A stretch of DNA of 63,764 nucleotides, filler included, from Conidiobolus incongruus B7586 (lineage: Eukaryota), in NCBI GenBank assembly GCA_000697335.1. It is 25 parts of 25 records of this genome, joined end to end, with 100 filler letters (N's around TTAATTAATTAA, not from the genome) between each part and the next. Parts side by side here need not be neighbours in the genome. Positions count along the whole stretch, not along the records: positions 55,363 to 56,976 come from JNEM01005955.1; 24 more parts are not named here. One strand, written 5' to 3'. The translations under genes were made by a program, and so were the position numbers. The notes beneath the pieces were generated by a model that was not told where the DNA came from, did no database searches, and saw only the letters and a list, made by a program, of their open reading frames with translations. Below are positions 1-63,764 of this stretch, one piece after another. Within the stretch, counting starts at the first letter, position 1, and each line of letters opens with the position of its first letter.

Positions 1-260
1 TTAATTTAAAAAGATAGTTTATTTAATATTTTATAAATATAAGGAAGTTAAAAAACAAAAGATAAATATATTAAGTTATTGTTTTTTTATTTAATCAAAA
101 ATTATAAATTTATAACTAAATATTATTAAATTACTAACTTAAATATTTAAACTATATATAAATATTATTTTAGTTAAATATATATTTTTTAAATAATATT
201 TTAATTTAAAATGATTTAATATAAAATTAAGTAATTATTAATAAATATATAAATATTTTA
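1..260 (+). mobile_element. Tc1-family relic: transposase 3' end and right end
   Basis: aaggaagttaaaaaacaaaagataaatatattaag matches the KEVKKAKGGYTK tail of the copy at about 56465. Confidence 0.6.
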
Positions 261-1695
261 ATGTTATTATTTGTATTTATATAATATTATTGATAAAAGA
301 CTATATTATATTATATAAAATCTAAAATAAAGGAATAAATTTAAAATTGCTAAATTTATCAAATAAACAAATATTAAAAAATCAATGCCATTTTATTTTG
401 ATAATAAATATATAAACTTTTATAATTAAATTATATTTTATTAATAATTAATATAATATCTTTCTTAATAATTAGTTTTTAAATAAAGCAAATATTTTTA
501 TTAAATCAAAGGTAAAATATTTAATAATATAAAAATAGGAAAAAAGCTTTATAAATTAATATTCAGGCTTTTAAATTATTATATAATAATATACAATTAT
601 TATATTAATATAAGTAAAATACAATAATAATAATAATAATCTTAAAATATTAAATAAATTTATAAATAAGTTAGACTCTTCATTTGTAACATTTTATTAA
701 AAAATAAAGTCAATTATAAATTACTTTAATTTCAATAAAAACTATATTTTCCCTTATTTATTTTCTAAATCATTTTATTATAAATTCATAATTTATTTAA
801 AATCTTTATTATTGCTAAAATAGGAATAAGATATAAATTACTAACTATTATAGTGGTTATTATATAATTAACTCATTTAGAGAATATTATTCATGGCTCC
901 TTAAACCTAAGTTTAATTCTTATTTTTTGGGTCTTGATATTACAATGGAATATATATAAATTCTCTAGTGACTATAAAAATTCATATATTTGTAAATAAA
1001 TATTCATTATATACAAGCATCAAAGCTTATATAATATTACATTCATTGAAGTTAAAGTAATCATATCAACTCTACATTTATAATTTATTTCCAACAAAAA
1101 TTGAAATACAGTTTTAAAAATAATTTTACCAAAGATAATATGACCAGAAGTATTTTAAAACATTTGTCAATAGGAATTGTGAAATTTGAAAAAAAATCAA
1201 CATTGATAAAATCCTTAACTAAATAATTAATTATTTGAAAATACAATAAATATTAAATATATAAATCATTTCATTCACATCTTTCAACAACCAATTATAG
1301 TAACACATCTTGGGAAAGCCGTGTCCAGAGTAGTTTAGATAAAAGAGAGAGAGATCTGGGGAATTACAGGTTAGCATTAGGGAGATAGAGAGTTTATTAG
1401 TTTAAGCCAAATAGCTGGGAGGACCCAGATCAAACTTGTCTTGTTGAAGATAGCTCTGATTCCGGGTGTTAGAGTGAGTTGGGGTAAGGTGATTCATGAG
1501 ATTCTAGGGTGACTTGCAACATCGGCCAATTAAAAGATAGAGAGGAAGAAGCTTGTATCTGAAAGAGAAATAACTTTGACATTAGGTTAATGTAAAGATA
1601 CTCGGTAGAAGGGAGTCGCTGACTGGTGAAAAAATATTGAATAGAATAGGGATTGGAATGATTAAAATGAAATATTAAATGGATTGATGTGTGAA

Positions 1696-1767
1696 AGCTC
1701 TGTTTGAGAAACTAGTTCAGATCGCAGGATTCAAAGTCTGGAGTGCTAACCTTTACACCAGCGTAAG
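1696..1767 (-). pseudogene. Degenerate tRNA-Gln(TTG)-like sequence (tRNA pseudogene or SINE head)
   Basis: Minus strand reads CTTACGC TG GTGTAAAGGTTAGCAC T CCAGA CTTTGAA TCCTG CGAT CTGAA CTAGTTT CTCAA ACAGAGC. The D-arm/A-box and anticodon loop match eukaryotic tRNA-Gln, but the acceptor stem does not pair and the T-loop/B-box is lost. Confidence 0.7.
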
Positions 1768-1958
1768 TCAATTTATATCTTATGAAACCAATTCAATAAA
1801 TAACCAAATTAATTCTCAATTATTTTATTTTCTTGATTATTAATGATATTTTTCAACTTATACCAATTTGAAATACAAGCATAAAATTAAATATAAATTT
1901 ATTTTAATATCAAACATATTTCAATGAACAAAATATAATAATTATTAATTTAAATAAC

Positions 1959-2507
1959 TCATCTTAGTAATGGACGATTTTCCTGACCCTCAGTAGTATC
2001 TTGAACAGGATTCAAAGTCATCATGACATAAGTGGTATATGTAGCAAATAGAGACCATACCAAATAAGCGATAAAAATATACCCAGCGATGTGGTTCACT
2101 TTATAAAAGTTAATGGTGGTGAAGACTAAAACAATATCCAGGATAATAATTTCGGCGAGGGCAAAGTCAATACGTTTTAGGACAAAGAATATGGGACTCC
2201 ACAGGAAGTTGAGAATAAGCTGACTGTAGTAGAGGACTAGACCGTGCTGAGCAAGTTGTCCAATATGGACATCCTTAGATCGAAATGCTTCCTGAGTCAC
2301 TAGCCAGGCAGCATAGCCCATAGTGGGATAGAGAATACCCCAAACCACAGGGAATACCCAACGAGGTGGAGTTAAAGGACCTTTGCGTAACTCGCTGTAC
2401 CAAGTGTCCACACTGAGTCGGGTCGTAAAACCACTTGCAAATCCTAACAGGACAGGGATAAGAATACTCGCCCACAAGGGAAGATCAAAAATATGATATA
2501 AACTCAT
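1959..2507 (-). CDS. TSPO: TspO/MBR (translocator protein) family membrane protein, intronless, 182 aa
   Basis: ORF has TspO hallmarks: WY..L.K..LTPP.WVFP.VW..LY..MGYAAW, QL.LN.LWSPIFF, AG.....YL.W..FAT, and five hydrophobic helices. Confidence 0.95.
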   Translation of the reverse strand: MSLYHIFDLPLWASILIPVLLGFASGFTTRLSVDTWYSELRKGPLTPPRWVFPVVWGILYPTMGYAAWLVTQEAFRSKDVHIGQLAQHGLVLYYSQLILNFLWSPIFFVLKRIDFALAEIIILDIVLVFTTINFYKVNHIAGYIFIAYLVWSLFATYTTYVMMTLNPVQDTTEGQENRPLLR

Positions 2508-3455
2508 TGTAAAAATAATTTCATAATATATTTAAAATAACTATCAAATGTTATTAATGATAGAGCTTAATTTTAAATTTTTGAAATTGAATAGCTTTTA
2601 AACACTTACTGATGTCATTTATAGTCATTTCTAAAACCTTAAAATCTTGGATTTTGTTAACTTAAATTTCTGATTTGCTGAGAATGAATGTCAGCCAATT
2701 TGTATAAAATCATTTTGGGTATTTTCTTTAATTTAGTCAAATATTTTATCACATCGAAATGTTATCATCTAGATATATGTCAATATAAATAAAAATAAAA
2801 AGATGCTAAAATAAATGTCTAAGGAATTCAAGATCATTAATTCCGTAAAAACGGTCTAATCATATGAAATATTTTGTTCCAAAAGTTTCAAAAATACTAT
2901 ACATTTAAAAAGATTTTTTGAATATAAGTAATTAGTAAAAATAAGTCAAATCTATTTTATATTGATTCAATATATATGAAGAAAATGACATCGCGTAGTA
3001 CTACTAAGCTTGCAGTAGTTTTCAAGTATAAACATCAACGAACTATAGGTAAATAACTTAATTTTTTTCATTTATATTTTAGACTGCTCGAAATTTAGTA
3101 CATAAACCAGATAATATCATATTTTTTAAATATGATATTATTATTGTTATTATTAATATTAGTAGTAGTAATTAGAGCATCAACAATGTATTTTTATCAA
3201 TTATATATAAAAATTAAAAAAATTGTATATGAAATATATAATTAATAAACCTTTCCAAAATATTGTGAATATTATAAATTTATTAAATTAAATCTAAAAA
3301 ATATTAATTCTCGTTAACATTGGTTCAATATCTATGTTAAAAAGTATTGCCTCAATTAATTAAAGGTTAAAATTTGTATTTATTCATATAGTAGAGATAT
3401 ATTGGATAGAATATATTCAAATTTAAAGATAAAGAAATAAATTATAATATTGACT

Positions 3456-4044
3456 TTAAGCTAGTAGTGGAGCGTATACATTCGCTTCAGAATCGTTTAA
3501 GTTATACTCAACCAAACTTAATGCTATGAAGGTAGAATAATAGGTCCAAATAAAATAAGGAATGCTAAATATACCAGCAATCCAATTGGTACAGGATGAT
3601 GAAATTAGCAAAAGAGTCATTAGTATACTCAATCCTAAATAAGTACTATTGTTAATAAAATCCCTCTATACTGCTCTAATTGACATTACCTATATTCCAT
3701 TTCAGCGAAGATTTCAACCTATTCAAAATAAAGAAACTATAAAACCAACATACATTCAACACCAATACCAAACCGTAACAAATGCATGCCACCAAAGACA
3801 AAATCTGCAATGAAGTATAAGGTTCCGAAATATAAGATTCTTGAACCAAATAGTAGCTAAACCCCAGTGAAGGAAACACAACTAGCCAAATTATTATAAT
3901 AATGACTTCGGGAGGATGGTAGTTGGATTTGGTTAAATTGCGATACCATGAGGGATCTCCTCGTTTCTCCTTAATTATGCTACCTAGCAATATTGGAATG
4001 AGAGGTAGTATGACACTCTCCCAAAGGTTTAATCCATAACTCAT
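3456..4044 (-). CDS. Second, divergent TspO/MBR paralogue; join complement(3456..3634,3690..4044), 177 aa
   Basis: Exon 1 has WYRNLTKSNYHPP...W....PSLGFS and LVLNVCW..SFF. A 55-nt GTAATG...TTTAG intron (3635-3689) restores frame into GLSILMTLLLISSSCTNWIAGIFSIPYFIWTYYSTFIALSL...APLLA*, which is TspO TM4/TM5 (AG...PY..W..(F/Y)). Confidence 0.88.
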
Positions 4045-5825
4045 AATCGATATTAATTTATATTTGTTTACCCTTAATTTAATAATTAATATTCAGATAT
4101 AAAGTCCCGACATAAAATAAAGATTCAATCTAATAAGAATTTGGTTTAATCAATTTATGGGAATTTGTGATTCTGTTTGTAACTGTGACGATTTTATTTT
4201 GAGTTTGGGTTCAAATTTGTAATCTCTCAAAATTATTTCGTCATTAAATAATAATATCATTTCTTGTCAAAGATCTAGGGGGATTCATGTGATGCGTAAT
4301 AATAATCAAAGTTGATATTATACTTGTTGACCTGTTTTTGTAGATCTTTTATTATGTTCAGTACAAATTAAGTTTTAATACCTAGTTTAAGGCTGAAGGA
4401 AGATAGTTTTCAAATTGAAAATTCATAAGCTCTTAGGATTCGGTAAAACTCTAAGAAATTAAAAATGATTATAATAGACATTGAATCTAACTTAGTATTT
4501 GAATTTGGTATCAAATGCTAATAGCAACAAAATTTTAAGAAACATTAGTACATGGACTGAAAATTTATTAGACATTTTGAGAATTTATTCAATAATGTAT
4601 AATCCAAATTTCAATAAATATTTTAAAAATTTTCTTTCCAACATTTATTAGCTAATTCTATTATATAATCGAGAAATCAATAAATTTTCCTAATATTAAA
4701 CAATTGCTATTAAAATGATAATAGTTTAAATATTTTAATAAGGCGATATTCCCTTTGATATTAAATTGATTTTCAGTTTAATATACATATTATTTTCATG
4801 ATATGTAATTGATAAAAAAAATACCAAAATGATTATCAGATCTATTTATATCATTAAATATGGATTAAACATTGTTGCTTTATAATTATTGTTATAACCA
4901 TAATTTCAATTTGGTGGACTAATGATAATAATCAATGATTTTAAACATATTTTTGTTAGTAAAATATAACTCCAATCACATTAAAATTCTCAAAACATTT
5001 ATGATTCCATTTTAAGGAGGTAAATAATTACATGTTACTCAATCATCCAATTGTATCCAATTTCCAAGTTTGATGGAATAAGAACAAATGTGATTGAATT
5101 ATGTATTGTTCTTAAATTAATCTATTTAAATAGTATATATTGTTTAAATTATTCTGTAAAACATTTGTTCATGGTTTGAATAGTGATGAGCTTATAATGT
5201 TTAAATTAATCGTTCTTATATTTTTTACTCCAAAGAACATCAATTACCAACGCTGCCCTATAGCATACTTCAGCTCTTCAATCACCAATTTTAAGTAATT
5301 ATGTTACTCTGACCACATAAAACAGTATTTACCTTGGAACCTCTATCAGCACTCAAATTTTCGATTTTAATTTTTGAAACCAATATTAAGACTCTAGTTT
5401 TAAAACTTTATTTTAGAAATGTAAATATATGAAACTAAATTGGATTATTTATTTAGCAAGTGCTGCTTTGTTTTGCGATAAACATTTCTAAGTTTTATAA
5501 ATTTGATACTTTTATTAATTCTATATTTTAAGATTCATAATAACCATCTCTATTTTGAAAGCTGAAAATTAAGGCAATATACTGTATTTGTATAATATCA
5601 AATGAAATCAATAAACAATATACACAAAATTCAATGAATTTAGTACAATTACCAAAACTGATTACATTTATATTATTATATTAGAAAATTTTAGAATTTA
5701 GATAATAATATATTTTGTAAAATGAATTTTATATTTAGTATATTATTTGTGAGTGAAGTTACATCCATTAAGGAATATGAAAAACATATTAAATTTCAAA
5801 TCAGTAAAAATTATATAATATTAAG

Positions 5826-7340
5826 TTATTTGGCCAAACGTGTGGTTACAGCCCAGGAAGCTCCCATAACAATTTTTCTTTCCCACCAACTTGCAATACT
5901 CATTCGACTGTCAAAAGCCTTCCAAACTTGGATAGCAACTGAGGCAGAAGCCATGTACTTATGCAATTTTACCAGATTTTCGGATTCAGAGGATTGCTCT
6001 CGACGCTTTATAATTTCCGCAGCAGCAGGTATATGTATTATATCTTCATCGTATACTGGACATCCTCGCCATAGTATGCACCAAACCAGTACGCAAAAAG
6101 GTCCTACAAAACCACATCCATGATGCTTTTTATTTCTTATATCAAGCCATTTAGCTGCAAGGAAATCTGATGCACCTTTAATTCCCTTAGATGCAATTAA
6201 AGAAATGATATAAGTTTGATGTTGTTCTTCTACATCATAAAGTGCTTCCACTAAATCATGTATCCCTTGGGCGAATATAGTGAGCCATGAGTCAACTTCG
6301 TCAGATCCATTTTTATCCACTGTACTGCGATGACTTGCCAAAATTGTTAACAGCTCAGCTGATTTTAAATCCAAAATAGCATCTTTACTTAACAAACGAA
6401 TATCAATTTCCTCTTCATATTTTATTGCTTGATAACTAAGACAATCCGTGCCACTTAATTCATTCTCATTCACATCATATATATCATATTGATTTTTATA
6501 TTTGAATGGTTCAAGCAAAAATAGAGGATTGTACGAAGCACCAGCACAAATACTGTATCGACTTGGTTTAGCGGTAAACATTGTAGATATCATCATTGCT
6601 CCTACCAATTTTTGCATTGTCAACGGATTAGCTAACAGACTTTGGTCATAGACTGCAACCCCAAGAAGGACATCTTCGATATCTGACATTTTGGCAATTT
6701 GAAGTTTATTATTCAAATTGGTCAAGACATTTTTAATCCCGTTGATAAGATTCTTTGCATCCACTTCGTCATTTCCTAAGCGACATACATTAGGATTGCC
6801 GCATCTACAGATTGCATGTTCCTCCTCGAATAAACGATCGTTCCCCAATATTTTGAGGATTTGTTGAATTTTTGGATGGATCTCAGCGCATCTGGAACAG
6901 TGTGTAATTTTAAGACCATCTAGTAGATTAGTGTTAGACGACCATGTTGTCTCGATCATACGATTATTATAAACTTCTACTCTCTTTTTATTGACCTTAT
7001 CTTTAATTTTTTGTCGACAATTATCTTTACATTTCATTTTGCCATTCCCATCACTAATTAATAGAGCAAAACATCTGAAACATTTTCTAAGTGGCTGAGC
7101 ATTTTCCAAGGTGGTACTGACCTCATATAATTCATTTTGTGAATTATTCCGAGTGACTTGCGCTAATTTTTGATTCAGACAAAATCCACATAAATCTTCA
7201 CCAGTGCAACTATTGACATATATACATTTAGAAATAACCGATTGACTCAGGCAATTATAAACTACAGGAGATTTTTTATCTTTACGAAGGCTCAGATCAC
7301 TCAATGTATCCAATCCAGCTTGGTACTCTCTTTTAAGCAT
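5826..7340 (-). CDS. Hypothetical protein, 504 aa, Cys/His-rich N-terminal half; family not recognised
   Basis: Uninterrupted 1.5-kb ORF in a GC-elevated island with CxxC-type clusters (CGFC, CFRC, CKDNC, HCSRC, CRC). A branch-point/acceptor (CTGAC...TTTAG) lies 2 nt before the ATG, so a 5' intron or upstream exon is possible. Confidence 0.85.
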   Translation of the reverse strand: MLKREYQAGLDTLSDLSLRKDKKSPVVYNCLSQSVISKCIYVNSCTGEDLCGFCLNQKLAQVTRNNSQNELYEVSTTLENAQPLRKCFRCFALLISDGNGKMKCKDNCRQKIKDKVNKKRVEVYNNRMIETTWSSNTNLLDGLKITHCSRCAEIHPKIQQILKILGNDRLFEEEHAICRCGNPNVCRLGNDEVDAKNLINGIKNVLTNLNNKLQIAKMSDIEDVLLGVAVYDQSLLANPLTMQKLVGAMMISTMFTAKPSRYSICAGASYNPLFLLEPFKYKNQYDIYDVNENELSGTDCLSYQAIKYEEEIDIRLLSKDAILDLKSAELLTILASHRSTVDKNGSDEVDSWLTIFAQGIHDLVEALYDVEEQHQTYIISLIASKGIKGASDFLAAKWLDIRNKKHHGCGFVGPFCVLVWCILWRGCPVYDEDIIHIPAAAEIIKRREQSSESENLVKLHKYMASASVAIQVWKAFDSRMSIASWWERKIVMGASWAVTTRLAK

Positions 7341-8640
7341 ATCTAAATAAATGAGTCAGTTATCTTACACATAATAATATTATATAATGATTTTCATTGA
7401 TATTACCTATATAATTATTAAATGATAATGATTAATGACAATAAAAAAATCGACTGATTGTGGAAATATAATAATTGATTAATACTTGAAATTTTAAATA
7501 TTCAGGAAACATAAATTAAAATATAATCTACAATGTCATATTTATACCATATGATATCAGGTATTATAATTTTATATTAACTTATGGTTTTTGAAATTAG
7601 CGAACAAAATTGAAATGATATATTAATATTGGAAATATTTCTAATATTTTGAAATATTAAAAGAGAATTTGATCGAAATATTCCAAATCCAAAATATTAT
7701 GCTGAAAATACAAGTATTAATCCACCAAAATACTAAGTCTTTCCAATTTTGAACAATTATTTCAAATTGAATTTATAATTATGCGATATTTTAATTACTA
7801 CAATATTAACTTTTGGTTTGACTAAACAATATATTAGGAATGTGCAAAACTGCCAAAATACTTACAAAGTACAAATGTTAATTTATTATTAGCTGATATA
7901 TGATATTAATTTTAAATAAATAAATATTATTGCGTATGCACGGAGTAGATAGGAAATTATTAACAATCAAAAAGTTAAGAAATAGGATGAGAAATGGTTT
8001 TCCTAGACCAATTGTTTTCTTTTGATCTTATTATAAATAAGAAATTAATTTGTATAAACTAGAATCTAATCATAGTCGTAGTTCTACATGCTCGCGATGA
8101 TAGGTTATCTGAATATTACTTTGATAAAAAATCTTGGGAAAATCCAATTCATTTTATCAATATTATATTTTTACAATGAATCATCTATTTTTGTAAGTTA
8201 TTTTTCCAAAATCATCATTATAAATTATCATATCATGCTAATTATAGCCATGCCGCTCAAATTTAATACCCGTTACATCTCAAATATTAGCTGTCATTCA
8301 ATATACACACGAATCTCGCAATAATCAAGATAATATCCAGTGTTTCAAAAAGTAATTTCCCATACTAATATTAAATCCTATTTTGTATATAATAATTTTT
8401 TGAATGTTATTTAGTATTATATTGAATGATTATTTATGATGTAATTATTCACAATATTTATTATAAATACACATTATTACTTTTTATAGAAGGTTTAACT
8501 ACCAGTATCCCTGAAAATAACGGAATTTCTAATTTACCCGAGTTGAACAAAGCATTTATCATTAATATTATATCGCAGGACATTTAAAAGTAGACTTGCA
8601 ATAAAGATCATGGAGATTCGATTAAACGGGCCAAGGATGA

Positions 8641-8916
8641 TTAACGAGTTATTTTAAATGGTTTTATTAAAATATCAAGGTGTAGGGCTTGGCCCTGATC
8701 GAGATGATCTTCGAGCGAATAGATGCTCAATGACTAATTTATAGCATGGTTAGTCCTTTTCCAATTTGCTGAAACTCCAATTACTGTTATAGTCTGGAAT
8801 TTTTCATTGTGCAAAGATTGTACCTGGTATTTATTAGTGTATTACATTCGCAATCATGACGGACGGTTAACGTTGAATGGCCAGCGGATCTCCCGATCAG
8901 TGACAATATTATTCAT
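8641..8916 (-). CDS. Candidate 3-exon microprotein, 58 aa; join complement(8641..8733,8785..8823,8872..8916)
   Basis: Two phase-0 introns of 48 nt (GTTAAC..ACTAAT..CAG) and 51 nt (GTAATT..ACTAAC..TAG), matching the 47-55 nt introns of ITPA and TSPO. Each removes an in-frame stop. Product: MNNIVTDREIRWPFNVQSLHNEKFQTITSLSIYSLEDHLDQGQALHLDILIKPFKITR. Confidence 0.4.
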
Positions 8917-9448
8917 AATATTTTATATCAACTGTTCACAAAAATCTTTCATTAACAAGTAACTGTAAAAAGATTTCGAATTTAGAATTACAAACTAGTT
9001 TAATAAACTCCCAACTTGAGGAACTTATATAGAGCACTTATTTTGTTTGAATTAACTTTAGTTTATAATGATTCAATGAAATATTATTAATATTAAAATA
9101 TTTTGAATACCAAATGAATATTTTTGTAAATGAATTGACATAATTTTAAATTTTAATATCACCTTTATTTTACTTTATTAATAATGATATCTGTATTCTA
9201 TGCTTTAATTATTAAATGACTAATCTTATTATATTTTTAAACCTTAAATAATTTATAAATTATTTAGTATTATATATCATTTATTACAAAAAATAAAAAG
9301 ATATATTTGTTAAATATTAAATACTAAATTATAATTTTGAAAGTAAAATTCAAAAAAAATAACTGTTAAATTTAAACAATATATTTTGTAATAATTTATA
9401 ATAAAAAAATATGTTATACCTTTGTAAAAACGAATATGAATAATGTTG

Positions 9449-9725
9449 TAAAACTCCTTGGTTTACAGTTCCATAGGTGTTAGACTGGCTGAGATTTATA
9501 TTAGAATTTGTATCGTTGGAAGTCATTTTCATAAAAAAAAATAATTTAAAGATTGGATCAACAATAAAACTAAAAAAGAGTATGAATGAAATAAGAGAGA
9601 GCTGTTTTATTTCTACAAATCTTTATATTTTGTATCATAAAGACAGTAACTAAAAATGATTAGTTATCATTATCCAAGCATTATCTATTAATAGGAACAT
9701 GCCTAATTTTATGACTCATTTAAAC
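9449..9725 (-). repeat. Dispersed, diverged duplication (partner 37960-38230): 5' gene fragment plus upstream region
   Basis: Shared blocks aaaactcc...gtttacagttccata and aagcat(t/c)atctat..a..gaacatg...tatgactcat; peptides NTYGTVNQGVL and VTYGTVNDGVL. Confidence 0.75.
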
Positions 9726-10789
9726 AAATATGATTTCATATAATTAGGATAATTTTTTAATTTGGAGAATTTGAAAAAAAAAATCTGGCAATAATATTAT
9801 CTGTATATTATTTTAGATAATCTAATTTTATAATTATATATTTTATAAAACTTTAAATATGAATTAATTTATTATTTATATAATGTTAACTGTAAATGTA
9901 AAAGGAAGTAGACTTTTAAGTTTAAACAAGGAATCACCAGTGGTAAATGATAGATTACTATAAAGTTAAGGGAAATAAAGGGGGTTTATTAAATTAGGTG
10001 TAAATAGCTTATTATAAATCAGATTCTTTAAATAAAATAAATATCTTATACTTATTATGATTTAATATTTTTATGAGTATTACAAGAAAAACTTAGATAC
10101 TAAATACTTTTGAAAATAAAGATTATAAGATAAAAAAAGAGATGTTTATTAAACAGCTTATAATAATCTTATATTAGTTTCAATTGTTGAATTTAGGTGA
10201 CTATAAATAATTTTACATAATAAATGCTAAGTTAAGCTAGTTTAAAAAATAAGGTAATTCTAATAATACTTTTTATATTAATATCATAGTTAGAGTGTTT
10301 TTGAGTAATGGATATAATTATTCCTATCAATAATTATATAGTTTTTATTATTAAATTATTATTTTTGACTTTAAATTTTATCAACTTTAAATTATATATC
10401 AATCTTATAAATGATCTGATATATTTCAATTTAATTAATAAAATATATTAATTTCAAACCAATATTATTAATATAGATATAATAAACTTTATTTTATTAA
10501 TTATATAAATTAAATAATTTAATATCTAAAAAATTATTTTCTATTTATTTCTATTATTGATATTAATTTATATATTCTTATATTTTTCTTAATTTTATTT
10601 ATTAAATTTATTCAGAAAATTGATGTTTTCCTTATATATATATAAATTTATTTTTATTTTTCACCTATAATTTATATATCTTAGAATTATTATTAATCTT
10701 GAAAAATATAAATATCATATTATATATATAGTATATTTATTAGTTTAAAATTCTTTATATTTAAACTTTAAAAGAATTTATGAATTTAT

Positions 10790-11021
10790 AATATATAGTA
10801 TATTATTAATTAATAACTAAAACAATTGTATATATTAATTTACTTGAAATTATAATATATAATTAAGGTATATTATTTAATTATAAATAAATATATTTAG
10901 ATATATTTAATAAACTATTAGCAAAAATATTAACCTTAAATATTTAACTAAGGTGAGTTATAAATTTATAGGTTTTTGAGATAAAGGGATATATTTAACA
11001 ATATATAACCATATCTTTTTT
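10790..11021 (+). mobile_element. Tc1-family left-end fragment, truncated by gap
   Basis: Near-identical to 42000-42215, including the inner repeat ctaaggtgagttataaattt. Confidence 0.8.
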
Positions 11022-11121
11022 NNNNNNNNNNNNNNNNNNNNNNNNNNNNNNNNNNNNNNNNNNNNTTAATTAATTAANNNNNNNNNNNNNNNNNNNNNNN
11101 NNNNNNNNNNNNNNNNNNNNN
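11022..11121. other. Artificial contig spacer, 44N-TTAATTAATTAA-44N (24 occurrences; starts 11022, 12383, 13998, 21151, 22290, 23524, 31263, 32697, 33885, 35693, 39064, 40856, 42293, 43549, 45153, 46459, 48143, 53824, 55263, 56977, 58104, 59217, 61209, 62517)
   Basis: Invariant 100-nt block; the 12-mer gives stop codons in all six frames. Confidence 0.98.
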
Positions 11122-12382
11122 TATTTTAATATTTGATTTTTTAAACTAATTATTAATTTCAAAAAAAAATATATAAAACAAATAGGAAAAAATATAGGTT
11201 TGAATTATATATATAATATTTTTTTTAAAATTGGTTATTTAATTTAATTATACTTAAATCAAATAATAATCAAAAGTCTTTTATTTTTGCATTAATAAAA
11301 TTAAACCATAAACTTTTTAAAATTTTTTAAAATTTACAAATAGCTTTTAAAAATAAAACATTATATAAATTAATAACTTATTGCTAGCTAAAATAATTTA
11401 AGATTAAGAAAGAAATTATTTAAAACTTATTAAAATCTAAAAAATTAATTTTAACTATTACTCTTTTAATTATTAATAAAGTGAAAAAATATATTGAAAA
11501 ACACCTTTTTATTTCAATTAAAGAATTATCAAAACACTTTAATATTAGTTATATAAGTATTTTTTATATATTAAAATCTAAATTAAAATTAATTAATAAA
11601 AATATAAAATTAATGCCTTATAATTTAATTAAAGGTTTGAAAAAGTTAAAGTAATTATTATTAAAAAAAATTATTAAAATATAGCTAGAAACTAAGGCTT
11701 TTATAATGAATTATTATAATAAATAAATTTTAAATATTTTTGTATAATCTTTTATTAAAATATAAATCAAGTTGTTGGATTAAGTTAAATTAACCCTCTT
11801 TGTAAATTTCTTTAAATAAATATTATATTAATAAATAAATGTTAATTGATATCATAGATTATAATTGTATTTGTTATTATTATTTAGTTCTTAAAATAAA
11901 ATCAATTAATAGTAATTTTTTTATATATTTTTTTAAATAATATTATCTTTAATTGTTATTCTTAATATAATTTAAAAAGACTTATTATTTTATATAATAA
12001 TTGCAAAAAATATAAAATTAAAATTATAAAAAACTTTCTAATCAAAAATAACTGGAAAAAATTACCATATCTAGTATATTCTTTATATTATAACCTATGT
12101 GATTATAATTGTTTTAATTAGTTAAAAAACCAGCTTATAAGAAAGAAAATTTTTTTAAAAAAATTTAATTTATTTGTGAAATATTAAATTTTAGTTTATA
12201 ATAAAAAAATTATTTTATAAATATTAGAACTTTGCTAAAAATATAACAAAAAGTTATTAGAAATAAAGAAAATTATTAATTTTTTATTATATATTTATTT
12301 TTTTATATTATATATCAAAATATTTATTTTTTTAATCACAAAAAATTCCTATAATTTAAATTACAAAGTAATAATAAAAAAC
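11122..12382 (+). mobile_element. mariner (DD34D) transposon relic
   Basis: 11981-12115 reads LIIL(H)(D)NC..34 aa..WKKLP(H)(P)VYS(P)(D)YN(P)CDYNCF. C-terminal IRTL...(W)QKVI..K.NY and right TIR aatcacaaaaaattcctataatttaaattacaaag. Confidence 0.85.
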
Positions 12383-12482
12383 NNNNNNNNNNNNNNNNNN
12401 NNNNNNNNNNNNNNNNNNNNNNNNNNTTAATTAATTAANNNNNNNNNNNNNNNNNNNNNNNNNNNNNNNNNNNNNNNNNNNN

Positions 12483-13997
12483 TCAAAATTACTTATTTAT
12501 TAAACTATATCTTAAATAATTCTTAATTAAATAATTTTAAATTAAAATAAATAATTTACCTATATTAGTTGATTATAACTAACTATTTTTGATTATATTT
12601 TATTAACTATTAGTTAATATATCAAAACCTAAAATTTAACCAAAGTGAGTTATAAATTTATATGTTTATAAGTTAAAAGTATATAAATTATAAAACTTAT
12701 ATATTTTTTTTGTTTTGTTATATAATATGTATTATAAAACTATTAAGCTAATATTTTAAAATTAATATTATAATACTTAAATCTCTCTTTAAAAAATTCA
12801 CTTATATATTAAATAACTTTATAATAAAGATAAATTAACTTGTGAGATTATTAGAATTACTAATATTAGCTAGTTTACTATAATTAGGGTTATTAAGAAT
12901 GATATTAAAAAAACACCTCAATTAAAACTTAAGTATATTAAAATTATAGATAATCATAATAAAAAATATATTTATTGATTAGTTAATATAAGTAAATATA
13001 ATATTATTATAAAAATACAACAAGAGTTACAAGAATATATAAGAATATTAGTTAAAACTAATATAGTTATATATATTTTACATTAGAATAAATATTATTT
13101 ATATTTTAAAAAAAACACCCTTAACTAAAAAAATCTTATTATAAAGTTAGGTGGGAATTTAAATATTAATACTAAAGTTGAATTAAAATTAACTAAAGTA
13201 AAGTTATTTAATTTAATCAAACAAAGATATATTTTAATAGATTTAATAAAAAAGTTAAATATTTTAAAAAAAGGTAAAAAACTATTTTATAACTATTATG
13301 TTATTATAACCTAAAAATATAATGATAGGTTAATTATAGTTTAGGGATCTATATTATCTTTAGGTATAAAATATTTTAATAAGGTTGATGGGAGAATTAA
13401 TACTAAGATATATCAAAATATTTTAAATAATAAATTGAAAAAAAATGTTAAATAATATAGGTTAAATATTTCTATTATTATTTTCTAACAAGATAATACC
13501 TTTTGTTATAATATAAATTCTATTACTAAATAGCTTAAAAAAACAAAATAATTATTATAAAATAACCTCTATAATTTTTTAATTTTAACCCAATTAAATA
13601 TCTTTAGGATTAATTAAAAAAAATCAATTAAAACTTTCCACTTAATAAAAAATTTAAATTAACTTTAATAATATATTCAAGAAACTTAAAATAATATTAG
13701 TTTTAACTAATATAAAAAGCTAATTAATTTTATACACTATAAACTTAAAAAAGTTAGAAAAGCAAAAGATAGATATACTAATTATTAATCTTTCTATCAA
13801 TATTAAAAATAGTAAATTTATAACTTATCTTAGATATACTTTTAATTTTAATATATCAATTAATAATTAATTAAATCTAACTCTATATAATATATTATAA
13901 ATAAATAATATATATTAATTACATAATCTAATATAAATTTATTTAAATTAGAATTAATTAAGATATTAATAGAAATATTTATATTTTTAATTTTATA
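12483..13997 (+). mobile_element. Tc1 (DD34E) transposon relic, near full length
   Basis: Colinear with 55363-56732; (Q)QDN(A), NPI(E)(H)L(W)D and VRKAK(G)(G)YT motifs are readable after reversing transitions. Confidence 0.9.
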
Positions 13998-15231
13998 NNN
14001 NNNNNNNNNNNNNNNNNNNNNNNNNNNNNNNNNNNNNNNNNTTAATTAATTAANNNNNNNNNNNNNNNNNNNNNNNNNNNNNNNNNNNNNNNNNNNNTAT
14101 TAGTTTAAATATTGCTATATTTATAATTATCATTAATATATAAAATTAAAAATTATAAAAAATTTCTATTTAATAAAAATCAAAAAGGGATATAATAGTA
14201 ATATTTAATAAATTATAACCTATATAACTATAATAATTTTGGGTAATTATTAAATCTTATTATGAAAATAATTATTATAAATAAAATCTAAAACTTTAGA
14301 AATAATTTTTAAATATTAAAACCTTATTAAAAATATAGTAAAAAGTTAATAATAATAAAAAATTTTGATTTTATATTTTGTTTTATTATTTATAAATTAT
14401 ATATTAATATATTTATTTAACTTTAATATTGATAAATTATTTATTATTTGGTAATAAATTTTAAAGATGGAAAAAATTTATCTAAAATTAAATCTAATAT
14501 AATATTATCAAAGATATGTAAAACATTAAACAATAAAATGATATATAATTTAAATTAAAAAAGAATATAAATATTAATCAAAGAATATATAAAATTAATT
14601 TGAAAATAACCAAATTATTATATTTTTAAATTTTTTATTATATTTATTTATTTAAAAATAAAAAAATAAAATTATTTATTAGTTGATTTGAAAAGTTTCT
14701 ATTATGGTGAAATTTGCAAAAAAGATATAATTTTTATAATTCTAATATTAAGATTTATATATATTAATTATAGGAAAAATACTTGATATGTTCTAATTTA
14801 TTTTATTATTGTGGATAGAATAGAAATAAGCAATAATTGACAAATTTTGAAAAAAAATATTTAAAAATGAAAGATATTCAATTTATAAACAGGTTAATAC
14901 TCAGCAAAAATGACAATTTTAATTTGATAAAAAATCAAAAAGGATAAATATAAAACATAATTTTTATAGTATAATAATAAATGATTCAAAATTATTATTA
15001 GTAAAATATAGGGTTATGATTTTAAATGAATAAAATTCAAAAGAATGTTTTTATGGAATATGGGTTGAAATAAATTTAAATTTGACAATGAATTGACATA
15101 ATTAAAAAAAGATTAAAAAGTTAAGCAATGTAAAAATATAGTAGTATTTAAAAAATAACTTTGAGTTAATAAATTGGCGAATTATATGAAAATTGACATA
15201 GTTACTGTTTGAATCTATAAGAATATTATAT

Positions 15232-16142
15232 TTAACACTTAAAGTATTGTTTTAACTGTTCTAAAGCTTTACCACGATGTGAAATGCTATTTTTTAAGGA
15301 TTTATCCATTTCAGCATATCTATAACAAGAGTTAGCAGAACAGATAATATTGTTTAAATTAATTACGTTTGATTAAATCCATTAGGTTGGAATACAGCGT
15401 CCCAACCAAAGTCTTTAGGCCCTCTTGTAGGAACGATTTTACCCTTTAAAAATGTCAATTGCCATGAAAATTATATTAAATAAAATACACTTACATCAGT
15501 GATTCCTTGGAAGACAACGGGCTGGGATTCTGGGCCTTCTGTGTAAGCAAAGGTGCAAATTGCCTTTGCTGAATAATCTCCAAAACCAACTAGCATTTTA
15601 TTTAAACCTGAATAAACTTAAATAAATTGATAAAATAATAAAATAAAATAATCAAATATACCATCATGGCCTAAAGTGTCCAAAAACCATTTACTATTTA
15701 CTCATTATGAAAAAAGAATTTATAAATCTATACAATTAAACTTACATATAAACACCTGGTAAACCACCCATAGCATTAAAGCTTAAAGCAGTATCTTCAA
15801 CGATTACAGGACCATTGACCTAATTAATTATTTAATATTAATTACATTTGCTTATATTCGAATTACCTTTTGAGCAGCTAATTTACATTTTTCAATGGCA
15901 ACATTTTGAATACTGCCTTGAAGTTCGGGTACTAAAATATCAATTTAGACTGTATCAATTTTATATTTAATGTCGAAATTACGGTCAATTTTTTGGTCAA
16001 CAATGTTCAAATTAGTTTGGCCCAAAATAGCTTGAACTTCCTTCAACTTATTCAAGTTTCCAGTAACAAAGGTCAAGGTTCTTTTACTCTAATTGCGATT
16101 TAACCATAAAAATTATTTTTATATGATAAATTATATTACCAT
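15232..16142 (-). CDS. ITPA: Inosine triphosphate pyrophosphatase (ITPA/HAM1), 8 exons, 185 aa; exons 16140-16142, 15983-16088, 15867-15931, 15746-15819, 15662-15693, 15495-15607, 15367-15443, 15232-15319
   Basis: Manual splicing at GT..AG (introns 47-54 nt) gives [98 protein letters not shown], covering the Ham1 motifs. Confidence 0.97.
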
Positions 16143-16959
16143 AATTGATTAAAGGTTAATATTCAAAAACAAAAGCAAATGAAAATTGATTTATGTCATT
16201 ATTCAATTATAGTTGGACCCTGTTAATTGAATATTATGGGATACGTAACCAATCAGGTTAAATATTTATAATTTGTATAAATTTAAATACAATAGTTGAA
16301 ATCAACTACGGTACTATCAAATAATAATATGATGACTGATATTCTATATTTTTAGACTTCTATCATCCTATTATTTTCAAAGATATTTCAGTCTAATTAG
16401 ATATAATATTAAAAGCTAATTTTCAATATAAGTTACTGGTTGTGCCAAAATAATTTCACCTTTAAAATTTTGCCGCTTTTTTATATAATTTACTCATATA
16501 TATAATAGTTTATTGCAGAAATGGTTTATTTATGTTAGTTAATATTAATATACTGTTGAAGCACAATATAAATGCTGTATTGAATAATCTAGTATTGTTT
16601 TTAAATTATGATTAAAAACATTTTTAACAATTGTTCCTCCAAGACCAATTCACTCAAAAAAGTTGAAATAAATTATTTTAATCCATTGATTTAAACCTAG
16701 ACTAAATATATTTTCCTTAATAAGAGAGTAAAAACTAAATAACATTTTATAATTTAAGGAAGTGATCGTTAATAAAAAATTTTAATATAACCCCAATTTT
16801 GAAATCTCTAAATTTCTCTTTGATAATATTAAATTTGATTTGTTTTATATAATGTTAGTAAAGAATATTCAAAGTATTTAATTCATAAAAAAGAAACGAT
16901 TATATTGCTTAATTTTTCTAACTTAAAAATAATCAAGGAAATTAGGAAAAAACATTGAA

Positions 16960-17300
16960 GGTTGTGTTGACAATAAGTTGTGACTTGGTGTCAATAATTG
17001 GGTAAAAAGCTGGATGTTATACTGGTTAAATTTACCAAGAGGTCAGAATATTTAGATCATAAACTAGATTACTTATATATCACAAATATCCAAAATGTCA
17101 CTATCAAGAGATTACAAAGATTGTGTATTCTCTTGTTTCTTGGCTTAATCGATAATCAATAAGTGATTACTTAAAGATTTGAATAATTAGTGGATTGTTG
17201 ATGGAAAAAGAATTTTTATTAAAATATTCTTATTTAGGGTTATATATTTAAGGGATTTTATGGATCATGACTAATCTTCCAAGGAGTTAAAGACCATCAT
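16960..17300 (-). mobile_element. Possible degraded Ty3/Gypsy reverse-transcriptase fragment
   Basis: Broken frames give YITLNKNI..NSFP..I and YRLSQETREYTIF..HFGYL, loosely resembling RT DYR.LN..T..D.FP / KTAF.T..G.YE motifs. Confidence 0.3.
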
Positions 17301-19849
17301 GAACAAAATAAGTATTATAGATTGTTAATAAGAATTTATGCTATATTGGTGAATTAAGAGTGATAACAACACCCAATTACATCATGAAAATGGCTTTACT
17401 ATCAAATTACTCATTTTTAACAAATTTTTTAATATTAAATTATAGCATGAAGTTATATTTTTTCATTTCCAATAATATTTTTATTATTAAAATGAGTTTC
17501 AGTTTAACTAATATCTTCTCTTCTACCAAGCATTGGTATTTTTATATAATTTATTTTATATGTCCTGAATATAAGGTTAAACTCTTTTTACTAAGTATTG
17601 CAAATTAATAATAATTATTGATCAACTATATATATTCTATGCCCAAAATCTTGTTTAAATGTAATATGTGACTAAAAGTATAGAGTAGTGATTATATTAA
17701 CTATGAAAGTAATCAGAATAAATTACAGTACTATTGTTACGGGATTATTCAAATATTATTAACTATAAATAATCTAGAAAAAATGAAATAAAATAACATA
17801 TTAACAAGTTAAAAAAAATAGATTAAGTGTAATTAGAAGAGAAAAAATTTTAAAATAATTATATTATTTAACAAAGCAAAAATTGATCAAACAAGAATAA
17901 TTTAGTAAAATTGTGTCCTAATTTTTTAAATATAATATATTAGACATAAAGTGGATATAGCTTTATATCTTTTACAGCAATTAAATATAGGCTGGGATAA
18001 AGGTTTGGACCAGTAGAGATATATTAATATATGTATATTGATTCGGATGCAATTAAGCCATGGATCAAAGAGTTTAGAAAACTATGTTTATCGATGCCTA
18101 TATAAGGTTTATACTCGACAACAATTGCTGGAGTTAGATATATATCTTTAAAATTGGACATCCCACCTAAAATCGAATATAAATGTTATTATAATATTAA
18201 ATTTCAATAACTGCATTTTATTTTTGTTTTACTTAATTGCTTACTATATAATTCAATAAGTATAAAAAATAATTATCACATATCTTTATTGATTTTTCAA
18301 AAGTAATTGATGGTATTAAATGAATGGATATAAGTAAAATATTTTGAAATATCTTTTAATATTAATAGTTTAGTTCAAGCAACTATAAATAAAGAGTTCG
18401 AAATATATAACCAGAAAATTACAAATTAAAAATGGAATGATAAAAAATATCAATATCTGTAATTTTTTTTTGAAATTTCATGTAAAGAATAATATTAGAA
18501 TCATGTGTTTAAATAATTTATAAATATATTTAATATATATATCATTTATTAATTATATATTCCAAAAAGACCTATTAGAATAAGTTTAATCAATAAAATA
18601 CATAGTATAATAAAAATAATTATTAAAACTATCTTGTATTTTATTTTAATCCTATTTTTTTAAAATATATTTATCACTTATTTTGCTATTTTCCAATTTT
18701 GAAAACAATGAAAATTAGTTTATAATAACCAAACAATAAGATATTATACCTAAACAGTAGAATATTTCATTAGTTTTTCAATATAAAAAAAATTATTAAA
18801 TTAATAATTTAAATTTCATTATAAGATATTAATAATGGTCTTAATTATGATATATTAATATAAATTTTATAATAAAATCATATTAATATTATTCTTTTCA
18901 TATATTTAGTTAAATATAGAGTGAAATGCAAATATAAACTCAACTTTGTAATTACTTTTACTTCCAAAAAAAATTCAAAATATATCATTCTTATATATTT
19001 TCACTAAGTGTTTTAATTTTTCATTTTATAAGTATAGTTCTTTACTCGGATAAGAATTTCAAAATAGATTTAATTATTATAAAATATGTTTAATAGATAA
19101 CGAATATATAATTGTTAAGATTAACAATGCTATATTTGAATTCATATAATATTAATATTGAAGAATTAAATATCAAATTTAATGTTTAATATTTAGATAT
19201 TAATATTCTTATCCAAGTTTTGAGCTTGATTGCCTAATAAACTTATTATAATGAAAAATTTAAATTAAATAATTTAAATAAGGATATTTATAATCATATT
19301 ATAGAATTTTGATATAATTTAAAAAATTAATAGTATTTGTATATAAAGATAGCTTTAATATTAAAGCTATAAATTCTTAATAAATTAAGTATATTAACGA
19401 AATAAAATAGCTAGATTATAGTTAAAAAATGGTAAAAATATTATTATTGAAAAATAATCTATGTGTTTTAACTAAAAACATATTATACAATATAAAATGA
19501 TAAATAAAATATTTTATATAAATATATATATTGGTTAAGTATATCTCTATTAATATAAAATTAATAATATTTTCTGCTTTTATTATATATTAATAAAAAT
19601 AATTCTATTATATCGAATGAAAGTTATTTAAAATGTTCGAATATTTGTTTAATTTGCATTAAATCTAACATTGAAACTTTTAGTTTTAAAAATTCTATTT
19701 AAAAGTCAAGTTTTTTAAACTGAAATACTAAATATAAAAAGTCTATTTTAGTTATTTATTTATAAATATTACTCTCTTGAATTAGTTATCAAGTTTAAAA
19801 TTCATAACTAATAAATTTAATAATGAAAATTGAACAAAAAATAAATCAA

Positions 19850-21050
19850 TAAAGTTTAAATCATTATTAATAAAGAAACTAAGCAATTACACAAATTAAA
19901 AAGATAAATTAATAGATAATAGATAAAATTAAATATATAATATAGAATTAATAGCCTCTTTTATTATTAAAAACTTTTTTCTATATTTTTAGTAAGTTTT
20001 AATATTTAAAAAATAGTTTTTATTTTTTAAAAACTGAAATTTAATATTTTACAAAATAGTTTAATTAGTTTACAGGAATTTTTTTTCTTGCAAGCTGATT
20101 TTTTAATTGTCTAAAAATATTATAATTACATAGGTTATAATCAGGTGAATATATTAATTATGGTAACTTTTTTTAGTTTGTTTATATAAACAATTTTTTA
20201 TAGCTTTAGCTTTATATATTCTATAATTATTATGCAAAATAATAAATATCCTTAATTTATATTAAAAGAATTATTCAAAAATAGTTTTATTTAAAAAAGT
20301 AATATATAGTTTATTATTAGTTAATTCTCCTTAAGATATTAAATAAGAAAACCATATACTATTATAACTTATTATAAAAATTAATATTTACTTATATTTA
20401 AATATCTATTTATTGGAATTTATAAAAAAAATTAATTTAGCTTAGCTTAATATTTAGTTTTATATTTAAATAAAAAGCTATATAAAAATATCTAAGATTC
20501 ATTAATTATAAGTATCTGTTATTTAAAATTTTGTTTTTAATTATGGCTTAATAAGTTTAATTTAACTATAGCTACTGTAGTTTTTTTTATGATTTTGTTA
20601 AATTATATGATATTTATTTTATATCTTTATTAATTAACCTAAGTTTAAGGTTAAATATATATAATATGTTTATATAATTAAAATTCAACTATTTAGCCAA
20701 TTTTTTAATTAAATTCAAAAAGGTATTTCTTAATATATTTTTTTACTTTATTAATAAGTGATAAAATAACAATAGAAATTAGTTTTAGAAATTTTGGGAA
20801 ATTTTTACATAATATCCCTTTTAGTTTTAAAATCACAAAACTAATAATATATGGTAATTTTAAATAAAACACTATTTTTATATTCTTTTTGTAAGATTTA
20901 AATAATTTAAGAGGATTTATGGAAAAGTTTTAAAGATATAAAAATAAAAGGCTTTATATTATTATTATTTAATTTTAATAAGATCAAATTTAAGTATAAA
21001 TTTTAAAATCAAAATATTTTAATAAAAAATAGCTAAAATTGAATATATAT
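19850..21050 (-). mobile_element. mariner (DD34D) relic, second subfamily
   Basis: Minus strand around 20125-20165 reads YSPDYN(P)C(D)Y; colinear with 43792-45110. Confidence 0.85.
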
Positions 21051-22389
21051 ATATATATATATAATAGTATTAGTGCTAACTAATATTCTTGTATAGTTTT
21101 ATAGTTCTTGTTATATTTCTACAATAGTATTATATTTGCTTATATTAACTNNNNNNNNNNNNNNNNNNNNNNNNNNNNNNNNNNNNNNNNNNNNTTAATT
21201 AATTAANNNNNNNNNNNNNNNNNNNNNNNNNNNNNNNNNNNNNNNNNNNNTAATGATATAAATACTAATTAATATTATTTTAATTAAATTTTATAAATTA
21301 ATATATTAACTAATAATAAATAAGATAAAATCAAATATTATTAGTTATAGTTAAATAATATATTTATTTCTATAGTTTAATTTAAGTTTATTTATTTAAA
21401 AAATAACTAGGTTATAAATAAATTTTTAAATTCTTTTAATATTTTAAATAATTTTTAATAGCTAGTGTATATTATAATATTAATCAATAAATTAGAAATT
21501 TGAATAAATATTAATAATAATAATCAAAATATTAAATAAAAAACATAACCATGTTTATCAAATATTTAATATCATTTAGATAATTAAATTACCTTCAAAT
21601 TTATAAATTAATTAGAAAAATATAAGAAAAAATAAATATCAAAATATCTAAAGAGTCGAAAAAATAATCTTATAATTAATATTATATATTTTTCATTATT
21701 AATAAATTAATTTATAGAAATTTTTGTTATTTTTTTAATAAATAATTAATATTCACTATAATAATATTGAAAGTTATAATAATAATGATAAAAAATAATT
21801 TATAATAAATAAAATTCAATTTATAAATCTTTTATAAAAATATTAGATAATAATAAAAAAATAGGAATTTTAAGCATCCTATATTTACTTTTATTTATAT
21901 ATATATAAAAATTTGTGGAATTTCAAATTAAAATATAAAAGGTTTAATAATTATAATTAAATTCTTGGAAAAACCTATATTAAATGATTATATTTAAAAA
22001 TTACTCTGATTATAGCTTTTGAATTAAAAAAGCCAAATAAAATAATTTGAGCTATTTTATAATAATTTCTATTATTATTTAGTTAGTAATAAAATACGAA
22101 TATTTGTTATATAAAATAGAGATAATTTAAGTATTAATTTTTAACAAATAATTTTAGGAAAAAACGTTATTATATAGATAATAATATTGATTAATTTTTA
22201 CTACTCATAAAATTATTGAAATAAGGAAATTAACTAGTTTATTTATTTTTTGGTGATTTATTTATAAAGAACTACAAAATTTATTTATANNNNNNNNNNN
22301 NNNNNNNNNNNNNNNNNNNNNNNNNNNNNNNNNTTAATTAATTAANNNNNNNNNNNNNNNNNNNNNNNNNNNNNNNNNNNNNNNNNNNN

Positions 22390-23523
22390 TTTTAATTTAA
22401 AAACCTGTAATTTTATAATTTATCTTTATTAAATATTAAAGGTTAATATTTTTATTAATAATTTAATAAATATATCTAAATTAATATATATTACCTTATA
22501 CTAATAAGTTATAGAACTAAAAATATAAATATCTCTATTAATATCTTAATCAATTCTAATTTAAATAAGCTTATATTAAGCAATGTAATTAATTGTATTT
22601 ATTATTTATTTTATATTATATAAAATTAAATTTAATTAACTATAAATTAATATATAAAAACTAAAAATATATCTAAGGTAAGTTATAAATTTGTGGATTT
22701 TAATATTAATAAAAAAATTAATATCTAATATATCTATTATTTGCTTTTCTAACTTCTTTAAGTTTATGAGGTATAAAGTCAACTAGCCTCTTATATTAAG
22801 CAAGACTAATATTATTCTAAGCTTTTTAAATATACTCCTAAAGTTAATTAAAATCTTTTACTAAAGAGAAAGATTTAATTGATTTTTTTATTTAATCCTA
22901 AAGATATTTAATTGGGTTAAAATTAAAAAATTGAGGAGATTATTTCATAATAATTATTTCGTTATTTTTAAGCCATTTAACAATAAAATTTGTAATATAA
23001 CAAGTGGCATTATATTGATAAAAAATAATATTTGATTTATTTAACCTATATCTCTTAATAGTTTTTTTTTCAATTTATTTTTTAAAATATTTTGGTATAT
23101 TTTAATATTAATTCCTCTATTAACCCTATAAAAATACCTTATACTTAAAGATAATATATATTTCTAAACTATAATTAACCTATCATTTTATTTTTAGGTT
23201 GTAATAGCATAATGGTTATAAAGTAATTTTTTATCTTTTTTGAAATTTCTAGCTTTTTTATAATATTTATTAAAATATATCTTTGTTTTATTAAATTAAA
23301 TAACCTTATTTTAGATATTTTTGGTTTAATTTTAATATTAATATTTCAACTCCTATCTAACTTTATGATGTGATTTCTTTAGTTAAGGATATTTTGTCTT
23401 AAAATATAAAAGATATTTATTCTAATATAAAGTATATATAATAGTATTAATATTAATTAATATTTTTATATAGTCTTATAATTCTTATTATATTTTTATA
23501 ATAGTATTACACTTACCTATATT
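22390..23523 (-). mobile_element. Tc1 relic (right end + transposase) inserted next to another copy's left-end fragment
   Basis: Reverse complement of the 55363-56732 family. Confidence 0.88.
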
Positions 23524-26500
23524 NNNNNNNNNNNNNNNNNNNNNNNNNNNNNNNNNNNNNNNNNNNNTTAATTAATTAANNNNNNNNNNNNNNNNNNNNN
23601 NNNNNNNNNNNNNNNNNNNNNNNATCATATATAATATAGCTATTTAACTTAAATATTAAATATATTATAAATTTATAATTTTCATTATAATTAAGATAAG
23701 ATTTAAAAAGAAATTTTGAATTTCAAAATATTAATGAATTTTAAATATTTATTTAATAAATAAGGATTGATATAGTTTAAATAATTTATATAAGTCATGT
23801 TATTTACCAAAAACTTGTTTATTAAGAATAATTAATATTTAATAATTTTATTTGGATTCCAAATTATTAATATTGTAATTTTAAAAATTATTGAATTTAT
23901 TAATTTATCTTCAAATATTTTATATCAATATTTTTTAAACAATAAATTGAAAAATTTTAAAAATTAAGTTTGATAAAAGATTTAATATTGAATGGAAAGT
24001 AATAACTAATATGAATTATTATTATTAAGTCATATTGAATTTATGATGAATTATGCATATTAAAATAATTATTCGAGTTTAAATTTTGATCGTTATATAA
24101 TTACATTATAACAGCTCAAAATATAAAAACTCCAATGTATTATATAGTTATATTAGTTTTATTATTAGTTTTATTATTCTTTTTACTTTTTGCCGCGAAA
24201 TTGTTAATCGATTTTAATATTTAATGTAATATCAAAATATAAATTTGGTATAAAAAAGTTAACTTTAATTACCACAATTTTAACAAAAATTTAGAATGCT
24301 CATGTACATAATTGAATTTTATTAATCATCAATATAATATAATATATTAAGTAAATCTAATTAGCTTATAAACGATATAATATCTAAAATGAAATATTTG
24401 GTTGTATAGCTGATTTTCAATTTGAAAATTCAAACTGAAATTTTGTTATTTATTTGTCATTATTGTTGAAAAATTATTAATTTAAAATATATGAAACTAG
24501 ATAAATATAATATTTAGGAATTTGACCATTTAAAATATCCATCAATTAATATATAAGTGCTATTATAAGCTTTTTAAAATATATGCAATAAAAAATATAT
24601 TGAAATTCGAACCAATTTTTAATAAGTTACCAATTATATTAATACAGTATTTGAACTTTATTTTTTCAAGAGAGCAGCAATATGATATATTTATACTTAA
24701 AATTCTATTACTACAATTTAACAAGAAAATGAATATTGTGGGGGGTTTAAACTCACTAAGGGAGAGGAATCCCGTAATCGGGAATAAAATACTAAGCAAA
24801 TAGCGGAAAAAGGTAAATAATATTCAAAAGGAAGAATAAAGTAAAGAGAATAGAGGTGAGGGTATATTTTATTAAAGCTGAATGGTTTAAATATTTTTAA
24901 CAAATTAAACAGTGGCTCATAAATTGAAATTTCTAGAATATTGCCAAATCTTAGGAAAAGGGATTGAGATGCCCCCATTTATATTCTTATCATAATTTTC
25001 AATCTCCCAATAAGTATATTTATATATCCATATGATAAAATAATATTTTAAGAATTGAAGTTTAAATATATTCAAAATATTGAAATCAAAATATATATTT
25101 ATAATATTAGAACAGTTAATATATCGTTTCAAAAAATTACTAATTCTACCATGAAAATGAAAAGAGCTATTTCAATATCAATTTAATTAAAAAAGGCAAG
25201 AATCACTTAAGAAATTCTTATTTTTATGTAAGGAGTTATTAACTAAACCATCAAAAATACATAAATTTTTCCATGATCTTCAATCAAAATACCATATTAA
25301 GAAATAGACAATAATTACTTAAAATTTTTAGTACTAAGAGTAGATTAGTTTAAAAAAGAATTGGAATAAGGTTGAAAATTTTGCTTATTATTTTACTTTT
25401 CTAAAATCAATGTATAAATTTAAAGACTAGATTTTAGGGTATACAGTGTCTATTAGAAATATACGCTAAGAATTAATGATTTCATACTGGAGTTCATTGA
25501 AATCATCCAATATGCAAACATATTCCTTTTCAATCTATATAATTCATATTGGTTAATCATTTTTAATTTTAACACCGTATCAATATTTTTAAAAAGAGAT
25601 CTCTATAATAAATCGTAAAAAGATAAAAATAGATGGATATATTAACTGAATAGCATTTATTTAATATCATCTTATTTTTTAGGACAAAAGGGCAACTTTC
25701 TGTTAACTTGAATTACTAGTATTTAGTACCACTTTTTTTAAAAAATATACTTTAAAAGACTAATAATAGCATTGGCTAATATAATAACCAGATCTTTCTC
25801 CATCGATATGTTCACAACTAGTTGATAAATGATTAAATAGATTACTTAATTATACAAGAATCCAAGATATTTTTGAATTATTGGTATTACTATGCTCTTC
25901 ATTCATATTTGGCAAAACTTGAATTGCTTAATTAATATTCGCCAAATGTTTTACAAAAGTTTGATTAGTTTAAGAGATGTCTTTTGCAATATTAGCTGGG
26001 AATCAAGTCTTATGTGCAAAACTTAATGTCTGACTTATAATTAGATGATTTTGATACATGATATGAGTTTTTATTTAATATTAACAAATGGTGTTCAAAA
26101 ATATTCTAATAGATTAAACTTTGACATTAAAATGATTAAATTAGAACGTGGTATTAAGTTAACAAAGTTTTAAAATAATAATTTTGACGCCTATAATAGG
26201 TTCGAATTCAGTTAAATATATATAATTCATTCCAACATAATACAATACGTCAATAATTTTAAAATGTAATAATAATACTGGGTGTGAGTATATAATTATG
26301 ATATGTAGTACTATTATTACTTACATTTCAGGGATTGAAACCAATCAAAATTTGGAATATTATTAACTTATAGTTTTAATGAAGGTCGGCGTAATTAATT
26401 GGGTAATATGATATTGATATGGGCATTAATTGAATCCATTAATAGTAATATTATTGACTTATTTAAAATTTATCGGATATTGTTCATAACAATGAGTTCT

Positions 26501-27048
26501 TTATAATATTCTAAATTCATATTTTAAGGTGATATATTGGTAAGTTTAAAAATGATTTGCAAAAAATAGAACAAAGAATCAAATGAGTAAACAATGATTT
26601 GAATATATTTTTTCTCCATCTCCATAACCGCTAAAATTAAAGTTAAGCTATTGAGGAAATACTGAATATAGCATACCATCTTCCCCTTACAAAACATTAA
26701 TAAGAGCACAAAATTAAAAAGATAAGTATTTGTATTTCCCATTATTCAAGTTACTCCTGAAAATCCAATGAGTTGTGATCAATTTAATTGAATTTAATTT
26801 ATTCTTTAAAATGGGTAAAATTGATTCATTGTATAAAATGCCACTGTAACCAAGTTCTTTGCTTCAATTAAACTTGCACTACTCATTAATTATAAAATAA
26901 TTACGACTAAATTTATTGATTGTTGCGCCATTTTCAATCAACTAATTCGAGTTTTATAAGTATTTAAACGCCTTGAACTCTCGTCTAATCTGTTGGTTTC
27001 TTATATTTTAATTTAATTAATTATACACGCAATAGCATAGATAAAGAT

Positions 27049-28692
27049 ATGAAGCTATGCCCTAACTTTGGCAATAAAGATCACCCAATGACTCCAACAC
27101 ATCAAGTAAAGTTCGGTGAAATCCAAGTGATTTCTTCACCCATTCCACGCAAAAGTTCTTCACCATGCATACTTAAACCCACCCATCAACATCATAAATC
27201 TGAACCAACAAACTATAATAACCCCCAACGTACACCAACCACACCAAAACAAAGAATGAAGGAATTAGGGTTCAAAGTAGAAAAAGATTTAAATAAAAAG
27301 CTTCCTCCTGTCCCGATCAAACATCTTCCCCAGGACAATATACAGGGGTATTTACCACGTCAAGAGCTGAAAAATTCAGAATTCCCAAAGTTTGGATTCA
27401 GAACTGGTTTGGACAAAATGTATAAATCCAGCTCAACTCCTCACTTAAACCATTTTGATTCTAATTCTCATCTACCCAAACCCATTCTCAAACCTCAGGC
27501 TAGACCTGCTCCTTCTCTCTTCAATACAAAACAACCTGTGATTCCTCCTAAATACAACCGAAATCCTCCTCCTCCCCTTAATTTAAATAATAATTTGCAC
27601 CCTCCAAAACCTATTGTAGTAGCTGTGCCTACACAAAAATCTCAACCAAACACACAGTTTATCTCAGACAGCAACCCAAGCGATTTGAGCCAATTTATTT
27701 CAAATTTTCATAACACTCTCTCTTCAGGAGAAGACGATTCTTCGTTAGAAATTAAAACAGAAAAAAGCCCTACAGGATTTGACTGGATCAAAGACATGAA
27801 CTATAATCACCCCCACTTACATTACAACAACCGTCAATCATACTCAATCAAAGGTGATCCCGCTGACCTTTCTGGATTAGATGGATCTTTTTCAGAATCC
27901 TTCTTCTCCATATCTATTTCCTCCCCAGCTACAATCTTATCGCCAAGTGATAGTGACTCACACTCCGAGCATAGTTTAATTACTCCCAAGGATGATACTA
28001 CCAATAGCCCCTTATCCCAAACTCTAGATATTCTCTGTGGTGATTCAAATCACCATAGTGTCATTGATACTCCTGATGAATCTATCAATATAGCTTTATC
28101 GGATATTGCGAAAGCAAACCTTGGTAAATGGAGTCAATTGCGGGAGCGAAAATTGCCCCGCCGTGGCAAACAAGCGGCTGGAGTCGGAAGCGGTCAAAGG
28201 ACGCGCTCCCGCAACGCCCATCCTGCGCCCGTACTTAGTCCAACATCTACCCGACCTGAAAATCCTTCTGTTACTTTCTCTCCCTCCTCTCTTAATCAAA
28301 AGCATCACACACCCGAACCCGACCTATCCTACGACCTCACTGGCATTCTTGAGTCCTACAAATATACAAGACAGCGCGATAACAGCCAAGGTTATGACAT
28401 ACATGATGATGTTAGCTCCATCATTAACTTGTATCTTGATCCGGAGACCATTCCCGAACTCCCTGCACTCTCTACAGCCACATCCCACGATGGCGACTGC
28501 GATGAGGAGGAAGCCAACGAAACTTTTCACGATGTCAAAAGCTCACTTGGATTGCTTGAGCGTATTCACAAAGGCTTAAAGTTAAATAATGATGAAAATT
28601 CTGAGAGTGAAGACGTAGAAGCTGGAGGCGACTTTATTGATCTCTATTTCCCAGATTTAGCATACTGTCAGAATGGCACTCAAAACAACTAA
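27049..28692 (+). CDS. Hypothetical Pro/Ser-rich, probably intrinsically disordered protein, 547 aa
   Basis: Long intronless ORF in a GC-rich island. Basic/Pro-rich N-terminus (KKLPPVP, NPPPPL), Ser-rich middle and acidic C-terminus; no domain recognised. Confidence 0.88.
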   Translation: MKLCPNFGNKDHPMTPTHQVKFGEIQVISSPIPRKSSSPCILKPTHQHHKSEPTNYNNPQRTPTTPKQRMKELGFKVEKDLNKKLPPVPIKHLPQDNIQGYLPRQELKNSEFPKFGFRTGLDKMYKSSSTPHLNHFDSNSHLPKPILKPQARPAPSLFNTKQPVIPPKYNRNPPPPLNLNNNLHPPKPIVVAVPTQKSQPNTQFISDSNPSDLSQFISNFHNTLSSGEDDSSLEIKTEKSPTGFDWIKDMNYNHPHLHYNNRQSYSIKGDPADLSGLDGSFSESFFSISISSPATILSPSDSDSHSEHSLITPKDDTTNSPLSQTLDILCGDSNHHSVIDTPDESINIALSDIAKANLGKWSQLRERKLPRRGKQAAGVGSGQRTRSRNAHPAPVLSPTSTRPENPSVTFSPSSLNQKHHTPEPDLSYDLTGILESYKYTRQRDNSQGYDIHDDVSSIINLYLDPETIPELPALSTATSHDGDCDEEEANETFHDVKSSLGLLERIHKGLKLNNDENSESEDVEAGGDFIDLYFPDLAYCQNGTQNN

Positions 28693-31362
28693 TTTCGCCA
28701 GTGAAAACTCTAAAAATCTTCAATCTTGTAATTAATGTTAATAATCATATCATCAACATTACCAATATCTCCCTATCACACTCCACTCAACTACCACTAC
28801 CACGTTATACAAAGAAACTCGCGTTTTTGGGAACTTTGTCCCACGCTCTAATTCATTTAGGATTTTGTCTGGATTTCAAAACTCTCAATGACCATATTAT
28901 TGTATTTATGTAATTTAAACCATATCTCCAAACCCAACCAATACTAAAAATTTAATAATAATATTAAGCCCAAAATGAATAAAGTTCAAGATTAATTAAT
29001 ATCAATAATCATCGCTTTTTAACCTATAAATTTTACACTTTGGTTTAGATTTACTCTGTAATAAATTTGTGCAACATTAGTGTGGATTTGAGATCAAATG
29101 ATATTAGTGTTACATCTTTTTCATTCCGTTTATTAACACTTTCCAAATATTCTTGAATGGATTTGTACTTTTACAAGTTAGGTGAGAGATGTTTTTCAAT
29201 TCAAGGTATTATCGCAATAATTGAAGCTGTAACTCCTAGTTATCATACTGCAATAAACTGTGTCGCTAGTAAGAGAAAATAAGATAATGTTTTTATATTT
29301 TGTTTATTTTTTCATTTTAATAACTTTTTTGTATTTTAAAAATTACACATTAGTTATATTAATATACATTATTTTAATTTCAATTCTATTTTCAAAAGTT
29401 GCTTTGATTTTTATCAAAGGTATATTTTAATTATTTTTTAGAATAATGTATCAGAATTATTCAAGCGACTAATATAATCCAGTAACTCATATGAATTGTT
29501 GAAAAATAGTCATTGCAAATGGAAGATAAAAAAAATAAAATTCGATTTTGTTAGAACGAATAACTTGTATAATAAAACCTTAAAATCATTGTAATTTTCC
29601 TGTCTCAACATCCGAAGAGTTCACATATTATTTCATCAATTTATTCAAGATATTAAATAAATATATAAATAATAATTTCAGTTGTAAGTTAAAATATAGT
29701 TTGAATTTCATTTAATTTTCAAAATGTAAAATATTTCTTCAATAAATACTAAGATGCTATCATAATATTCCAGCCAATTGAATTTCATTGATAAATAGGT
29801 TTTCAAAATAAAATATTATATCTATTACTTTTAATATTATCAATATTACTAGCTAATAATATCAAAAATTATAATATATCATTAATCAAATTTATTTCAA
29901 TTAAATACTTTGGCACTTCAAATTTAATAAATATCTTATGATTAGAATAACTATAAAAGAAAATAAGATATTTAAATATTATTACAATGTAAATTCAACT
30001 TTAAAAGTTTTTCATTAATTTAATTTAAGTTTTAGAAAAAATTACAGTTGTTATATAAATTATTCATAATATAGAACTATTTATGTTAATATATTTTATT
30101 GAATATCAAATTATTTAATAACATGAATAGAAGTTTATTATAAAATTTGTGTTACTTAGGTTGAATTCGATATTTATAAAATCAATAAATTAATATTTAA
30201 AAAAATTCATTTTTATATATACCATTGTTAAGATATATTTTAATATATAGCTGATAAAATATTATAGTTAACTTAATACCAACCGAAAAATAAATAAATC
30301 AAAATTTAAACCCATACAATTATAACATGTATTTTTTATTCTAATTTATAAATATTGCATCAAATGTTATATAATTCAATAAATAATTTTTCATTATTCA
30401 TACAAATTTTTTAAAAAATTAAAAATAATTCTTTATCAAGCAAAATCTATTATAATTGTTTTCAATTTTTTAAAGTGTTTATAGTGAATATTATCTTTTT
30501 CAAAAGTCAAATATAGACTAATAATTTAAAAAAACTCTCAAACACTAAATATATCAACTATTTATATAAAATTACTGATTAATTAATCAAAATTTTATTA
30601 AATTTTGGTTTTAATATTATATCTTGATAAAAATAAAATTAAACCATATTTTCAAATAAATGCTTAATAATAATTTAATTAATAATATCAACATATTATT
30701 ATATATATTAAAACATTTGAATATTTAATAAGTTAATGATTATAGAATATATCTATATAATTGGTATATATTAATAATATATATCTATATATTAAAATAA
30801 ATAAATATTTTATTTATCTAGGAAAATTATTTATTTATATTATTTTAATAATCAAATATTAATTAAGGATTTCGAAATTTTAACGAAATAAATATAGATT
30901 TCATATATTATTTTTAAATTTTATATTTGTTTATTTTGATTAATATTCAATAAATGAATAACTTATATAAATATCTCTATTATATTATATACTTCGAAAT
31001 TTTAATTCTATTCATTTAGTCATTATAATTTTTTAGTATTATATAAAATAAAACTATTCATAAATATAATATAATCGATAAACATTAAGTTTAATTATTA
31101 TATTCACAATAAAATTCTTATTTTTATTATTATTAAAAAAATTGAAATTTATATTCATATATTATTACTTTTAATTATAATAATAATATGGAAATATATT
31201 CTTTTTATAATAATAAATAAATTTATAAAATACATTTTACAAAAATATTTGTTTATTAATTTNNNNNNNNNNNNNNNNNNNNNNNNNNNNNNNNNNNNNN
31301 NNNNNNTTAATTAATTAANNNNNNNNNNNNNNNNNNNNNNNNNNNNNNNNNNNNNNNNNNNN

Positions 31363-32317
31363 ATTATTATTTCTATATATATTTTATATTATATTAGATA
31401 TTATTTATATTTTAAAACAAACACTCCTAATTAAAAAAATCCAATTATAAAATTAAATAAGAATTTAAATATCACCACAAAAATTAAATTAAAATTAATT
31501 AAAGTAAGGTTATTAAATTTAATAAAATAAAAATATATTTTAGTAAATTTAATAAATAAGTTAAATATTTTAAAAAAGATAAAAAATTACTTTATAACAA
31601 TTATATTATTTGAACCCAAAAATATAATAATAGGTTAATTATAATTTAAGGATATATATTATCTTCTAGTATAAAATATCTTTATAAAGTTAATAAAGGA
31701 ATTAATATTGAGTTATATTAAAATATTCTCAATAATAAATTAAAAGAAACTATTAAATAATATAAGTTAAATAAATCAAATGTTATTTTTTAACATGATA
31801 ATACCCTTTGTTATATTATTGTTTCTATTACCAAATGGTTTAAAAAAATAAAATAATAGTTATAAAGTAATTTTTTAATCTTTTATTTTAAATTTAGTTA
31901 AACATTTTTAAATTTAAATAAATAAAATAGTTAAAATTTTCCCACCAACAAAAAATTTAAATAATATTTAAAATATATTTAAAAAGCTCAAATCAAAATT
32001 AATCTTTAATATAAGAAATTAATTGACTTTATATCTTTTAAACTTAAGGAAGTTAATGTAACAAATAATAAATATATTAAGTTTCAGTTTTCTTTTTATA
32101 AATAAAATATATAAATATATCACTTATCTTAAATAAACTTTGAATTTTAATATATTAGTTAAAAGTTTATATAATTTAATTTAATATATTTTATGATAAA
32201 TAAATAATATAAGTTTAATATATATCTTAATATAAATTGATTTAATTAAGATTTAAAAAAATTATTGATAAAAATATATACAATTATAATATTATAACTT
32301 ACTTTTGTAGGCAAATA
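31363..32317 (+). mobile_element. Tc1 relic (transposase + right end)
   Basis: Colinear with the family; ends ataacttacttttgtaggc, a degenerate TIR. Confidence 0.88.
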
Positions 32318-32439
32318 TATTTTATATTTGAAATTACTTATTTTTGAAAATAATTTATATATAGTTTATTTCTTTAATTTATAAATTTTATAATAATGTT
32401 AAAAAATTAAAAATTAGATATTTTTTTGAAATAATCATT

Positions 32440-32696
32440 ATTCCCGATAGATATATTATAATATAAATTTTATTTTATATTTAATATTATATATATCATT
32501 AAATGATGATATTTAGCTATTAATTGGCTAAAATATAAACCTTTAAATTTTACCTAAGGTGAGTTATAAATTTGCAGGTTTTTAGTGATAAAAAAAAATT
32601 AAAACCTAGTGTATCTACCTTTAACTTTTCTAACTTCTTTAAGTTTGTGGGGTATAGAATCAACTAACTTTTTACACTAAGAAGGGTTAATCTTGT
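32440..32696 (-). mobile_element. Tc1 right-end fragment
   Basis: cctaaggtgagttataaatttgcaggtttt inner repeat plus the transposase C-terminus on the minus strand. Confidence 0.85.
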
Positions 32697-32796
32697 NNNN
32701 NNNNNNNNNNNNNNNNNNNNNNNNNNNNNNNNNNNNNNNNTTAATTAATTAANNNNNNNNNNNNNNNNNNNNNNNNNNNNNNNNNNNNNNNNNNNN

Positions 32797-33884
32797 AAAA
32801 TTTATATTAAATAGTGTTAATATCTTATAATATTAATAAAATATAGATTTAATCTTAAAAATAATATATAAGACAAAATATAATAAGAATTAAGAAGAAA
32901 AAAAAACATTAATTTATTATATAATTTAATATTATTTATATAATTAATGTAGCTATAAATATACAAATTAACTATATAATTTATATTTAATTAAATTATA
33001 AAGAAATATTTATAAGAATTGAAAAAACTAATCTTTTAATACTCCCTTAATATGTTTTTTAAAGGAGACACATTTTTTAAATTTTTTCAAATAGGTATAA
33101 TAAGCTAAAATATTCTTAATATTTTCTAGAGGTTCTATATAGTTTTTTTAATAAGATAACTTATTAATTTTATATAAAAATAAATCTTATTCCTAATAAA
33201 TTTAGATTAAATTATATAATTAAAATAATATTTTTCTTTGCTATCTTAATTGGTAATTAAATCTAGTTTTGAGGTTTTTAATCAATTAAGAAATATATTA
33301 AAATATTTAAAACAATATTTAATATTAGATATATAGAAGATAAAGTTAATTTTTAAAATTGGGGGTAATTCTAAGATAATATTTTGAAAATTTAAATCAA
33401 TTGATTAAATCTTATAAGGAAAATAATATAATGGTTAGTATTTTAGATTTAAGTTAAATTTAAGCAAAATAAATTTAAAGGTAGATAGTTCTAGATAAAC
33501 AAATATATTAGTTTTATATTTAATATAATTTATAAATAACTTTAAATATTGTTATTTTATAATTCTTTAAATTTTTTTTAAGTTAAATTTAACAAGGGAT
33601 TAATATATTTGATATTAAATTAAAATTTAATAATATCTAAAAATAGGCTAATATAAAGTTTTAAATCAATTATTAAATTAAATTATTTATTATAATTAAT
33701 GACATAAAAGCTAAAAGTAATTGATTTATTAATAAAGGTATTAAATAAATACTAAAGTTAATAAATATAGATATTTTAGGTTAATTTATAAATATTAATA
33801 TGGGCTTTAATTAGTTATTTCAAAGTTTTGATAGTTTTTTCAATAAATTTATAAATATAGTGATAATTAATAATAAACATAATT
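32797..33884 (-). mobile_element. Ty3/Gypsy chromovirus relic: integrase GPY/F module, chromodomain, PPT (33042-33048) and 3' LTR (32797-33041)
   Basis: Minus strand reads PLYY.PYKI..LELPP.LKI...F..S.IK (33320-33445) and IYFYIK...Y....N..EPLENIKN (33115-33188). Then AAGGGAG immediately before T(G>A)TTA, the LTR start shared with 36316, 46344 and 57283. Confidence 0.75.
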
Positions 33885-33984
33885 NNNNNNNNNNNNNNNN
33901 NNNNNNNNNNNNNNNNNNNNNNNNNNNNTTAATTAATTAANNNNNNNNNNNNNNNNNNNNNNNNNNNNNNNNNNNNNNNNNNNN

Positions 33985-35692
33985 TAAAGGTGGATATACT
34001 AGGTTTTAATTTTTTTTATCACCAAAAACCTATAAATTTATAACTCACCTTAGGTAAAATTTAAGTATTTATATTTTAACCAATTAATAGCTAAATATCA
34101 TCATATAATGATATATATTATTAATATATATAATAATTTCCAAAAATAAGTAATAAAATTAAAAATATATTTTTTTTAATTAATAACTAAAATAATTATA
34201 TATATTGGATTATTTAAAAGTATAATATAAAATTAACATATATTATTTGATAATAAATAAAAATATTTAAAAATATTAAACAAATTACTAGCAAAAATAT
34301 TAACCCTTAATATTTAATCAAAATAAATATTAAATTCATGGGTTTTTAAGATAAAAGGATGAATTTAAAAATATAACCTTATTTTTATTTTCTTGATAAT
34401 ATTTTATATAATATTTTTGAATATATTAAAATCTTGTTCTTAATATTATTACACTTAAATTACTTTATAAAAAAAATTCTTTTATATATATTAATTAACT
34501 TTAAAAAAAGTTAAATTAACTTATGATACTATTAGAGTTACTAATGTTAGCTAGTTTATTATAGTTAAAGCTATTAAGAATATCAATAAAAATATATTTA
34601 AATTTAAAATTAAATGCTTTAAAATTATAAATAAATATATTGAGCAATATATTTATAAATCAATTAATATAAGTAAATATGATATTGTTTTAAAAATATA
34701 ACAAGAATTATAAAATTATATAATAATATTAATTAGTATTGACATTATTATATATGTTTTATATAAATATAAATATTATTTATATTTTAAGATAAAACAC
34801 CCCTAATTAAATAAATCCTATTATAAAATTTGGTGGGAATTTGAATATTATTATTAATATCAAATTAAAACTAATTAAAATAAAATTATTTAATTTAGTA
34901 AAACAAAAATATATCTTAATAGATAAAATAAAAAAACTAGATGCTTTAGAAAAGATATAAAATTATTTAATTACTATTATGTTATTTTAACCCAAAAATA
35001 TAATAATAGGTTAATTATTATTAGGGATATATATTGTATTTAAATAAAAAATATCATTATAAGGTTAATAAATAAATTAATATCAAAATATATTAAAGAA
35101 TTCTAAATAATAAATTGAAAAAAAACTATTTAATAATATAGATTCAACAAATTTAATATTATTTTCTAACAAGATGATCCTTTTGATATATTATAGCTTT
35201 TAATATCAAATAGCTTAAAAATAACAAGATTATAATTATAAAATAACTTTTTTAATCTTTAAACTTTAATTTGATAGAATATTTTTAAGATCAATTAAAA
35301 AAGCTTTTAATATTTTCCTTTTAACAAAAGATTAAAATTAGTTTTAAAAATATATTCAAGAATTATAAAATAAGATTGATTTTTTTTAATATAAAAAGTT
35401 AGTTAATTCTATATCCCACAAATTTATAAAAGTTAGAAAAGTTTATGATAGATATATTAGATTATTTTTTTTATTAAAAAACCTACAAATTTATAACTCA
35501 CTTTAAATAAAATTTAAGAGTTGATATTTTAACTAATTAATAACTAATAATTATTATTTAATTAACTTATTATTAATAAATATATATAATTTTAATTATT
35601 TAATTTAAGTTTATTTCATTAGATATAGATTAAGTTATATATAAAAATATAAGTATTTTTGATTTTATGATTTATTTTTGCAAGTTAATATA
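33985..35692 (+). mobile_element. Tc1 right-end fragment (33985-34130) followed by a full-length Tc1 relic (about 34132-35690)
   Basis: Both ends with outer and inner GTGAGTCATAA-derived repeats, a full decayed transposase, and TA at 35691-92. Confidence 0.9.
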
Positions 35693-35792
35693 NNNNNNNN
35701 NNNNNNNNNNNNNNNNNNNNNNNNNNNNNNNNNNNNTTAATTAATTAANNNNNNNNNNNNNNNNNNNNNNNNNNNNNNNNNNNNNNNNNNNN

Positions 35793-36316
35793 ATAATATA
35801 TAGTATTAAATTTAAATGAAATAAATTATAGATAAAATTTAAAATAGTAATAATTAAGTTTAATATAAATAATTATTAATTTCTAATAGGTTTTTAATAA
35901 TTTTATTATTATTATTATATAAGTATAGTAGTAATTAAACTAATATAGTATAAAAGAAGATTTAATATAAAAATAATATGTGTAAAATGTGGTAATATAA
36001 TAAAGTTATAGTATACAAGTATAAACAAAGTTTAATTAAACTTTAAATTAGGATGAGTTACTAATATATTAAAATTTATATTAGGTAGTGTTAATATCCT
36101 ACAATATTAATAGAATATAGTTTTAATTTTAGAAATAGTATAAAAGTAAAAAATAATAAGAATTGTGAAGAAAAAAAAGAGACCTAGTTTATTAAATAAT
36201 TTAATGTTATTTATACAATTAATTTAACTATATAAGTATAAATTAATCATATAATTTATAGTTAATTGGATTATATGAAAGTGTATATAAAAATTTAAAG
36301 AACTAGTCTCTTAACA
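35793..36316 (-). repeat. LTR of the Gypsy element, partial
   Basis: Colinear with 45784-46344; terminus aactagtctcttaaca. Confidence 0.8.
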
Positions 36317-37959
36317 AAAGAATAAAACTTGATTAGTAAATATAATTTACAAAATTATACAATTTTTATCTAAAGTAATTTTAAATTTTAATATATATAA
36401 TCTTGATTATTTTGAATAATATATAGTACTATTATTGAATTTATATTTTATATTCAAAATACAATAGAATACTAAAGTTTTTAATTAATTACAGTTGCTG
36501 AAAGCTTATCAAAGATTCTGAGCAAAACTATTTTTCAAATTCCAATTAAATATCAGTATATTTTTAATTTTGTCAAACACAAACTTATAAAAACAATTCT
36601 TTAACTCTGAAAATCTAAGTGATATGATTTTAGCAAAGTCTTAGTTTTAAATTAATATGAATATTTATATATGAGGAGTACAAATCCAACTTGATAAATC
36701 AAATCTTATATGGCTGTCCCTTAATTTAAATCCTTATCAGAAGAATATATAAACCTGAAATATATTTTTACTTACATCAAATATATATTTCATATCGTAT
36801 TTTGTGATAACACGAGGATAGTATTTATATATAATTATTTACATTAAATTATGATGCTATAATAGAATTCCATATTCAATTTGTCGTGAAAATTTTTAAA
36901 CTTCAAAAAGTAGTAGATTTATTGAATAAATTTAATATCTAAATATTATTGTGGTGAGTAATAACATGTATTTATACCTAGAGTGATATCATTTAATAAT
37001 AAATTTTAAAGGTACAATTTTTATTAATATTGATGGAATTCAATAATGTTGAAATGTAATCAAAATAACTAATTTCAAGTTAACGTGATTTTACAAAAAG
37101 CTGATATTAAGTACAATAATCATGTTAGAAGTAGTTGTATTTAAAATATCCAGGTATATTATATCAAATAAATATATATAGTAAATTTTAATATTTATTA
37201 ATTTTATCCCATTTTCAAATAAAATTTCAATTTAATAAAAGAAATTCCAAATTCACAAAATTAAATAACATTAATATTTTGATCATTTTATATCATTTAT
37301 TTTAATCAATATATTTACTTTTAATAAACCTTGGATTATTAAAATATTAATAAACCCTACATTAAATTGTATTATGGATATGATGATAAATTTAAGCATT
37401 AACCTTATTGTTTAGATATTTGATCCATTTGCCGTTGTTTCAAAGATTAGAATATGTATTCAAATATTTTAATTTTATCAAGTTATGTATATTATTTGAT
37501 CAATTTGATTATTTATGGCTTAGATATATCTCCATTAAGAAATTCTGGTTCAATTTTTAAACATATTAAATATCTTACTCATATGATATTAAAAACTTAT
37601 TTCAATTTGGTTTAATTATTTTATAATTCAATAAGGATAACAAGTTAAAGAAAATATAATTAAATACAAATGACGACCCATTGATAAAATACAAAATTCA
37701 TAATTGATTCAATAAGTGAATTATTTTGATATTTCTTTTGAATGACGTCACATTAATCAAGTATAAATTTTAATTTTATATTAATAGCTGAACTGATAAA
37801 AAATATCAAATTAAATCTAGTACTATACTATCATCACGAATTAAAGTTTCTATGGTAAAATTAATTTTTAAGGAAATTTATAACCCAATGATCTTATTAA
37901 TCGCGAATAAATTACCATTTTAACTAACAATTGGAATTTTGATGATAAACATACTCTTT

Positions 37960-38230
37960 TAAAACTCCGTCGTTTACAGTTCCATAAGTTACGGGATGGT
38001 GAAAATCAACATTGGAATTAGTGTTCTGTGAAGTGATTCTTTCAAATAAAACGCTGTCAAATTTTGTTATGAATTTGATTGTGACTAAGTATAAAAACTA
38101 AGGGGTTTTTTCTTCATCGTTCCAAAAAATGTTTTTATATTGTAGATAAACGCAACTAAAATATTAGTTGCTTTTATCAAAGCATCATCTATCAACATGA
38201 ACATGATTAAATGTATGACTCATAAATACA
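37960..38230 (-). repeat. Partner copy of 9449-9725
   Basis: See 9449-9725. Confidence 0.75.
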
Positions 38231-39358
38231 ACACATACAATATTTCAAATGCTAGTAATACTATATTTTTTTGAACTGATTAATATGAATAATATTAAAA
38301 TTTCTTATTATTATTCTAAAATAATTATTTCATCTTCATTTTTTATTTAATAGAATTAATGATGAATTTACAGCTGTTATAAACTTTATATTCAAATTCT
38401 CAGTTACTTTTTTCAATGATCCAAAATCACATGTTTTCAAAGCATCAATTCTAATATTTATTAGTCAAAATTTTGAATTATATTAAAATACTGAAGCGAA
38501 TTAATTAAACCAAAGCCAATACTTTGAGAATAGATCATTTGGATTACATACTAAGTCTAGTTTCTATATAATTTTAATTTCTTAATATTATCAATAGTTT
38601 TTTAATTAATAATTTCATAAACCTTAACCCTATTTGTAAATCAACCAACAATCTTACATTTAATTCCCCTAATGTTGATATCAAATTTATCTTATATACC
38701 TAGCATTTATTTTTATTTAATCCTGTTTATTCATTTTTAATTTTAATACACTGTCAATTGAGTATTAAAGTAGATATTATTAATTGATGGATCAATATTA
38801 ATATTTATGTCAAGCATAATAATTAGATATTTTATAATTTTTTAAATAGAAATTTGATAACAATTTAATATATTATTATAAAAATCAAACAATGGTAAAA
38901 TTTCAAAACTTAATATTTTTAATTTATGATTAATAAAAATTATAAATAATATAGAATTAACACTCTTTTTTATTATTAATAGCATTTTGCAATATTTTGG
39001 CAAATTTTCAATATTTAAAAATATTTCTTTATATTAAAAATTATAATTTAATATTTTATAATTNNNNNNNNNNNNNNNNNNNNNNNNNNNNNNNNNNNNN
39101 NNNNNNNTTAATTAATTAANNNNNNNNNNNNNNNNNNNNNNNNNNNNNNNNNNNNNNNNNNNNACCTTAATTAAAATAAATTAACTAAAATAATAATTTT
39201 AATAATCTTATAAGTTAATTGATTTTTAGTATTATATTAATTAATATAAAAAAGAATTTTTTTAGATAAAGATTAAAGTATCATAAAATTAATTTTAAAA
39301 TATTAGCTTAATAATTTAATAATATATGTTATATAATAGAAGAAAAAGAAAATTTATA

Positions 39359-40855
39359 TACCAACCTATAAAAGTAAGTTATAAAATCAAAAATATATAT
39401 ATTTTAATTAATAACTAAAATAAATATATATATTAGATTACTTGAAACTATAATATATAATTAAGGTATATTATTTAATAATAAATAAATATATTTAGAT
39501 ATATTTAGTAAATTATTAATAGAAATATTAACCTTTAATATTTAACCAAGATAAGTCATAAATTTGCAGGTTTTTGAAATAAAGGGATATATTTAATAAT
39601 ATATAGCCATATTTTTTTTTGTTATTATATTAATTATATTTTATAGATATACTAAATTTTTTTATTAGTATTATTATACTTAAATCCCTTTTCAAAAAAA
39701 TCTATTTATAAATTAATTAACTTTAAAAAGAAAATAAATCAACTTATAATATCATTAGAATTATTAGTGTTAATTATTTTATTATAGTTTTAACTGTTAA
39801 GAATAATAATAAAAAAATATTTAAACTTAAACTTAAGTATATTAAAATTATAAATAAATATAATGAGAAGTATATTTATAAGTTAGTTAATATAAGCAAA
39901 TGTAATACTATTATAGAAATATAATAAGAATTATAAAATTATACAAAAATATTATTTAATTTTAATATTATTATATGTATTTTATATTAACATAGATATC
40001 ACTTATATTTTAAGAAAAAACACCCTTAATTAAAGAAATCCTATTATAAAGTTAAATAAAAGTTTAAATATTATTACTAATATTAAATTAAAATTAATTA
40101 GAGTAAGGTTAGTTAATTTAATGAAACAAAAATATATTTTAGTAAATTTAATAAAAAAGCTAAATACTTCAAAAAAAATATAAAACTATTTAATAATCAT
40201 TATATTAATTTTACTTTAAAGTATAATAATAGGTTAATTATTATTTAAGCATATATATTATCTTTAAGTATAAGGTATTTTTATAAAACTAATAAGGGAA
40301 TTCATACTAAAATATACTAGAGTATTTTAAATAATGAATTAAAAAAATATTAAATATTATAAGTCAAACTAATTTAATATTATTTTTAATGAGATAATAT
40401 ATTTTGTTATATTATAAATTTTACTACTAATTAGCTTAAAAATAATAAGATAATAGTTATAAAGTAGATTTTTTAATCTTTTAATTTTAATCTAATTAAA
40501 TATCTTTAGAATTAGTTAAAAAAAGTTATTAAAGCTTTTTTTAACAAAAGATTTAAATCAACTTTAAAAATATATTTAAGAAGTATAGAACAAGATTAAC
40601 CTTTCTTAATATAAGAAGTTAATTGATTTTATACCCTATAAACTTAAAGAAGTTAAAAAAGTTAAAGATAGATACACTAAATTTTAATTTTTTTTATCAC
40701 TAAAAACCTATAAATTTATAACTCATCTAAAATAAAATTTAAAGATTTATATTTTAACCAATTAATAGCTATATATTATCATTTAATGATATATATAATT
40801 AATCAATATAATAGATTTTAATTATTTAATTTAAATTTATTATATTAAATATTAA
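39359..40855 (+). mobile_element. Tc1 relic, near full length
   Basis: TA + taccaacctataaaagtaagttataaaatcaaaa left TIR, full decayed transposase, right inner repeat at about 40715. Confidence 0.9.
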
Positions 40856-40955
40856 NNNNNNNNNNNNNNNNNNNNNNNNNNNNNNNNNNNNNNNNNNNNT
40901 TAATTAATTAANNNNNNNNNNNNNNNNNNNNNNNNNNNNNNNNNNNNNNNNNNNN

Positions 40956-42292
40956 AATATTATTATTTAAAATAATAATTTACAATAATAATATTAGTAT
41001 ATAAATATATAATTTAGTATAAACAAGATTTAAGTAATATTTGTTTTATATACCCTTTTAACACTTAAACCCATAAATTTATGACTTATTTTATTTAAAA
41101 TTTAAGATTTAATATATTAAATATAATTAAATATAACCTATTATAATCATATAATATACTTTAATTATATATTTTAATTTAAATTAATTTAGTTAAGAAT
41201 TATTTAAGTTATAAATAAATATATAAATGATTTTTATTTTATAATTTATTTTTGTAAGTTAGTGTATATTTTTGTTTTATTAAATTAAATAACATTACTT
41301 TAATTAGTTTTAATTTAATATTAGTAATAATATTTAAATTCTTACTTAATTTTATAGTAGTATTTCTTTAATTAAGGGTGTTTTTTCTTAAAATATAAGT
41401 AATATCTATGTTAATATAAAGCATATATAATAATATTAGTGTTAACTAATATTCTTGTATAGTCTTATAGTTTTTGTTATATTTTTACAATAATATTATA
41501 TTTGCTTATATTAACTAACTTATAAATATACTCTTTATTATATTTATTTATAATTTTAACCTATTTAAGTTTAAGTTTAAATGTTTTTTTATTATTATTC
41601 TTAATAACCTTAATTATAATAAACTAGCTAACATTAGTAATTCTAATAATATCACTAGTTAATTTATCTTTTTTATAAAGTTGATTAATATATAAGTAGA
41701 TTTTTTTAAAGAGGGATTTAAGTATAATAATACTAATAAAAAATATTTAGTATATTAATAAAATATAATATAAAATAATAATAAAGAGAGAAAAAAGATA
41801 TGGTTATATATTGTTAAATATATCCTTTTATCTCAAAAACCCATAAATTTATAATTTACCTTAGTTAAATATTAAAGGTTAATATTTTTGCTAATAATTT
41901 ACTAAATATATTTAAATATATTTAATTATTATTAAATAATATACTTTAGCTATATACATTAACCCACAAAAGTGAGTTATAAAATCAAAAATATATATAT
42001 TTTAATTAATAACTAAAACAATTGTATATATTAGATTACTTTAAACTATAATATATAATTAAGGTATATTATTTAATAATAGATAAATATATTTAAATAT
42101 ATTTAGTAAACTATTAGCAAAAATATTAACCTTTAATAATTAACTAAGGTGAGTTATAAATTTGTGGGTTTTTGAGATAAGGGGATATATTTAACAATAT
42201 ATAACCATATCTTTTTTTTCTCTTTGTTATTATTTTATATAATATTTTATAGATATACTAAATTCTTTTTATTAGTATTATTATACTTAAAT
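40956..42292. mobile_element. Nest of three Tc1 fragments (two minus, one plus starting at 41957)
   Basis: TA|cattaacccacaaaagtgagttataaaa at 41955 interrupts the left end of an opposite-strand copy. Confidence 0.85.
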
Positions 42293-42451
42293 NNNNNNNN
42301 NNNNNNNNNNNNNNNNNNNNNNNNNNNNNNNNNNNNTTAATTAATTAANNNNNNNNNNNNNNNNNNNNNNNNNNNNNNNNNNNNNNNNNNNNTTAAAAAA
42401 TATTATTAAAGTTTTTTTTATTATAAAAGATATAAATTAATTTTAAAAATA

Positions 42452-43548
42452 TACTAACCTATAAAAATAAGTTATAAAATCAAAAACACTTATATTTTTA
42501 CTAATAACTTAATTAATATTTAATAAAATAAACCTAAATTAAATAATTAAAATCTATTATATTTATTAATTATATATATTATTAAATTATTATATTTAGT
42601 TATTAATTAGCTAAAATATAAACCCTTAAATTTTACCTAAGGTAAATTATAAATTTATAGGTTTTTGGTGATAAAAAAAAATTAAAACTTAATATATCTA
42701 CTATTAGCTTTTTTAACTTCTTTAAGTTTATAAGGTATAGAATTAATTAACTTCTTATATTAAAAAAAGTTAATTTTGTTTTATATTTCTTAAATATATT
42801 TTTAAAATTGATTTAAATTTTTTGTTGGGGGGAAAACTTTAATAGCTTTTTTTAACTAATCCCAAAGATATTTAATTAAATTAAAGTTAGAAAATTAAAG
42901 AAATTATTTTATAACTATTATTTTATTATTTTTAAGTTATTTAGTAGTAGAAGTTATAATATAACAAGTAATATTATCTTACTAGAAAATAACATTAAAT
43001 TTATTTAACTTAAATTATTCAATGATTTTTTTTTAATTTATTATTTAAAATACTTTAATATATCTTAATATTAATTCCTTTATTAACTTTATAAAGATAC
43101 TTTACACCTAAAAACAACATACATCCTTAAATAATAATTAATTTATTATTGTATTTTTAGGTAGAATTAACATATTAGTTATAAAGTAATTTTATATCTT
43201 TTTTAAAATATTTAACTTTTCTATTAAATTTATTAAAGTATATTTTTATTTCATTAAACTAAATAACTTTATTTTAATTAGTTTTAGTTTAATATTAGTG
43301 ATGACATTTAAACTCTTATTTAACTTTACAATAAGATTTCTTTAGTTGGGGGTGTTTTTTTTTAAAATATAAGTGGTATCTACACTAATATAAAATATAT
43401 ATAATAATATCTATGTTAACTAGTATTCTTATATAGTTTTATAATTCTTGTTATGTTTCTATAACAATACTATATTTGTTTATATTAACTAACTTATAAA
43501 TATACTTCTTATTATATTTATTTATAATTTTAACACACTTAAGTTTAA
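42452..43548 (-). mobile_element. Tc1 relic inserted at TA inside another Tc1 transposase fragment (42393-42451)
   Basis: TIR tactaacctataaaaataagttataaaatcaaaa followed by the reverse-complement transposase. Confidence 0.88.
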
Positions 43549-43791
43549 NNNNNNNNNNNNNNNNNNNNNNNNNNNNNNNNNNNNNNNNNNNNTTAATTAA
43601 TTAANNNNNNNNNNNNNNNNNNNNNNNNNNNNNNNNNNNNNNNNNNNNTATAGATTATATTGTTAATCAGAATAAAATATACTTAAATAAAATATATTGA
43701 GAAATTTTGTTATAGTACTTATAAATATATTATATTAGCTATGTATAAATTAATATATATATATATAAATTTTATATTAATTATTTGGAGT

Positions 43792-45110
43792 TATTACTTT
43801 ATAATTTAAATAATAGGAATTATATGTAATTAAAACAAAGTATATATTTTAATATATAAAAAGTAAATATAAATATATAATATTAAATTAATAATTTCCT
43901 TTATTTCTAATAACTTTTTGCTATATTATTAGCAAAGTTCTAATACCTAAAAAATAGTTCTTTTTATTAAGGACTAAAATTTGATATTTTACCAATTAAT
44001 TAATTTTTTTTATAAAAATTTTCTTTCCTACAAGCTAGTTTTAATTGCCTAATATAATTATAATCATATAGGTTATAATCTAAGGAAAATATTAGATATG
44101 GTAGTTCTTTCCAGTTATTTTTAATTGGAAATTTTTTTATAACTTTAAATATATATATTTTTAATTATTATATAAAATAATATATTTTTTTATATTTTAT
44201 TAAAAATACTAATTTGAAATAGTTTTTATTTAAAAAAGAAATATAAAGCTTATTAATAATTGATTTTTCTTTAAAAACTATATAAGCATAGTATATGCTA
44301 TTATAATAAATTATAACAATTAACATTCATTTATTAATAAAAAGCTTATTTAAAAGAATTTATAAAAAGAGTTGATTTAGCTTAATCTAACACTTTGATT
44401 TATATTTTAGTAAAGGATTATATTCAAAAACCTATGATTCATCAATTATAATAGTTCATTGTAAAAGCCTTGGTTTTTAGCTATATCTTAGTAAGTTCTG
44501 TTTAGGAATAGCTATTTTAGTTTTTTTAAGCTTTAGTTAAATTATAAGGTACCTATTTTATATTTTTATTAATTAATTTTAATTTAAGCTTTAATATATA
44601 TAAAATTCTTATATAACTAATATTAAAATATCTTGATAATTCTTTAACTAAAATAAAAAGGTGTTTTTTAATATATTCTTTTTTTTATTAATTATAAAAA
44701 GAATAATAGTTAAAATTAGTTTTTTAGATTTTAATAAGTTTTGGGTAGTTTCTCTCTTAATTTTAAAATAATTTACCTAGTGATAAATTTTTGATTTAGA
44801 TAATATTTCATTATTAAAAGATATTTGTAAACTTTAAATAATTTTAGAGGGCTTATGGTTAAGTTTTATTGATACCAAAATAAAAAACTTTTGATGATTA
44901 CTATTTGGTTTCAATTTGATTAAATTAAACAACCAATTCTAAAAAGTTAATTTTTTAATCAAAAAAATTATCATATATATATATATATATATTTTAGAAA
45001 TATATAATTTCCTATTAATTTTATATATATTTATTTATTTCAAATTCATAATATATTTGAAAAATCAGAAATTAAAAAATTTCCTATTATTTTAAATTCA
45101 AGGAAATAAT
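43792..45110 (-). mobile_element. mariner (DD34D) relic, apparently full length (about 1.3 kb) with both TIRs
   Basis: Minus strand: K(W)VP(H)NLT (about 44535-44560), DES(W)VFEYNP (about 44415-44445), LP(H)(P).FS(P)DYN(P)(C)DY, GIRTL...(W)QKVIRNKGNY. Imperfect TIRs of about 35 bp at 43792-43831 and 45070-45110. Confidence 0.88.
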
Positions 45111-45252
45111 TATAATAATTTTTAATTTTATTTATATTCAATTAAATTATAGNNNNNNNNNNNNNNNNNNNNNNNNNNNNNNNNNNNNNNNNNNNNTTAA
45201 TTAATTAANNNNNNNNNNNNNNNNNNNNNNNNNNNNNNNNNNNNNNNNNNNN

Positions 45253-46344
45253 CATTAAATTTCTCAATTAATTAACTTATAAAAGTTTTTATTTAAGTTA
45301 AAAAAACTTTTCTTTTATTAATTAAATATAATTTTTTAAGTAATATTTTTTTTAAAAGTTTTTTCTAATTATTTAAAAGTTTATACTCTTATAATAAATT
45401 ATCTTTTTGAAGATTTTTTAAGATTAAGTTTATAATAAGTTAATTATTAATTATAAGTAAATTTTTCTAAAAAAGAAATAATTAATTTAAAGATATTTTT
45501 TAAATCTTTATTAAAAATTAAATTAAGATAATTCTTTATACTTTTAAGCTAATTTTAAGCTTATAGAAGTTTTTAAAATTATTATAAATAGTTAATTTAT
45601 TTTTGAAAATATTAAGAAAATAATTTAATATATTAATAATAGTGAAATAACTATTTTATTAGATTTTAACTTTTTAAGTTATATTTTTCTTAACCAAAAA
45701 CTATTTAATATAAGCTTTTTAAAGGGTAGTAAGCTTTTAAAAACTAAAGTTTTAAATTTACTTAATAATTAAACTATTATCATTGTTAAAATAATATAAG
45801 GATAATTTTTTTAGTAGTATAATTGTGTATAGTATTAAACTTAAATAGAATAAGTTATAAATAAAGTTTAAAATAATAATAAATAAAGTTAATATAAGTA
45901 ATTATTAATTTTCTAATAGAATTTTAATAACTTTATTATTACGATTATTATATAAGCATAATAATAAAAGATTATTAATATAGTATAAAAGAAAACTTAA
46001 TATAAAGGTAATATAGCATAAAATATAATGATATAATATAAAATATAATATGGAAATATAAACAAAGTTTAATTAAGCTTCAAATTAAGATAAGTCACTG
46101 ATATATTAAAACTTATATTAAATAATGCTAATATCCTATAATATTGATAAAATATAGTCTAAATCTTAAAAATAGTATAAAAAATAAGAAAAAGTAAAAA
46201 TTAAAAAAAACCTTATTTATTAAATAATTTAATATTATTTATATAATTAATATAATTATAAAGATATAAATTAATTATAAAATTTTTAGTTAATTGAATT
46301 ATAAAAAAATATATATAAGGATTTAAAAAACTAGTCTTTTAACA
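45253..46344 (-). mobile_element. Gypsy 5' LTR (45784-46344, TGTTA...TAACA, about 560 bp), PBS (45774-45782) and decayed downstream internal region
   Basis: Short inverted termini. 1 nt after the LTR is TGATAATAG, which differs from the tRNA-iMet-type PBS TGGTAGCAG only by G>A/C>T changes. Confidence 0.72.
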
Positions 46345-46679
46345 AATATGGTAATTCTTTTTATTTGTTTGAAAATGAAAATCTTTGATATTATTAGCCT
46401 TATTTATTTTATAAGAAATATAAAATAAAATTAAAATTTAAATTATTAAATAAAATATNNNNNNNNNNNNNNNNNNNNNNNNNNNNNNNNNNNNNNNNNN
46501 NNTTAATTAATTAANNNNNNNNNNNNNNNNNNNNNNNNNNNNNNNNNNNNNNNNNNNNTATTAATAATAAAGGAGGCTATTAATTTTATATTATTCATTA
46601 ATTTTTATATATTATTTATTAATTTATTTGTTTAATTTTAATTTTAAAATTATGCCATTACTTAATTTCTGCACTAATA

Positions 46680-47819
46680 TATTTAATTAAGTTAAAATAA
46701 AGAAATTAAAGAAATTATTTTATAATATTATTTTATTATTTTTAAGTTATAGAATAATAGAATTTATAATATAATAAAAGGTATTATCTTATTAAAAAAT
46801 ATTATTTAATTCATTTAACTTATATTATTAAGTAGTTTTTTTAATTCATTATTTAAAATTTTTTAATATATTTTAATATTGATTCCTTTATTAATTATAT
46901 AAATATACCTTATATCTAAAGATAATATATATCCTTAAATGATAATAAACTTATTATTATATTTTTAGGTTATAATAATATAATGGTTAAAAAGTAGTTT
47001 TTTATTTTTTTTCAAATATTTAACTTTTTTATTAAATTTAATAGAATATATCTCTGTTTTATTAAATTAAATAACCTTACTCTAGTAAATTTTAATTTAA
47101 TTTTAATATTAATATTTAAACTCTTGTTTAATTTTATAATAGGATTTTTTTAGTTAAAAGTGTTTTTCCTTGAGATATAAGTAATATCTATTCTAATATA
47201 AAATATATATAATAATATTAGTACTAATTAATATTGTTATATAGTTTTATAATTCTTTTACTTCTATAATAGTATTATATTAACTTATATTAACCAATCT
47301 ATAAATATACTTTTATCATTTTTATCTATAATCTTAATATACTTAAATTTTAATTTAAATGTTTTTTTAACATTATTCTTAATAACCTTAACTATAATAG
47401 ATTAACTAATATTAATAGTTCTAGGAATCTTACAAGTTGATTTATTTTTATTATAAAATTGATTAATATATAAATAAACTTTTTTAAAGAGAGATTTAGG
47501 TATTAAAATATTTATTTTAAAATATTAGCTTAATAGTTTTATAATATATATAATATTATAAAAATATATATATATAAGTTTTGTTATTTATAAACTTTTA
47601 ATTTATAAACCTATAAATTTATAACTTATCTTAGTTAAATTTTAGGTTTTGATATATTAACCAATAATTAATGAAATATAATCAAATATAGTTAGTTATA
47701 ATCAAGTAATATAGGTAAGTTATTTATTTTAATTTAAATTTATTTAATTAAGAGTTATTTAAGATATAAGCAAATATATAAGTAATTTTGATTTTATAAC
47801 TCACTTTTATTGGCTAGTA
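46680..47819 (-). mobile_element. Tc1 relic with left end
   Basis: Ends ttttataactcacttttattggctagta|TA. Confidence 0.88.
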
Positions 47820-48319
47820 TATATTTATTTAAAATCCCTATTTTTTTTAATTCAATGATATTAAATTTAATTAATCCCTTTAATTTAAAATTATTAAAAT
47901 AATTATAAATATTGATTATAAAATTAGTAAGGAAATTATATTATTAAAATAAGATAATATTGCTTATATTAATAAATATAATATTATTCAAAATATATAT
48001 AATAATTTGAAATTTTAGAAATTATAATTAAATTAATATCAAAGGAAAATATACTAAATATTATATTATCAGCTAAAATATTATTAATTTTTATAAAAAA
48101 AATCTATACAAACTATACAAATAAAAAGTTTTAAATTATTATNNNNNNNNNNNNNNNNNNNNNNNNNNNNNNNNNNNNNNNNNNNNTTAATTAATTAANN
48201 NNNNNNNNNNNNNNNNNNNNNNNNNNNNNNNNNNNNNNNNNNAATCTAATATAAATAATTGTTTTAGTTATTAATTAAAATATATATATTTTTAATTTTA
48301 TTACTTATTTTTATTAGTT

Positions 48320-48570
48320 ATTATATAATTATTTTAAATAATTAAAAAAATAGCTTATAAAAAACTTTTACTGATAAATTAAATTAGTTTGTAAAATATT
48401 AAATTTCAGTCTTTAATAAAAAAACTATCTTTTAAATATTTCAATCTAATCAAAAATATAGAAAAAAATTATTAATAATAAAAGAGGTTATTAATTTTAT
48501 AATATTTATTAATTTATTTATTTAATTTTAAATTCCAAACTATATCACTACTTAACTTTTATATTAATAA
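48320..48570 (+). mobile_element. mariner 3' fragment (similar pieces at 38930-39063, 46559-46660, 58204-58628, 59070-59216)
   Basis: Matches the mariner C-terminus or TIR of the copies at 11122 and 19850. Confidence 0.7.
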
Positions 48571-49911
48571 TAATAAAAAAAATTAATTCTGAAAGTAAAT
48601 TGATATATCAAAAATATATTTTATAAGTAAAGATATTTAATAAAAATATTTAGCTTATATTAGAATATTAAATAAATTAAATAAAGTTAAATTGAATTGA
48701 ACTAACATTAAATTATTATATCAATCAAAAATTTATTAATATATGAATAAATAATTTGTTTATTTAACAATAATAACTAAAAGGTTTAATTTGGTTTGAA
48801 TTTATTACAATAATATAGCCTATTAACAAAAAACTTATATAGATTAATAATATTATATCTTTGTTATTTCTAATTATTAGCTAAATTATCCATATTGTAT
48901 TTTAAATATAAATGTCTTTATTGATAAAATGAAAAGTAAAGATAATAAATGATGTGATTTAATAGATAAAATTAACCTTATAGGAATAGGTTTGAATTTG
49001 TAATGCACATTATTTAAATATATTTAATCCTCAGTGGTAAACTAAAATTTAATACAAATTTATTGAATAATTTTTAAATTCCAATTGTTCCTATTTTCAA
49101 GTGAATCAATAATATTCAAATCGAATAATACTGAAATTAGTAAATTAAGAATATACTTGAATATGAGAATCAAACAATATTATTAATTCAGTTTGAGGTA
49201 TAACTATGGTAGATAATATCTATCATTAACTTATCTAATTAAATATTTCATTTATTTTCATTCATTTGATAGTAGCTCATATCGACTTTTTGAGTAAGAT
49301 TTTAAACCTTAACTCTGACGAGTAAATTTGTACAGTTTCTATATTAGGCAATATTCGGTTGGAAATTCATTTATTGGTAAATGAGATGGGATTGATATTT
49401 TGAAATTACCAAAGTAATTAGGCTGATTGGCTGGCCCAAAGTGCCATGAGAAAATATGATTGACTGAAATTGGTGTTATTAAAATTTGGGAATAAATTGG
49501 TATAATATGAATCCACCCTGATAGAAATCATACGAATTATTCTGCCAAATCACAACTGACCAATTATATTGAATGCCAAAACACAATATTCTTCTAATAA
49601 ACATTTAGTATTACTAAATTATTAAAACCAAATTTTGGGGATTGGAGGAAAAGAGATTATAAAAGAAAATTTGATCGCTTTTGGAATTGGGTTTGAAACT
49701 TACGAATAACAAATCCTATATCCAACTGAAAAACTGCTTTTCCACTATACCGAATAACACTTGCCAACAACTTATTCTCTTCAATCCTCTGTACCAACTC
49801 AGTTATCAAAATAACTGGAAATTAAACCAATTTGATTCTAAATTTCATATTAAATTAACTAACATTTCATCCAATTTTCTTTATAGTTTAGTTTCCTAAA
49901 ATTTCACAAAA

Positions 49912-51975
49912 ATGCCTGCTATTGAACTACGTGTTAAAGGTAAAACATTTGCTGCTTTTTATGACTTGGACCCCACTGAAGATCTTCCAAAAACATGGAG
50001 GACTTGCACCAAAGTCAAAGATGCATTAGAACAAGGTGATAGATTAGAAAATCTCTCTTGGCGTTTATGGCATTTACAAAAGTCACTGTATCGTGAACTC
50101 AAAGATACAGCACTTTGGTCAGCAGAATTCAAACGCTTATCACAAATTGCCACTCGTAAACTTGAAGAATCCGGAGTTTTAACCTTCCCCAGAAAGAAGC
50201 ATCGCGCTTTAAAAAAAAAGATAGTTCCTCATCCTCCGGGAGTTTTCCATCCTCCCAATATCCAGCATACTCTGCCTGGATCCCCGTCCAAGAGATTCAG
50301 AGCTGACGATTCCATATCTCATAATACACAAACAGTACTCCAACCTCATCCTGGTTTAAACACTACTACAGTTAAAATTGAGCCTTCAGATGAATCTACT
50401 CAACATCGTCCAATACTAATTAAAAATAATACAGATCCTTCAATTTCTTCAGAACACACCCAGACCACCAAGCCGAATCATAACGATTCTACAAATTCTA
50501 ACCCTTTCGCTATATCTTCCCAGGCTAATAGCTTTAACCAAGCACCAGGTTTTAATGGAGCACCTTCAGGCTTAAGTCATCAGCAGATGATTAGTGCAAT
50601 GTATCATCCTCTTGCTGGACATCCTCAATGGATTAATACGGCTCAGCTAAATTTCAACGCAGCATACTCCATGCTAAATTATAATCCATCTAACCCTCTT
50701 CTGTTTCCAGCTGGCAGAGGCGCATTCACCAATCAACCGCCCTCGTTCAATATTGCACAACCTAGTTTTTCTAACTCACAAGTTAACTCACAAGTTTCAT
50801 CTCCGCGAGGAACCAATCAACCCCATGAATATTTCCCCGCTGGCTTTGCTGCACCATTTCCTCTTAACATGCAATTGGCTAATCTTTATAATTCTTCAGC
50901 AGCAGTAGCCCAAGGTGTTTCGTCATTAAACCCAGCCTCGGCACAATCCACTCCTGCTCAAGAAAACGCTCCTAATGATCCCAAATCTGGTTTTAATCAA
51001 AGCCAAGCTTCTTCAACAGGATCTACACTTCCAAGCCAAGCTAACAAATCCACAGAGCCTGGATCATCTATTCCCAATAATCAAATTTCTTCTGAATTAG
51101 CTACTATTCATGAAACAGAAGAAAGTTCTAAGCACAATTCAACAAATCAGCAATCCAATACTGATGACGCAAGCACTAAAAATAGTAATAGTAATAATGA
51201 TAACAAAAAGGGAGAGGGACGACCTGCCTATCGAGATAATGCTGAGCCAGATCCTAATAGCGTTTGCTCCAATTGTGGCTGTACATCTACTCCTCTTTGG
51301 CGCAGGTCCGTCAATGATGATTTATTATGCAATGCTTGTGGTCTGTATTCTAAACTTCACAAAATTCCTCGACCTAAATCACTCAAAGACAACTCTCATC
51401 GCAAGGATACTTCTAATACTCACTCTAATTCTGTCTGCACTAATTGTGGCACTAATACTACTCCTCTATGGCGTCGAAATCCTAACGGTCGGACTCTTTG
51501 TAATGCTTGTGGTTTATATTATAAACTTCATAACTCAGATCGTCCATTGTCACTCAAGACCGATAGCTACAAAAAGCGCACAAGATCTGATCATACTAAA
51601 CGCAAGAAAGCCAAACTTCTGCAAGATCAGCAGGATGATTCCAATCCCGACTTAGGAAGCGATACTGGTTATTATGATTCGACTAACGATGCATACAAGG
51701 ATGATGACGAAGATGCAATTCAAAATTATAACGATGGCCTAAAGAGCACAATTGATATCACCAACCAGTCGGCATCGAATAATCCCTTGTTAGATGTCCA
51801 CTCCACAGGTTTAGCAATTCCTCCCAATTTCCCTCCAAATGCCCAAGCCCAATATCTTATGTATTCACAATGCCCTGATGTTTCACAAATTGATATCAAT
51901 GACTATGCACAATATTTGGAATTTGAATCAACGCATCCTTCGCAGCTGGACTCTAGCTATTACCAGCAGAACTGA
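49912..51975 (+). CDS. GATA-type transcription factor with N-terminal DUF1752 motif and two C-X2-C-X17-C-X2-C zinc fingers (AreA/Gat1-related), 687 aa
   Basis: [26 protein letters not shown] (DUF1752); [22 protein letters not shown] and [34 protein letters not shown], followed by a basic tail. Confidence 0.95.
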
Positions 51976-53923
51976 TCGCGTAACAAATTGAATCCCCTAT
52001 TGATTTAGATTTATATATATATTTTTATTTAATCTTTTATGTATTTATTCATTCAAAACATAATATGTTCCTGTTTTTATTCATTAATCATAATAAAATC
52101 ATATCACTTTTATATTTTTCTCAATTCCACATTAGTTTTTGAATTTTGATATCCATTTATCATCTCAAAGTTGAAAATATAGTCGGCAATTTTCGGAAAC
52201 AATTTCATGTGAATATGAATTGATTCGATTCGTATAAACAATTCCTGCAACTCGACATTTACCATATGTATAGTATTTGATATTACTATTTTAAATTTAT
52301 TATTTGTCCGATTTTTCACACAGCAACTTTATAATAAATATTTGTAAGTGGATTTAAAATAATATTAAAAATTTTAGAACATAGATTTTCCATCTTCATA
52401 CCACAAAAATAAATAACATTTATAAAATCATCAATTTACATTTTAATACCAATTTCTCTTTTTAAGTTATATGTATTTTAATTAATTGCCTCATAATTAA
52501 TTAAAAATTAATTTGTTATTCAAGTTACTATTGATTGATCTTTTATGTCAAGCTTTATTGATATAACTAATATTTATTTTCAGACAAAACTAGAAAGACA
52601 AAGTTTATTATCTCTGTCATAATACTTCATATAGTTTATATAACTTATCTTTATATTATCATTATTATATTTATTCAATTTTTTTTAAATACATTATATT
52701 TTTATTTGTATCACATTAGTATTATTACTTATTTGTGATTCATTTATTATAAAATTTAATTATTTCCCCTTTTAGATAAATATTAAAATAATAATGAAAC
52801 AAGTTGGATAATCTTGTTAAAATAAAGTTAATTTATTAGGAATTTTATTATGAACTATATCAATCCATTTTTCATTTTCCATATTTAATTAATAAAATAA
52901 ATTAAATTGGAATTAATATTTTCAACTAATATAATTTGTTTTCATTTAAAAAATTATCATATTTTGTATTATAAATAATTTGAATTAATGAGGCCAAGTT
53001 TTGTATTGCTATCAATTTTAATATTAATATCAATATCCATGAACAATATATCAAATCTACTTTTTGAATCAAGTGCATTAACTTCAATACTTATATATAT
53101 TAGTTTTAATTACTTTAATTATATTTTCAATTAATATAATATTCCACGTGTTATCCATTTTCAGTATATTAATTCCTTATTTAGATATCATCCATTCAAA
53201 TATTCATTCATTCATTAAATTTAATTTATTTAGGTATAAAATATCTTGAATTCAAAATGAATTTACTAACAGCCATAATTTTTCTTTGATTTCTTTATAG
53301 TAATAAAAATCGAAGTAATTCATATCAGATACACGGATAAACATGTGTTGAATATATATATGTAAATGACCAATTAACCTGATTAATTTTCACCATTTCC
53401 CTGAGATTAAAAATTATCTTTAAATTAATCATATTTATTAGTTTATCAAAAAAATTTTTTGTCAAATATTTATAAACATGAATAGACAAAGAATATTGAT
53501 TTATATTTTTTTAAAATTCTTGTTTAAATATAAAAGGAGCCTGATTATAATAAAAATTTTAACAGCATAATATATCACTGAAATCCATTATATTAATAAA
53601 ATAAAATAATTTAATTAGGCTAACTAATTTATAAAACTACTCTATATAATATTTATTTTAATTTTTAATTATTAGCAGGCTTTTATTTATATTTAAAAAT
53701 ATTAACAATAATATTGATATAATAAAGTATTTTTAATTATATAATCAATTATATTTTCATAGTTATAATTACTAATTATTTTATTCATCTTATTTAGTTA
53801 TTTCTGAAATTATTAGTATAGAANNNNNNNNNNNNNNNNNNNNNNNNNNNNNNNNNNNNNNNNNNNNTTAATTAATTAANNNNNNNNNNNNNNNNNNNNN
53901 NNNNNNNNNNNNNNNNNNNNNNN

Positions 53924-55262
53924 ATGCTTAAATTTCTCTTTAAAAAAGTTTATTTATATATTATTCATCTATATAATAAAAATAAATCAATTTATAACAT
54001 TATTAGAATTATTAATATTATTTAATCTTCTATAATTAAAGTTATTAAGAATAATATTAAAAAAACATTTAAACTGAAACTTAAGTATATTAAAATTATA
54101 AATCGATATAATGAAAAATACATTTATAAATTAATTAATATAAGTAAATATAATAATATTATAAAAATATAGCAAGAATTATAAAACTATATAATAAAAT
54201 TAGTGAGTATTAATAATATTATATATGTTTTATATTAGAATAGATATTACTTATATTTCAAGATAAAACACCCCTAACTAAAATGTCTTATTATAAGATT
54301 AAGCAAAAGTTTAAATACTAATACTAAAGTTAAACTATCATTAATTAAAGTTACTTAATTTAATAAAGCAAAAATAAATCTTAATAAATCTAATAAAAAA
54401 ATTAGATATTTCAAAAAAGATAAAAAAAATACTTTATTACCATTATGTTATTATAAACCAAAAATATATTAATAAGTTAATTATAATTTTAGGATATATA
54501 TTATATTTTGATATATGATATTTTTATAAGGTTAATAAGGTAATTAATATTAGGATATATTAAAATATTTTAAATAATAAATTGAAAAAAAAATATTGAA
54601 TAATATAGGTTAAATAAATCAAATATTATTTTCCAACAAGATAATACCTTTTGTTATACTATAAATTCTATCATTAAATTGCTTAAAAATAATAAAATAA
54701 CTATTATAAAATAGCCTCCTTAATCTTTTAATCTTAACCTAGCTGAATATCTTTAAAATCAATTAAAAAAATTAATTAAAACTTTTCTTCTAATAAAAAA
54801 TTTAAATTAACTTTGGCAATATATTTAAGAAACTTAGAATAATATTAGTTTTACTTTATATAAGAAGCTAGTTAACTTTATAACTTATAAATTTAAAGAA
54901 ATTAGAAAAATAAAAAATAGATATATCAGATATTAATTTTTTTATTAATATCAAACTCTATAAGTTTGTAACTTATCTTAAATATATTTTTAATTTTAAT
55001 ATATCAATTAATAATTCATTAAATTTGATTTAATATATTATATTATAAATAAAAAATATATACTAGCCTATAAAAGTGAGTCATAAAATAAAAATCATTT
55101 ATATATTTACCTATAACTTAAACAGTTCTTAACTTTATTAATTTAAATCAAAATATATAATTAAAGTATATTATCTAATTATAATAGGTTATATTTAATT
55201 ATATTTAATATATTATTGGTTAATATATCAAATTTTAAATTTTAAATAGGGTGAGTCATAAA
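53924..55262 (+). mobile_element. Tc1 relic with a second copy's left end inserted at 55061
   Basis: IFQQDN motif at about 54627; TA|tactagcctataaaagtgagtcataaaa at 55059. Confidence 0.9.
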
Positions 55263-55362
55263 NNNNNNNNNNNNNNNNNNNNNNNNNNNNNNNNNNNNNN
55301 NNNNNNTTAATTAATTAANNNNNNNNNNNNNNNNNNNNNNNNNNNNNNNNNNNNNNNNNNNN

Positions 55363-55408
55363 TTTGTTAAAAAGTTATATAAAACAAAAATTACTTAAAT
55401 TTTTTTTA

Positions 55409-55447
<39 letters not shown>

Positions 55448-56732
55448 TTAATATTTTAAATTATTATTTTAAATAATATTAATATTAAAATACCTAAATC
55501 CCTCTCTAAATAGATTTATTTATATATTAATCAACTCTATAATAAAGGTAAATTAACTTGTGAGATTATTGGAATTACTAATGTTCGCTAATTTATTATA
55601 GCTAAAGTTGTTAAAAATTATAGTAAGGATATATCTAAATATAAACTTAAATATATTAGGATTATAGATAAATATAATGAAAAGTATATTTGTAGGTTAA
55701 TTAGTATAGATAAATATAATACTATTATAGAAGTACAAAAAGAATTACAAGACTATATAGGAATATTAGTTAGTATTGATACTATTATATATATTTTACA
55801 TTATAATAGATATTACTTATACCTTAAGAAAAAACACCCCTAACTAAAAAAGTCCCATTATAAAGCTAAGCAAGAGTTTAAATGTCATCACTAAAGTTGA
55901 ACCAAAACTAATTAGAGTAAGGTTATTTAATTTGATAAAACAAAAATATACTTTAGTAGATATAATAAAAAAGCTAGATGCTTTAGAAAAGATAAAAAAC
56001 TACTTTATAACAATTAGGTTATTTTAACCCAATAATATAATAATAGGTTATTTATAGTTTAAGGATATATGTTATCTTTTAATGTAAGATATCTTTGTAA
56101 AATTAATGGGGGAATTAATGCTAAAATGTACTAAAATATTTTAAATAATTAATTAAAAAAAACTATTGAATGGTATAGGTTAAGTAAATCAGAGGTTATT
56201 TTCCAACAAGATAATACCCTTTGTTATATTGCTATTTTTACTACCAAATGGTTTAAAAATAATAAAATAACAGTTATAAAGTGACTTCTTCAATCCCCTA
56301 ACTTTAATCTAATTGAATATCTTTGGGATCAGTTAAAAAAAACAGTTAAAGCTTTCCCACTAGCAAAAAATTTAAATAAGCTTTAGGAATATATTTAAGA
56401 AGCTTAGAATATAATTAATCCTTTCTAATGTAAAAAGTTAATTGACTCTATACCCTATAAACTTAAGGAAGTTAAGAAAGCAAAAGGTAGATATACTAAG
56501 TTTTAACTTTCTTTTTATAACCAAAATATATAAATTTATAACTTACCTTAGGTAAAATTTATATTTTAATATATCAATTAAAAGTTAATATAATTAGATT
56601 AAATATACTTAATTATAAATAATATAAGTTTATTATATGTTTTAATTTAAATTAATTTGATTAAGAATTAATAAAGCTATTGATAATAATATAAATAATT
56701 ATAATTTTATGACTCACTTTTGTGGGCTGATG
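55363..56732 (+). mobile_element. Best-preserved Tc1 (DD34E) relic
   Basis: VI(W)(S)D(E)TKI; (M)V(W)G(C)M; IFQQDN(A)(P)C(H)(T)A..34 aa..QSP(D)(L)N(P)IE(H)LWDQLKK; IDS(M)P..LKEVKKAKG(G)YTKF*; right TIR atgactcacttttgtgggctgatg|TA. Confidence 0.93.
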
Positions 56733-57076
56733 TATATTAATTATATAGTCTAATATAAATCTATTTAAATTTGAATTAATTAAGATATTAATAGAAATAT
56801 TTATTTTTTTTAATTTTATAACTTATATTTACAAGCTAGTATATATATAAATTATTAATTAAAAATTATTTATTCAAAAATATAAATAAAAGTACTTTAT
56901 TAATTAATTATCATTAAAAATTGAAATAATAAAAAAAATCATTAATTATATTTAAAATAATTAATTTCCAATATATNNNNNNNNNNNNNNNNNNNNNNNN
57001 NNNNNNNNNNNNNNNNNNNNTTAATTAATTAANNNNNNNNNNNNNNNNNNNNNNNNNNNNNNNNNNNNNNNNNNNN

Positions 57077-57283
57077 AATAGAATATAGTTTCAATTTTAA
57101 AAATAGTGTAAAGGTAAAAAATAGTAAGAATTAAAAAGAAAAAGAGGAACCTAGTTTATTAAATAACTTAATACTATTTATATAATTAATTTAACTATAT
57201 AAGTATAAATTAATCATATAATTTATAGTTAATTAGATTATATGAAAGTATATATAAAAGTTTAGAGAACTAGTCTCTTAACA
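57077..57283 (-). repeat. Gypsy LTR fragment (another at about 57830-58103)
   Basis: Near-identical to 36110-36316. Confidence 0.8.
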
Positions 57284-58639
57284 AAATCTAAACTTTATAT
57301 GTTTTATTTAAATATATATTATTTATTACAAGTCTCTTAAAATATAATAAAATTTTAAAGATTATAATCTTGAATTTATTTAATAATTGATTTATTCTTT
57401 TTATTCAAATAATTTAAGAGTTATTTTTATAAAATATACTAAAATAAGAAATTAAATTTAAATAATATTATAAATCAAATGTTTTACTCACCTTTTAGTT
57501 TTAATTTTCTATTAAGGTTCTAGATATAATCTATCTATAAATATCAGGAATAATTTTTATATAATGGAAAATTCTAAAATATTAAAAAAATTAAAGCTTT
57601 AATATATTAACCAAGGATCAATTATATTATAAAATAATTATTAGATAGATATTTACTTAAGATTATTTTAATCAAAGTTAAACCATAAATTTTAATATTT
57701 TAATAAAACTTCTCTAAAGTGTCTAGTTAGTTATTTTGGGTTTATTTTATTAAGCTTATATAATTTTTATTATAAGATTATTTTCTTAAAGCCTAATAAC
57801 AAAATTAATTATAAATATATTTTGAAATAATAATAAATATATAAATATAAATAATTATTAATTTTATAATAGATTTTTAATTATTTTATTATTATTAATA
57901 TTATATAGATATAATAATAGTTAAATTAATATAATATAAATAAAATTAAATATAAAGAAGATTTAATATGATATAAATAAATTAAATATAAAAACAATAC
58001 TATATAGAATATAATAATATAATATAAAATTATAAACAAGGTTTAATTAAACATATATTAAAATAAGTTACTAATATAATAAAATTTATATTAGATAGTG
58101 TTANNNNNNNNNNNNNNNNNNNNNNNNNNNNNNNNNNNNNNNNNNNNTTAATTAATTAANNNNNNNNNNNNNNNNNNNNNNNNNNNNNNNNNNNNNNNNN
58201 NNNTTCTAATTGGTATTCTTAACATAATCTAAAAATTTTTATTATTTTATATAATAATTATTAAATATATAAATCTGATACTATAAAAAACTTACCAATT
58301 CAAAATAATTGGAAAAAATTACCATATTGAATTTATTTCTTAAACTATAACTTATATAACTATAATTCCTTTAGGTAATTAAAAAACTAATTTAAAAAAA
58401 AATTTCTATAAAAAATTTAATTAGTTTGTAAAATATAAAATATTAGTTTATAATAAAAAGAATTAATTTTTAAATATTAAAAGTTTACTAAAAGTATAAC
58501 ATAAATTGATTAATATTAAAAAAAACTCTTATATTTATAATATATAATTATTTTTATATATTATAGATCTAAAAGTTAATTTATTTTCAATTGCAAAAAA
58601 TTCCCATTATTTAAATTATAAAATAATATCATTTAAATT

Positions 58640-59050
58640 GAATTAAAACTAATCAAAATAAAATTATTTAGTTTAATAAGATAAAATATATTTAAACAAA
58701 TTTAATAAAAAAGCTAAATATTTTATAAAAGATATTGAATTATTTTATAACTATTATATTACTTTAACTTAAAAATATAATAATAAGTTAATTATTATTA
58801 TCAAAATATATATAATATCTTTTGATATAAAATATCTTTATAAAATTTATTAAGGAATTAATATTTTATTATATAAGAGTATTTTAAATAATAAGATAAA
58901 AAACAAAATTGATTAATATAAGTTAAAAAAATTTAATATTATTATATATTTAAATATTATCCTCTATTTTACTTTTATTTCTATTACCAAATAATTTAAG
59001 AATAATAATATAATAATTATAAAATAGCTTTTTAAATTTTTTAACTTTAA
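58640..59050 (+). mobile_element. Tc1 transposase internal fragment between two mariner pieces
   Basis: Colinear with 55895-56305. Confidence 0.75.
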
Positions 59051-61499
59051 TTTATTACTCTATATTTTTAATAATGGGAATTTTTTGTGATTAAAAATAA
59101 ATAAACATTTGAATATATGATATATAAAAATAAATATATAATATAAATTTAATAGTTTCTTTTATTATTAATAACTTTTTGCTATACTTTTGGCAAACTT
59201 CTAACACCTAAAAAACNNNNNNNNNNNNNNNNNNNNNNNNNNNNNNNNNNNNNNNNNNNNTTAATTAATTAANNNNNNNNNNNNNNNNNNNNNNNNNNNN
59301 NNNNNNNNNNNNNNNNTTTATATATAAATATTTAAATATTTTTTAAGATTATTAATTTAATGATAATTTATCAAAATTTTAATTAATATTTTAATTTGGA
59401 ATAAAATTTAAATCAATTTGATAAAAATATTGGAATATCTTAAACTTGTATTAGTTTCTCTGATATTAAATTACTGTCCCTTTACCTTATAAAATGCAAT
59501 TTTAAAACCAAATTAAAATTTTGATTATTTGATTTATATATAATTTAAAACTCACAAATTTATAACTCAATTTAGTTAAATATTTTTTAGTATATTGGAT
59601 GTTAAAATACTAAATTATATAGGAAATTACTTATTTAAAAATATGTAATTGGTAATATTATTATATTTAATTATAAAGAATTAATTAAATAATATAAAAC
59701 TAATAATAATATTGTAAATTTTTAATAAATATTATATTTAAAACTAGGTTTAATTTTGATATGGATAAGTAAATTATTATTACTATTCAATATTTCATTA
59801 TTATTTTATTCAAGATTATATAAATTATATATAATAATTCATTAATTATAATCATAATATTAAAACTCATTTAAACAATTACAATATAAAAAAGTCAAAA
59901 TTAATTAGAAATATATGTTAACAGAATATATCCTGATATTCAAGCTATTTCCATAATATTATTGGATATTGATATCACTTTTGATTCACTTATATAGAGC
60001 AAAACCTCACTAGTCATCCATAGTTGTTTTCTTGACACTGATGAATTTTAACTTTTTATAAGGTGAGTCAAAATCCATGAATTAACATGGATATATAACC
60101 TTAGTTATAACTATCATATTAAAGTTACCTTTTTCCATCACAAATCCATTGGGATATGTTAATCTTTAAATTATTATTTATTAACTAGTAACTAAGTCAA
60201 GAATCAAGATAAAATTGAATTTTTGAAATTCTTAGTTAAAGATATTTAGGATATTTATGATTTATAAATAATACATTTTAAAAGTACTTATCCCTGCCTC
60301 TTGGTATATCTAGCAAGTATAATATTCAATTTTTGCCGAATTCTTGATTTTGAGAAACAAATCATTATGAATATATATAAATATAAATATATATTTATTA
60401 ATAAAAATTTAAGAATATAATTTTATATATTTTTATTTTTTATTTATATTAGAAATTTTTTAATATTGTTAATTATATAATATTGGATTAAATTAAAACA
60501 TTATTTATTATCATTCAAATATCAATATTTTAATAATATTCATAAAAATAGTTTTATAATAATATATTCTATTTATTAATAAATCAAAATTATTAATATG
60601 AAATGATATTAATTCAATATAATTTAAATTTAAAATCAAATATTATGATTATTTATAATAATAAAATATTATTCATAGTTTGCAAATTTTGATTTATTAT
60701 ATTATTTACGAAAAATATTAATATTTCAGGATTAAATCAATAATTAAATTCGTTATTATTAAGCAAGTTAGAAAATGTATCTTTAAAATATAATATCAAA
60801 TGAAAAGAATAATTATTATTATTATTATTATTTTTATTTTTTAATTCAAGAAATATTATAATACAATTCTTATTTTATATATAGATTAAATTTTTTTTTC
60901 AAATATTTTGATTAAATTATAGTGTTTTTATATTTATATTAATTGATTTTATTGAGTTAATATTTTATTTATTAAAAATATAATAAATTCTTGATTTATG
61001 AATTAAATAAGTGAATTAATAAATTTAATTGAAAATTATATTTAAAGTTACTTTATATTTTATATTTCAAAATGTTATCAATAATTAATTAAAAAAATAT
61101 AAATAAATATGATCTGGATTGATTATAATAAAGTTTTTTTCTAATGGATATTTTTGAAATTAAATCAATAGAAACTAATCATATATATATAAGAAATATT
61201 ATTAATAANNNNNNNNNNNNNNNNNNNNNNNNNNNNNNNNNNNNNNNNNNNNTTAATTAATTAANNNNNNNNNNNNNNNNNNNNNNNNNNNNNNNNNNNN
61301 NNNNNNNNTATTATATTATTTATTTAATTATATCACAAATTATTTATCAACATAATTTATTACTTAATAATAGATATTTGATGATTTTAACTGTTACTTT
61401 ATTTTTTATTAAATATCTTGATATAATAAGTAATTATTAATAATATAAAATTATATATCTTTTTATAAAATCGATTTATAAATTAAAAATATTTAAATT

Positions 61500-63764
61500 T
61501 CATTAATAACTTAATCAATTTTTAATTATATCAAATTTAATTAAATTATAAAATTATAATCTATTATATATTCTTTTTAGTCTTTATATTATTTAAGTCT
61601 ATAGGATATAAAATCAATTAACTCTTTATATAAAAAAAATCAATCCTGTTTTAACTTATTTATTATAAATATTAAGTTATATTTAATATTTAATTAAAAG
61701 CAAAATTGAAATTAATTTTTTTAATTCAAATAGTATTTATTCAAAGGAATATATTATGTAAAAAAATAATATCAAGGATAAATAATATGGTTTATTCTTT
61801 GACCTTTTATATTTGACTTCTTTGCTATAAAAAGTAATATATAGCATATATATAATAAGTTCCAATATATTTTAAATATAAGATATTATAAAACTAAGGT
61901 TAATTTTCAATTAAATTTTAATTTCATAATTAATATATTAAGATTGAATTTTAATTCAAATTATCAAATTAATTTCTTATAATTTATAACAAAAATACTT
62001 GATTAAATTAATATTAAAAGATAAAAAATAATTTATAACTTTTTTTCTTATATTTAAGCTATTTGATAATAAAGAGTTTAATATAATATTAAATATCATT
62101 ATATTAAAAAAGATATTTTATTTTGTAACCTATATTATCTAATATTTTTTAGGTTATTATCCCAAATAATCTAATATATATTAAAATTAATTTTTGTTAA
62201 TCTTAAAAATTACCTTATAATCAAAAAATATATCTATATCTTTAGATTTTAATTAATCAATTATAATATTATTAAATTAAATAATATTATTATTAAAAAA
62301 TAGTTTTATATTATTTTTTGGAGTAATTATTTATTTTACGAAATAAATTAAAATATATTTTTGATTTTTTAAATCAAATATCTTGTTTTTAATTAATATT
62401 ATCTTGATATTATTTGTAATATTTAAATTTCTATTTAATTTTTTAATTAGGTATTTTTATTTAGAATTATTTTATTCCAAATAAAAATAATATTTATTGG
62501 ATATAAAATATAAAATNNNNNNNNNNNNNNNNNNNNNNNNNNNNNNNNNNNNNNNNNNNNTTAATTAATTAANNNNNNNNNNNNNNNNNNNNNNNNNNNN
62601 NNNNNNNNNNNNNNNNTATATTAAATGATATAAAAAAATTATATATTTGATTTTATAATATTTAAAATTATATTTATAATTAGTTATAAACTTAAAAATT
62701 TTATTATTAATTAAAAATTAAAAATTAATATTTAATATATCTATTTTATATTATTTTTATCCTTTTCAAGTTTATAAGCTATAAAGTTAACTAGCTTTTT
62801 ATATTAAAAAAATTTATACTATTCTAATGATTTTAAATATATTTTCAAAGATTATATAAATATATATATTATAGGGAAATCTTTGATTATTTTTTTCATT
62901 AATTCTAAAATTATTTAATTAAATCAAGATTAGGAGATTAAAAAAGTTATTTTGTTATTTTTAAGTAATTTAATAATAAAGGTTATAATATAAAATAAGG
63001 TATTTTTTTTAAAAGATAATATTTACTTTTTTTAACATATTGAATTTTTTTAATATAATTTAATATTAATTCCCTTATTAACTTTATAAAGATAACTTAT
63101 ATTTAAAGATAATATATATCCTTAAACTATAATTGACTAATTTATATAATTTTGGGTTATAATAATATAATTCTTATAAAGTAATACTTAATCTATTTTA
63201 AAATATCTAGCTTTTTTGTTGAATTAATTAAAATATTTTTTATTTCACTAAATTTATTATACTTACTCTAGTTAGTTTTAATTTAAATTTAATAATGATA
63301 TTTAATCTCTTATTTAACTTTATAATAGAATATTTCATAATTAGTATTGGTTTTTCTTAAGATATAAATATTATTGATTTTAATATAAGATATATTTAAT
63401 AATATCTTTATTAATTAATTATTTTATATAGTTTTTGATTTTTAATTTAATTATTATAATAATATTATATTTAAGTATAATAATTAATTTATAATTATAG
63501 TTTTTACTATATTAAACTATAACCTTAATTTATATAAGTTTAAACTTAAGTTTTGTTATTAGTATTCTTTATAACCTATCAATATTAGATTAGCTAATAT
63601 TAATAATTCTAACAATCTTATAAATAGATTTGTTTTTATGATTAATCTAATTTATATTAAAATAAACTATTACAAAAAAGATTTAAGCATTATAATATTG
63701 ATTTTAAATATTTGCATAAATGTTTTATAATATATATAATATACCTAAAATCATAATATATAAA
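61500..63764 (-). mobile_element. Two heavily decayed Tc1 relics, on either side of the gap at 62517-62616
   Basis: Reverse-complement similarity to the Tc1 family transposase along its length. Confidence 0.7.

What the first reader, a model, noticed from the sequence alone, without database searches (positions are those of the whole stretch)
55363..56732. RIP-like, repeat-targeted C->T hypermutation, apparently in an early-diverging fungus
Seen: against conserved Tc1 motifs, essentially every lesion is C>T or G>A, on both strands within one copy. Examples are TGG>TAA/TAG/TGA, ATG>ATA, TGT>TAT, CAT>TAT, CCA>CTA, T-GAC>T-AAC, T-GAA>T-AAA, CCT>CTT and ACT>ATT. Reading frame and copy colinearity are largely kept. 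The same pattern hits three unrelated TE classes (Tc1, mariner, Gypsy), and different copies carry different subsets of the changes, while single-copy genes keep CpG/CpA. Known: RIP (RID/DIM-2 dependent, CpA>TpA biased) is described from filamentous ascomycetes, with RIP-like patterns in some basidiomycetes; ordinary CpG-methylation decay would not explain the CpA/CpT hits. Inference: short AT-rich introns and a two-finger DUF1752 GATA factor suggest a non-Dikarya (e.g. Entomophthoromycotina-like) host, which would make this an undescribed or independently evolved genome-defence mutator.
Basis: partly seen in the sequence, partly recalled or inferred. Interest (0 to 1): 0.9.

Follow-up and report, generated by a model that had tools for sequence, protein, structure and literature searches.

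The report
Transposon C-to-T hypermutation, Conidiobolus-like fungus
Dead jumping genes in this fungus, likely a Conidiobolus relative outside the groups known for repeat-induced point mutation, have had about half of their cytosines changed to thymine while genes and ordinary spacer DNA keep theirs, likely because a transposon-targeted DNA-methylating enzyme acts as a mutator.

Summary
Real, and confined to certain repeats. The stretch is a dead Tc1 transposon, one of 13 copies in a window of 25 joined contigs. Across 10 copies 54% of inferred ancestral C:G sites became T:A, against 2.6% C>A and 1.9% T>A; 53 of 62 codons at seven conserved Trp positions are stops. The target order is CpG > CpA > CpT >> CpC on both strands, so CpG decay alone fails. 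Single-copy spacer DNA keeps CpA and CpG. The host is likely a Conidiobolus relative (TSPO 67-70% to C. coronatus, next best 45%; one gene). Classical RIP is not shown: no strand-coordinated clusters, a clock is not rejected, and two high-copy repeats and a gene duplicate are spared. Best reading: transposon-targeted DNMT1/DIM-2-class methylation with deamination (enzyme untested). Not wholly new: an index-only RIP signal was published for Zoophthora (PMC11105155), and this scan noted similar scars in Endogonales. 'Essentially every lesion' is overstated (77%), and the Gypsy class is unconfirmed.

The parts
55490..56506 (+). Tc1-family transposase pseudogene (copy c20), frame intact, 17 internal stops; least mutated copy in the window (35% of inferred C/G lost)
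56507..56734 (+). 3' terminal region of the element, ending at 56732, followed by TA
   Evidence: sequence; homology to ends of other copies
55363..55489 (+). 5' part cut off by the contig start; holds a TA microsatellite
12483..13997 (+). Tc1 copy c3, near full length
22390..23523 (-). Tc1 copy c6
31363..32400 (+). Tc1 copy c8
33985..35692 (+). Tc1 copy c10
39164..40855 (+). Tc1 copy c12
40956..42292 (-). Tc1 copy c13 (internally deleted, with a head-to-head inverted end)
42393..43548 (-). Tc1 copy c14 (3 private transversions in 695 sites, yet 58% of inferred C/G lost)
46559..47940 (-). Tc1 copy c17
53924..55262 (+). Tc1 copy c19 (keeps the ATG)
58600..59070 (+). older Tc1 fragment c22 (left out of the core set)
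61896..62512 (-). older Tc1 fragment c24 (left out of the core set)
62617..63764 (-). older Tc1 copy c25 (left out of the core set)
11212..12374 (+). second family, mariner-like, copy c2 (other copies 43791-44990 -, 19895-21020 -, 58207-58628 +, 48324-48579 +); CpG o/e 0.00, CpA 0.68
35799..36444 (.). third repeat family, class unidentified (other copies 32797-33039, 45828-46453, 57077-58103); CpG o/e 0.08, CpA 0.55
1959..2507 (-). host TSPO gene used to place the organism; unmutated control, on the same contig as a Tc1 end (10668-11021)
49912..51975 (+). two-finger GATA factor with areA-like domain; unmutated control, on the same contig as a mutated mariner-like fragment
15251..16074 (-). Ham1/ITPA gene in pieces over several frames (introns), on the same contig as a mutated mariner-like copy and a Tc1 fragment
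1291..1770 (.). high-copy repeat that is spared: GC 0.39, CpA o/e 0.97, CpG 0.39
8587..8900 (.). high-copy repeat that is spared: GC 0.38, CpA o/e 1.03, CpG 1.07

Best explanation
These are dead Tc1 and mariner-like transposons of a likely Conidiobolus relative that lost about half of their cytosines by C-to-T change on both strands, in the order CpG > CpA > CpT >> CpC, likely because a transposon-targeted cytosine methyltransferase of the DNMT1/DIM-2 class marks them and the marked cytosines are then deaminated. Shown: the directional spectrum, the context order, the restriction to some repeat families, the sparing of genes and single-copy spacer DNA. Inferred: the host lineage (one gene), and a C>T rate at least about 12-fold above background (assumes spacer DNA is at equilibrium). 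Untested: methylation itself, the enzyme, how targets are chosen (silenced chromatin or small RNA is my guess) and whether it happens in mitosis or around resting-spore formation.
For: Leave-one-out over 10 copies, C counted as ancestral if in 2 or more other copies: C>T 1151/2117, C>A 54/2117, C>G 5/2117, T>A 97/5181, T>C at most 126/5181, T>G 15/5181. Loss by context: CpA 0.75 (95% CI 0.67-0.82), CpT 0.54 (0.49-0.59), CpC with the 3' C kept 0.20 (0.13-0.29); CpG with G kept 19/19 at the looser threshold. Independent direction from SB100X: at 7 Trp positions 53 of 62 codons are stops, TAG:TGA 19:1, p=4e-5. Composition: Tc1 copies CpG o/e 0.07, CpA 0.58; 4.9 kb of single-copy spacer 0.66 and 1.17; five ORFs 0.52-0.71 and 1.06-1.24. 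The Tc1 spectrum would give 3% GC at equilibrium; spacer has 20% and fourfold sites 30%. Genome-wide relatives: C>T+G>A versus C>A+G>T places 129:4 on Tc1, 141:40 on contig 1, p=3.5e-7. No same-strand clustering at any of 6 distance classes, and a constant clock of about 36-63 times the transversion rate is not rejected in the core 10 copies (2dlnL 3.5, 2 df): both fit independent hits. RID/Masc1 was not reported outside Dikarya, bar one likely bacterial gene (PMC5751038); all entomophthoralean genomes in PMC11105155 carry PF00145 genes; a DIM-2-dependent mitotic mutator is proven in Zymoseptoria (PMC8016269).
Against: With the 3 older copies added, a burst-plus-clock model beats the clock strongly (2dlnL 44.7), and c14 has 58% loss with only 3 private transversions in 695 sites. 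Core copies sit at 76-87% identity, near the recalled RIP pairing limit of about 80%. These three points favour a fast, self-limiting, RIP-like process. The Zymoseptoria DIM-2 mutator hits CpA almost only and spares CpG, unlike here. 5mC is described as scarce in Zoopagomycota (PMC11258239). Ancestral states come from the copies themselves, which form loose subgroups, and 96 of 308 inferred C/G columns rest on one copy. The clustering test loses power after many rounds.
Confidence: 0.55

Rival explanations
1. True RIP analogue: duplicated DNA is sensed by homology and mutated in bursts (around nuclear fusion or resting-spore formation) until copies fall below a pairing threshold, by an independently recruited methyltransferase.
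For: Load is high even in copies with few transversions (c14, c13). Burst-plus-clock wins when all 13 copies are used. Pairwise identity 76-87%. 18 of 19 short contigs have a positive composite RIP index, 0 of 6 mostly unique contigs (worked out). PMC11105155 reports 24.2% RIP-index windows in Zoophthora radicans. Spared repeats are short (314-480 nt here).
Against: No strand-coordinated clusters. CpG is the top target and CpT is close to CpA; a CpA-dominant simulation gives CpG 0.89 and CpA 0.14 against 0.07 and 0.58 observed. A gene with an 808-nt, 87%-identical duplicate stays open and CpA-rich, though selection could explain that. The older copies may be other subfamilies, which inflates the burst signal.
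Confidence: 0.27
2. No special mutator: neutral DNA in this AT-rich genome drifts to AT, plus ordinary CpG methyl decay.
For: Spacer DNA is itself 14-23% GC. The spectrum of unique DNA could not be measured directly: runs X5-X7 did not lay on it. A uniform C>T simulation comes part-way to the observed composition. Load rises with transversion count over 13 copies (rho 0.76).
Against: CpA o/e 0.55-0.68 in three repeat families against 1.17 in spacer. The implied equilibrium is 3% GC. The CpG-only simulation leaves GC at 0.36 and CpA at 0.99. 129:4 against 141:40.
Confidence: 0.08
3. A cytidine deaminase (AID/APOBEC-like) attacks single-stranded transposon DNA.
For: Almost pure C>T at non-CpG sites.
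Against: The 3' base sets the rate and the 5' base barely matters, whereas such deaminases are recalled to read the 5' base and to leave one-strand clusters; none found. Cut-and-paste elements have no long single-stranded stage (general knowledge).
Confidence: 0.05
4. The repeats come from a contaminating RIP-competent ascomycete, or are sequencing artefacts.
For: The window is a string of unlinked short contigs.
Against: Mutated copies share contigs with TSPO, ITPA and GATA. 13,126-14,981 contigs per run lay on 1.26 kb of Tc1 in three runs with matching tallies (one sample, possibly the source, so not independent). Single-copy pieces match with 0 differences.
Confidence: 0.05

Closest known systems
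Dim2-dependent C>T mutation of repeats in Zymoseptoria tritici (PMC8016269; abstract and section 11 read)
   Same: C>T transitions confined to repeats, well above background, non-CpG sites hit, no RID needed in principle.
   Different: There over 98% of C>T is at CpA and CpG is spared; here CpG is lost first and CpT is a major target. There the enzyme and mitotic timing are proven; here neither is tested.
Repeat-induced point mutation of Neurospora crassa and other Pezizomycotina (RID-dependent; PMC4352252 passages, PMC12543289 sections 8-9)
   Same: Dense C:G>T:A changes on both strands in repeats, CpA depletion, TpA gain, stops from Trp/Gln codons, copies driven to about 80% identity.
   Different: Likely non-Dikarya host; context CpG > CpA > CpT >> CpC instead of CpA-dominant; no strand clusters seen; some high-copy repeats spared; RID, homology sensing and premeiotic timing untested.
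RIP-index signal in Zoophthora radicans and other Entomophthorales (PMC11105155; passages read)
   Same: Same order of fungi, same kind of dinucleotide shift in repeats.
   Different: That evidence is a window index with stated caveats; the passages I saw give no alignments, no context order and no value for Conidiobolus. Here the changes are polarised copy by copy.
CpG-only or TpCpG decay of transposons in basidiomycetes; CpG plus CpA in Tuber melanosporum and Aspergillus (PMC4352252 passages)
   Same: CpG nearly erased in repeats; Tuber and Aspergillus combine CpG and CpA.
   Different: CpA and CpT signatures were tied there to RID/Masc1 in Ascomycota; here they appear, with strong CpT, in a lineage where RID was not found (PMC5751038).

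Membership tests
Tc1 transposon (IS630-Tc1-mariner) | Transposase homologous to Tc1-type DDE enzymes | tested here: met
   SB100X match E=2e-29 over residues 114-338; Pfam HTH_Tnp_Tc3_2 and DDE_3 below cut-off
Tc1 transposon (IS630-Tc1-mariner) | Terminal inverted repeats and TA target site | tested here: met
   5' and 3' ends align as inverted repeats in c3, c10, c12 at 70-74%; TA follows 56732; the 5' end of c20 is cut by the contig start
RIP (Neurospora type) | C:G>T:A transitions far above other changes in repeats | tested here: met
   0.544 versus 0.026 and 0.019 per site; 129:4
RIP (Neurospora type) | Unique DNA spared | tested here: met
   By composition; a direct spectrum of unique DNA was not obtained
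RIP (Neurospora type) | CpA-dominant context | tested here: not met
   CpG >= 0.9, CpA 0.75-0.78, CpT 0.54-0.64, CpC 0.20-0.30; CpA-dominant simulation misfits
RIP (Neurospora type) | Dense, strand-coordinated mutation per round (recalled feature) | tested here: inconclusive
   No same-strand excess in 6 distance classes; many rounds would blur it
RIP (Neurospora type) | Triggered by homology alone, any duplicate above about 400 nt and 80% identity (recalled thresholds) | tested here: inconclusive
   A 480-nt high-copy repeat and an 808-nt gene duplicate at 87% are spared; length limits or selection could explain this
RIP (Neurospora type) | Needs RID/Masc1; acts premeiotically | not testable with these tools
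   No genome held; RID not found outside Dikarya in PMC5751038
DNMT1/DIM-2-class methylation-driven mutation of transposons | 5mC on transposons in CpG and non-CpG contexts | not testable with these tools
   No methylome; only the mutational footprint is seen
DNMT1/DIM-2-class methylation-driven mutation of transposons | DNMT1/DIM-2-class gene in the host | not testable with these tools
   No genome; relatives carry PF00145 genes (PMC11105155)
DNMT1/DIM-2-class methylation-driven mutation of transposons | Independent hits on both strands, accumulating with time | tested here: inconclusive
   Both strands equal and unclustered; clock not rejected for 10 copies but rejected for 13
Ty3/Gypsy (third repeat family) | Recognisable gag/pol domains | tested here: inconclusive
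   No Pfam hit in the frames scanned; too decayed to class

The most novel reading that the evidence does not exclude
Entomophthorales evolved their own RIP: a RID-independent, homology-sensing mutator with a CpG > CpA > CpT >> CpC signature that kills each new transposon family in a burst and stops near 80% identity, showing that mutational genome defence arose outside Dikarya, possibly more than once.
Probability: 0.25. Interest if true: 0.85.

Novelty: new variant of a known kind. Interest (0 to 1): 0.57.

Why it matters
A 1,239-genome screen concluded that RIP-like signatures are unique to Ascomycota, but its only Entomophthoromycete was repeat-poor C. coronatus, called 'no_rip' (PMC12543289). 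The one contrary hint, in Zoophthora, is an index with caveats (PMC11105155). This window gives polarised, copy-level evidence of strong non-CpG hypermutation of transposons in a likely Conidiobolus relative, with a context order that an enzyme assay or methylome can test directly. If it is homology-driven it would be an independent origin of RIP; if methylation-driven it extends the mutagenic DNMT1/DIM-2 defence to Zoopagomycota.

Tried and rejected
Whole-genome search for RID, DIM-2, DNMT1/5 or deaminases: no genome held. Intact relatives of the transposase: none from the protein search (0 of 1574 candidates) or viral contigs (0 of 39 stretches); the HMMER representative search and the atlas never ran because the machines were busy. 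Conidiobolus DNA around TSPO in metagenomes: best of 80 loci was 44% identical, none useful. Spectrum of unique DNA from other isolates: X5-X7 laid only 5, 1 and 2 short pieces on contig 1 and X5 none on Tc1. No RNA holder listed. GATA tree of 45 rows: quick tree only, long branch, no placement; 76 of the 120 hits were left out. Rfam: 0 matches. Identity of the spared repeats and of the third family: no Pfam hit above chance. Terminal repeats within one copy as a clock: too diverged and A/T-rich to use. Bewick et al. 2019 was not held. Rejected: CpG-only decay, and a pure CpA-dominant process.

Full report
Layout. The window is 25 contigs joined by 24 artificial linkers of 100 letters. Six are mostly unique DNA; 19 are 1.0-1.7 kb, 11-17% GC and hold 10 CpG in 24.9 kb (summed). 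The finding is contig c20 (55363-56976). No whole genome is held.

What the stretch is. 55490-56506 (+) reads as one frame with 17 internal stops and matches Sleeping Beauty SB100X at E=2e-29. Twelve further copies lie in the window. I used 10 as the core set and left out c22, c24 and c25 as more diverged; non-homologous parts of c13 and c17 were masked. Core copies are 76-87% identical over 45 pairs. In three runs of one sample, 14,981, 13,262 and 13,126 contigs laid on 1.26 kb of c20. Summed depth was in the thousands against 7-14 for single-copy pieces. The tool warns that this is no copy number; hundreds of copies is my rough inference, and these runs may be the window's source.

Spectrum. 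c20 differs from the 9 other core copies by 1266 transitions in 1643 differences. Leave-one-out, with C called ancestral if 2 or more other copies keep it and both strands pooled: C>T 1151/2117, C>A 54, C>G 5; T>A 97/5181, T>C at most 126, T>G 15. Direction was checked against an outside protein. Of 9 Trp positions of SB100X in the aligned range I used 7 (one is Phe in this family, one lies beside a gap): 53 of 62 codons are stops, 5 are TGG, 4 other. Loss is the same at all three codon positions (0.51-0.53), as expected after death of the element. C and G loss are equal in each of 10 copies. Caveats: the copies form loose subgroups and 96 of 308 inferred C/G columns rest on a single copy.

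Context. Loss is 0.75 at CpA, 0.54 at CpT and 0.20 at CpC while the 3' C stands; CpG is lost in 19 of 19 cases where the G stands and in 0.90 otherwise at the looser threshold. TAG outnumbers TGA 19 to 1 at the Trp codons, which shows CpA above CpC without any inferred ancestor. The 5' base matters little. Simulations: CpG-only leaves GC 0.36 and CpA 0.99; CpA-dominant leaves CpG 0.89 and CpA 0.14; uniform gives CpG 0.27, CpA 0.75, CpC 1.29; the fitted order gives 0.00, 0.44, 2.62; observed 0.07, 0.58, 2.12. The truth lies between uniform and fitted.

Is it confined to repeats? Three repeat families have CpG o/e 0.00-0.08 and CpA 0.55-0.68; 4.9 kb of single-copy spacer has 0.66 and 1.17; fourfold sites are 30% GC. 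The Tc1 spectrum would settle at 3% GC; matching 20% needs a background C>T about 12 times lower (assumes equilibrium). Among genome-wide relatives, C>T+G>A versus C>A+G>T places are 129:4 on Tc1 and 141:40 on contig 1 (p=3.5e-7). The second tally comes from paralogues and other repeats, not from neutral unique sites, which I could not measure. The second and third families show the same direction but with few copies, an inflated C>T estimate and more transversions. Two high-copy repeats (1291-1770, 8587-8900) keep 38-39% GC and normal CpA, and their relatives show GC-rich loose ends. An ORF at 5826-7355 has an 808-nt duplicate with 108 differences and stays open. So the process picks families; it does not hit every repeat.

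Host. TSPO's best hit of 91 is 70% identical and its cluster holds C. coronatus KXN74787 (67% by direct alignment); all others are 45% or less. The 120 GATA hits listed are early-diverging fungi, Agaricomycetes, a few animals and unnamed rows, with no Pezizomycotina name; the tree did not place the gene. The host is likely a Conidiobolus relative other than that C. coronatus strain; the species was not determined. Mutated copies share contigs with TSPO, ITPA and GATA, which argues against contamination.

Mechanism. Evidence on timing is split. There is no same-strand clustering and a fast clock fits the core copies (2dlnL 3.5); with the three old copies a burst term is strongly favoured (44.7), though they may be other subfamilies. 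c14 lost 58% with 3 private transversions. A 3'-base-dependent order headed by CpG and ending in CpC matches the recalled preference of DNMT-type enzymes. I put transposon-targeted DNMT1/DIM-2-class methylation with deamination at 0.55, a homology-triggered RIP analogue at 0.27, drift at 0.08, a deaminase at 0.05 and contamination or artefact at 0.05.

Literature. [quoted passage not shown] PMC12543289 (abstract, sections 8-9, passages, supplement rows) finds the signature unique to Ascomycota and lists C. coronatus, 6% repeats, as no_rip. PMC8016269 (abstract, section 11), PMC5751038 (passages, section 17, supplement rows), PMC4352252 (passages), PMC13297926, PMC7862722 and PMC11258239 (passages) were also seen. 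Eight searches listed no copy-level description for Conidiobolus. Unseen material that may bear on this: the Zenodo tables of PMC12543289 and PMC11105155 (per-species methyltransferases and RIP values), Bewick et al. 2019 and subscription journals. Thresholds of Neurospora RIP, DNMT context order and APOBEC features are recalled. This scan holds 33 notes with similar words; the 8 shown concern Endogonales or similar Mucoromycota; none was found for this genome, this sequence or Conidiobolus.

Verdict. A real, strong, family-selective C>T hypermutation of transposons in a likely entomophthoralean fungus, with a context unlike canonical RIP. It works like RIP in outcome; membership is not shown. 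New variant of a known kind; interest 0.57.

Noticed in passing
window 1291-1770 and 8587-8900: Two GC-rich high-copy repeats beside genes (summed depth above 1400 against 15-40 nearby) that escape the CpA loss; no Pfam or Rfam identity.
   Followed up: partly
window 5826-7355 (-): 509-codon Cys-rich ORF with no Pfam match and an 87%-identical paralogue elsewhere in the genome (record 5).
   Followed up: partly
window 1959-2507 and 3676-4092 (-): Two tandem TSPO/MBR genes; all close non-Conidiobolus hits of the first are 45% or less and look largely prokaryotic where named.
   Followed up: partly
window 16991-17404 and 59934-60347: A 417-nt duplicate at 69% identity with one CpG per copy but normal CpA/TpG: possibly a milder, CpG-only regime in the same genome.
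   Followed up: partly
window 548-1290: Single-copy spacer next to a Tc1 end has no CpG in 743 nt but normal CpA: CpG loss may spread beyond the element.
   Followed up: no
window 41716-42292: Head-to-head inverted Tc1 ends, 92% alike over 241 nt, differing by 14 transitions and 5 A/T changes.
   Followed up: partly
window 21047-21150 and about 58600: Tc1 pieces abut mariner-like copies on c4 and c22, suggesting nested insertion.
   Followed up: no
window 26989-28692 (+): Pro/Ser-rich 567-codon ORF with no Pfam match.
   Followed up: no
window 9350-9622 and 37924-38097 (-): Two short related coding fragments on different contigs (74% over 111 nt), function unknown.
   Followed up: no
window 21251-22289: Very AT-rich contig c5 with CpA depletion but no assigned family.
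   Followed up: partly
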